In this document: one piece after another, positions 1 to 64,000 of the stretch
Layout of the letters: each line of letters opens with the position of its first letter
Position numbering within the stretch: position 1 is the first letter of the stretch
Assembly: GCA_044892525.1 (NCBI GenBank)
Contig: CM097885.1
Span: forward strand, 241,862,001-241,926,000
DNA: 64,000 nucleotides
Source of the DNA: Schmidtea polychroa
Lineage: Eukaryota
Reading direction: 5' to 3'
Program-made: the position numbers and the translations under genes
Notes under the pieces: generated by a model
Seen by the model: the letters and a program-made list of their open reading frames with translations, nothing else
Told to the model about the DNA's origin: nothing
Databases searched by the model: none

Positions 1-2459
1 CAGTGCTCTTTTTTGTTTCTCCACTCCATTGCATTCCATCTTAAAAAAAATTAAAATAATTCCATCCCAGTAGCATTCTGTCAGATATTATTTGCCTAGT
101 AAAATCAAATCAAAATAGAAATAATTTATTTGTACTGGAAGAAGCTATTTTCCTATAAAATGTATATTTGTGACATTAGTAAATTAATTAATTAATTTTC
201 AAATGAATTGTAAAACCATAAAAACAACACTAAATTGATATAAAAAATGCACTTAAAAAAGATAAAAGCAATTCGCATTATTCCTAGCTTTTATTAATCT
301 ATTATTAGCTTTATTTTGACGACCCTTGGCGTCACCCTAATAACCTTGACTGATTCAACCAAATAATGCCAAACTATTTTTTATATCGTTTGAAAAAAAT
401 ATTTAAATTTCGTTATTCTTTTTATCATTTTATTATTGTTATATTTATTCAAAATTTTTATTTAGAATTACATTTTCTTTCTTAGTTGTTTTACATTGAG
501 ACAAAACAGGGCTTTCCAACTCGAGACAAGACGTCTATGAAATATATTTCCTGTAAACATTATAGATAAAAATTATTGTCATTTACATTTATTGTTAAAT
601 TTGTGAAAATATTTCCAAAAAAAAATTCTCAGTACGCTGAAATTTGAAATTATTAAGGAAAGAATAATAATGCCTTTCGTGTCAATGTCGGCATGTTTAT
701 GTCATTCGACCATAAATTCAGTCTATTTTATTAATATTATTATTATTTATAATTATTTTGTGTTTTGGGAGAGAAAATTAAATATTTAGGAAAATCAAGC
801 GTAAACAAATTTTTCAATTTTATTTTGACTGTAAACCTAATTGTTGTGCAAAATAGTGTCTCATAGATTTCATTTCACTGTCCTAGTATTAGAAACAGTA
901 AACATAATATTTAAATAAAGTTTTAGACCTTAAGTAGGCTATACAATAAAGATAAAATTTATTTACAATTAATATGACTAATGAAATTAAATGTGTGATG
1001 TTCAATGAATTGTAAAAATGCATTAGGCCGAAACGATTATTTGTTTCGTGAATAATTTTTACAATTCGTGACGGGTAACCTACAAAAATTATTCATTCTC
1101 TAACAGACATTTTTGTCAGTTTATGTACGTCTTAATAAATGATAACCTTGTACACAATCTAAGTCATTCGACTTGGATATTAAATCTAGTCTGATAATTT
1201 TAATTTGTACTTAACTTTCCAATTTTTATGTGAAAATATTAACTAATACCTGGCCATTATTCACTTCTTACTAGCTGTCATGATAACCTTTATAAAAATG
1301 TTTATTAGCCATTGAATGTGCATGGCGATAGACAGTATAAAAGGTTTAGTTTGGTTCTTGATTTTATACTTAAGTTTGAAAATTGTTTTTAAAATTGTGA
1401 AAGTAAGTTTTATTTTTAAATATTTTAATTTGATTTTAAGATATAAATTAATAATTAAATTAAGAATTATCAAATTGAAAGAAAATATGGAAATTTTTGT
1501 ATTTCAGGTTACAAATTTCATTTGAGAATATTTGACATTTATTTTTAAACAATATTATTGGAAAAGAAATTCGAATTATATTTTAAATGACTGTTTATGA
1601 TTTTATGAAAAATATTGCATTATAATATATTTTCTTAAACTTCTTGACACTAGGAACCATATCATTCAATCAATGAACATTGCAAATATTTAATGTTGTA
1701 TGACTATGAATATTCTCCGCCATTCTATTTAAGCATCATTTGATTTGGAAGAAATAAAATGCACGAACCGAAAAAGTATTTTTCTAGCCAATTAAAAAAA
1801 GTACTTTCCATTCGCAAGATCTTGAGCTACGATAATAACTTATTGTAAACTCTTAAATAGTTATTTTGTATTTTTTTGGTAGAATTTTGACGAAAATCAA
1901 ATAAGCCTAAAGCGGATTACAAATATAAAAAATGTAGGTCACATATTCATTCGTCATTAAATTTATATTTTTAAACTTAAATTTAGAGATAAATATATTT
2001 GAATTTGATCTTTATGGAAATTTTACGCTGTGGACATCAGGGGTTTCTCATAAAATAGTTTATGTAATATTGTACATTAATAGTTATTCTACGTTAAAAG
2101 TTAAACATTCACATACTCTTCTTAAACACTTCTAAATTAAATAAATTAAAATTAACTAAATTAAAGTTTGAGTAATCATAAATTGCATTACAATATCATA
2201 TACTATTCACATGTTATATAATATCAGAAAAAAATATTAATTATTAGTTTAATATATCTCTAAAACATGGTTTAATGATTTGTAAAACGATTCTATATAA
2301 AAATTAATTAAATTTACTATTTTTTACCTTAAATTAAAAAAAGTTAATTTATAAATGAAGTTTAAATAAAAATATTGTATTAACATTAATATTATTTCAT
2401 AAGTTTTCTTTGTTTAAAATGATAAATGTCTTGGTTATCTTCAAGGTTAGCCAATCAAA

Positions 2460-3741
2460 ATGCAGAATAATTATGATATATCAAAGAGCGATGACAATAG
2501 TTTTATCATTTGTGATAGTGACGATAGCATGCCTTCAACAGAACGCGAATTAGCAGACGATGCTCAATGGAAAATTATACAGAAAAATACTTTTACAAGA
2601 TGGGTTAATGTACATCTGAAAAAAGCCAATCAATCTATTAATGATTTGCAAAATGATTTCTCAGACGGTATAAGATTGATGACTCTTATTGAAGTACTCT
2701 CGGAACACAAATTTACACACGCAAATAAACGAACAAATTTTCGAACACAAAAACTGGAAAATGTTACAATGGTTTTAAGATTTTTAGAGGAAAAAGAAGG
2801 ATTAAAACTTATCAATATAGGTGAAAATTGCATTTGAATTTTTGAAATTATAATCCAAATGTTAATGATTTTTAGATAGTTCTGATATAGTTGATTGTCG
2901 GTTGAAATTAATTTTGGGTTTGGTATGGGCCTTGATTTTACATTATTCCATTTCAATGCCAATTTGGGAAGGCGAAGACAGTAAAACGGTAATGAATTTT
3001 TTTTATTGTTTTATGATATAATTTAAATTTTCAATTAAAATATTTCAGGAAAATAAGGTATTTTATTTATTATTATGCTCAAAATTATCGATGAAACTAA
3101 AAATAACATTGTTTCTAAAAATTGCACTTATAAACAATTAATAATTTATTATTATTAATAAATTTATTTAAATTATCAGATGAGCTTATTAGAAGTAAGT
3201 TCTGTGTTATTCAAAATAGCATTGACATCTTGAAAAGAATATTTTATTTCATCAAATGTCTCTGCACGAATGCACCTTTCTCAAATTGAAGTGTCACTTT
3301 ACGCGCTATTATTTTCTGTTTTAAAATAAATATTTGAAAGTAGTATTTATTAATAGCATGAATCAAAACAAACTCCAAAACAACGAATGATGTCTTGGAT
3401 AACGGGAAGAATTCCGGAGAAACGAGTGAAAAATTTAACGACAGACTGGAATGATGGCACAGCAATTGGTGCGCTTGTAGATTCATGTGCGCCCGGCCTG
3501 TGTCCTGATTGGACAGAATGGAAACCAGTAGATGCATTAATACACACAAAAGAAGCAATGGATTCGGCCGAACAGTGGCTTAATGTGCCACAACTAATTA
3601 AACCGGAAGAAATGATAGACCCTAATGTCGACGAGAAAGCAATGATGACCTATCTTAGTCAATTTCCCAATGCTAAAGTGAATCCTGAAGCACCAATTAC
3701 TCCTAAACTTAACCCTAACAAAGTTAGAGTTTATGGTCCTG
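2460..3741 (+). CDS. FLN: Filamin actin-binding domain exons (CH1 and CH2)
   Basis: Translation [21 protein letters not shown]...[13 protein letters not shown]...[31 protein letters not shown]...[12 protein letters not shown]...[23 protein letters not shown]...[14 protein letters not shown] matches the filamin ABD. Confidence 0.97.
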
Positions 3742-4801
3742 GTATGAATTTATTTTAATAATTATATATTGTTAACATTTCATTACTCTTATAAAACTTC
3801 TTTCGATTTTCATGTCTGATTTCTTTTAAATTGTCATTGTATTTATAAAAAAATTAACTGTGAATCAATAAATATATCGATGTTTTTTTATATTTTTACT
3901 GATTCATAGTCATTTGTTTTATAAATACAATTTCATTACTCTTAAACATAAGTTATTAATGATATCGATTTTAATTAAAAATAATTAATTAATTAAATTT
4001 CCTAATTTTTTTTTCAGTAAATAAAATCATAGAAATAATAGAGAAATTAAGTAAACTAAAAATTAGTTAATTTTATTTCGTAATGATTTTATTACAAAAA
4101 ATCATAAATTATTAATAATATAAATTTTATTTAAAAATAATTAATTTAATTATTTTTAATTTTTCAATATTTTCCAGTCAATCAAATCACAAAAATTGCA
4201 GAGAAATTAAGTAAAATTAAAATTAATTAATTTTCAAGATAATTTATTTTACTTCGATTTTGATTGGATATTAAATTCTAAAAACTGATTCGTTCTGAAA
4301 ATATTTCAAAATTAAAATAGTAATTAATTTTATATATTTAAGGCGCTGATCAGTCTTTAGAAGGTTGAATTGAATTAATTTTTCAATGAAATAATCAACT
4401 ATTCACATTTAGTTTCATTAGTTGTAGTATAAAATCACTGTCAAATGTACACAAAAGATAGTTCATTGTTAATCTCGATAAATGTGCGAATATTTTAGTG
4501 TTTACTCTCTCTGTGTGTGTGTCTATTGTAAATTTGTTGCTTATTATTTTTTGATTTTAACTTTTGATTTTTGTTCTGACAAGTTGCCAATTTTAGTTTT
4601 TTTCCCCGTTTTCAGGTATCGAATCTAAAGATTTAATTGTCGGTCAAACAGCAGAATTTACAGTCGATGCTTTCAGCGCTGGACGTGGAAATTTGGACAT
4701 AAAAATCACCGACAATGCTGGAAAGTCAATTGACGTTAGTTTTTTTCATTTAGTTTGGAATTTTTTCTAAATTTCTGTCATTAAATCACTTTGAATTGAC
4801 G

Positions 4802-4887
<86 letters not shown>

Positions 4888-5626
4888 GCGTGGTATGATC
4901 GCTGAGTAGAATTGTTACTCATTCAATATGTTTATTTGCAATTGTGTATCGGCATTGAAAGATACCGATCACGGTCGTGTACATATCAACTGAATGACAA
5001 ATAAGTATGCAAAATAGTAAACATTCTCATGTTTGTATTTCTGTATGTGTCTGTATGGTTCTCAATGCAAATCGAGATTCGGTCTCTCAACAAACAATTG
5101 ATTCTGATGATAATTATTTGTGAACACTGTGCTTATCATTATTCAAAGACTTGTAACTGGTTGAAAATTACGCATTTTTCTATTAATTTATATAGATTGA
5201 CATTATTTTACTGTCATATTTTCAAATTGCAATTAAGTTAAATTTTATCTACGCGTTCAGTATACATTTTTAACCTCAGAGTTTAATGCAAATCACTGAT
5301 TGGAGATATTTTTCCTTTTTTATCATTTTTAAATGTTTGACTTTATTTTAACAATTTGAGAACATTTTTTAATGAAAATTGGATCAAAAAATTATCGATC
5401 GCATTTTTGGTGATAGATTTTAACGCCTAAATTACATAATCTAACAGTTAGATTCTAACTAAACAATAAAATGAGTATTTATTTGAGGTCTGAACATATT
5501 GATTTGGATTCTTTAATACACTCTTAGTTACTAACCTACTAAAATAAATATTAATAATTATTATTAATAATGAAATTATTTATTGCATTTTTGTGTCATT
5601 TTATTTAGCCTTAAATCACAAATATA

Positions 5627-5680
<54 letters not shown>

Positions 5681-8600
5681 AATTCTTTTCCATATATATT
5701 TTATTATCGCACAAAGAATTTTAGAAGTCAATTATTCAGTGTCCATAATCATAAAATTAAAGATTTATATAATATAACCACCCAACTTACAAAGCTTTGC
5801 ATTTTTTAGTTCTAAACGAATTTATATGAATTTATCGTTAAATGGACTTTAATAATTATATTCGATGACTAAATTTCATCTTGATATAACAAAAGTACTT
5901 AAACAGGCTAGTTTTAAAGTAAATCTACTCAATTAATTAACATTACCACTTGATAATAGGCTGCACCGAGAATTTGTAGTTATCTTTGGGAATTTTATTG
6001 ATCTTTTCTTTTACTTGAGATCATAGATGAATAAGAAAATTATAATTTTTTTTTCCGTCATTTAAATTTGGCATACTTAATTATTGATAAAAGTTTCATA
6101 ATTTATCTCACTTAAATAACCGATTTAGCTGCAAATATTTGTTGATATGAGTTTTATATATTTATTTATCTAATTGTTTCTTATCAATTCTGTCATTTAT
6201 TCAACTTTAGACTAAATTTTAACGAGATCTTCGATTAAAAAAAACATGTTTTATTCAGGTCATTATCGAAGAAATTTCCGATAAAAAGAATTGCTATAAA
6301 TGTACATATATTCCACCATGTAAAGGAACCTATACAATTACCGTGCGATATGCTGAGAAAGACATTCCACGATCTCCATTTAAAGTTACCATCGATAAAA
6401 CTTCTGGAGATCCCAGCAAAGTCAAAGTATATGGTCCAGGTATAGAACAGAATGGTGTTATTGTATCAGTATCCACCCATTTCGTAATTTCCACTGAAGG
6501 TTTGCAATTCTGTTGGCAAAATATTGAAATTATTCATAATTGTTTGATTAGATGCCGGCTGTGGAGAAATTTCATGTGTCATACTCAGCCCAAATGGGGA
6601 GAAAGATAAAATACATCCGAAAATTACTCAAGAATCTCCAACTTCATACAGAGTAGAATACACAGCTCAAGAAACCGGTATTCATTCGATTAATATTTTC
6701 CTTTCAAGTGTTCAAATCAAAAATTCACCCTTTGGAGTTATGGTTCTACCAAGTACGTTTCTTTATTGTTGTATATTATTCACTGTTCAAAATTATAATA
6801 GCTGTAGTAATTAACTTTGCTTGTACTTTATGCAGGAATTTTTTTAGGAAAAATAACAAAAAAATCATAAGATACAGAAACTCTTACTAAATATCTTNNN
6901 NNNNNNNNNNNNNNNNNNNNNNNNNNNNNNNNNNNNNNNNNNNNNNNNNNNNNNNNNNNNNNNNNNNNNNNNNNNNNNNNNNNNNNNNNNNNNNNNNNNN
7001 NNNNNNNNNNNNNNNNNNNNNNNNNNNNNNNNNNNNNNNNNNNNNNNNNNNNNNNNNNNNNNNNNNNNNNNNNNNNNNNNNNNNNNNNNNNNNNNNNNNN
7101 NNNNNNNNNNNNNNNNNNNNNNNNNNNNNNNNNNNNNNNNNNNNNNNNNNNNNNNNNNNNNNNNNNNNNNNNNNNNNNNNNNNNNNNNNNNNNNNNNNNN
7201 NNNNNNNNNNNNNNNNNNNNNNNNNNNNNNNNNNNNNNNNNNNNNNNNNNNNNNNNNNNNNNNNNNNNNNNNNNNNNNNNNNNNNNNNNNNNNNNNNNNN
7301 NNNNNNNNNNNNNNNNNNNNNNNNNNNNNNNNNNNNNNNNNNNNNNNNNNNNNNNNNNNNNNNNNNNNNNNNNNNNNNNNNNNNNNNNNNNNNNNNNNNN
7401 NNNNNNNNNNNNNNNNNNNNNNNNNNNNNNNNNNNNNNNNNNNNNNNNNNNNNNNNNNNNNNNNNNNNNNNNNNNNNNNNNNNNNNNNNNNNNNNNNNNN
7501 NNNNNNNNNNNNNNNNNNNNNNNNNNNNNNNNNNNNNNNNNNNNNNNNNNNNNNNNNNNNNNNNNNNNNNNNNNNNNNNNNNNNNNNNNNNNNNNNNNNN
7601 NNNNNNTAATTGTCAATCTGCGATGACTCAAACGTGAGTCACATTGCTAACTAAAAAATATTTTATTTGCGAAAATTCTGAAGTTATATTGAAACAATGA
7701 TAATTTAAACAGTTAAATAACTAATAAATACATTAATAATAATATTAATTATAATAATAATAATAATAACAATAATAATAATAATAATATTAATAATAAT
7801 AATAATAATATTAATAATAATAATAATGACTTCAATTTTCTAATCCAACTTCTGGGCCATACCGGATACCCCAAATTATAAGAGAGTAATAAAAATTGAT
7901 CACTAATAAAGATGTAATATTAAAAATCCAGTGAACTAGTATAGTATCATTAATTCTAAGCTTATTTCAACAGTTGCCGTTGCCTTTTATCGTAGCTCTG
8001 ACGAGCGTTGAATCAACAAACTATATAATTAAGGACATTGAAACGTATGCCGAAATGTTGTGACTCACCTCGATGGTAATTATAATCATAAAAAGTTGCG
8101 ATTTTATCTATTCATGAGCAAAATCATGTCTAAATTTTCACCTTGTCATTCACGCATTAGAATGAAATTTGAGATAGAAAATATGTTTGCATTATCAGGG
8201 AAAATTCTAAGAATTCTCTATTAAGAATTCAATATCAAGTAGAAATCTTTGTGTTTTCTAGTATTATGCATTTTTAATGCCTTTCTATTGTTTTGAGTCA
8301 TTATTTTATAATAAAGCTTGGCTATAATTAAGATTAAAGAGCAAATATAATTTATGTTAGAATTTTTATCTATTAGTATAAATAACTGCTTTCAGTGAAT
8401 AAAATTTATAAAATCTGGTGAAGAACTAATTATTACAGAATCTGTTTGCCGTCAAAACGAAAGACCTTTATAGCAGCACTAATTCCTTTTTACCAACATA
8501 AATACGTTCCTAAAACCCGTTATATTATTGATACAAGTAAAAATGGTAGTGAAAATAATTTATATAATACCTTGACCTTTTCGCGACTCCTGGTACACAT

Positions 8601-9261
8601 CCATTGGGAAAGAGTTAATATGTTTATCGCGTTTCCTTTATTCTGTATAGGAAATTATATTATTGTAAAAATTCCTTTTTATTATTATATGATTATATAA
8701 TAATAATTGTTTGATGTTACTAAAGGAAGCAATGCGAAATTAGTAACGGTTTCAGGAAGAGGTATTCAAAGCAATGGAATTAGAGTTGGTGATAAAGCTG
8801 AGTTCTATATTGACACTCAAAATGCTGGAAATGGAAACCTTAACATTAAATTATTATCACCAGGTTTGTAAATTAACGAAAATTCAAAAAAACAATTTTC
8901 TTAAATTATAATCCAGAAAAATCGGAAGAATCAGTGAAAATTGCGGAAATAAATTCCAACTATTTTGAATGCTTATATATTCCCAGCAAACCGGGAATGT
9001 ATGAATTGGAAATTAATTATGATAATATCCCAGTAACAAGATCTCCATTCAAAGTAGATCTATCATAAATATTTATTAATCAAGCAAATTGTTTCCTAGA
9101 TTAATGTTTTGCCCGCCAAAACGTCTCACATTGCAGCATTCGGGCCTGGTCTGACTACTGGTGTAGTTGGGAAGGCTGCAATATTTGTTACAGATACTAA
9201 TGGGGAATTGGGAAGTTTAGGTAATTTATTATTCGTTGTAGAGATTTGGTAATTATATCTG

Positions 9262-9332
<71 letters not shown>

Positions 9333-10100
9333 TCGATTCCGCTTAATTGGGACAGTATATTTAAGATCACAGCACATATTATGTTACACATATTCTCAAG
9401 AAAAAATATTTACAAAGAATTTGATATGATGCGTTGTCTCACAGCTGATTGGCGCGGCGTCAAGCCGCGCCAATCTTATCCAGTTACTAATACACCTGCC
9501 GCGTGACAACTGTCTCATTTGTTGCTTATTTTTCAGTCACCAATACACCTAGAATTTTCAATAATAGATAACAATTTACCACAATTTAGCAAGACGAAGA
9601 TGACGATGGTGATGATGAGTTACCTGTACCTGTGACTAACCAGGAGGCAAAAAAATATATGGCCGTGTTTCAGCGTTATTTTATGCGGGAAGGAAATGAA
9701 GGAAACCCTACATCCACACTGAATATCTGTGCTGATTTCGTACAAGTGAAATATTACATAAACAAAAGACAGGCTACACTTGACTCATTTTTGCATTGAA
9801 TTAAATTGTATGTACCTACCCATTTATTATTTTAATTAGGAAATTTTTTTTTCTTAAAAGTTTATTTGTAATTTATATGATATATATGATAATTTATATT
9901 ACCTATATGTAATTTACAGTTTCCAAGAGTTTATTAAATAAAATTATTGAAAAAAATATGCATTGTTTAATTTTATGTGTGTATTACTGCTTAATGGCCT
10001 TAGTTGCCAAAATGAAATCAATGAATTGAAAAAAATGTGAAATTCGCTTAATTGGGACAAAATGTCCAAGTCCCGATGTGTCCCAATTAAGCGGAATCGA

Positions 10101-10185
<85 letters not shown>

Positions 10186-13100
10186 TCATTAGAACTGAAA
10201 TAAATTCTTTGAATTCTCTTTATATGGTTTGCTAAAATTTTCAGGATTTTCAATCGAGGGTCCAAGTGAAGCTAAAATTGAATGTTGTGACAATCAAGAT
10301 GGCAGTGCAGCGATTTGCTATTGGCCAACAGCTCCAGGAGAGTATGCAGTGCACATTCTCTGTGACGGTGAAGATATTCCCAATTCGCCATACATGGTCA
10401 ATATCCTGCCATCGAATGAAAAGACAGATGTATCGAAAGTAGGATCACTAAAAGAAGAATAACAGTTATCCATAAGTATCATTGTGTAGATTAAAGTCTA
10501 CGGTCCCGGTGTGCAGAAAGAAGGTGTTGTATTAAATACTCCCAATGAATTTACTATCGACTGTATTGAATACAAATCCGACATTAAACCGGAAGCCAGC
10601 TGTTTTATAAAAAGTGGAAAAGAAATTCCAGTTCTAATCAGTTCAGCCGGCAACAGAAAGTACCGATGTGTTTATCAGCCATTAACCGACGGTAATCACA
10701 AGGTTTTTGTTACATGTGATAATCAATCAGTTCCAAAAAGCCCTTTTAAAGTAAGAATCAAATGATTTTAATATTTACTTTTTACCAAATTATTTCCTTT
10801 TTACATTAATTAATATTATTTCATTTCTTTAATCTCCATCTTATTACGTATAAAAACGGGGAATATAATAGTAACTTTAATTTTTTTTATTATTAATTGA
10901 TTTCTTAATAAAATGCATTAAATTCAATATTGTTGGTACACAATTTGGCCATATTGTTCAGTCCATTACATAATTCGATTTGAAATTGGAGTTCTGGTAA
11001 GTCTTATTATAGGGGTGTGGAACCTGAGGCCTTTAGGCCACATGTGGCCTTCCGGAGCTTCATGTGCGGCCTCTGAAGCATTATCGAAATGAATCTTAAT
11101 TTATATAAAAAACCTTGAATTTTGAGGATTTACAAATACAAATACTTGTAACTACTGAACTGTATATATACCGTACTATACAAGCATCCCGCCAAGTACA
11201 AAGAACGAAATATGAAAGTCAATCATTCACAACCATAAATACAAAACCTATGTAGACGAATAAATAAGATTATTGAGCGCTCATCTGTGAAATGATGACT
11301 TATTTGCATCAATTTTTCGATTCAGAAATAATAAACATTTTCCAGAATATTTCGTACAGCTGCATTTTTCAAATCTGCAGACTGATTATAAACATTCTTT
11401 TAATTACTAACTGTATATAAACAAAAGATTTAAATTGAAATTAATTAATGTTAAAATACTTTTTGACTGCGGCCCCATTTGAAGGCGACAAATTTCAATG
11501 TGGCCTATGGAGATAAAAAGGTTCCCCAACCCTGTCTTATTACATCATATGGTGTAGTTTTAAATTCATATCCATTGACCATATCACTCTTATCTGGTCG
11601 TCTATGTCGATACATTTTAGGAATTGAAAATCCTATATCGATCTGTTTAATTTATCAATGCTATATCGAAAGGTTTGCGACGATTATACAATCGCAGTCC
11701 TCTGTAATCTGCATTCATTCATTGGCGTTATATCCTTGTTGTTATTAAAGTAAAAATGGTATAATGATTCTCAAAATTTCACTGTACATGCGTAACACAA
11801 TTAACATTATTCTATATTGAACGTTGGTAATCATTTTTCTCAGTAGCTATAGTTTAAGAATTTGTATTATTATTTTATATACAAAACTTTAACTAATTTT
11901 TGATAGATATCGGCGCTAACACTATTAATAAGTTTTTATTGATTTGCCATTGGGAAAAACAGTTACAGGCAACAGAAAATGAAGTTTCAAAGATAAAGTA
12001 TCTATTTGAATAAAATGAATAAAAAAGAACGTGGATATAAAAAATTAAACAAATTTATCATTAATTTATTATTAACATTTTTATTTCTTTATTCTAACCT
12101 TTATTCTGAAAGTAATTCATCAAGACTAAATGTCGTTATGACGTGCATAGCACGTCGTTTGATCTTTTCTAAGTTAAATAAGTTAAAAATAATGTCAATT
12201 CGCTGTGAATTGCTTTGAACGGGTTCGCCACACGTAGAATAGGTTAATATATTAATGGATAAATGATTAAGCCTAAACATTTACCATCTTTCCTTTCATA
12301 GTAATTCTTAAATATAACTTAAGGCAGCGTTTCCCAGCCTGTGGGTCGCGGGATCCTTCCAGGTGGTTTGCCAAATCAGAAAATTAAAAAATAAAAAAGT
12401 TGGGAAACGCTGCCCTATGGGTGTCAAAATTGTGGTTTTGAAGTTCCCAAAAAGAACTCCTTTTACACCTAAATACTCCCAAAAGCGTTAGCGGCTGAAT
12501 CTCCGCCCAGACCCTCTAATCGTCCGTGGTTCACTTCGTCCCCCTAGGTCCAAATTTTTATTGCCAATGGGTCGCCAAAGATTTTTATTTTGGCAGGTGG
12601 GTCCCTGTTAGCCAAAGGTTGGGAAACGCTGACTTAAGGTATTTAAGTGTTGAAATAGACCCTTCTGTTGTACAAATCTATAAAGGTAGAATAACAAAGA
12701 TTGTAAGGATTTTTTTATAAAAATTGAATCATCTAGTGCCAATGCATCAATGTAGTATTTCAATTTGCCAAATTTTCGGTGTTACTCAAAGTTATATTTT
12801 CACCATCAAAATATTCCCATTATTGTATGAGATATTTTTATTGTATGAAATCATATTACTTAAATACTATGTAAAATAATTTTAAATTACAAAATAAAAT
12901 GAGTAAAATATTGACTTAAGATTTAAAAAATTAGAAAATTATTTAATAAAATCCTATGTTAGTGATTATTGCACTTTCAGTGACTTTTCATAGACTTTTC
13001 ATTAACTACAAAATAATTATAAACCGAAAACCTACTGCCATTTATGAGTAGTATATAAATGAGATCATTTTCAAAAAATTATTGATTTTTTTCAATTAGA

Positions 13101-16100
13101 TTTTATTTTTTGAAATTTGTAAATATCAATTTGGTTCAATAACAATAGATCGATATAAAATCCGTTTTTTAGAAGATTATGCCATGCCATTGTGTATGTG
13201 TGTACGCGTGCAAGTGCTAGTGCATCTTGATCTGATTGGCTAATACCGTTGATACTTGCTCGAATATTCTAATCTACAATTGTAATTAAAAATTTGTTAT
13301 GAATCTTATCTTGTACTTAAACCTACTTAATTTTTAAAACAATTTCACGTATTTATGATATTTGTCTAGATGGCTATTTAGATTTTTGTTAAATATCTTT
13401 AAATTTTTAAAGTTTGTATTTTTGTAAGCAATTATTCTACTAAAAGAATTTGTAAGCACTTGTAAGATTATTTGACATTGAAATTGGAAATTCTCAGTAA
13501 CGACTTTAGGTATAGGCGACATAGACGGCTGCTTAGAGCGGCATTATTTTAAATGGCGGCAAAATTATGAAAAATTAAAATTTAAAAATATTCTTTATAT
13601 TATGAAAATTATTTGTTCTTCGTGCTACTAATATTACTTTTTATATAGCACTTTTTATGTAGCACCAAATTGTCTAATGCCGGCACTACGATTACCCCCG
13701 TGGTAACTGATTACTCGTCTAGAGCGGCATTATTTCAAAATTGTCTAAAGCTGGCACTGGAAATTCTTATATAGTACTTTATGAAATTTTAGGGATGTAA
13801 CTTTCACAAATAGATGATATGAAAATTAGCGATATGTAAATCAAATGCAATTTTCATAATGGTATATGGCTATTGTATTAATTCATTTGTGATTAAATTA
13901 TTCTTTATATGTATTTCTAATTAGGTTTTAATTTTAACATAAAATTATAAGACCTGTGAAACTCCTGTAAAATAATAAACTGGGCTAAATAGTAGCTTAA
14001 CGTTCACTCACTTTCGGTAGTAAATTTGAGACGTTATATAAGTTATACGATGATTTATAACTGTTTCCGTTAGGAAACACTGGCTACAATTGTGGTAAGG
14101 TTTTATCAATGTCAAGAATAAGACAAATCTTATTGATTTACAATATCTGCCTTTTTCTCATTTAATAAAACAACATTACGAATTTCTCAAAAATGGAACT
14201 TAAATCATGAATTTTAATATTTAATTGATTGTCATCATCACAATCTGTAAACTTGATATTCTATTAGTGGATATTTTAATTCCGGAGTACTTATTTTGTC
14301 ATTACTAGGCTCATGTGTACTTTTTATGTTTGTTATTGTACATGTTTTTTCAAGTAAAATCATATATTTTTGTCCTTCAAGGTAAAAGTAGCTCAACCAT
14401 CAAATCCAAATAATGTTAGAGTAATTGGAGAAGGTTTGCATTCTGCAACTCGATACACTCCGGCATATTTTAGCATTGATACGACAAATGCTGGTCATGG
14501 AAATCTTGTAGTAGAAATCAACGACGAAATTGGAAATATTTTACCTTTAACAATGTCTAATGACACTGATCACGATATTTTCGACGTCCATTATCAACCG
14601 AATACATCTGGACCAACATATAATTGCTCAGTTCGCTACGATGGAGTCAATATTCCTGGCAGTCCATTTAACATACAAATCAAGCCTGAAATTGATATAT
14701 CGAAAGTTTTTGTGGAAAATTTGCAAACAAGTATATCTCAAAGATAACAAATTATATAGTGAAATATTCCCCATTATAGCCATATTCCAAGAATCATTCA
14801 TCCGATTTGTTGTTAATGCTAAAACAATAGACACCAAAGGTAAAGGAACTGTGAAGGCAATATTCACAGATCCTAGCAGTTTTAAATCGGGCAGTATGGT
14901 TAAAAATAATGGTGATGGTAGCTATTCCTGTAGCTATTCTCCTTATGATGCCGGTATATACATTTACAACAGATTGGAATATATATTTCAATTCCTTTAC
15001 TAGGGACATATATCCTCGATGTTACATATGAAGATTTGCCTATCAAAAATAGTCCATTTAAAATCGAAGTCATTCCTGGCTGTGATCCTAGTAAAGTTCT
15101 CGTATTTGGGGAAGGTCTCAAAGGTGGTTTTACAAATCAACCAAATCTTTTCACGATTGATCTTGATGGAGCTGGCCAGGGAAATTTAGGTCTCGCAATT
15201 GAAGGGCCTTCTGATGCAAAAATTAATTGCACTGACAATCTGGATGGTACCTGTACTGTTGAATATTCATCAACAATTCCCGGCACCTATGATATCTATA
15301 TAAAATTCAATGATGTCGATGTTGATGGTAATTGTTATTTTTCTCATTTTTCATAATCATGTTTAATACGATTCATTAATTTGATTAAAAATGACTTTAA
15401 TTAAATTTAATTGGTCAATTTATTTATTATACTTATGATTATACTCAATAGCTAATTATGTACTTTTATTGTTTAATAATAATTTGTTACCGAAATATGA
15501 ATATTTAATTCACTAATTTTCAAGTTATTTGATGATTATTTTTTATTTTATTTATTTATGAAAATTATTTTTAAAATAATTTTAAAATATATTAAAATTT
15601 AATGTTTCAAATATATATTAAATATATTGAAAGTTTAAAAGCTTAATAAATTTCAACATTAAAATTCATAAAAATTAATTAATTAATTATTATTCTCATG
15701 AAATTATTGAAAATTATCAGGTTTTCCAATGCATGTTTTTCACCGTGAATCCACTTACGAAGAATTATTATCTTTAAATGCCCCAATGGATGATGAAAGA
15801 ACTGAAGCTGATAGTATTCTTTTGTCTTTTAACAATAGTTCTGGACATGATGAAAATGTGACATTTCCCAAAGCCCTTGATATCGACTCTTATTTTGATT
15901 TATCACCAAATATTCATTCCAAAATCGTATCATTAAATAATGATGAATTATGTGATTCTTACAAACTGACTAAAGTTTCAAATGATAACTTATCAGTGGT
16001 ATCTTCACCGTCTGACCAACATTCTTTATCCAACAATAGTAATAATTCTTTAAGCCATAATAAGACGACTAAAACGAAATTTAGTTCAAAATCACTTTTA

Positions 16101-19100
16101 CAGAATTTGATGAAAACCGTAAACAGTTGTCGAGCTTCAGGACATAAATGTTCATCATCTTCGGCCAACTTCGATCTTGGCACCATTAAAACTTCGACTA
16201 ATAAAACAAATTCAACTGAATCATTAGATAAATTTTCCAGTACACAAGAAAATATTTCCGACGAAGGAAAATTTGAAGATATTAACAACAGTTTATCCAT
16301 ACCATCAGATTTCTCTGATCTATTTCTTGATGCATCATCGGGTAGTTTATTGGGAGCTGGAGAATATTTACAGAAAAAGTATTCCATCAAATGCAGTTCA
16401 AATAGAGACAATGAAAAAAGAAAATGTGATGAAGGCATTTCTAAAAATATTAGGGATTTATTATTGACAGAAATCAACTTGGAACATAATGAGGTCAAAG
16501 GATCATCGAAAAATTTGTCGGAATCACAAGGATGTTTAAGATTACCGCCTTTATTTGAAGATAGCAGTGAAGATGGATATTCGGAAAATACTTTGGTCAA
16601 CAGCTATTTGACATCCCGAGCTACTAGTAGGTCATCATTAAGGGAAGAAATTGTAAGAATGGCAAGCGGAGATGAAGACCTAGATCAATATTTAAAAGGT
16701 TCATCAAGTTATACAGTGAGACACAGTGCTCCGAATACTCCAAACGGAGATTTTCATCTGAAGCGATTTCCTTACCGACGATCGTTTTCGTCAGAGAATT
16801 TAATTCGTAAAACAAAACTTACAGATGTTTTTACATTTTCAATTCCAATTCATCCGAAATCTGCTAATATTAGCCCAGAAAGAAAAGACACAGGCAAGCC
16901 TCCCTTGCCAAGTCCAATGCGTCATTTAATAAAATCAACTTCGGATAAGTCTAAAATTTTCAATTCCAATTTCGAAAGCGTTCTTCCGGATCCACCTTCA
17001 GAAAAATCATTGGATGTTCGTGAATTTTTAGTCGATGGTTTTATGAGCAATTTGTCGCTTGATGAATCGTTTAAATTACCAAGTTTCCCGTCAGATGAAA
17101 GTTTGAATGGAAACAATCGGAATAAATCCAACGAATCATTAGAATATAATTGGCAATTTCAAAATCAAAACATCGACTCAGATATAACGGAATGCAATAC
17201 GATTGGGTTAAATAGAACCAAAAATTCCGATTCTCTCATTCGGTTGAAATTTATCGAATCAGAAGTCTACTCTAAAATCGAAATTCCCACGCTTTCAGAT
17301 GTAGACGAAATAGATTATCATTACCTTAAACGGATTCGACCAAATAGTGCTTATATTTTTACTAAAATTCCTTCGATAAATTCTCCTCGAATTGAAATGT
17401 TAAGCAATGAAATTGTTGATTCATTAATTAATGAACATATTGAGGATCAGGAAATTCCGAAAAATTATTTGAATCAAAGTTCCCAATTGTCTTTCCAAAC
17501 AAATCTCGACGATGATTATGAGGAAGAAATTGATATCAAATCATTGAGCAATTACTCGAGTTCCATTAGCACTGGAACGAGTAGTGATATGAATTTGAGA
17601 AAATTCACAGAATTGAACTTTTCAAATATGCAGATAAATGCTAACGAAAGATTCTTCTGTAAACTCTTTCATAATTGCAACATATTGGCGACAGCTGATG
17701 TTCCGATTGTCGAAGATTCGATTCCACAAATCAACCTTTCGAACAATTTTATAGATTCACAATCGAATTTGGATAAGAATTTATTGAACTCTCCGAATTT
17801 CTTTAGAAATGAGCAACTTGAAATTTTACCAGAAATAATACATTCATATGGACAAATATCTGAACATAAAGTTCATGTTTCTGACAACAGAAATTCGGTT
17901 TTCATTCGAAAGAAGTTACCATTTTATGTGAGCTTTACACAACGTGTCAGTGATTGCAATCAAACTATTCAAACTGAAAAGTTCCAGTCGAATTTTATTG
18001 ATCAAACGAAATTCTTTGGAAAGCCATGTTTGTCGTCAAACGATTCAACTTTTCTTTTGAAAAGTCCTTTGAAATCAAATTCTTTAAGTAGATTTTCAAT
18101 GATTAATAAAGTCTTTAACAATGATAAAAAGCTTGAATTACAACATCCTGAAGATGTACATTTTTCATGGTCGAAAACTGATTCGTTGAATTATATTCAG
18201 GATATCACTGATGAATTTCCTATTCCACCACCGCCTCCTTTACCACCTCCTTTATTGGAATCTTTGAGTAGCTTAAAAGATCAGATAAAGAATTTGCAAA
18301 ACAATTCTGATAGGACTGATAGAAATCGAAGCGTTATTAGTGTTTCAAAACAATCATTAACACCAATAAATTTTCAATACAATATCAACGACAAACCCAA
18401 ACGTGTTTCACTTCAAGAATTATTGAATCAAACCTCTTTTATTGACAGACTAATGAATCGTAATTCAGAATCTTTACGACAAGAACTTGGCATGGAATCG
18501 TTTTCATCAATTAATGATAAAGATCAAAAAAATAGATTTAAAAATCCCCATCAAATTAAATCAGTAAGATCAGCTGGAAGTGATTCTCAGTTTAATGATA
18601 GAAAACCAACTAAAATTCATTCAAACAAATGTATTTCTGTGAGAGCTTCGTCGGTTTGTGAAGATACTTTAATGTCAAATGTCATTTCATTTTCATTATC
18701 TAATAATGGAAATCCAGAGGGGAAACTCAATCAACAATCAGGAGTTTCATTATTTAACAAATGCTTGAAAACATCCTCCAGCTCTTACAGCGCACTTTCG
18801 AAATTCAACGAATCAGAATCGTCATTGAAATCCGGATTAGTGTCAATTACCGATGTTACCTCATTGGCTGGTGATTGGAATTTCAATAGTGAAAAACGGT
18901 CCGAAACGATTCCAAACAAAGAGAATAGTGATAGAATCACTTGGTCGCCATCAAGTTGTAACAATGAAATTCTTTCATTTCCAAAGCGCAGTCAAGATTC
19001 TTTGTCCTTATCTTGTAGCAGGAAAGGTAATAAATTTATTTTACCATTCAACAGACATTGGAGTACAAATGATAAATTTGCTAGTAATAATATCCGGCAT

Positions 19101-22100
19101 TTTCGTGGTTATTCTGCAATGTCTAGGACTAATTGCAATTATTTGCCCAACAGTAGTAAATTATTATCATCAATTGATGCTGCGTCTAAAACCAATGCAC
19201 AATCACTATGTGATTTAAACAAATTAACAATAAATGATCTGCCAAAAAATAAAAATTACCAGAATTTATCCATCAGCCAGGAGAGCTTTGATTCTTATGA
19301 TATCCATTCAATGAAAATAAGCAGCACTTATCACAACGTTCCTTTATTTAAATATGGTATACAATATATTCTTGATTAAGATTCTAGGTTTATGTTATGT
19401 TTTGTTATGTTCATTGTTATATTATATGTTTTTAAGAGTTGCATTCATTAAATTTTGTTATAATTTTCAGGAAGTCCATTCAAATTGCCAATTCGAGATC
19501 CAATCAACACAGCCAATGTGAAATGTTTTGGTGAACCTTTAACATCTGACAGTATTAATCGAATTGATCAGCCAATTAAGTTCACAGTTGATGCGTCTAG
19601 AGCTGGAGAAGCACCTCTTAAGGTTTGAATATTCTTCATTTAATATGAGCTATTAAAATATTATAAAATATTATAAAATATTTAAAAATATAAATAATTG
19701 TATTAAGAATTCTAAATTTATAAATACTAGAACCGATTTTAAAATATAAATAATAACCAGTATATTTTGAGAAAGATTTTTAATTATATGGAAATTATAA
19801 TAATTTTAAATTTATATATATCAGTATCAAAATCAGTATCAAAAACATCGATATATTACTGATTCATAGTCTTCAAGCTTTTTAATAAATAAAATGGAAA
19901 AGAAATCAGTGGTGAAATTTGAAAAAAAAGTTCTAATGATATTTTAAATATTATTGTCAAATGATGATAAAGTAACTAATTGGTGTTTTGGGACGGTCGG
20001 AGTGATTGTATATATGAATTTCGTTTATGTATGTTTTGTGATGGGTAATGAAAACTAATTATAAATTATTATTACTTGGATAATAAACTTGTTTCATGTA
20101 ATAGGTTTATAAAGAATGTTTCCTCCTATTTTCTAGAATGCTATGCGCAAAACAATATGAAATTGAATAAAAGATTTTATTTCTATTAATTTACTTTATT
20201 ATGTTTATTTTTTAATTTTTTAATTCTTTAAATATTACTATGATAATAATTATTTATAATTGCTTAAATATACATTGCATGAAAGCTGATACCTCAAAAA
20301 ATATAGAATTTCAAGCTAAGTCATGGAAATTTATTTATTTGTTATTATTCATTTATCAAAAATCTTTTAACGCCTTGGTATTTAGGCATGTTGCAAAGAT
20401 AATCAAGGACATGAATATCCATTGGAAATAAAGTCTAGAGAAAATACAATGCCAGGAATTTATGATATAACCTTCGTTCCGACAAAATTAGGTCCCCATA
20501 CTATTGATATCAAACACGCGAACACATTAGTACCTAGTGCACCATTTTCTTTTAATATTTTGCCCAAATCTGAGCCAGAAAAAGTTAAAGTTATTGGTGA
20601 AGGTGTTGCTCCAACTGGTGGATTTTTAACACCATCTGTACCTGTTCAATTTCACATTGATGTCTCTGAAGCTGGACAAGGCGATATTCAATTATCTTTA
20701 TCAGTTAATTTTATATTATTATCGTTATCCTAATTTATATGGTACACATTATAATAGAATCCTGACGATTTATTGTTACCATTTGATATTATTGACGAAG
20801 GCAAAGGCGTATTTTGCTGTCAGTACACTCCGACTGATGCTGGAAAGCATTGTATCACTGTGGCATTTAATGATTGTCCTGTGAAAAATTGTCCATTTAT
20901 GGTTGATGTTATTCAAGTTGGAGATGCCAGTAAATGTTTCCTCGAAGGTAAAAATGAATGATTGGTATTTTTTAAATTTATATAAAAATAGTCGAAAAAG
21001 ACTCAGCAACCTAATAAAAAATTAATGAAATTCCAAGTTATTTATCAAAGTAGTTAGCGTATTTAGGGACGAAAACTTTGGTAGAATTAATATATTTTAA
21101 AATATATTCGAATTTTAAAGAGATAAAATTCAGTTTAAAATGTAATTCAATATTAAATTCGAAATTGTTCCACCAAAATGCGTTCCAAAGGTGGTAGTGA
21201 GGGTATTTTATGTGGTTGATATACCCTCCTTAAGAACAAGTCCCGATGGTGCTAATGAACGAAACGAGATGATGAACTTTAGATGGAAATTTATGTTAAC
21301 ATAACAGTTGATAAAACCGTGGAACTCCTTCAATGGTTTCACGCTAGTCAATTATAGAATGCATTTTTATACTGGCCTTACTTAATTGCACTTTCCCAAA
21401 ATTTTATGATAATGATGTGCAGCTTGTGAATGATCCTTGTCTGCCAAAGAGTCCCGAGAAACTCATATCCAAAATAATTCATAAAGGATGTTGGAGTCGG
21501 TATATATTCATCTAAGTAACTCCGTGTCGATAAGACCAATGTACGATCGAGTATAGAGTACATACCTGACTCCATTTTTATTACATTTTTTATGAAATTT
21601 TTCTACTTCTGGGCATTCTGCAAATTTTTATTTTCTCAATGATTCTGAATCTATACCATCCCTCCATAAACAAATTCAGCCTACACGTCTGATTCCACTG
21701 ATATACCATTTCTATCAATGCATTTTTTCAATTTCTTTTTTTAAATTTTTTTTTACCTGATTTATCACAATGATGAATGTCTCCATTTTTAAATTATATT
21801 TTTTTAAATTCTTTTTATTAATTGATAAAAATTTCCAAATATTTTACCACTCGCATCTTACTGAGTTCACTGATTCATTTCCAGTTGGTATTGTAAAATT
21901 GGGGCTATCAAAAGCGCAAAAATTAAGACATAATATCTCGTTAAATTACTATTTGTTTTTAATTCCATATTTCTTTCGAGCTTAATTTTTTTTCGGAAAA
22001 TTTAAATTGAAAATACAGAAAGCATATTACTGATTCATTTTGTCGGTACTAGGACAAAATATCACCGAACAAAATGTCGTGAACAAAAATATCGTGGACA

Positions 22101-25100
22101 AAATATAACATAATATTATTATTATTATTATTATATATATATATATACTCAGAGTTTATCCGACAAGATATTTTGTCCCCTTATGGGTACTGGTAACACT
22201 CAACATGTCGCAATGGTATATTATTATTCTCCACCTTGTCCTTCAATCTGCTTCGCTTCCTTCCCCTTCATAAGATATCCATAAGGTATCGCCAATACAT
22301 CCTAAGATATTCAGATAAATATGTATGAATCTATAAATAAATTTATCAGCTCATTTTATCCACATTTTATCCACCATGACATTTTGTCCTACCACCATTT
22401 TGTTTATATTATCGTCACGTATTCAAAACAAAGTTATTGAAAGTAGTAAAAACAGGACATTTGGGATCCGTTGCATAAAATTTTTAGACCTAATGCATTT
22501 CTTTAACATTGTCCTTGTCTATTTGATTTTTAATTTTAACTTATCGTTTACCTTGATTTATTTGACCTCGAATATGTTAGATGGAGTCAAAGAATATATA
22601 TTGCTCAACATTGAAACAATAATCACTATAAATACTGCTGAGGCCGGAGAAGGAAAGATTTCTTGTAGAATTGTTCCTTTAACTGAGAACGGTGAAATCA
22701 AATCTAATTTGTCCCTGCCAGTTGAAATAGAAAATAACGGCAATGGCACTCAAAGCATTTATTACACTCCAAATGAATTATCTGAATATTTAGTTGACAT
22801 TAAATTCGGTGGTGTCAGTATTCCAAATGGACAATTTAAGGAAAAAGTAATAATTTATAAATAAATAAACATGTGTTTATTTTCAACTATTTCCCATTGG
22901 TTTGTTATTATTCTGTTTTCTCTAATTTTAGACTATCGATCCCAATAACATTCCAGAAGAAGTGGTAAATTTTTTGTCGATTTCTTACAATTGTTTGTAA
23001 TATTGACTTATTAATAAGATTGAAATCGAAAAAACAAAATCCCAATTTACGTCATTCCGAAACGATACTACCGATTACACAAATGGCATGTATCCAGTAG
23101 AATTCCGATTGCCAATATCTCTTGGTGCTCAAAATATTGAAGGTAATTTTCTCAATTTTCTCACATTTATACACAATGTAACATTTATTTATGTAACATT
23201 TATTTATTACCTAATTATTCCGCATGGAAAACTAAAATATTACAATATTATGAAATTTCTATTTCATTGTTATTTGTAAATCGACTTTGTTCTATCGAAT
23301 GATTTATAATTTGTCCAAATTAATCATTGAAGTAGTAATTCTTTTAAGCTGATTTTCATTTAATATAACTGATTGATTTAAATTTTTGCCTAATAGTCGT
23401 GGTAACGATATCTAATTCCAGTGAAATCAAATGGTCTCTAGTGGGTGATGTTAAAAACCATAAATTATCATTATTANNNNNNNNNNNNNNNNNNNNNNNN
23501 NNNNNNNNNNNNNNNNNNNNNNNNNNNNNNNNNNNNNNNNNNNNNNNNNNNNNNNNNNNNNNNNNNNNNNNNNNNNNNNNNNNNNNNNNNNNNNNNNNNN
23601 NNNNNNNNNNNNNNNNNNNNNNNNNNNNNNNNNNNNNNNNNNNNNNNNNNNNNNNNNNNNNNNNAAAACGGACATTTATATTGATCATTTGATATTGGGA
23701 CAAAATCCCTTATTTGTAGTTAGATTAATAATTTAAACATTGCCATTGTCAGGTATTATTATTGAAAATATTGTTAATCGCAATAAAATTGCAGTCAATT
23801 TGTTCTTCACTCGCATTTAAATTTTAGTATTAAGACAAATTCCAAATTTCCAGGGACTTTTAATTTCAGAGCTGTGATTTAACAGGATGTAATATTTTCA
23901 CACCATTTTAAAATTAAAAATATTTAATTTTATAATTTCACAAACATCCATCGATGCATATTTCAAAAGAATGTTTGACTTTGTAACTATATGTGATAGC
24001 TCGAACAATTAGGAATGATAGAGAATACAGTGTTCCATCAATTTTCTCTGCAAGTTCGAAGATTTTTAAATGAAAAATTTTCTAACATATGGATTGGAAG
24101 AGATTGATCATTTTTCTGACATCCACGTTTACCAAATTGGGCTCCTTGGATTTATTTTTATTGGGAGATGTGCAAATCAATGTTTATTCAACTAAATCTC
24201 GATCTTTATAAGACTTATAAAATTGAATAACTAATATGATTGATGGCATTTCTGAAAATTAGGTCGAAAATATTTTCAGAGAACTACAGAATCGTACTCC
24301 CCTTTATATTACTAATGATTGTAGATATGATGAAAATTAACAATAATTAGCAGTGAATAAAAATCGCCATTCGTACATCTTTTTTACTATATATTTCGAT
24401 AGCATCACTATCATCATCAGGTTACCTACATTCACGACGGATGAATATATATATATATATATATATACTATATTGATAATATATAAACAAGTTATAAAAT
24501 ATATAAATTTTAAATTATAAATAAAAATTTTTAATAATCATTCTTTTTAAAAACAATTTTAAATAATCAATTATATTTCAACTTAAAATCATTAAAAATA
24601 TTATTTTAATTATTTTTTTTAATTATTTAACATAACTTTTATTAATATACATCAACATACAAAAACTCAATTAAAAACATTCAACACACACGTATTCACT
24701 GCATTCTGCACATTGATTTTAGGATTAAAAGTTCTTATCAATAATGCTTCACATATCACACGCTCAAAACAATTATCAAAATTTTTTGATAAGATTTTAA
24801 AATCAGACATTCCTAATTCTCTCATACAGACTTTATTGTGATCCTTAATATTGGACACTCCCTTCGGTCGACCGTGTCTTGAACTCGAGTACAGAGATGA
24901 CGGGAAGTCTCTCCAATGTATGTGGCATTACACCCATTACACGTGAATTGATAAACGAAATCCAAACACAATCCAACCGGCGTTTGAGATTTACTAACAA
25001 ACATACTACGTACTTTGAACGATTTTGAAACAATTCTATAATTCAATGTACCCAACTGTTTACCAATCTTTCTTTTGAAATCTTTATATCCTTCAGAATA

Positions 25101-28100
25101 CGGCAATACCATCGTATATTTTGGCTCATCTTGTTTGTTAATATCAATATTCATATTCACTACATCATTCGACATATCAGTCAATTTACATTCATTCATA
25201 CTACGATCCTAAGCATTATTCATACATTTATCAACAGTGAATGAATAAAAACACAGTGTTTAGTATAAATCCTTTATCGAATCATTTTCATATTTATGAA
25301 CACCTTGTATAATTGAATATTCGATCATTCTATTGGTTTCTTATCTGTTTAGCCATTGTTTCAACTCCAAGTGGAATAAAGGAGTCAGCATTGGTTCATG
25401 ATAACAATAACGGCAGTGTTACCATTCGTTATGAACCCCGTGAGCGTGGTATGCATGAAATGAATGTCACTTGCGATGGAATACAAATACAAGGCAGTCC
25501 ATACAAATTCTTTGCTGAAAATGCCGGACTAGGAAAAGTAGCTGCTTACGGTCCGGGACTGAGTCACGGTAAAACCGGCTTGCCAGCTGAATTTACAATT
25601 GTCACAAAAGATGCCGGAGCAGGTATTGAAGATTCCATTTGCGGGATTTTAATTCGATATTTTTCTCTCGTCCTTTTCAGGAGGTCTTTCTTTAGCAATA
25701 GAAGGACCATCGAAAGCGGAAATCGTTTGCAAAGATAATGAAAATGGTAGCTGTGATGTCACCTATTACCCATTGATCCCCGGAGATTATAGTATCATCA
25801 TTAAATTTGCTGATCACAACATTCCCGGATCACCATTCATCGCAAATATAATTGGTTAGTTTATTGATTCGATTATAATTTGATTAGATTTCGCAATAAA
25901 ATTTATCCAATCGCGTTCCTTTGAAATTATATTGAAATAAGAGTTAAATTTGACCTTTATTACACCTTTACTACAACAATAAAAATATTTTATATGTATT
26001 TTTGATTCATGAGTTCAAGGTTTATGATTAAATAATTGATTTTATATTCTATCAGTATAAATTTGTATACACATATATCAATATTGTAATTTGTTATCAA
26101 ATCATTTATAATTATTGAGTTTATATTTATTATCGCATCAAATCATTTGGAATTTAATGAGTCCGAAAAATAACAGAAAAATGCGTAAGTTTTATCTTTA
26201 ATAATTCAACAAAAATTTTATATAGTTATTGTTTTTTAATAAATGGTTAAAATAAAAAAATCAATTTCTCAACTTTTTTTAGAGTGAAATATTCGTTTAT
26301 TATTAGTTTCATTATTTTTTCCTTCCATTGAAAATGATTCAAGAAATTATTATTCTATAAAAATTGTTTGCAAATTTGATGAAAATCATTTAAAAAATGA
26401 TTTTTGGTTTATTTTAATTTTTGTTTTAAATTTAAATATTATTTTTATATTATTTAATTTTTCTTGCTTTTTGACGTAATGAATAATAAAATTATGTGCA
26501 GATTTTTATATTTTATTTTCATATCTTTAACTTCCTAACCGACGGTAGTAGATATATAACGGTATTTTTTTCATTGGTAGTTTCAGTTGATTTTTCGTGC
26601 TTCTAGTCGGTTTCAAAAGATAAACTTTCACTTTTAAACACACGATTTTTGTATTATCGGAAGCCAAGAATAATCATTCCAATTATTTAATTAATAAATG
26701 TATACTGATCAATTACCGGCGTATGATCCCATTTGGGCATGTTTATTATATTATTACACGTCTCGCTTATAATGTTAAATTTATAGATTCAGTTACAATT
26801 CTTCAGACTATCTTTGATCTAAGTACATTCTTTATGAATAAAATTAGAATGTTAAACTTATTCTCCATTGTCAGATATTATCGCATTTTTCGCAAACTTT
26901 CATAATAAAAGTCTAATTTAATTTATTCATATTTAAAATCTTTTTTAATTAGTTTTTTTCAAACAAATGTGATTCTGAAACTAAAGTATTGTCCAAATTC
27001 ATAAAAACGTTTAGTTTTGACCAAAATACTACGGAAAACATCGTAATTTTATAGATATTCTTTATGTGATATTTTGAATTAATTATAAAATTATTGAATT
27101 TTTAGTTTAAATTTTAAAATAAGAAGATAAAGATGTTCAATAATCCTGTCCATTACACCAGGTTTCGAAAAAATTAATTAGGACTTCAAAAAGTAAATAA
27201 TTATATTAGCCCTTTAGTGCAGAACTGTACTTAAAAGTCTTGCCGTTATTTTCTTCCATAATTTAGTCATTTGATCGTAATTCGACCGCTACTGTCTGTC
27301 GGCATTTGCTAAGAACACATATCGTTTGGATTAGCGCGCAGTGGTTAACTGTTATACACATCTGTCGTGACTATTAGTTCGGCAATTGTAGTGTGTTCGT
27401 GATTAAAATTTAATTCTTTTAGTTAATCCTTAAACCACTGAAATAGAATTACGAGGAACCGAAGTTCTCAACGAAACTGACCGTTGCAAGCAAACTATGT
27501 GTTTGATCGTGTTGAAAACTACAAGTTATGGTCGGGAGTTTTACAGACAAAAAACGGTCTTACTGGTTGGAACGCGAAAATATTTTGATTTGAATCAAAT
27601 GGGGTTTTTATGATGACCGTCTGTAGACGGTTTTAGTGGTTAAAGGTTTAAATACAGATTTGGGCACTAAAGGGTTAAATGTGATTATCACAAACTTTCA
27701 AATGAATATTGTGCTAAATGTGCTTAGAATTGATTCTTAAATAATTGAAAATTTTATAATGGTTTTCGTAGGAATACTTTAAAAATCACGAACTATTGGG
27801 TTCACCAATAAAAGTACATAAAATTGTGAAAAATTAATGGTTTATTTATTATTTTCCTTTTTTATTATCTTCCGTTGTGCAAATTCAATACCTACATTAT
27901 AATTCTAAATATCTCTTTTTCAAAGCTTTAAAATTTAATGGTCCTTGCTAATTTAGCAGAAATTCCGGATTTCGAAAAGAAGGGGCCCAAAGGTTGTAGG
28001 AATGACATTGGTAATTATTTTATCAGTAAGCGCATATTGGTATAAAGTTGCCTGTGAGAACTTATAAGTTAATTAATAAATTATGTTATTAATAAAGATA

Positions 28101-31100
28101 ATTCGACAAGTTATCTGTGTAAGATTTTTCAAAAAGATATTATTTATTTAGATAAATACGATGATAAACTTAAAACGTGTTAGTTCAATGTAAAATTTCT
28201 TTGAATGTTTTGTTTAAGTTTTATTCTCTAATTCTCACATATTTTGATATAGTAATTTTAAATAAATATATCGCTTCAGGCGAACCACAAAGACGATCTC
28301 AAATTTGTATTGGAAGCACAAGTGATGTGCCTCTGAAAATAAATAACCTTGATATCAGCACGTTGACTGCCAGTGTTCGTGCTCCGTCTGGTAAAGAGGA
28401 ATCGTGTATTTTGAAAAAAATGCCTAATGATAATCTTGGTAAGTGATTTTTATTTTCCCTCGAGAGATTTTGTCTTTTTAATGAAATAATTGATAAAATT
28501 GACCACTTGCCACAGTTGTAGTATTGAAGAGTTTTGGATATATCGTTACAATTGCAAATTTCATTCAGGTATATCTTTCACTCCTAGAGAAGTTGGAAAT
28601 CATTTCATCAATGTCTACCAATCTGGAGCTCATATTATTGGAAGTCCATTCAAAATCGTTGTCGGCCAGAATGAGATTGGTGATGCATCGAAAGTTCGAG
28701 TCTATGGCGACGGTTTGAAGTGTGGAATTTCCAACGAAATGAATTCTTTCACAGTCGACACTCGAGAAGCTGGTATGTTTTACTGTTTTAATTGAATGGG
28801 AAATATCTATATGTGGTTTCCATTTGAAAAGGTTATGGCGGCCTTAGTCTATCAATCGAAGGTCCAAGTAAGGCTGAAATTGAATGTAGAGACAACTACG
28901 ATGGCACTTGTCAAGTGTCCTATACACCGAGTGAACCGGGAACATATATGATTAATATCAAATACGCAAATGAGCATGTTTTGGGTAGCCCGTTCGCTGT
29001 GAAAATTACCGGAGAACCATCGGCTAAACTGATGGAGAAAATTATTTGTAGACAGGAAGCCGCCGACATTACTCAAGTCGGCTCACAGTGTGAATTGACA
29101 TTGAAAGTTCCTGGTAATATTGTAAAATATTGAGTGAAGATCGTATTTATCGAATGTTGTCAGGTACGCACCATTCGGATATGAGAGCAACCGTTACTAA
29201 CCTTTATGGGGCAACGGAAGTCTGTGAAATTATCGATCTCGATGATGGGCATTATAGCATTAAATTTATCCCCAAAGAAATGGGTCTACACACGGTTGTT
29301 GTCCAACATAGAAATATGCACATTCCTGGTAATGGAATTCTTTGTTTATAATTCCTAACCAATGAAATGGTGATTGTAGGTAGTCCGTTCCAATTCACTG
29401 TGGGGCCGATTGTTGACGGTGGGGCCCATAAAGTAGTTGCCAGTGGAAATGGATTGAAACTAGGACACACGAGTGGTCCTAATGAATTTAGCATTTATAC
29501 TAGAGAAGCCGGAGCAGGGGGGTTATCTATAGCCATTGAAGGTCCCAGTAAAGCAGAAATCGATTTTGAAGTGCGTATTTGGAAAAAGACGTTTATATCC
29601 TTATTAATTAAATGGAACAGGATCGAAAAGATGGCTCGTGCGGTGTGAAATATTTCGTCACCGAACCAGGAGAATACATTTGCTCAATCAAATTCAACGA
29701 TGACCATATTATCAATTCCCCATTCAAAATCATGATCAATGAAAAACAAACGGATTTTATTTCTGTAGCATCTGTTGGTAACAACGCCTTGGCTAAGGAA
29801 TGGATGGTAAGTTTTTAAATATTTATAACGGGCATATTTAATCTCTACTCTTGGGATTTCCGGGTTTCCATGATCTCAATGCATTAAAAATGAGCTGAAT
29901 TTTAAATGATAGAACTTATTAAAACAAAGAATATTAATTAGTACTTTCATCATTGTCATCATTACTTTTTATCAGAACTGAGCCGTAAAAAATTGACCGA
30001 CTCCTATTCCTTGTCATATTTTCTTTGATGAATAACATTACGGTATGTGTCAATGAATGTATTAGATTCAGAATTTTGGCAATACATTATGTGGAACAGT
30101 TTTTGCTGAAAATCTTATCCGACAACGATAGCAGCAGAAATAAGAAGGCTAATAGCCGTCAATTGCCTTTAACTAATTATCTCGCAAGTAATGAAGTTAC
30201 TGTTGCTATGACCACTTAATAATGGAAATGGGAAATGGCCAATAAAGTTGGACTATAATTGGAGCATTGTATTAGGAATCTATTACTGAAAAATGCTAAC
30301 AAAAATGTACTCAAGAATTTCTAAACCGTAAAATTCATGTTTTTCAAGATAGTCACATCACTGAGTAAATTACTTGGTGATAAACATTCATTTCAAATAT
30401 TGAAAAATACCTTGACAAACAAGGGAAAATAAAACGACTCTAGCTTCATTGGAGGGTTTATTTTCCACGCAGGTCGACGTTGATAATTATAAAATTAAAA
30501 AAATTCTGTAGATTTTGAAACGACTCAACAGCCATGATTTTTCATTTATATCACATTAGGAATCACATTATTAATTTAATATAAATTTATATTCGAATTT
30601 ATTCAATTACAATATTATTTTATCAAAAAGTGACAACTTGCTTATTAATTTCCAAATAAAAGTAAAAATTGATGACATTTTTGTTAACTTTTTTTCTTTA
30701 TATTAAATTTAGCGATCATACTATTACTTGTTATTTTATCCGCCCCTTTAAAATTGTTTCCAATTTCGCTTAAAATTCATATTGATGATTATCAATAATA
30801 AAACCATTTCGTTATATTTCGTCAACCTTTTTACTTGGTATGTTTAATGTCTATCGTATTTTTTTTCTTATTTTACATCATTTCCTAATTTTCCTTTAAT
30901 CCCTTCCAAAGGCAACTTACTATTTATTAGACCGAAATTCATTATTGTCTATTGCTATTCAGTGAAAGTTTATAAAGATACCATTTCCAAAATAATTTTT
31001 ACGATGGAAATTATCTTTACGGAATTGTAAAATTTTATACGGAACCGTTGATTGTAAATGTTTTATCAATAAAAAGCAAATCAAATAAATAAATATTTCA

Positions 31101-32166
31101 AAATATTAATAGTATTGGTCAATTGGTTTTAACCTATTTGTAGCAATGATTCCAAAATGGGAACGATTAGAAATCTTTGTAAAGCTAATATAACCTTTAA
31201 ATTTTACTACCGGAAATGAGTTACCCTAACAAGAGCTTGACAGCTGTCATAGTTCTGTGATAAAACGAAAACCTAATTAGAAAAAGGTAATACATACAGA
31301 TAAAAGATTTGTCAGAAATCGATTCATTACAATAACAATAACTGAAAGTTTTAAGTTTTTCCTTTTCATATTCTCTTTCCTTTCCTCGTTTACATGTAAC
31401 TGAAATTTCACAATATCACGTGTTAATGAAACACTTGCTGAAGAAATTGTTTCGAACTTAAAATGATGAAAGTCATTATGATAAATAACAATTCAGATTG
31501 GCAAACCAGCTGCTTTCACTGTGAATTACCCTCAAACCACAGCTATTAAAAGTGATGGAAGATTGAAAGCTACCATTGTTGGTCCATCACGAACCGAAGA
31601 GCCAGCCATTATTCAGAATATTGACAAAAACCAATATGCAATTAGATTTATCCCAAAGGAAAGTGGAGAACATTTGATAAACGTCACTGACGAAATTACA
31701 AATAAACACATTCCTGGTAGCCCTTTCCGAGTCGTTATTGGACAGCAACATGCAGATCCCGGCATGGTTCACGCAAAAGGTGATGGACTTATGACTGGAT
31801 TTGTCGGTAAGTTTTCATATAATACAATGATNNNNNNNNNNNNNNNNNNNNNNNNNNNNNNNNNNNNNNNNNNNNNNNNNNNNNNNNNNNNNNNNNNNNN
31901 NNNNNNNNNNNNNNNNNNNNNNNNNNNNNNNNNNNNNNNNNNNNNNNNNNNNNNNNNNNNNNNNNNNNNTGATAATTTAAGCCTTTTGCTGCAAATAATG
32001 TATTTAATGAAAAAATTTTCGACTATAAGATAGTCCTTGATAGAGATTGACAAGGACTATCTTATAGTCGAAAATTTTTTCATTAAATACATTATTTGCA
32101 GCAAAAGGCTTAAATTATCATTTTATTGTTTTAAATAATAAATGCTGCTACCAAGAAATCATCACT

Positions 32167-32256
<90 letters not shown>

Positions 32257-35200
32257 TCAACCTAGACAGTTTAAATTTTGTATATCGAATTTAATAATAA
32301 AAAGTTATTTATTTTATCATAAAAATTACCAATATCTACAAACTGTTATTCTCATTTGTGCTTTTTATTAGATGCTATTTATTTAAATAATATCATGGTA
32401 ATACTTTCTAGAACATGATTATTTATCCGCAAAATGTTTTTGCAAAAATTCATTTAAAAACTGTTCAAAAAATTCTGAGTAATTGAGTTTAATGTTAAAG
32501 GAAAATAAATTGGAACGAAAGACTAAAACTCAAGGACCCTGATTGGCTAAAACACTAGTTATAAAATATTTTTTTACGGATGTCTAACATTAAAATAATA
32601 TAAACATTAGAAGCTTTATGATACCCAGTGCAAATCCCAATAGTAGACTAGTTTCGAGCTTTTGGTTCTCATCTATACTATGCAGAAGACGCCAAAAATT
32701 TCTCTTAAGTATAAAATATTGTTTATTCAACTCTATTGCATACTTTCCCTGGTACACTGGAAATCCCATCACTTGCAAATTAGCTAAATCACAGAAAATA
32801 TATCTGCAAACTTGGAATTATGGCGTATGAAAAATCATATTCGCCTCTGGAGACACCGTCATACACAGAAACTGTTTACAAGTGCATCCGTAAACCTTTA
32901 GTATTTTTAACTTGTAATGGTGTAAAATATTTTTTTCATTGATGTCTAACATTAAAATAATATAAACATTACAAGCTTTGTGATACCCAGTGTAAATCCC
33001 AAGGTATACGGATGCACATGTAAACAGATTCTGTTTATAGACTATTTATATATATTCTATATAGCTCTCCTAACAATTTTATATCTTAATTACCAATTTT
33101 GTCCGTTATCAATGGGTATTATGCATCCAACTCTAACCGACTAGTTATGATACCGGCATTGTAATTTTGTCAGATATTCCCAGCCTCAATTTTATATAAA
33201 TGATACATTTTGAATAACATAATATCGAAAAAATATTTTTCACTGCAATTACAATTTATTTTTTGATTAATTAAAAATCGATTTTCTGAAATTTTGGAAA
33301 TTTTTTAAAGTAATTAATTAGTGTTAAAAATCTATAATAAATAAGTAAAACACTTCAAAAGGTTTTAAAAATTGTTTTTAAAAAATTCTAAAATTAATTA
33401 ATAAACAATAATTAATATAAATAAAATATATATTTAACTAATACCAATTTTCAATTGCATTTATTTTAATTTGTTTTAGACTATAAATCAGTATTTTTTT
33501 ATTTATTTCTTTATCATAACCACATTAAGTGTACTACAATTTCAAGATTAAAAATTAATTAATTAAAAATTGATTTTCTGAAATTTTGGAAAATTTTTAA
33601 AGTAATCAATTAGTGTTAAAAAATTATTTTTAAAAAATTCTAAAATTAATTAATAAACAATAATTAATATAAATAAAATATATATTTAACTAATACCAAT
33701 TTTCAATTGCATTTATTTTAATTTGTTTTAGACTATAAATCAGTATTTTTTTATTTATTTCTTTATCATAACCACATTAAGTGTACTACAATTTCAAGAT
33801 TAAAAATTAATTAATTAAAAATTGATTTTCTGAAATTTTGGAAAATTTTTAAAGTAATCAATTAGTGTTAAAAAATTATTTTTAAAAAATTCTAAAATTA
33901 ATTAATAAACAATAATTAATATAAATAAAATATATATTTAACTAATACCAATTTTCAATTGCATTTATTTTAATTTGTTTTAGACTATAAATCAGTATTT
34001 TTTTATTTATTTCTTTATCATAACCACATTAAGTGTACTACAATTTCAAGATTAAAAATTAATTAATTAAAAATTGATTTTCTGAAATTTTGGAAAATTT
34101 TTAAAGTAATCAATTAGTGTTAAAAAATTATTTTTAAAAAATTCTAAAATTAATTAATAAACAATAATTAATATAAATAAAATATATATTTAACTAATAC
34201 CAATTTTCAATTGCATTTATTTTAATTTGTTTTAGACTATAAATCAGTATTTTTTTATTTATTTCTTTATCATAACCACATTAAGTGTACTACAATTTCA
34301 AGATTAAAAATTAATTAATTAAAAATTGATTTTCTGAAATTTTGGAAAATTTTTAAAGTAATCAATTAGTGTTAATAAATTATTTTTAAAAAATTCTAAA
34401 ATTAATTAATAAACAATAATTAATATAAATAAAATATATATTTAACTAATACCAATTTTCAATTGCATTTGTTTTTATTTGTTTTAGACTATCGGTCAAT
34501 ATTTTTTATTTACCATGGATTTTCGGTGAACTTGAAAAAAGCTACGTCGAAAATCCGTGTCAAATAAATAAAAAAAATGATCTATAGGCTGAAATAAAAA
34601 TAAATGACATTGAAAATTGGTATCAATTCAATATATTTGATTTTGATTAACTTTTGTTTAGAAAAATTAAATTATTATCCTAAATAGGTAAAAAGAATCA
34701 TTTTATTGTGAACACTCTAAACTCTGGCACTGGTCCACTTAATGTTACAATTGACGGTCCAAGTAAAGTACAACTCTATTCTCAAGAAAATGAAGAAGGC
34801 TATGAATTCATATACATTCCATCTGTACCGGGCGAATATCAAATTACCGTTAAATACGGCGGTAATTACCATATCGCTGGATCTCCATTCACCGTATGTC
34901 TTCATTTCGATACTTTTGCTGATGAATGAAAATTGATCGTTAATCTGTGATTAATTCAACTAATTTTAGGCTAATATTAGCGGATCAGTGAATGATAGTT
35001 CCGAGATCTACGTGCACCAACAATCGAATCTTAAAGTCGACACCGTCGGAAAGTCTATGGTAACTTCAATACCAGTACAATCATCAGTAGCACAAAAAGT
35101 GCAGTGTCATGGATTGGGTATTAAAAAGGCTATTTTGAACCAAACCAACACCTTCAATGTTGACGCATCTCNNNNNNNNNNNNNNNNNNNNNNNNNNNNN

Positions 35201-38200
35201 NNNNNNNNNNNNNNNNNNNNNNNNNNNNNNNNNNNNNNNNNNNNNNNNNNNNNNNNNNNNNNNNNNNNNNNNNNNNNNNNNNNNNNNNNNNNNNNNNNNN
35301 NNNNNNNNNNNNNNNNNNNNNNNNNNNNNNNNNNNNNNNNNNNNNNNNNNNNNNNNNNNNNNNNNNNNNNNNNNNNNNNNNNNNNNNNNNNNNNNNNNNN
35401 NNNNNNNNNNNNNNNNNNNNNNNNNNNNNNNNNNNNNNNNNNNNNNATCTTAATTTATTATTAAATTTTATATATTAATTCATATTTTAAAATTTGGAAG
35501 GGAGCTATGGCATATTATAGCTTCTTTGTACCCCAATTACAATATTGAATTCAGCCAATTTTCTTATGTGAATATTCCCACTCTTCACTATTATCTTGGA
35601 TTCCACATTACCTATGCAAAAAACTAAATAACGTCTGTACTACTCCAAATTTCAATCCATAAGGTATACTGAGAAAATCCTATAATATATGAAAATTAAT
35701 CCAATAAAAAAGTCACACGTATTCAAATAGATTGATCTTTTTAAATCAGTAAATTACAATGAAAATTTAATTGATTTGAGGATAGAAAATTGAAGTATGT
35801 CATTGAAAACAATCAAGCTCAGTATGCCACTGCAACATACACTTTCTATAATTACAAATGCACACATTGGAGACTTTCAATCAATGAATTCAAAGTTTTT
35901 CAAAATCGTGAAATATGTAACCATATCGGATGCTTAGACTCTGCTAAAATAATTTTTTCCTAATTATACTCGAAAATTGCAACTTTTTGAAATTTTAATA
36001 TGCAATTTTAAACAATTTTTTCGAATTTCTCTGATAAAAAATAAAAAATGAATTGTCATCGAAAATAGTGAAAACTTTAATATATGAGCTCGGCAATTAA
36101 CTGTAATAGAGCTAGATATGTAGAATTCATATATATGAAAACTCGGTCGTTACCACAAGGAAGAAAAAGGAGAATTCATCAAATATTTGCGAGTAAATCG
36201 AGAAAAATATTGAAATTTGTATATGAAAGCATATTATAGTGGAAGTGTTTAAATTCAACTTGAAAATAGCTATTTTTTAATTTCATTATATATTATGTAA
36301 AAAATATCAAAGAACATTTATATTTAATTAAAAATGTTAAAATTGACACTTGAAAATTTAAAGTCAAATTTAAAAAAATATATATATAATCATTTATTCC
36401 ATATAAAATACTAATGAAATTCAGTCACACGGCCTGATGTACCTTATTGATTGAAATCTGGTCAATACAGTTGGTTGCACACATTGTGACATCATCAACC
36501 AGTCCTAGTATTTCTGTTTGATTATTGTTAAAATAAATATGCAATGCATCAAAATGTTTATCCTTCGCAACTTGATCTGTACCTTTCCAATATTGACAAT
36601 CTTAGCCCGAGGGTACCTAGAAATGTGTTGCTAGATTAAAATTTTGAGGTCTTTACTACAGTAAAAAAATTTATAAATGAAAGACTCAAGGCCCTTGATT
36701 GGTAGGTCAGTATCCCGTTTTGTTCATAGGATAAGGTGCGACAGGTAGGAAAGATTCTTAGTTATTTCAATTATTATTGTTTTAAGGGCATATGATTAAA
36801 TATTAGTTTGAAAATATGCTTTTCATTTTAAATTTTTTTATTTATCTATTCAATTGTATTTGTAATTTGAATGTTTAATTAATTAAAATTCTTCGCCATT
36901 TCCAAAAATTCATTTTTCAAAAATGAATGACAGCTAAAAGTTATTTATATAAACATTTCAAAAATATAACCATATAAAGACTTGTTTCAAAATATATACT
37001 GATTTTGTTATTTTCATCATTTGCAAGCATATCGAAAACTTTTGGTTCGATTTGATTCCTATATTTAATATTCACATTCAGATATCGATTACAGTCAAAT
37101 TTTGAATACACACATGCAATGTTGAATACACACATTCAGTTATTGAATTAAGACATTTTAAATATTGAATACACGCATTTAGGTATTAAATACACACATT
37201 CAGATATTGAATACGCACATTCTTATATTGAATACATACATTTAAATATTGAATACACGCATTCTAATATTGAATACGTACATGCAGATATTGAATACGC
37301 ACATGCAGATATTGAATACGCACAAGCAGATATTGAATACACACATTCTGATATTAAATACGCACATTCAAATGTTAAATACACACATTCAGATATTGAA
37401 TACACATATTCTGATATTGAATACATACATTTAAATATTGAATACACACATTCTGATATTAAATACGTACATACAGATATTGAATACGACATGCAGATAT
37501 TGAATACGCACATGCAGATATTGAATACACACATTCTGATATTGAATACACATATTCTGATATTGAATTCGCACATGCAGATATTGAATACACACATTCT
37601 GATATTGAATACATACATTTAAATATTGAATACACACATTCTGATATTGAATTCGCACATGCAGATATTGAATACACACATTCTGATATTGAATACATAC
37701 ATTTAAATATTGAATACACGCATTCTGATATTGAATTCGCACATGCAGATATTGAATACACACATTCTGATATTGAATACATACATTTAAATATTGAATA
37801 CACGCATTCTGATATTGAATACGCACATGTAGATATTGAATACTCACATTCAAATGTTAAATGCACACTAACATTTAACATTCAGATATTGAAAACGTTT
37901 ATTTTATTTTGAATACGATCAGATATTGAATGTATATAATCGATTATTGAATGCACACATTCAATTAGAAGTACCAATAAAAAACGAGTATTTCATCGAT
38001 AAAATAATGCAGGATTGTAGTTATATAATTATAATTCATTCTTGAGCATTGATATAATGAACTAGTAATTTCAAGTGATTCATTTTGATTTAAAATTGTA
38101 TATTATCAGAACTTTTTGAATGGTGCTCTGATAAAATATTCAATTGATGATTCTCTTTGGTTTTATATGTTGCAAATTAAACTTTGTATTGATAATTACT

Positions 38201-38475
38201 AATTGATGAGTGGCATTTGTATGACCTGACAAAAGATTTCATATTCTTCATAGCATTCATCCGATAAATGTATATTTCAATTTTCAGGCAATGATATTTT
38301 ATTCGTCGGAATAGCTGGACCAAAATCCCAATGTGAAGAAGTTTCAGTCAAGCATATGGGCCGTAATCAATTTGTTATTAATTATTTAGTTCAAGAAAAA
38401 GGTCGTCATTATTTGATGGTAAAATGGGGAGAGAAGAATATCCCTGGAAGTCCGTTTATCGTTGATGTTTTGTAA
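2460..38475 (+). CDS. FLN: Filamin (CH1-CH2 actin-binding domain + 20 filamin Ig repeats), multi-exon, ~2250 aa without and ~3460 aa with the giant exon
   Basis: Hand-spliced GT-AG exons with consistent phases: 2460-2820, 2876-2988, (3049-3057), 3357-3741, 4616-4734, 6259-6499, 6552-6752, 8726-8863, 8917-9053, 9100-9220, 10245-10438, 10490-10750, 14382-14730, 14780-14953, 15004-15327, (15721-19356), 19471-19622, 20386-20703, 20758-20947, 22581-22846, 22932-22964, 23019-23142, 25353-25622, 25681-25854, 28280-28438, 28569-28772, 28832-29113, 29164-29328, 29380-29570, 29621-29806, 31497-31806, 34688-34893, 34970-35171+ (runs into N gap), 38288-38475 (TAA). Filamin motifs: [34 protein letters not shown], repeated KV.V.GPG / AG.G.L...IEGPS.A.I / GSPF. 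Confidence 0.97.
3049..3057 (+). CDS. FLN: Candidate 9-nt microexon (Glu-Asn-Lys) in the CH1-CH2 linker
   Basis: Sequence tatttcag|GAAAATAAG|gtatttt: good acceptor and donor. Phase 0-0 between exons ending at 2988 and starting at 3357. The upstream intron would be 60 nt, matching the local minimal-intron class. Confidence 0.6.
4805..4884. repeat. (TA)n microsatellite
   Basis: About 40 consecutive TA units. Other (TA)n runs lie at ~5634-5677, 9266-9329, 10104-10181 and 47484-47526. Confidence 0.95.
6898..7606. other. Assembly gap (N)
   Basis: Run of N. Other gaps: 23477-23664, 31832-31970, 35172-35446 (hides the donor end of a filamin exon), 57529-57734, 58105-58362. Confidence 1.
9330..10103 (+). 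mobile_element. Non-autonomous Tigger/pogo (Tc1/mariner superfamily) deletion derivative
   Basis: Perfect 25-bp TIRs CAGTCGATTCCGCTTAATTGGGACA (9330-9354 / 10079-10103), TA on both sides. Internal ~9590-9799 translates as a pogo/Tigger transposase C-terminus ([24 protein letters not shown]...[11 protein letters not shown]). Confidence 0.85.
11010..11534. mobile_element. hAT-type MITE
   Basis: Imperfect 16-bp TIRs (TAGGGGTGTGGAACCT / AGGTTCCCCAACCCTG) and exact 8-bp TSD TCTTATTA at 11002-11009 and 11535-11542. Confidence 0.8.
12325..12631. mobile_element. hAT-type MITE with an extra internal right TIR
   Basis: TIRs CAGCGTTTCCCAGCCT / AGGTTGGGAAACGCTG. Exact 8-bp TSD ACTTAAGG at 12317-12324 and 12632-12639. 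A second GTTGGGAAACGCTG ends at 12412. Confidence 0.85.
15721..19356 (+). CDS. FLN: Giant 3636-nt symmetric cassette exon of filamin (1212 aa, Ser/Asn-rich, probably disordered)
   Basis: Acceptor aaattatcag| at 15720 gives G|GT TTT CCA ATG, in frame with the 15729-19379 ORF and in phase 1 with the donor at 15327. Donor TAT G|gtatac at 19356/19357 is phase 1 and joins GA AGT CCA TTC at 19471. Length 3636 = 3x1212, no internal stop. Confidence 0.75.
22045..22396. mobile_element. Probable Mutator-like MITE
   Basis: Inverted ends GGTACTAGGACAAAAT / ATTTTGTCCTACCACC, repeated subterminal GACAAAAT(A/G)TC motifs, and similar 8-9-bp flanks (cattttgtc / cattttgtt). Confidence 0.45.
24667..25199 (-). 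pseudogene. Penelope-like retroelement GIY-YIG endonuclease remnant, frameshifted
   Basis: Two overlapping minus-strand frames: [26 protein letters not shown], and [33 protein letters not shown]. These are the GIY-YIG core and C-terminal motifs typical of Penelope-like elements. Antisense in a filamin intron. Confidence 0.8.
27210..27674. mobile_element. piggyBac-like MITE containing a nested second piggyBac-like MITE (27427-27647)
   Basis: Outer: ttag|CCCTTTAGTGC ... GCACTAAAGGG|ttaa. Inner: ttaa|TCCTTAAACCACTGAAA ... TTTTAGTGGTTAAAGGT|ttaa. Confidence 0.65.
31971..32119. repeat. Perfect 69-bp inverted repeat with 11-nt spacer
   Basis: 31971-32039 is the exact reverse complement of 32051-32119. 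The left arm begins at the edge of the N gap. Confidence 0.9.
32167..32253. repeat. (AAT)n microsatellite
   Basis: About 29 AAT units. A similar imperfect run lies at ~7737-7829. Confidence 0.95.
33267..34493. repeat. 252-bp tandem repeat, ~4.9 copies, in a filamin intron
   Basis: CTATAAATCAG recurs at 33481, 33733, 33985, 34237 and, degenerate, at 34489. The middle copies are near-identical. Confidence 0.95.
37100..37960. repeat. 21-bp minisatellite (~GATATTGAATACACACATTCT/CA) with an 84-bp higher-order block
   Basis: ATATTGAATA recurs every ~21 nt. Variant GAATTC units at 37565, 37649 and 37733 (84-bp spacing). Confidence 0.95.
38288..38475 (+). CDS. FLN: Filamin last exon (repeat 24-equivalent, dimerisation domain) ending TAA
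   Basis: ttttcag|GC AAT GAT ATT TTA TTC GTC GGA... translates to [28 protein letters not shown]...[19 protein letters not shown]. Not in the ORF track because it has no start codon. Confidence 0.93.
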
Positions 38476-38796
38476 AATATGTCCACCACAGTGACCTTTG
38501 TTTTTCACGTAACATTCCAATTTTGTGACACTTCAATGCAAAGTGTTAGAAATAATTCGTTTTTCCTAACATAGGCATATTCATATATATAGAAGATTTT
38601 GCTGTCGATATTTTGATAATTGAACTTTTATTGTCGTGAGCAGAATGTTATATTATTCTTATTCTTATTCTTATTACTGACTAACAAGCCGCTATGGAGC
38701 CTTTTAATCGCTCATTTGGTGCATTATTGCATCTTTATTTAGTCACCCGGACTTTGTTATTTATATATTCACTGATTTGCTAATTGTTTTCATTTT

Positions 38797-38802
38797 AATA
38801 AA
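38797..38802 (+). promoter_or_regulatory. Candidate filamin polyadenylation signal AATAAA
   Basis: AATAAA about 320 nt after the stop, followed by T-rich sequence. The hexamer is common in AT-rich DNA. Confidence 0.35.
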
Positions 38803-39889
38803 GAATTTGATCACATTTTTTATATTTTTATTGCTGTTGATTTATTTTTCATTTAAATATATTTAATTTATTACATTTATTTTTTATTTTCTTTGAATAA
38901 TACTATTTCTCATGTATTTTGTTAATATAATAAAAAAAATTATTTACTATAAATAATGTATATAAAATAAAAGTACATTTCTAGTCGTATAGGAATGTTA
39001 ACAAATTAAATTGAAACTTTCGATGTAGGGTATAAAAATAAAGAAACGAAATAAGATTATAAAAACAAAAAAAATCTCACTGTTATTCTTTTACTTAAAA
39101 ATATATTAGCTAGAAGCCAATGATAGACTTTTGAACTTTCCGAGAGAAAACCATAGAAATTGTAGTTTCCAAGAAATTTACGAGACTTACTTACCTGCTT
39201 TGATTGTTCCTTTCACAGAAGATTTTAAAAGAAAGGTGAAAACTCTAAACTTGAACGTAAAGTGTTTATACGAGGAGGGGGCAAGAATCAATTGATTATA
39301 TGACGATCCAAGCTACATAGAAACAGAGGATCAGAAAGATAACAACATTAATCCTAAAAGAGATCAGACCTGAATTTATAGGTGACATTGATAGAATGTA
39401 GGAAAATTTGTAACATTAATGGAGATTAACATAGATGCTACATTATTAAACAAGATTCACAGTAGTGTGATTCAAAATATTTAATAACCGGTCCGCACCC
39501 TCAAAACATTTGAGAACCTGATCGCACTCACCCAAAAAAATTAAACTTTAATTCATTATTTAATTTCATAAATTATTTTAATTTAAAAGAATTCAATAAA
39601 AAGAGATAATAGAAACAGGATATATATTACTTATTATTTATACATATTAATGTTTAAAATTATTGTAAATATTTCCAAATTGAAATTTGATTGCAAGCAT
39701 GCCTCTGTAAAATTTTTGAATTTCGTTTGCAATTTTTTTAATTTTTTCTTGGTACTTATGGGAAGGCATGTTCTGATAAAATATTTGAATTTCGTATGTG
39801 ATTGTTTACTTTGCTTATCATTTCTTTGTTAATAACCGGTAGAATAGAAACGGTTCGCGCGAACCGGCTGAATCCCACCAATGAAGATT

Positions 39890-40620
39890 CATATTGTTGG
39901 GTTAATATTGTTAACACGGTTCAATTATTAAATCAAGATCCAACACAGAATACTTTATTAAACGTCAACGAAATTCGCGACAACATTGTCATTTATTGTA
40001 AAAGATCTTAAAATATAATTACCGAAATGAGAAATTAGAACAGATCCCTGCTCAAAATCTTTGAAGTTAACATTGAGTAATATTAAACAAGAAGTACCAA
40101 ATCTAAATGCAGAAGAGCAAAAATCTAAGAAATGGATGTATAGTGATGAATCGATGTAAGACCTTCTATCGGTACTCATGAACCCGAAAATTAAAATCCA
40201 ATGAGAAGTAGTCCTATTAATGGAGCTCACCCGCTCATTGATTTTTAGTTACTGTGTACAAGTATAGCTACAACCCTGAGTAAGCTCAAGAAAGAGGATA
40301 CAGTTACTCCGCTAGACCATTAACGGTAAAGACTATTTAGAATACGCACATTTTGTTGTGAGAAAATCTACTAAAACAGTGACTAACAACAAACTTCTCG
40401 CAAAGTAACGCCAAATTGTGCCTATTGAACTAATGTCAGTAATTAAATCAAAGCTGTACTTTCTGTCATGTGAACGTAGCACAACTCTGTTTGAAATCGA
40501 TCGACACCTGAATTCCAGTAAGAGGCTACACTATATTTCATCTGGTGTGCACCAAGGGAAAATCACTATTATACACATCAGTCACTGTCAGTGAGTCACA
40601 ACTACCAAACTCCATATCTT
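39890..40620 (+). pseudogene. Highly degraded non-LTR retrotransposon RT fragment
   Basis: ISSGVHQG at 40535-40558 resembles the LINE RT SGVPQG motif. Surrounding frames are full of stops. Confidence 0.35.
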
Positions 40621-40979
40621 CATAGCGTTAAGAGTAGGAACGCCCAAACCAAAACAACATATTTTCAAATGACGAATTGATATATTTCAGTTAAAAGTAT
40701 TTCAAATTACTAATGAAAGTATAATGAAACAGGGTTTTGTGTTTTTCCCTTTAGATTTAGAAAAGAGATGATAATATCTGTCTTTATGATCCGACAAAAA
40801 CTGGTGAATGGGTTGTATCTCAAGATATTCTAAACTTCAAAAATACTCATTGATCGTGTAGAGTCGTGAAAATATTTGGACAACAAAATAAAAATTATTT
40901 AATAAGATAAATAACTGTAGTAAGTACAAATAGATGAAATTGTTACCTACTTTATTGTTTCTAAGGTTAACTAATTTAA

Positions 40980-41113
40980 CCCCTTTACCGAAGTGCTACG
41001 AGTTAAGTCGTCATAAAAAATGTTGGGCTTAACCGTGCATCACGAGTTAACTCGTCATCAGATGTAAAAGCCTTCTGTGCGTCCCAAGTAAACTCGTGTT
41101 AATATGAAAATAG
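40980..41113. mobile_element. piggyBac-like left end interrupted by the solo LTR
   Basis: TTAA|CCCCTTTACCG followed by subterminal repeats ACGAGTTAAGTCGTCAT / ACGAGTTAACTCGTCAT. No matching right end was identified. Confidence 0.4.
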
Positions 41114-42173
41114 TGTTGAGGTCTGTAAATTAAAATTAAAATTTAAATGAAATTTAGGATAATAATTCAAATAGAAAGTTAGCGAAGAAAAAAGACAAAT
41201 AAAAGCGGGATCGCGCACAGAATCAATAGTAAAGGAAAGTGTGATGGAAACAGTATTAGGAAATGCCAAAAGCAATTACGAAAGGCAAGAATCCGAAAAT
41301 CCGAGAAAAATCAATAAATTGTAAAATCATCGAAATCGAATTGGGAAAACGGGACAGGTATAGATTAGCTAATGGTCAACAAGATGATGATTAGGGATTT
41401 ATCAGAAAATGGTTAGGAAGGGTCGAAAAACATTCAAATGTATGAAAACAGAAAACGTTAATTAATTAATTAATTGGCTAATGGAAAACCCGAGCTAATG
41501 GGAAACCCGAGCCAATGGAGAACCCGAGAGATAAAGGAAACCCGAGCTGGGTAAACAAGAAGAAAAGCAAACAGAAGGAAGATTTGGGCCCATTAGCTTG
41601 ACACAATGATTAATGGGAAAAGAGTAAGGAGAAGATAGCGCGCGTAGGAAGACCGGTAGGGCCATTAATTATCTGGATTCGTAGGACCATTATGGGTGAC
41701 AGCCGAAGCAAATACGTAGGAGCAAATGTCAAACGAAAGATTGGCTCGGCAATAACCATTTGTCATCCTGATTTCGAGGAGTATATAAGCAAAAGGAAAA
41801 TCAGAGAAAATCGGCATCTTGCCTCAGCTAGGGTTCGAAGAATCAGAGCGTAGAAAAAGTTGGTAAACGAATTAGGGAAAGTAGGGAAAAGAAGAAATAG
41901 AATTAAGAATACGGAAAGGTGAAAAGGAATCAAACCAAACAGAAACCGAGGAAAACGTGAATCGAGAGAATCTAAAGGACTAAAAGGTGAATATTATTTG
42001 TTTGCAAAGCATCAACGCCGAGCGGAGAATCGTAAAAAACTTTGATCAGTAATTGTAGCGTGATAATAAATTGTGAACCTGTTGTTTCAATATACGTTGG
42101 GTCGTTCATTGTTTTGATTTAAAGAACACTAGGAGTCAGAGAGAACCGAGTTGAAATAATCCAAAACCCAACA
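41114..42173 (+). mobile_element. Solo LTR (probably Ty3/gypsy class)
   Basis: TGTTG...CAACA termini and 4-bp TSD ATAG (41110-41113, 42174-42177). Internal GAAACCCGAG repeats at ~41485-41550, TATATAAG at 41782, AATAAA at 42065. No adjacent coding region. Confidence 0.8.
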
Positions 42174-45100
42174 ATAGTATAGGAAATGTATAGGGCGCTA
42201 ATCCAACAGCCAGCTAGTTCAACAGTGGATGATAAAATTAGGTTATCACGTGATGCCAAAAGTGAAAGTGGAACGTAGACAAGAACAAAAATGTTCGAAA
42301 GAACAAAAAACTTTTTATTATGATTTTATTATGATTATAATTTATAACTTTTTATTACGATTATAATTTATGTATAGTATGGCTTGTGTAGATGTATGTG
42401 TACATATATTCGTATAGTCTTGAATTTGCATGCACATCGAAGAAAAGCCATGATACAGCACTATGTGCAGCTACATGTTTTGGTGTTTATCACACCAAAT
42501 ATGATTACTAAAACAATTGACATCAAATATACTTATCAGTTTAGTTCGTTATTGAACAGTACAATTTAGTATAGAACATTTGAAGCAGTTATAAAAAAAA
42601 TTAAATCTTTTTTAAATAAAGTAGAAAAATTCAGGTTTTTCTTATTTTCTTCACAATTTCTAAAAGACAACTCATTTTCACCTAAAAACATTTTATTATG
42701 CCAGGACAACATAACATATCAAATTATGAAAGAAAAAAATACACGGTTTGCATAACAAAAAAAAATTTCCACGGTATTGTAGTTAATAAAAGCAAAAGAT
42801 ATAAATAAATAAAGCTACTGCCAACTTTGGTACTTCTAGGTTTAATTGACGAAATAAATGTAACCGGCAAAACTAATTTAAAAAAGGCAAAAAGTATAAT
42901 TAAATAAAACTACAACAAACTTTGGAACTCCTAGGTCTAATTGATGAAATAAAAGTAAATGGTAGAATGAATCAGGCGAAAGAGACGTTGACCACAACAG
43001 TTTTAGTGGTTGCGTTATTTTTATTCCTAATTAATTGAATTATGTATTGTGGTGCATGTGAGACTGAAAGGTGAATGTGAGTTTTGGATGTTTGATTGAT
43101 GGGGTCCTGACTCAACGGGTATAATGATGGTTAGGGACGGATAAACGTTTTTCAATTCCATTGTCGAGGGAATAAAGAAAAGGAACTGCACATTGAGAAC
43201 AACCAATGATCAAGATTGTTATCTCCTTTTCCTTTGATTTATCGTTCCAAAAACAGGTATATTGTAGTGCAACTGTTCAAAAACACGAGAGCAGACCGCA
43301 AAGCTGCTATGCGATTGGTAGAATTATATCTGGAAAGTAAATGGTTCCATCACGAGGAAATATATAAGCGGATGAAGTAGATAAATCATTTACAAACACT
43401 AGCCACTCAGGACAAAATGGAGATCCGCGCTTTGAAAACTAATATCTGACAGTTAGAAACTCAGTCGAATCAAGCCATTGTGAATCGATTTATAGTCAAT
43501 CGAATACAGTGCCCATGACGGTAGTTACTGTAGCGTTGGGAAATTGGAGTGGACAATTTGCGGAGATAACAATCACAGCGAGTGGACAAAGGAAGCGTAA
43601 TAAGCCGGAAAAGCTCGAGCGCACCCGATGACGCGTTCAAAAATAAGCACGAGTCACAAGGCGTTCTAGATTCTTGATCTTTCTAACGGAGTATGATATG
43701 TATAAATAAATAGTTTAAGTTAGAATATACTACTTGAGTAAAGTCGCACCAATGAGTATTGATGGTTATGACTAGCCCTTCTTTCTAATTTCAGGGGAGC
43801 AACATCTGCGCACGTTACGGGTAGAATTGCAACACTTAAGCACGGTGTGGCAGGAATTTCAAGATGTCCTTGCCATAGCCATAAAAGCCGTAGCCGCATT
43901 ACAATGGATGTATGAGAGCAGATGTCTAGTCTTCAGAACTTCCTTGTTGTATGTTATAATCATAGAATAAAATTTTGTTAACAAGCGTTTTTATCATACT
44001 AAAAATTACTATGAACTAACATATAGGGAACCTAAAATTAAGTCAGACACGTGCCTTCTAATGGTATTCCGCAAACCCACTCGAATGCTCGACGACTATA
44101 GTGTACAATGGTACGCTCACTTTTCTAGAGTATCCACCCATTCGATACAGTTCCAGCGTTGCTTACCCAACAAGTATCGAGTGGTACATGAAAGTTGTAT
44201 TCTTGATTACACTGGAAACAGCACTAATGGGTATAGTTTTATTACCTGTAAATCACCAATAATACGTAAATAATACAAAAATACAACAAATCAATTTTTT
44301 TCCAACGTTCCTTTCCTTTTTTTCAGTCTCTTTTCCTCGCTTTTGTTTCTCAATATTCAAGAACTGAATTCCTTTTACTTTTTTCAGTTTTCCCTATTCA
44401 TTTTAATAATTGCTTTTTTATTATTTAGATATCCTCAAAAAGCCTGTGCCACAATCCAGCGAATAACTTGATTTGTGATGGAAGCACAGTAGTAAAGTAA
44501 TATTTCAGTGTGAAGTTAAAGTATTCTAAGATTTTAGGTAATGGACAATGAAAGTAATGCCAAGTTAATATATCCTAATTAACAGAATATATCAGAGTTG
44601 TTTCGTCAAGAAATTGTAGGGGAAAACATAATCAAGTATTTTGAATATACCAATAATTTAGAATATACAACTTTGAATAGTAACTCTAAAATGTTATAGG
44701 TAATACTTTTATATTTTACAATTGATTTTCTTAGATTTTAATACATACTGATCAGTTTAAACAACAAATTTGAATATAATATCTTCTGTCACTATTTAGC
44801 AAAACCAATTTACAATATTTTTACTTCCTTAATATTTTTAACAGTGGTCATTGTATAATTAATTTTTATTTTATATGTTAAATAAAGCACGTGATAAACT
44901 TTCAATTTGCAATTAATTTTTTTAATTTAATAAAATACATTTATCTAATAAATTTTATTGACAGAAGTAATTATACATTTGGTCTATTCGGTTAGTTTAT
45001 AAACAAATGAAATAAAGTATGAAAATTATAAATTTGATTTTGTTTAAAGCAACTTTTACGAAACATGTTAAATACAAATTTTGTATGGCCCTGACAAAAA

Positions 45101-45203
45101 TTGTTTTTATAATCAAGTATTTTAAAAGTTAAATCGAGTCCATACAAAATTTAACTTTTACTATTTAAATTATTTTAGACTTTATAATTATATCATTATT
45201 TAA

Positions 45204-47480
45204 ATGCCTGAAGTTCAATATAAATTCAAATCAAGTTTATCGTTTGAAGTAATTAAATTCTCCGAATCATCAATTACCGTTGGTGTCTTAAAAGACTTAA
45301 TAAATCAAAAACAATCGATAAAAACAAGTGGATTTGACTTGAAATTAAAAGATACTCATGGAAAAAGTATGTCACTTTAATCCAATATTTGTTAAATTAA
45401 CCAATTTATTTCAGTTTATACAGATGATGATGAAACTATTGATCTTAAATCTAAAATTATTGTCTCAAGAGTTCCTAAAGTATCTAAAACTCAACTGAAG
45501 TATGAATTAAATGTGTTTTATAAATAATTGTTAATAAAATAATCACAGTATTAAAAAGAAAGATTCTTCAATAACAAATAATGTTGCAGAAAACCAAATA
45601 GAGTCTAATGCCGAAAAACTAATAAGCATATTAGATGAAAAGATTGAGTAATTTTTCATGTATTTAATTAGAAAGCAAAACAAATAAAGTCTTAATTAAA
45701 AGCTTAAAAGATCTACCATTTGTTAATTATTTAATTTAATGATTTTAACATTTTTGTTTAATCTTTTTTTACCAATAAATAAGATTTTAAGTTAAAAATT
45801 ACCTTTTTTCCCTTCTATATATGACCAGTGGAATCCCATTATAATATGATGAAATGTTGGACTATTTGTACCCAGCGATCACCGTATTTTATTATTATGT
45901 TATTATTTACAAATAACTAATTACTGACTCTAAATTTCAATAATAATTCTAAATCTGCGAATAATGTAATGCCATTGTTTCCTGGTATATATTATGTTTT
46001 ACAGTATTTTTTTAATTTCTAGCATCAGTTTTCTTTTACAGTATCAATAACGTTGGAATTCGCACTCTCCCCTTTTAATCTCAGTTGAAATAGTTATAAA
46101 ATTTCAATTCATAAACTAATACAAGATTCCCTGACAGTCAGATTGATTTATTGAATTGAAATTTCCAAGAATATTGCCTTATTTGTGCACGATAAGTACA
46201 TCGAATCCCTATTGATAAAAGATTTACAAGTATCTTTCAATCAATATTTGAGTTTTTCACAGTACACATACTTATATAGTAAGTAGATGTGATCCCCATG
46301 GGTCCCTATTGGTTATCGCGCATGTAACCCCCCCCCCCCCCCCCCCAGAAAATATCACCAGTGTTGCGATCTCGCGAAATGATTTTTCGCGCGCTGGTAG
46401 GACGAGTTGTCGTGTGTTATTGATTATTAAGTGCGATTATTGATTTTTAGGTGACAATGTGCAAAGTCCGAATTCTGACTATAGTCTGAGGTATTTTTGG
46501 TTTTTAGTCTATATTCAGAAGCACTGAAACATTTTGCACCATAAAAATATAGTTATTGATTTTTAAGTGCAAAGAAAAAGTTAGTTTTCATCATATCCAC
46601 CATCATTAGTAATATAAAGGAGAGTACGAATCTGTAGATTAAAATTTGGAAGTCTTAATATGAGCGAGATTTAGTTGAATAAATATTGGTTTACACATTT
46701 CCATATAAAAATAATTCCGATGAATGCAAGTGAGTGCCAAGAAAATGGTTCACATCTTCTATTACACCTGTTAGGAAATTTTTTATTTTCAGAGCCAATT
46801 GACAAGGAACACTATCTCAGTCTGTATTCTATAAGCTTTCTAGTCCTTTTTTACAGATTCTGCATATATACAAAGGGACTTTTTGTAATAGAAGGCGTTC
46901 AATAAGTGTGTTATACTATTGAATACATCATAATTATTGTCTAAATATGAATAAATAAGTTGGTGTTGCATATGATAATTTACCACATTGACGGACAGTA
47001 GATACAAGTGATATTTGAAAATTCTATCTATATGACGGCTATAGACGCAAATGTCCGCCAACGTGTTAACACGTGTTTTATGTTATCCCTATCAATGCGA
47101 GTATGGCTGAAGCAGCTTTCATTAAAACTGAGGGTTTCAAGTATGCAGAACTGGCACGGCGATTACCGTATTCATTATATTACGTGTTTTATATAACATC
47201 ACTTTTCCAGTTTTACAATTTTATTACAAAATGCGAGTGATATTTTCTATTCCTATTATCTTTGGTTTCATGGATTTAATTCCAATCAATGAAATTGCCA
47301 GTTTCATATATAATACGATTCATTCACGAGTTTTATTTATATAACGATAATATTAAATTAAATAATAAAAACCACAATCTAACTATTTATTCAATCAAAA
47401 TAACTGCCAATTGAAAGTTAACATTCAAACAACTCAAACACCGCTTTTAATACATATTAACTTGAAATTATTTATTCTAC

Positions 47481-47529
<49 letters not shown>

Positions 47530-50500
47530 CTTTGAATCCAATATATGCGGTATCCCTCGAATGGTTCCATACTGAAGTTTTTTTCTTTTCTATAAATTGT
47601 CCAATAAACATTCCGTCATGACGTCATGTTTTAAAATAAATAATACTATCAACAATTTGACTAGTTCATTATTTATTAAATGAAATTAAAAACACTACCA
47701 AAAACACATCAATCTTGAAAAAAGTTTATCACTACGTTATATATAAATTCGATATGTTACAGGTTGATTTAAATAATTTAAACTAATATTAGATCATTGT
47801 TTGCCGTTAAGGAAACTGTAAATTTTTAAACATTAATAAATCTCCACTTCTTTTTCGTGATAAGTGTTTGAACAATTTCTTTTTTTAATGTTAAACAAAA
47901 TGAAAATTCATCAATGGTAATAAACATTAATGGTTTTACATATACATATTCAGTAAGCTACTGTATTTATATTATGAATATTCAATGAAGTTCACACATG
48001 AAATTTAAAATATGTTTCTTAATCTCAACTTAAGGTTTTATTATATAAATAAACTAGCCGTATTACCGTGCTTCGTTACGGTTATATTTTTCTAATTAAT
48101 CAATGTTTAACTAAGTTTCATTTTTCACATTATTTATAATTAGCATAATATTAATAGTTACAATATAAAATATAAAAACAGTTTGCCGTTTTTGAAGTTT
48201 AATATTGTGTAGCAATACTATCGAAGTTCCCAGTTTGAATTAAAGTCTGGAGTAATTTAAGTTAAAGGTATAGAAAAACTTAACTGAGTGGTGAATCGTA
48301 TCATCCGTAGACTTCAATGATTCATGCTACCATTCTTCAGATGCTAACTTCATTCAACAACGAAGATTCTTTAATTCTCAAGTTCTTAAATTCCGGGTCA
48401 ATTCTTTCAGTTAAAATATTGAAATATTTATTTTGCTAACATCGTTCGTCCGTAAAATTAATTTTTCTATCCTCTTCAACTTACCCATATCCATCCTTAA
48501 TAAAAGTAAATAATTCAAAAAACCTTTATTCCTTCATAACATTTATCCAAGTCGATTTCGTTTTGGTTCATAGCAAAATCACTGAAAATTTATATTTTTT
48601 TAGGGTATAAACTTTTGTAATTTTAATAATTAGTAATAAAAATATAATTATCTCTAATTACGGCGTTAAAACCATAAGCGAAAATATATAATGAAAATGA
48701 AAAGTAACGAAATCTCACAGATATCTTAATTTTTAGGATTTTATCCGTTAATGACAGTGGATTAAATTATTTCAAAATCAGTAGTACGTGAAAATAATTG
48801 ATAATGGGTAGTCAAAAAAACTACGGCATTTGTAACGTCAAATTTTCACCATTTACGATAAAATAAATGTTATACTTTATATCAAGCTATCGCAAAAATC
48901 TCTTTAGTTTGCAGCTTTGGCATTAAAGGTATGCGGCCCAGTAAATTTTCAGCTATCTAGTTTTAGGCTATGAAAACATCGAAAAGTGGCAAACAAACCC
49001 ACCCACAAACATGCTTAAAGTTTTATATATAAGATGAAAACTATTTGAAATTTTATTCCACATATCATACATTTTACACAAAATGTTTACCTCCGCAAAA
49101 AATGATTGAAAAAAAATACTGATCAATAATATAAAAATTAATGAATTGTCATTATTTGTGTAAGGTTCTGTGAAAGTATACATTTTGTGTAAATTTTTGT
49201 TATGTCGAATAAAATTTTAATACAACATATTTGGTTTTTATGGTTTTTCCTAAGATGGTAAGTGTTTATGTACATTTTAACTAAATTTTATCGGGTATTG
49301 TTTATATGAAAATAATCTATTCGACTATAAATGCATAATAATAATACTAATAATAATCTGTTATTCCAATTATCACCAAAATGACTATTTTAGTTATTGA
49401 CTTATTATGATCCCAATAACGATTTCAAAGTTTGGTTTGGTTTTGGAAGTGTTCTCTATTTTACAGTTCAACATTTTTGATTTTGTAGTGCATTCAGAAC
49501 AGAAATGTCAATGTTGGAATATAGATTATACATAATTTATAAATAAATATATTTTTTAATTTTTAGTATAATACATTATTCATTTTACGTTTATTCATTT
49601 ATTGTAAAATATTGAATACTTGACCACTTAATGACCTGTTATGATATTATAAAATTTATATTAGGATATAGTAATAAAACATTTATATTTTGATACGTTA
49701 TTCAATTAAGTAGTGTATCTGGGAAAGTCGATCCGATAGTAGAGAAAATTGAACAACCAATACCTGATATCCTAAAATGTTGTCTTTGCAATCAGTTAAT
49801 GAAAGACTCGATGCAAATTAAGTGCTGTAAAAAGAGTTATTGTCACGAATGCATTACTGGTTATTTATTCGACCCAGATATCTCAGGTTCCCTTGAATGT
49901 CCCGATTGTAAATCAATTGTTAGTCGGTTTTCCCCATATTGTGATAATTACTCGAGAATTAGGTTTCTATTAAAGATGCTAATCTCGTGGATAATATGAA
50001 AATCAGAAGCATGGTGCATGATTTCCAACACGGTAAACTAGATTCGGGAAATGTTGATACTGTTGAAGATAATCCACCAACCGAAGAATTATTAATGCAT
50101 TTGGAAAACGTTCAAGAGATTGAAATAACCACAGAGAATTCAAATATTCAAGAAGAAGAAATTCCGGTAAAATCGTATGAAAATGTGGAATCCTCTCAAA
50201 TTGACGACATGTTATTACCAGATGATAAGAATTACAATTCCACTGATTCAGTTATTCAGCAGCAACATTCACCCTTAGATCCCACTGTCATTAATACTGG
50301 TAGGTCATTATTAGCTCATCATTATCATTATTTTCTCGCTTAACAGTTTTCAAGGAAACATTTAATTATATAAAAATAAAACCTTTTGAATTCATAATGT
50401 TAACATAATCATCATTGAGTTTGTTTGCCTTATTGACCCTTATTTTTTTGAGTAATGTCAATAAACACTTAAATAAACACAAAAATATATAGTGATTTTT

Positions 50501-53500
50501 GAAAGAAAAACAGGCAGTGCCGAAAATTCGTGAATATAAAAAAACATCGATCCATTGGAAATATGAGGGTAGAGAGATATTTTTTCCCAAAGTTGTGAAA
50601 ATAAAAATGATTAACATCTTCAAATATTGATCACGTGGATGTTTAATTTTAACCATTTTCCAAGTAAACACTTAATTATATATAAATACAAGCTTTTAAT
50701 TGATCGCGCGAGCAAAATTATTATTGATATTAGTCTGCTATTTCGTTTATAAATTCTGAATTCGGTGTTTGAATTATTTTTAAGTTGTTATAATCATATA
50801 TCTCATATTCATATTCCAAATACCTAATATTCACACACATACATGCATATTCATATTCCATATATCATCCAAATACCTAATATTCACACACATACATGCA
50901 TATTCATATTCCATATATCATCCATATACCTAATATTCACACATATACATGCATATTCATATTCCATATATCATCCATATACCTAATATTCACACATATA
51001 CATGCATATTCATATTCCATATATCATCCATATACCTAATATTCACACATATACATGCATATTCATATTCCATATATCATCCATATACCTAATATTCACA
51101 CACATACATGCATATTCATATTCCATATATCATCCATATACCTAATATTCACACATATACATGCATATTCATATTCCATATATCATCCAAATACTTAATA
51201 TTCACACACATTCATATTCTATATATCATCCATATACTTAATATTCACACACATACATACATATTCATATTCCATATGTCATCCATATACATAATATTCA
51301 CACACATACATATTCCATATATCATCCATATACCTAATATTCACGCACATACATACATATTCATATTCCATATATCATCCATATACTTAATATTCATACA
51401 CATACATACATATTCCATATATCATCCATATACCTAATATTCACACACATACATACATATTCCATATATCATCCATATACCTAATATTCACACACATACA
51501 TATTCATATTCCATATATCATCCATATACCTAATATTCACACACATACATATTCATATTCCATATATCATCCATATACTTAATATTCACACACATACATA
51601 CATATTCCATATATCATCCATATACATAATATTCACACACATACATATTCATATTCCATATATCATCCATATACCTAATATTCACGCACATACATACATA
51701 TTCATATTCCATATATCATCCATATACATAATATTCACACACATACATATTCATATTCCATATATCATCCATATACCTAATATTCACACACATACATATT
51801 CATATTCCATATATCATCCATATACTTAATATTCACACACATACATACATATTCCATATATCATCCATATACATAATATTCACACACATACATACATATT
51901 CATATTCAATATATCATCCATATACCTAATATTCACGCACATACATACATATTCATATTCCATATATCATCCATATACATAATATTCACACACATACATA
52001 TTCATATTCCATATATCATCCATATACCTAATATTCACACACATACATATTCATATTCCATATATCATCCATATACATAATATTCACATACATACATATT
52101 CCATATATCATCCATATACCTAATATTCACACATACATATTCATATTCCATATATCATCCATATACCTAATATTCACACATACATATTCATACTCCATAT
52201 ATCATCCATATACATAATATTCACATACATACATATATAAATTGCTATAAATTTACCTTTTAACCTTTTTAAGTTAATATAATTATACCTATATTCATAT
52301 ATGCAATATTCAATTACGGCCTCGCTTTACGGCCTAGATACGTTCCATGAAACTTGGCCGCAAAGCAAAAAGCCTGTAAGGAATCAAATCTAATACAAAT
52401 TCTTAGAAATCCAATGGGATCGGTTCCAAATATGTAACAAGGTTTATTATTCAAAATGCATTTTATCTTTTTATTTCATTTAAATCAAAAATACATACAT
52501 AATTTTTTTTAATGGCTTTAATCTCAAGACGATGAAGAAATGGTAACCTGCAGATCTCTGTCGTCATCATTTTTCGCTGGTAAGGATGGGCCTGGCTTAA
52601 AAAATACTCTTGCCTTTTTGTCTATTTGGTTCTTCAATGATTTATAACAGCTAATGGCTGAGTTAATTCCTCGAGAAACTTTAACGCTACGTTCGACGTC
52701 AGGATCTTTTCCTTGTTCGAAATAGGAAAAAGCTTTCGACAAATTTGTTGATGTTAGCTCTTTGGATACAACATCTTCATCAAATGCCGGTTCTGCTTGC
52801 AACTGAATGAGTTCCTCATATGAAAGAGGTTCCCTATCAGCTTCAAGTATATCAAACACATTACGTTCGTTCAAACCTTCAAAGTCGAGATCATATGCTA
52901 GATCCAAATTTTTTTCCCAAATTTCAGGAAGGAAATTAACTTCTGCATCAGTACTATTCACATATTCTGGCCATATTTTTTTCCAAACATGGTTCATTGT
53001 TGTTAATTTTAATTCCTTCCGTGATTCACTGATGCTGTCAACATCATCCTTGATGTTATAGTTTTTCCAAAATGTTTTAATTGAAGATTTACCATCGGTT
53101 TCCCTTATAAATTTATTTTAGTCAATTTTGAAATGGCTTTCAGGTAAGATATTTAATTTTTGAAAAGTTTTTTTTGCCGCTATAGCGAAACATTTTAGGC
53201 TGTAAATCGAAAACTTGTCTTAATTGAAGAAGGTTATAGCGAAATGCCGTATAAAGAGCGCCGTATAGCGAGGTATGGGTGTAATTCACAAATTTTATTT
53301 CACTGATATTGATATGAATTCATACATATTCTTATTCTATATATCATTCATATACCTAATATTCATATATCTATATTCAATAATCTCATATTTATACATT
53401 TAATATTCTTAATATTGATATTTAATATATTTAATATTCAATATATTTATATTCAATAATTTCATATTTATACATTTTATATTCATATTCTTGATATTCA

Positions 53501-56500
53501 CATATTCAATATTCATGGCACATACATAATTTTCATTATTAATTTACTCTGTATTGCTGAACATTTTTTTGTAATTGATAAAATTATGTCTCATATCCAT
53601 ATATCTTATATTCACATATTTCATAAATATTAAATTACTGATGAGGCTATAACTTATTTGTAAGTTGATATAGTTATATCTCATATTCTTATATTTATAT
53701 TTAAATATTTCATTATATATCTTGGAAAAATTATTTTTTAAGTATTTTAAAGTACAATTTTTCGATGTATTTTTTGAATTACTGGACTGCAAGAAAATAT
53801 TGACATTGTTAAATTTAAAAGTTTGGAAATGGCTAATAATAAACTATTAGTTCTAGCCTTACCTGATGATGTTGATCAAATACAAATGGAGTTCCCTAAC
53901 GACAAAAACAATAACCGTAGCCCATCAGATGTTAATCTCATAGAACAACATTATCATGGCCACAGTTATATAAATTCTCTACCAGATCAACAGTAATTCT
54001 TCGAATTGATATTTTAAATATCTTTCAATCGCAATTATTTAGATTTACAAATAAATCTGGAATTCCTGTGATAAACACTCCTCACATTATTGGTAAACTT
54101 TTATGTTTCAATTGAATTCAATCATTTTAAAATAATCACTTCTTTCTTTGGCTTTCTGGTTAAATTTAAATTTGCTTTGGATGCACTCTATAGAGATAGT
54201 TCTCAAACTTTCAACACTGCTCACATTTTTAAATTGCAACCTATAGCAACCAACATAGATTTATGTGACCAAAAAATTCAAAGCGGAAGAAATAATTACT
54301 GATCACTAATCAGTAACTTTAAAATGTTAAAATATAATTATATTTAATAATCAATTTAGATTAATTACACTTTATTGAATTTCAATGAAATCATTATTTT
54401 CGAAAAATTATATTTAAATTTATCAATATACACTATTTAATAGTTATATTTAAATTTATTGATTTAGTAAAAAATTTGTCGGAAGTTACAGAAGTTGATA
54501 TTCACTTTTTAAAGATTGAAAAGTTTGCCCAATCTTTCAATTTTTCAAACTAACAGTAAAATTTCTCCTTTAACAAGTTTAAATGAGCGCATATCTCTGT
54601 GATTATCCAATCATCTAATTTATTTCCGATTAGGAATCTTATTTGCGTAATATTGGAACAATTTCATGGATTATTAAAAATTGATAAATTATTAAATTCA
54701 ATATCAAAATATTATTATAAATTACTATTAGATTGTAGATTTTATTTGAATTTGAATATATGTTTTATTGAATATTTATTCAAATTTGTATTTCTCAATG
54801 CCGTCAGAAAGAGAACTAAAATGAGTCCACTTATATTTCTCTCTCGCCCATTTTATCACTTTCATTTCTCCCGTGATATCTTTTACAGCCAATGCATTGA
54901 AATTATTATTCAATTGCCCATCATTGCTAATTAGCGCCATGATCACAGGAGTAGCCAGCATTTTATGTAAGTTTCCACCAATTACCCCGATTGGTATTTA
55001 AAACTCTTAGACTTACTTAACTCATTGAGCTTTTGCATCATCTAACAAGGCGTTTACTTTTATTCTCTTATTCCCATTTTTCTGAAAAAACTTCTTGGAC
55101 TCTTTTTTAATTACTTTTTGCGTCATCACTGTGTTATTCTCTTTGTTGTACAATTAACTTATATTTTCTTCTCATGCATAAACTTATTATGTTTCTGATT
55201 ACATCCACCCATTCTGCAAAACGATTCTTTTTTACAATTCTTGACGATATGATTTCTTTTAAAACAGTTTCTGCAGAGCCTTTTTCGATCCACCAAGCTT
55301 TTCCTATTTGACACTGACGGCTGTTTAAATTTGTCACATTTTTCCAAATGATGCTCCCAATCGATAATTTTTCAAATCCTGATCATTCTTCTTCGCTTCA
55401 TTGTTAAATTCATTCTCTGGTTGCCTAGGAAAATGCGTCTGATTTCTTTGAATTGTTCCTTCATTTCTTCTGTACGTCAGTTCTGATTTTACCCAATCTT
55501 GTCGCCTGAAAGGATGTTGAGTTTTGCTTCTTGTTTTGTAACCACTCGCTTAGATTATCTACAGATTCTTCCAAATCCTTTTCCAACTTGAATGCTTGTT
55601 TACTTCTTTATCCGTTTCTATTCATTCAAAAATATTTTACTATTTATAATATTATTTATTGAAAAGAGAGCTTGAAGACTATAAATCAGTAATATATCGA
55701 TGTTTTTTGATACTCACGAATTTTAGGCACTGATTTTTTCAAGGGAATTTCTCTTCAATAAATTCAATGGTAAAAATAATCAATGGTGAAATTATAATAA
55801 ATGTTATTTATGTTACCGTTTAGACATTTTGATTGATTTTTAATGAAATTTTTTCAATACCATTTATTAAAAACAAATATTTTCAATTAATCGAATTGCC
55901 TCTTTTATTTAAGATCTTCCATTAGCGATTTTTCATGGAACTAAAAGGGTTTCAATATATTTCAATTATATCATTATTGGTTTCTTACTTTTTCCATCTC
56001 ATTTTTTTCAAATATTCCCTACCGAACTTTTTACTGGACATTCAAAGTAGTTAATATTCGCTTTTAACAGATTGAAAAGCTCTTCTTCGTCTTCTGTTCC
56101 AGTTATGATATCGGACTGAAATAGATTCGCAACTCTGCTTAAATGAGCATTACCCAATCATTTAATTTCATATTATTTTCGATTAGGAAGCTTTCAAGAC
56201 TTTCTTATTTGCGTAATATAGGAAACAATTTTTGCTTATTAATAATTTCTAATAATTTCATGCATTATTAAAAATTGATAAATTCGTATCAGAACAATAC
56301 CAACAAATGTATTAAATTATTTAGTTAAATAACTTTTAAATTTCAATTTTTGAAAAGTTAAAATATTGTTCAAATTAAAAGTTAGATTAAAAATAAAATC
56401 TTTAAATATATTTGTTTAAATTGAAATATAATTGATTATTTAAATTAATATATTTTATAGATAAATTAATAAAATCTAATATCTATTTTATACTATTCTA

Positions 56501-57420
56501 CGCGAGAATGGCAGAAAAACTGTAAAAATATATAGTTTTCCGGATATAATAAAATATCCTTTGCCAGAAAAAAATTGTTCCTTAAAAAGAAACTCGCAGC
56601 GCTATTACCACACATTAATTTTACAATATCCAACTTTAATATATCGGGAAAATACTGCAAAACGTAAAACATATGTTTGATGGTGTTTCCTTATTAAACC
56701 ATGGCCATATTTATTTAATCATTTTTTCAAAAATTAGATGTCAAAAACAATGTTGTCATTAAAGATTCACCAAATTCATCCATTCAAGATTTGGATTTCG
56801 ACCCAGTTATGTATATGACGTAATAATAATTATTAATATTTTCCACACTTTCTGTAATATTCAACCAATATTAGGTTTTTAAAAATTGTTGGTGAAAATT
56901 GTCCAGACGAGTTACGGAAAATTCTATCGAATAACAACGGTGAAGAAGATTCGACTTTTAAGGAATAATTATTAAACTGTTTCTAGATTCATTGCACATT
57001 TCAAAGGATGTCCGGAAAACATCCAGTTCTAATCGACGAAAAGATGATGAATATCATGAAAAGCATTCCTCTAAAAAAGCTCGATATGAACTTGAAAACG
57101 AAGAATTCAAATATAAGAAGAATTACATCCCGGTTGAAAAGCATTCTGAGCATCGATATTATGAGAATCTGGAGAAGAAAAACAATCGAGCCAGAAGTAG
57201 ATCGAAAGAATATTATCAGAAGAAATCTGATGGATATTCAAGCAATAGAAGAAGTCGAGATTATGAAGTCCGAGAGCGAGATTATTATCCGAGTAATGGT
57301 GCTCGTTATCGAGCTGGCGAGAATCAAAGTTATCAAGAAGATAGGCACAAATATCGCCCTAATTATGATTCGATAAATAGAATAAAATCCAATAAATACA
57401 AAAGACCAATGAACAGATAG
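45204..57420 (+). CDS. RBBP6: RBBP6/Mpe1-like E3 ubiquitin ligase (DWNN + RING + Arg/Ser/Lys-rich tail), ~570 aa
   Basis: Phase-consistent exons 45204-45366, 45415-45499, 45549-45647, 49711-49918, 49963-50299, 53794-53992, 54043-54092, 56738-56810, 56875-56939, 56987-57420 (sum 1713 nt = 571 codons). DWNN: MPEVQYKFKSSLSFEVIKF...FDLKLKDTHGKIYTDDDETIDLKSKIIVSRVP. RING: PIPDILKCCLCNQLMKDSMQIKCCKKSYCHECI...CPDC. Tail: RARSRSKEYY. The middle low-complexity exons (53794-56939) are less certain. Confidence 0.85.
48054..48965. mobile_element. Possible Helitron/Helentron-derived non-autonomous remnant
   Basis: Begins ACTAGCCGTATTACCGTGCTTCGTTACGG, resembling recalled Helitron-associated element ends. 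No intact ORF. The assignment is weak. Confidence 0.3.
50800..52236. repeat. ~53-bp (about 45-57) minisatellite, ~27 copies, nearly G-free on the + strand
   Basis: GCATATTC at 50951, 51004, 51057, 51110 (53-bp period). Unit ~CATATTCATATTCCATATATCATCCATATACCTAATATTCACACACATA. Confidence 0.95.
52316..53281 (-). mobile_element. Tigger-like transposon remnant with transposase C-terminal fragment
   Basis: Minus ORF 52524-52997 (MNHVWKKIWP...DREPLSYEELIQLQ...DPDVERSVKVSRGINSAISCYK) resembles the Tigger1/TIGD1 C-terminus. End TA|CACCCATACCTCGCTATACGG at 53281 (minus strand). Degenerate partner CCTCGCTTTACGGC at ~52320. Confidence 0.8.
54780..55600 (-). pseudogene. BEL/Pao LTR retrotransposon gag-protease remnant
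   Basis: Minus-strand clustered Cys/His knuckles LCRNCFKRNHIVKNC...FCRMGGCNQKHNKFMH (55159-55347), then RIKVNALLDDAK (aspartic protease-like, ~55030-55075). Frameshifted. Confidence 0.75.
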
Positions 57421-57880
57421 CAGCTTGTACAGATCGATTCGGAAAGTTATTTAATAGTTTGTTAAAAGTTTTATCAATATTTTCTGTTTAATAAAAGATT
57501 TTTCAGATGTAATTTCTGTTTTTATTATNNNNNNNNNNNNNNNNNNNNNNNNNNNNNNNNNNNNNNNNNNNNNNNNNNNNNNNNNNNNNNNNNNNNNNNN
57601 NNNNNNNNNNNNNNNNNNNNNNNNNNNNNNNNNNNNNNNNNNNNNNNNNNNNNNNNNNNNNNNNNNNNNNNNNNNNNNNNNNNNNNNNNNNNNNNNNNNN
57701 NNNNNNNNNNNNNNNNNNNNNNNNNNNNNNNNNNATTATTATTAAAATTTATTATGATTAAATATTATTATTATTTATTATTAATTATTTATTATTAAAT
57801 ATTATTATTAATTATTATTTATTATGATTAAATATTATTATTTATTATTATTTATTATTATTAATTATTATTTATTATTA

Positions 57881-58092
57881 CCGTATATTTCGGCGTATAA
57901 GGCGACCGTCAGATAAGACGAGGTACAAAATTAGAGCAAATTTTTATGATTTATCATATATCGGTTGTAGTAGTATAAATACAACTACCTGTACTGTAAT
58001 ACTTTCTTTTATATCGGTTGTATGAGACGACCCACAATTTTCAAGGGTGATTTTTTGACTTTAATGGTCGTCTTATACGCCGAAATATACGG
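57881..58092. mobile_element. Tc1/mariner (pogo-like) MITE
   Basis: 27-bp TIRs CCGTATATTTCGGCGTATAAG(G/A)CGACC with one mismatch, flanked by TA on both sides. Confidence 0.85.
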
Positions 58093-61000
58093 TAATTAAT
58101 ATTANNNNNNNNNNNNNNNNNNNNNNNNNNNNNNNNNNNNNNNNNNNNNNNNNNNNNNNNNNNNNNNNNNNNNNNNNNNNNNNNNNNNNNNNNNNNNNNN
58201 NNNNNNNNNNNNNNNNNNNNNNNNNNNNNNNNNNNNNNNNNNNNNNNNNNNNNNNNNNNNNNNNNNNNNNNNNNNNNNNNNNNNNNNNNNNNNNNNNNNN
58301 NNNNNNNNNNNNNNNNNNNNNNNNNNNNNNNNNNNNNNNNNNNNNNNNNNNNNNNNNNNNNNCCCCAATGCAAATTCGAAAACTTTTCATTATTTGTGAC
58401 TAGCTCAGTAAAGGCATTTTCGAAGAAAAGCAATGATTTTTTAACTGCATTTTTCATATCTTTAATTTACGAGTAATGATAATCTTTTCTGCATCACTTG
58501 AGATCTCTAAATAAAAAGATCGGAGTGTCCAAATATGAGATATGTGTATTCATTATGTGTACCAGTTTAGGGTTTGCAAAACGGTTAAAATCGGTTTTTG
58601 GAAACTGGAAAAATAACCGCGTAATTTTGTAAACTGCATTTAAATCGATTTAATATAAATTTTACACAAAATAAATTACTAATTCTGAAATTTATAATTT
58701 TTATTAGAAATCAGAGATAGCATTTTTTTTGCAAAATAAACATAATTTTGAATAAAATCAGTAGGATATAAAAAAAGATATTTTTCATTGTTATTTTATT
58801 TTTTGTATCTTTTTTTTGTTGATATTCCTTTTTCGAAAATTATAATAAAACTAAAAATTTTCCGTATTTTTTTTTGCAATACTAGTTGAAAAAAATTGGT
58901 TATAAAAATTTAACTGTATGGTACTGTTATCGAATAGTGAAATTTACGCAAGCGAAAAAGGTAAGAAAAAATACGAAATACTAATATTTCGTGTGCACGT
59001 GTTTTAAAAGAATTCCAGGTAATTTAATATTGACAAATAAAAAAAATCATCAAATTACTTTCGCTTGAAAACATTTCATTAAAATTCAAAAATTTAAAAT
59101 CAAAATTTGCAATATTTGTTAAAAAAATGTGGTATGCAAGGGTGGTACAACATCGACTTTGGTAAGCCATTTAAAGAGTTAGCAATCAAAACTTGAATGA
59201 AAACGAAGGGACTTCCTATGTATGGCCAAAGTCGGACCTTAAAAAATTCTCTTAAATCTATGTTGCAGTTCGTACGACGACTAAACTAGGAAGAAATTGA
59301 ATCAAGATTAGATGCTCTAGATGTTTTGTTTATAAGACAAATTACTAGTTCCGTTTCTATTTGGGGTTTATGAGTGCCCCAAATCTGACAATACTGTAAT
59401 GAAACTGGTATTAAATTTTACTACAAAAATTGAAAATTAACTTGATGAAAAACAATCCAATAAATTATCATCAACTTTTGATGAGTGGACAAGCTTACGG
59501 GTCCGAAGATACCTGATCTTTGGAATTTATAAATTTGGGCTTAACCCGCATACACGGAAGTTGTGATTTATTTATATAAAGTGGGATCTAATTAATATTA
59601 TAAAAACTTTTATTTCTTCCAATTTCACCACTGATTATTTTTTCCATTGAATTTATTAAGTTCACTTTGAAAAGGCAGTGCCGAAAATTCGTGAGTATCA
59701 ACACACCGATATATTACTGAATTATAGTCTTCAAGCTCTCTTTTTTATAAAGGAACTAATTAAGATTTAACAAATTTGGATTGTGTTTGAAAAATTACAT
59801 TGTAACTACAAAATGTGACGGGGCATCAGTAAATGGTAAATTTGGCAAAGAATCGGAAGCTGAAATTATTCCACGAAACATCGGTTACATCTTGGTGGTA
59901 TGGATTATTGGAAGCAACAATAGAGACAAATGAATTCGACGAACCTGATTGTGATATCCTATAGGATAATGAAATCGAAAATGGAGAATATTAGAAAGTT
60001 GAATATTCTGACATTTTTCGTTTGAGATGTGCAATAATTCAGTTCGCAATGTAACACAATTTTTCATGCATTCCCCTGAACGCAATACAATTTTACAGCA
60101 ATATGTCAAGCAAACGTTCAATGTTGAGATTGGAATAATTTTAGACTCTAAAACTCGTTAGAATACTTTATGAGTGTTTCTCGTTATGAAAGTGTATTCC
60201 CATGTGTGACTGACGAGTATGTCTTGACAATCTATATGTACGGTGCTATTTTTTGTGCACAGTCTTTGGAACTCTAAAGTTTTATTATAAAAAATTACGA
60301 AATTATCCTGTCGCACACAGCATTTCTATATGGTCGTGGCGAAGGGGTTAATTAGGTAAGGTATTGGAAGCGCAACCACGATCAATATCATTAGATGATT
60401 CTGTTCTCATGGCAACCCGACTATGTTGGCCAATACAAATAATAAGTATGCGAGAATAAGCTAATTATTAGATCTAAAATTTTGAAGATCAGATTAACAT
60501 TTCAAATATTCATGGTTATTTTTCTTGATATAAATTTCAGTTTATCACAAACAATTTTAAAACTGTTACAAAACGATCATGAAAACAACGGTCAAATGTT
60601 ACTTAAACCACATTAGGTAGAAAAGGTTGGACTTGATCACCTTTCTCTTTGATCTGATTTAACCGAGATTGAGCACTTTCAGTTTTTTGAAGTTGATACT
60701 GATCTCCTTTCAGATATTTTCTGCATTCAGTCAGTTGAATACAGTGATTGTTTCTCTTTGTTTGTAACTGGAAATATTCAAAATTAATTTTTGATCTCAA
60801 TCATGATTTATTTTGAATTGCAACTAATTTAACACTTTCAACCCCAAAAATGTAGAATTATAATTTTTTTGGGAAATGTTCAAAATGTATCCTAATTTCC
60901 TGGAGCTGTGCTTAGGTAACTCTTGAATTGTTTTAATGAAAAGAACACAAAAATACATAATGTAAAATTGATAAAGAACAGCAAATAAAATAATTAAGAC

Positions 61001-61479
61001 ACATTAAAGAACATCCATTAAGGATGCTTCCTAAGAAATAGGGGTCTCCCTAGAAAATACATATGGGGACAATATGAAGGGTATCCAAATGGTTACAATA
61101 TCCCCAAAACCATTTTTAGTTACAATTTACACTTTCATGATAATCCACATATAAAACTTATCATTTGCAAGGATATCTAATTACCATAGATTGCCTTTTA
61201 AAATTTTAGTAATATTTTCTGTTGGTGTAATACCCAACATGACAATTATTTAATTATTATTTTCTCAGTTCTCTTAGTAGAGTTGCATAATTGAATTCCC
61301 ACCCATTTTATTTAAATGATGCTGCCTCAAAATCACCTAAGGTTTTGTTGAGGCAATAAGTTTTAGAAACTGACTGCAATAACGTACTAATTAAAATACA
61401 TCTTTATATATAATTTTATTCTGAAGAAATGAGATATTTATTTAAATTCATCCAATCTTAACTAAATTATAGTCTAAAC

Positions 61480-63538
61480 CAAGAGTGGCCAACCCGCGAC
61501 ACGCGGAGCATATTCCCATATTTTTTCCTTTTAATGTACAAAACGACCAAAGGAACATTCCGACTTGCGTAGTTCGTATCATATCTCATATATGAAAGTA
61601 TCGCAGTACATTAATTCAACCATCGTTACAATTTCTTCTATGGTATATTCGTGTTAACAAATAATCACAGCGTTAAGAACTATAAAAGCACGCACGCTGA
61701 ACTTGCGCATATAACCGTGAGCGTGAATGCGGGGCGGGATGCATCGTGCGGCTGCCAGTCTGCGACAAGCTTGCAACACCGTCTGACGTATGATCGGTTC
61801 CATTGTGTGCGTTATCGCTGTATGTCTCGTGAGATGTTGCGATCGACTTTTATATACCCATTGATAAGAATACATAATTTTTAACAATGCATCTCATCTT
61901 CTTGTTAGAAAGTTATGTAGTACTGATGTCATTTTATTTATTTTTTAGTTAAAAAAAAGACCCACAATGACATCAAGTAGTAAAAATAATTCAACGAAAG
62001 AGGAGAAGTGTCGCAAAAGAACTGAGAGGTTTTTAAGACAGATGAACTATAAACTATTTTTTGTAGAATTTGAAACAAAGCCAATATTCTTGATATGAAA
62101 TAATTCTGTTTCTGTCTTGAAAAAGTATTACATTAAGAGACTAAACATGCAAATAAGTTTGAAAAGTACGAAGGGCAATTTCAACAAAACCAAAGCAAAT
62201 GAATTAAAAAGAAAATTTTCTGCATAACCTCAGATATTTAATAGAGCGCTCAAGTCAACATGCTATGTAAAAGCTAGTTATGCAGTAGCCATGCTACTAG
62301 TAAAAAAAGAAGCCATATTCAAATGGTGAAATGGCTAAGGAATGTTTGGAGAGTATCGTTGAAATTCTGTGCACAGAAAAAAAAACGAACTTTTCAAAAA
62401 TAAGTCTGTCTCGTCAAACTATAACTAGGCGTGTCGATGAAATTGGAAAATATATTGAAGAGAATCTGAAAAATCGAGCATTCAAGTTCCTATGTTATAC
62501 TGTAGCATTGGATGAAAGCACGGACCTAATAGATACTGCCCAAGTGGTGACGTTTATCAGAGATATCGAAGTCCATTTTAACAAAATAGAAGAATTGGCG
62601 GAACTATATCTACTTAAGAACACTACATGCTCACGAGATTTGTTAGGAGTTGCTACATTGAAATTAAATCGTTTTTCGTTGTTGATACTCATCTATAAGG
62701 AAAAGATCAACAAATTAATAACATGTATCATATGTATGATAATATGTACGAATGAAACTTGGGCTTTGGGAACAACAGTTAAAGACAAAAATCTTCACTC
62801 ACATTCCCACGTTGTTATTGCAGTCAGACATTACACAAATAGCGGAGGATAAATACGCTTTGTTGATATCCGACTTAGACCTGGAATTTGAAAACTGATT
62901 TTAAGATTTTAAAAATCATCGTGTGCTTTTTGATGCATTTGCAACGCCATTCTCCGAAGAAGTGAATTTATTGCCATGAATCTTACAAATAGAACATTCT
63001 GAATATTATTATTAGAACATGTGTTGTGATGTACAGTTAAAGGAGAAATTCAATCAGGTTGGTTTGGAAGAGTTTTATAAAACATATTTGAGCAAGGAAA
63101 ATTATTCTGCATTTTACAAGCATGCTCTATCGATGATTTTAGTATTTGGAAACACTTACACGCGTGAACAGCTTTTTAGTCGAATGAAGCATATTAAATA
63201 TCAAATGAGAACACAAATCACTGATGACCATTTGGAAAACTGTTTGCGTGTAGCAACAACATCAATCGTTATCAACATTGATGCAATTAGTTCTGACAAA
63301 CAAAATCAGACGTCTCACTAAAATTTATTATATTTTGTTTATCTTTTTATTATTATTTTGTGTATTGCTTAACTCTAATCTAATAAATATGTTTGATTTT
63401 CATTTTTGTTATATCTTCTTTAAAAAACAATATATTTCTTGTTTGCTTTGAATAATAAAAGAAATTTTGTTGTACGGCCCGGTAGAAAATCTCATTTTTA
63501 AAATCTGGCCCGGCTGTTGAAAAGGTTGGCCACCCCTT
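61480..63538 (+). mobile_element. Decayed hAT transposon (SPIN/Buster, GTF2IRD2/EPM2AIP1-like transposase)
   Basis: TIRs CAAGAGTGGCCAACC / GGTTGGCCACCCCTT. Exact 8-bp TSD GTCTAAAC (61472-61479, 63539-63546). Fragments SLSRQTITRR...ALDESTD..DTAQV (62331-62852) and FGNTYTREQLFSRMKHIK..MRTQITDDHLENCLR (hAT dimerisation region, 63019-63321). Multiple stops and an internal deletion. Confidence 0.9.
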
Positions 63539-64000
63539 GTCTAAACTATATTATGTATAAGCAAATATGCAAACCTAAAAATTCGATGTTCTAAATGCTT
63601 AGTTTTGAGGACGGTCTAACAAGATAGTAGCGCCCAAGTACGACGTATAAAGTTTGCTCGCCCCGTGTCACCGAAACATTGGAGCACAGTTGTCAACACT
63701 CAATATGACATAATAAGACTATCACCAAAAAAGACACCATAGAAAGACAATTTGAAGAAAAATAAATGTTAACTGCGACGATAACAAAAATGTTACCAAC
63801 AGTTAGTCTATGACAAAATTCATCACACTAAATTAATTTTTCTTGCTTCAATAAAAGCATTAAAGTCTATTTTTTCAACTGTTTCCTTCTCTATACTGAG
63901 AAGTGCAAGATCACAGAGACTATCTTGTTTCATTGACGCCCTTAGATATGAGAGAATGAGCTTCAGCATGCTGAAGGAACACTCACAACTGGCTATTGAT

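Follow-up and report, generated by a model that had tools for sequence, protein, structure and literature searches.

A giant conserved open frame inside a planarian filamin gene is probably an alternative coding exon

Introduction

Filamins are usually viewed as rods of Ig repeats, and their known splice variants alter tens of residues. In the window analysed here, a stretch of 64,000 nucleotides of Schmidtea polychroa (contig CM097885.1), a filamin gene carries an open frame of 1212 codons between two of its exons, which raises the question of whether this frame is part of the filamin or an independent gene nested in one of its introns. The preliminary description had taken it for a skippable in-frame exon and had named transposon homology, selection and disorder as points to be checked. 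No description of a giant filamin exon was found in the literature searched, including the work on flatworms, planarians, FLN-2 and Jitterbug. The comparisons and structural predictions reported below lead us to conclude that 15721-19356 is probably a very large coding exon that the filamin gene uses alternatively (a cassette exon).

The filamin gene and the ends of the open frame

The Trichobilharzia filamin P0004 (2263 aa) is collinear with the host gene from residue 4 to residue 2263 in tblastn. The tandem calponin-homology actin-binding domain (ABD) is present, with residues 4-281 of P0004 (PF00307) matching 2487-3746 at 58-80% identity, and the series of filamin Ig repeats, matched by PF00630, runs through to the C-terminal repeat, where residue 2263 of P0004 is reached at 38284-38472. 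Among the full-length filamins retrieved, those of Trichobilharzia are the closest (27-80% identity over the individual aligned segments), and the annotated trematode filamins, including the collinear P0004, have no insert at the corresponding site. GC content is 28.6%, and many introns measure 46-59 nt. Judged by collinearity with P0004, the insert site follows the eighth 'SPF' signature (residue 1066). The exon part 15036-15326 matches solved repeats of FLNA, FLNB and FLNC with E as low as 4e-32, and the split repeat is about equally similar to several human class-A-type repeats, namely FLNA Ig19, Ig21, Ig17 and Ig4, and FLNB Ig9 and Ig12. The features of the locus are listed in Table 1.

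Table 1. Positions of the giant exon, its neighbours and its landmarks in the window
Feature	Position	Strand	Evidence or remark
Filamin gene as host, with CH-CH actin-binding domain, some 20 filamin repeats of Ig type and the C-terminal repeat	2487..38472	+	tblastn, PF00630, splice map
Upstream filamin exon, strands A-F of the split Ig repeat	15004..15327	+	Splice map; phase-1 end also in L002
Upstream intron, 393 nt, very AT-rich	15328..15720	+	Splice map, comparison with L001
Giant exon, 3636 nt, phase 1 at both ends	15721..19356	+	Open frame, orthologues P0001 and L001
FPMHVFHR codons, predicted strand-G substitute of the split Ig repeat	15723..15746	+	AF2 model of P0001:26-175
ATG of the mechanical ORF	15729..15731	+	Lys in P0001, Arg in L001
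First Met common to three orthologues (MDDER..)	15786..15788	+	Three-species alignment
Invariant 11-residue motif after acidic residues	18216..18248	+	Motif scan; in the longest C-terminal island, 18123-18248
Conserved island with a 26-residue stretch	18387..18500	+	Island scan; longest predicted helix of the insert, low confidence
Downstream intron, 114 nt, donor G/gtatac	19357..19470	+	In-frame stop 19377-19379 if the donor is unused
Downstream filamin exon: true strand G (SPFKLPIRD), then next repeat	19471..19622	+	Splice map, tblastn

The region 15721-19356 on the forward strand is a single open frame whose 1212 codons include a split Gly codon. It lies within a slightly longer frame, preceded by a TGA stop at 15708-15710, open from 15711 and closed at 19377-19379, from which the ORF 15729..19379 (+, 1216 aa) is read from its ATG. 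The upstream filamin exon ends in phase 1 with ..GAT GTT GAT G/gtaatt at 15327 and the downstream one starts in phase 1 with ttttcag/GA AGT CCA at 19471, while the frame between them is bordered by the acceptor 'ttatcag', with its last base at 15720, and by the donor 'gtatac', with its first base at 19357. The final 12-15 nt of the upstream intron (gaaaattatcag) form a conserved acceptor region. Constitutive exons of the same gene, with ends at 14730 and 14953, also have GTATA-type donors. Phase-1 exons are usual in this gene, most of its exons being phase 1-1 in the splice map. The frame is preserved by inclusion (..DVDVD-G-FPMHVF.. at the 5′ junction) as well as by skipping of 15721-19356. 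The phase-1 acceptor and donor, the length of 3636 nt and the placement between the exons at 15327 and 19471 given in the preliminary description were thus all confirmed on the sequence, and what emerges is one uninterrupted multi-kb exon, symmetric in phase and in frame with both neighbours.

From the exon's own composition, 0.075 stops per codon would be expected in its frame, which gives log10 P = -41 for its openness, and the longest open run in 500 shuffles of that composition was 135 codons. The remaining two frames of the region contain 67 and 157 stops. A chance open frame is ruled out by this probability and by the shuffles.

Conservation of the exon and of its ends

Two orthologues of the giant exon were found, P0001 (89% identity) and L001 441-4076 (44% identity, likewise 3636 nt), and exactly 1212 codons are kept in the three species despite 26 indel runs. 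Over the whole exon, pN is 0.36 vs a saturated pS of 0.81. The earlier argument that a frame kept open in AT-rich DNA speaks for selection was right and is now backed by conservation. The region 15721-19356 is real coding sequence.

The 22-23 codons that separate the AG from the Met at 15786, the one common to the orthologues, have a pN of 0.12 and a pS of 0.79, and their differences fall 3/3/12 on the three codon positions (binomial P = 0.004); nucleotide identity is 74% there and 41% over the 68 nt of intron directly before the AG. Nucleotide similarity to L001 in the upstream intron begins only at 15706, 15 nt before the AG. A similarity search of the upstream intron for a conserved alternative first exon found none, although a very short exon would escape such a search. 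There is no conserved start codon at the head of the ORF, the ATG at 15729 being replaced by Lys or Arg in the orthologues, and in L001 the first ATG is out of frame. Since the ATG at 15729 is unconserved and coding constraint extends upstream of the shared Met, translation must enter from an upstream exon.

In L001 and L002 the acceptor reads ttatcag/G.. and the donor ..G/gtaact, with phase 1 at all four exon ends, and the orthologous upstream exon in L002 ends in ..GTT AAA G/gtatgt, again in phase 1. The last 25 codons of the exon are weakly conserved (46% nucleotide identity over the last 68 nt), so the conservation of the donor depends on an end-to-end alignment. A stop inside the host intron is present in the window (19377-19379) and absent from L001, in which the frame continues past the donor without a stop, crosses the 127-nt intron and is out of register with the following filamin exon when it reaches it, so that L001 must make use of the donor. 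Neither AATAAA nor ATTAAA occurs in that 127-nt intron.

The sister-species gene model P0001 (UniParc UPI0006107BC1) is spliced at exactly these junctions, as an automatic, truncated model and the sole one deposited from that species. The preliminary description had expected that gene finders might miscall the exon as a nested gene, which is not always the case, because P0001 splices it in at the exact sites. Taken at the level of sequence, these comparisons speak more for an exon spliced into the filamin transcript than for a gene nested in the intron.

The encoded insert

The insert was searched against 1.84 billion representative proteins, in which the single match was one orthologue and nothing else. 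Nematode proteins, including the non-Ig regions of FLN-2, gave no match to it, and no credible match was found among the Pfam and PDB families, in line with the claim that the insert has no recognisable domain. The Pfam hits Thrombin_light (E 0.17) and DUF7452 (E 0.065) are below the credible threshold and represent low-complexity noise, and the PDB profile match to APAF-1 (E 0.096) and the atlas look-alikes exophilin-5, APC and others (scores ≤0.84) were treated in the same way. An origin as a transposon or retroelement ORF was rejected, with no Pfam match and no homologue but one orthologue among the 1.84 billion representatives; since only orthologues match, the insert is without transposon or domain homology. 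The searches show no homologue of the insert outside the lineage at the sequence level. When the ORF of the window and the trematode filamins P0004 and P0005 were looked up by exact sequence, no record matched.

The composition of the insert is dominated by S (16.7%), N (10.2%), L (9.5%), K (7.2%) and D (6.7%), with order-promoting residues (W, C, F, I, Y, V, L) making up 28% and disorder-promoting residues (including D and N) 63%. In the AF2 prediction, run on a 3-sequence alignment, all 1200 residues have pLDDT <50 (mean 27), with just three short helices, the longest of which, predicted with low confidence, is among those at residues 897-921. The insert is thus predicted to be an extended, domain-free polypeptide.

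For the first residues of the insert the prediction is different. AF2, applied to P0001:26-175, makes a strand of residues 96-101 (KHVFHR) and gives the 91-100 block a pLDDT of 93, although every other row of the alignment used had been truncated ahead of its own strand G. Residues 9-103 of this model can be superposed on the whole of FLNA Ig21 (95/96 residues, rmsd 1.5, Z 16.9), and also on Ig17. The pattern FPxHV.H is invariant across the three species. The first residues of the insert are therefore predicted by this model to replace the strand G that the split repeat lacks, and a conserved feature of this kind is sensible only with the exon attached to the upstream repeat. The claim of an in-frame filamin exon in place of an orphan nested gene is, in this way, supported by comparative as well as structural evidence.

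Eleven conserved islands were observed within the insert, for the most part predicted to be disordered. The consensus FPxphiP is established for ligands of Ena/VASP EVH1 domains, and the motif at 18216-18248 is a candidate docking site for EVH1, profilin or SH3 proteins, as judged from its sequence.

Transcript evidence and competing readings

RNA evidence was taken as word shares in public runs, whose classification as RNA is itself a guess. Four RNA assemblies of the window species contain 0.04 of the words of 15200-19700, about 18 words, which is approximately what the two flanking exon parts yield, and these same-species assemblies (n=4) contain 0.00 of the 369 words sampled from the giant exon. 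In a second organism, at least 14 probable RNA runs uniformly contain a share of 0.06-0.08 of the words of the exon, the value that an orthologue of full length and about 8% divergence should give; this organism is presumably a diverged sister species. The protein collections, searched under length limits that would miss a 3470-aa product, yielded no RNA-derived protein with the exon, and a search with P0001:60-360 for fragments spanning the 5′ junction returned only P0003, which derives from a genomic contig reading into the intron. The proposal that skipping leaves a canonical filamin fits both the insert-free, collinear trematode filamin and the exon-less RNA assemblies of the window species.

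The reading furthest from a filamin exon is an independent gene nested in the intron, with its own promoter or trans-splicing at 15720, a start at ATG 15729 or Met 15786, the stop at 19377-19379, and splice-like ends that are coincidental. It predicts exactly what the window contains, an ATG three codons past the AG and a stop seven codons past the GT, and RNA assemblies that hold the filamin flanks without the ORF would be expected if expression of the two were uncoupled; as filamin exons are mostly phase 1-1, phase compatibility is also not very improbable by chance. It is contradicted by the unconserved ATG 15729 and by the stretch before the shared Met, which evolves as coding sequence, by L001, whose first ATG is out of frame and whose frame meets its first stop only within the following filamin exon, by intron similarity confined to the 15 nt before the AG, and by the predicted strand-G mimic, and we regard it as quite improbable. 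The opposite reading, in which filamins of this lineage always carry the insert and never skip the exon, draws on the conservation of the exon with intact splice sites in three species and on its presence in the only model deposited for the sister species; the four RNA assemblies of the window species, with nearly full flanking-exon words and 0.00 of the exon's 369, and the related trematode filamins annotated without an insert at the site speak against constitutive use, which we hold to be highly improbable.

Less far-fetched, and still unlikely in our estimate, is an isoform in which just one filamin junction is used, at either end of the exon. The acceptor at 15720 could be fed by a spliced leader, or by a minute first exon that is not conserved and has its promoter in the intron, and the product would be an ABD-less filamin with the 1200-residue disordered region as its N-terminus, followed by repeats 9-20; a first exon that short could evade the similarity search of the upstream intron. 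ABD-less short filamins from internal promoters are known, an example being FLN90, a product of Drosophila cheerio (summarised in bioRxiv 10.1101/2020.10.13.337626). Coding constraint that starts exactly at the AG argues against such a start, as does the conserved strand-G look-alike, docked by AF2 on the upstream repeat and pointless in an ABD-less form. Alternatively, the exon could be an alternative last exon giving the ABD, eight repeats and a disordered tail, to which the window's stop seven codons past the donor would be suited, but L001 has neither a post-donor stop nor an AATAAA or ATTAAA in its 127-nt intron, and both the GT of the donor and the phase at this end show conservation.

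Discussion

Under the preferred reading of a cassette exon, 15721-19356 would lie in rod 1, where it would interrupt approximately the eighth Ig repeat at the turn that connects its strands F and G. Skipping would remove a 4143-nt intron and give a canonical filamin of about 2260 aa, and inclusion would add 1212 codons in frame and lengthen the protein to about 3470 aa. Some eight residues at the start of the insert (FPMHVFHR) would then stand in for strand G, so that the split Ig repeat keeps folding, and the remaining 1200 or so residues would form a disordered Ser/Asn-rich chain with 11 short islands before returning to the true strand G. A long flexible tether of this kind may join the actin-binding half (ABD and about eight repeats) to the dimerising half (about 12 repeats) and may also serve as a docking platform; we infer the alternative use and both the tether and the scaffold role of the exon.

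A further, doubtful possibility is that the surrogate strand and the genuine strand G (SPFKLPIRD), some 1200 residues downstream, constitute a looped/extended switch sensitive to force or phosphorylation. In human FLNA, strand A of Ig20 occupies the ligand groove of Ig21. In such a switch, the surrogate and the genuine strand G could compete for one slot, or the spare SPFKLPIRD strand could fill the ligand groove of a class-A repeat, and the fixed 1212 codons despite 26 indel runs would reflect constraint on tether length.

Vertebrate filamins have variants of their own, such as the hinge-1 exon, the var-1 deletion between repeats 19 and 20, and the 82-residue insertion in Ig20 of FLNC. They are similar in that alternative or paralogue-specific non-Ig sequence tunes rod flexibility and partner binding, but they concern tens of residues, whereas the 1212 residues here are about half of the remaining protein's length. 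FLN-2 likewise has a filamin Ig rod interrupted by long lineage-specific non-Ig sequence; its regions are described as lying between repeats, while the putative cassette exon lies inside one repeat of a canonical 20-repeat filamin, and the resemblance is architectural only, as the FLN-2 regions have no sequence match to the insert. Giant ankyrin-G is produced from a single 7.8-kb exon of ANK3 (PMC12798937). The giant exons of vertebrate ankyrin-G and ankyrin-B are comparable as single multi-kb exons between folded domains of a cytoskeletal scaffold gene, lineage-restricted, adding reach and binding sites through a long domain-free Ser-rich stretch, and they are alternatively included, as the filamin exon would be. 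The host family is different, ankyrin there and filamin here, there is no sequence homology, and the filamin exon splits an Ig domain within a beta-hairpin, apparently bringing a replacement strand. Zasp52 of Drosophila is an actin-associated scaffold with a long intrinsically disordered region that is alternatively spliced and tissue-regulated (PMC13521563), a functional analogy only, in another protein with another architecture.

For annotation, intronic orphan ORFs should be checked for conserved splice phase and for constraint before the first Met prior to being called nested genes, and a stop a few codons past a GT is no proof that a gene ends there. Binding hypotheses that involve Ena/VASP, profilin and SH3 proteins follow from the conserved islands, for example from the acidic motif at 18216-18248. 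If the reading is true, the picture of filamins as rods of Ig repeats would have to accommodate an optional, conserved exon that places a disordered stretch of 1212 residues in rod 1, the giant-exon strategy of the ankyrins would have arisen in filamins as well, and the split repeat would be a natural case of a folded domain that tolerates a very large insertion by means of its own replacement beta-strand.

Open frame, exon boundaries and host gene

The open frame within the filamin intron starts just past a TGA (15708-15710) and ends at a TAA (19377-19379). The last base of the acceptor ttatcag lies at 15720 and the first base of the donor gtatac at 19357, so the giant exon spans 3636 nt. The preceding filamin exon ends as ..GAT GTT GAT G/gtaatt and the following one begins as ttttcag/GA AGT CCA. 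All four exon ends are in phase 1, with a Gly codon rebuilt by inclusion and by skipping alike, and the frame is therefore kept in either case. The ORF, acceptor, donor and phases reported in the preliminary description were all borne out when the window was read again. From the base composition of the frame itself, 0.075 stops per codon are predicted (log10 P of openness = -41), the longest open run in 500 shuffles was 135 codons, and the two other frames of the exon carry 67 and 157 stops; the openness of this frame is far beyond chance. An antisense open frame inside the exon is probably a by-product of the codon bias of the sense frame.

Coordinates of the giant exon, its flanking exons and other features of the window
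Feature	Coordinates	Strand	Remarks
Upstream filamin exon	15004-15327	+	
Giant exon	15721-19356	+	1212 codons
Mechanical ORF	15729-19379	+	1216 aa
Start of insert	15723-15749	+	FPMHVFHRE
Antisense open frame	15959-16600	-	213 aa, TTG start
Downstream filamin exon	19471-19622	+	
True strand G	19473-19499	+	SPFKLPIRD
Tandem repeat	33367-34512		252-nt unit, 4.6 copies, 98% identity, in filamin intron
Minisatellite	37091-37868		21-nt unit ACATTCAGATATTGAATACAC, 37 copies, 80% identity, in last long filamin intron
Satellite	50815-52239		nested periods 53, 96 and 149 nt, downstream of filamin gene
N runs (six)	6898-7606, 23477-23664, 31832-31969, 35172-35446, 57529-57734, 58105-58362		
Mechanical ORFs inflated by three of the N runs	6828-7631, 31521-32033, 34988-35464		

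The 2263-aa filamin of Trichobilharzia (P0004) is collinear with the window from its CH domains at 2487 through its last residues at 38472, and the window therefore contains a complete filamin gene. Most of the filamin exons are of phase 1-1 in an exon map that was refined one junction at a time. The donors used are GTAAT, GTATG and GTAAG, as well as GTATAT at 14730 and 14953, so that the GTATAC of the giant exon is ordinary for this gene. The filamin introns within 2820-38254 are sharply bimodal in length, about a dozen being 46-59 nt and the others 0.13-3.6 kb. The insertion site corresponds to residue 1066 of the Trichobilharzia protein, where ..FNDVNIPG is directly joined to SPFQVPIRD.. 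with no insert, and falls in the turn that links strand F to strand G in approximately the eighth Ig repeat. This split repeat had been equated with human repeat 12; it is indeed of the ligand-binding type, while the number was not confirmed, since FLNA Ig19, Ig21, Ig17 and Ig4 and FLNB Ig9 and Ig12 match it almost equally.

Elsewhere in the window, the 252-nt repeat resembles a tandem duplication or satellite of recent origin, and the satellite downstream of the gene is strand-asymmetric and nearly G-free on the + strand, with a GC skew of -0.94 in 51001-52000.

Orthologues and coding status

Two orthologous products were compared with that of the giant exon. A deposited 1568-aa gene model of the sister species (P0001, UniParc UPI0006107BC1) is 89% identical to it with zero indels, and a protein (P0002) called on L001, a distant 4494-nt Logan contig (run SRR33002330) whose introns mark it as genomic or, at the least, unspliced, is 44% identical. 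P0002 was the only match to the insert among 1.84 billion representative proteins, and no credible match was obtained from Pfam, a PDB profile search or the protein atlas, so the exon is lineage-restricted and not a mobile-element ORF; the transposon homology that the preliminary description had named as counting against a filamin exon was looked for and found neither in these proteins nor in Pfam. Over the whole exon, pN is 0.36 and pS 0.81 between the window and L001, the synonymous sites being saturated, and 11 near-invariant islands were observed across the three sequences, conservation that indicates that the frame encodes a gene product. The exon has exactly 1212 codons in all three (L001 441-4076; P0001 residues 118-1329). 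The alignment of the window with L001 contains 13 gap runs per side, 38 codons each way, which cancel, and the rough chance of a net-zero length difference between these two is 0.02; the equal length could be a sign that tether length is constrained, or a coincidence.

Evidence for a probable cassette exon

Five observations, each independent of the others, favour a spliced filamin exon over a separate nested gene, which is improbable because the start, stop and constraint data contradict it. The exon on L001 reads ttatcag/GC TTC CCA .. AAA ATT G/gtaact, with ttcacag/AC AGT CCA 127 nt further, and the orthologous upstream exon on contig L002 ends as GTT AAA G/gtatgt; the splice signals and phases are kept between the window and these contigs despite the low protein identity. 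The window ATG at 15729 is not kept: P0001 has Lys and L001 has Arg in its place, and a Met shared by the three sequences first occurs 22 codons further on. In the 23 codons before this shared Met, differences at codon positions 1, 2 and 3 number 3, 3 and 12 (binomial P 0.004), with pN 0.12, pS 0.79, 74% nucleotide identity and zero indels. The last 68 nt of the upstream intron show 41% ungapped identity between the window and L001, and no similarity was found by BLASTN anywhere upstream of 15706. Together, the sequence comparison points to translation entering the giant exon from upstream. An isoform joined to filamin by one end only, through an intronic promoter or a terminal exon, deserves somewhat more weight than a nested gene and is still unlikely. 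No conserved block fit for a separate first exon was found by BLASTN in the upstream intron, and no stop follows the donor in L001, where the frame crosses the intron and ends at 4249, having entered the following filamin exon in the wrong frame, making an unspliced 3′ end implausible in that contig. The P0001 model joins the exon to the filamin exons at exactly the same sites (e.g., ..DVDVNG-FPKHVF..), junctions that count only as an independent prediction because the model is automatic.

Among 459 words sampled from 15200-19700, a share of 0.04 was present in four RNA assemblies labelled as the window's species, which amounts to about 18 words, near what 280 nt of flanking exon can supply; for the giant exon alone, the share was 0.00 of 369 words. 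In a second organism, at least 14 probable RNA runs from 8 studies, their kind being marked as guessed, contained a uniform 0.06-0.08 of the exon words whatever the run size. With a divergence of about 8%, a full-length orthologue would be expected to match this share, since 0.92^31 ≈ 0.08. On our reading of these word shares, the exon is mainly skipped in the material sampled from the window's species, and its orthologue is transcribed in the sister species. Both the word shares and the trematode filamins, which lack the insert, contradict a constitutive exon and make it very improbable. Overall, we consider the open frame to be, with good probability, a giant cassette exon of filamin.

Predicted structure of the split repeat and the insert

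Strands A-F of the split repeat with the first 57 insert residues (P0001:26-175) were modelled with AlphaFold2 from an alignment with 16 further filamin repeats that had been truncated ahead of strand G; the alignment was therefore uninformative on this last strand of the repeat. The pLDDT stayed above 90 as far as residue ~100, and KHVFHR, from the insert, formed a strand. Model residues 9-103 were superimposed on FLNA Ig21 (95/96 residues, rmsd 1.5, Z 16.9) and on FLNA Ig17 (all 90 residues, rmsd 1.0), and the motif FPxHV.H is unchanged across all three species. The model speaks for attachment of the exon to the upstream repeat, and for an insert that would leave the Ig domain as a linear tether, not a closed loop. 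The start of the insert shares P and R with the true strand G, and hydrophobic positions are similar with a terminal acidic residue in both, in segments too short for a significance test; duplication of the end that encodes the true strand G may have given rise to the 5′ end of the giant exon. For insert residues 1-1200, the pLDDT was <50 throughout (mean 27), and the only helices predicted were short (555-568, 819-831 and 897-921). This outcome of the AlphaFold check proposed in the preliminary description is consistent with a disordered insert, as modelled from a shallow three-sequence alignment.

Relation to known systems and proposed function

In mechanism, ankyrin-G and ankyrin-B with their giant exons (PMC12798937) come nearest to the present case; within the filamin family, the nearest case is FLN-2 of C. 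elegans, in which large nematode-specific regions break up the Ig rod (PMC3143143). Neither is homologous to the insert, and in neither is an Ig domain split with a replacement strand. No description of a giant filamin exon was found in the literature searched.

Skipping of the exon would yield a canonical filamin of ~2260 aa, and its inclusion a filamin of ~3470 aa, in which a flexible chain of ~1200 residues would link the ABD and ~8 repeats to ~12 repeats and the dimerisation repeat. Short motifs conserved in this chain include a Ser-rich acidic island, KLPFYV, a helical KR.SLQELL.QTSF island and an acidic proline-run motif with FPxPP. FPxPP agrees with the established consensus for ligands of the Ena/VASP EVH1 domain and is a candidate ligand of this kind, and the proline run is a candidate profilin or SH3 ligand. 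The most economical reading is that the included form would be a longer, softer cross-linker that may also recruit actin regulators.
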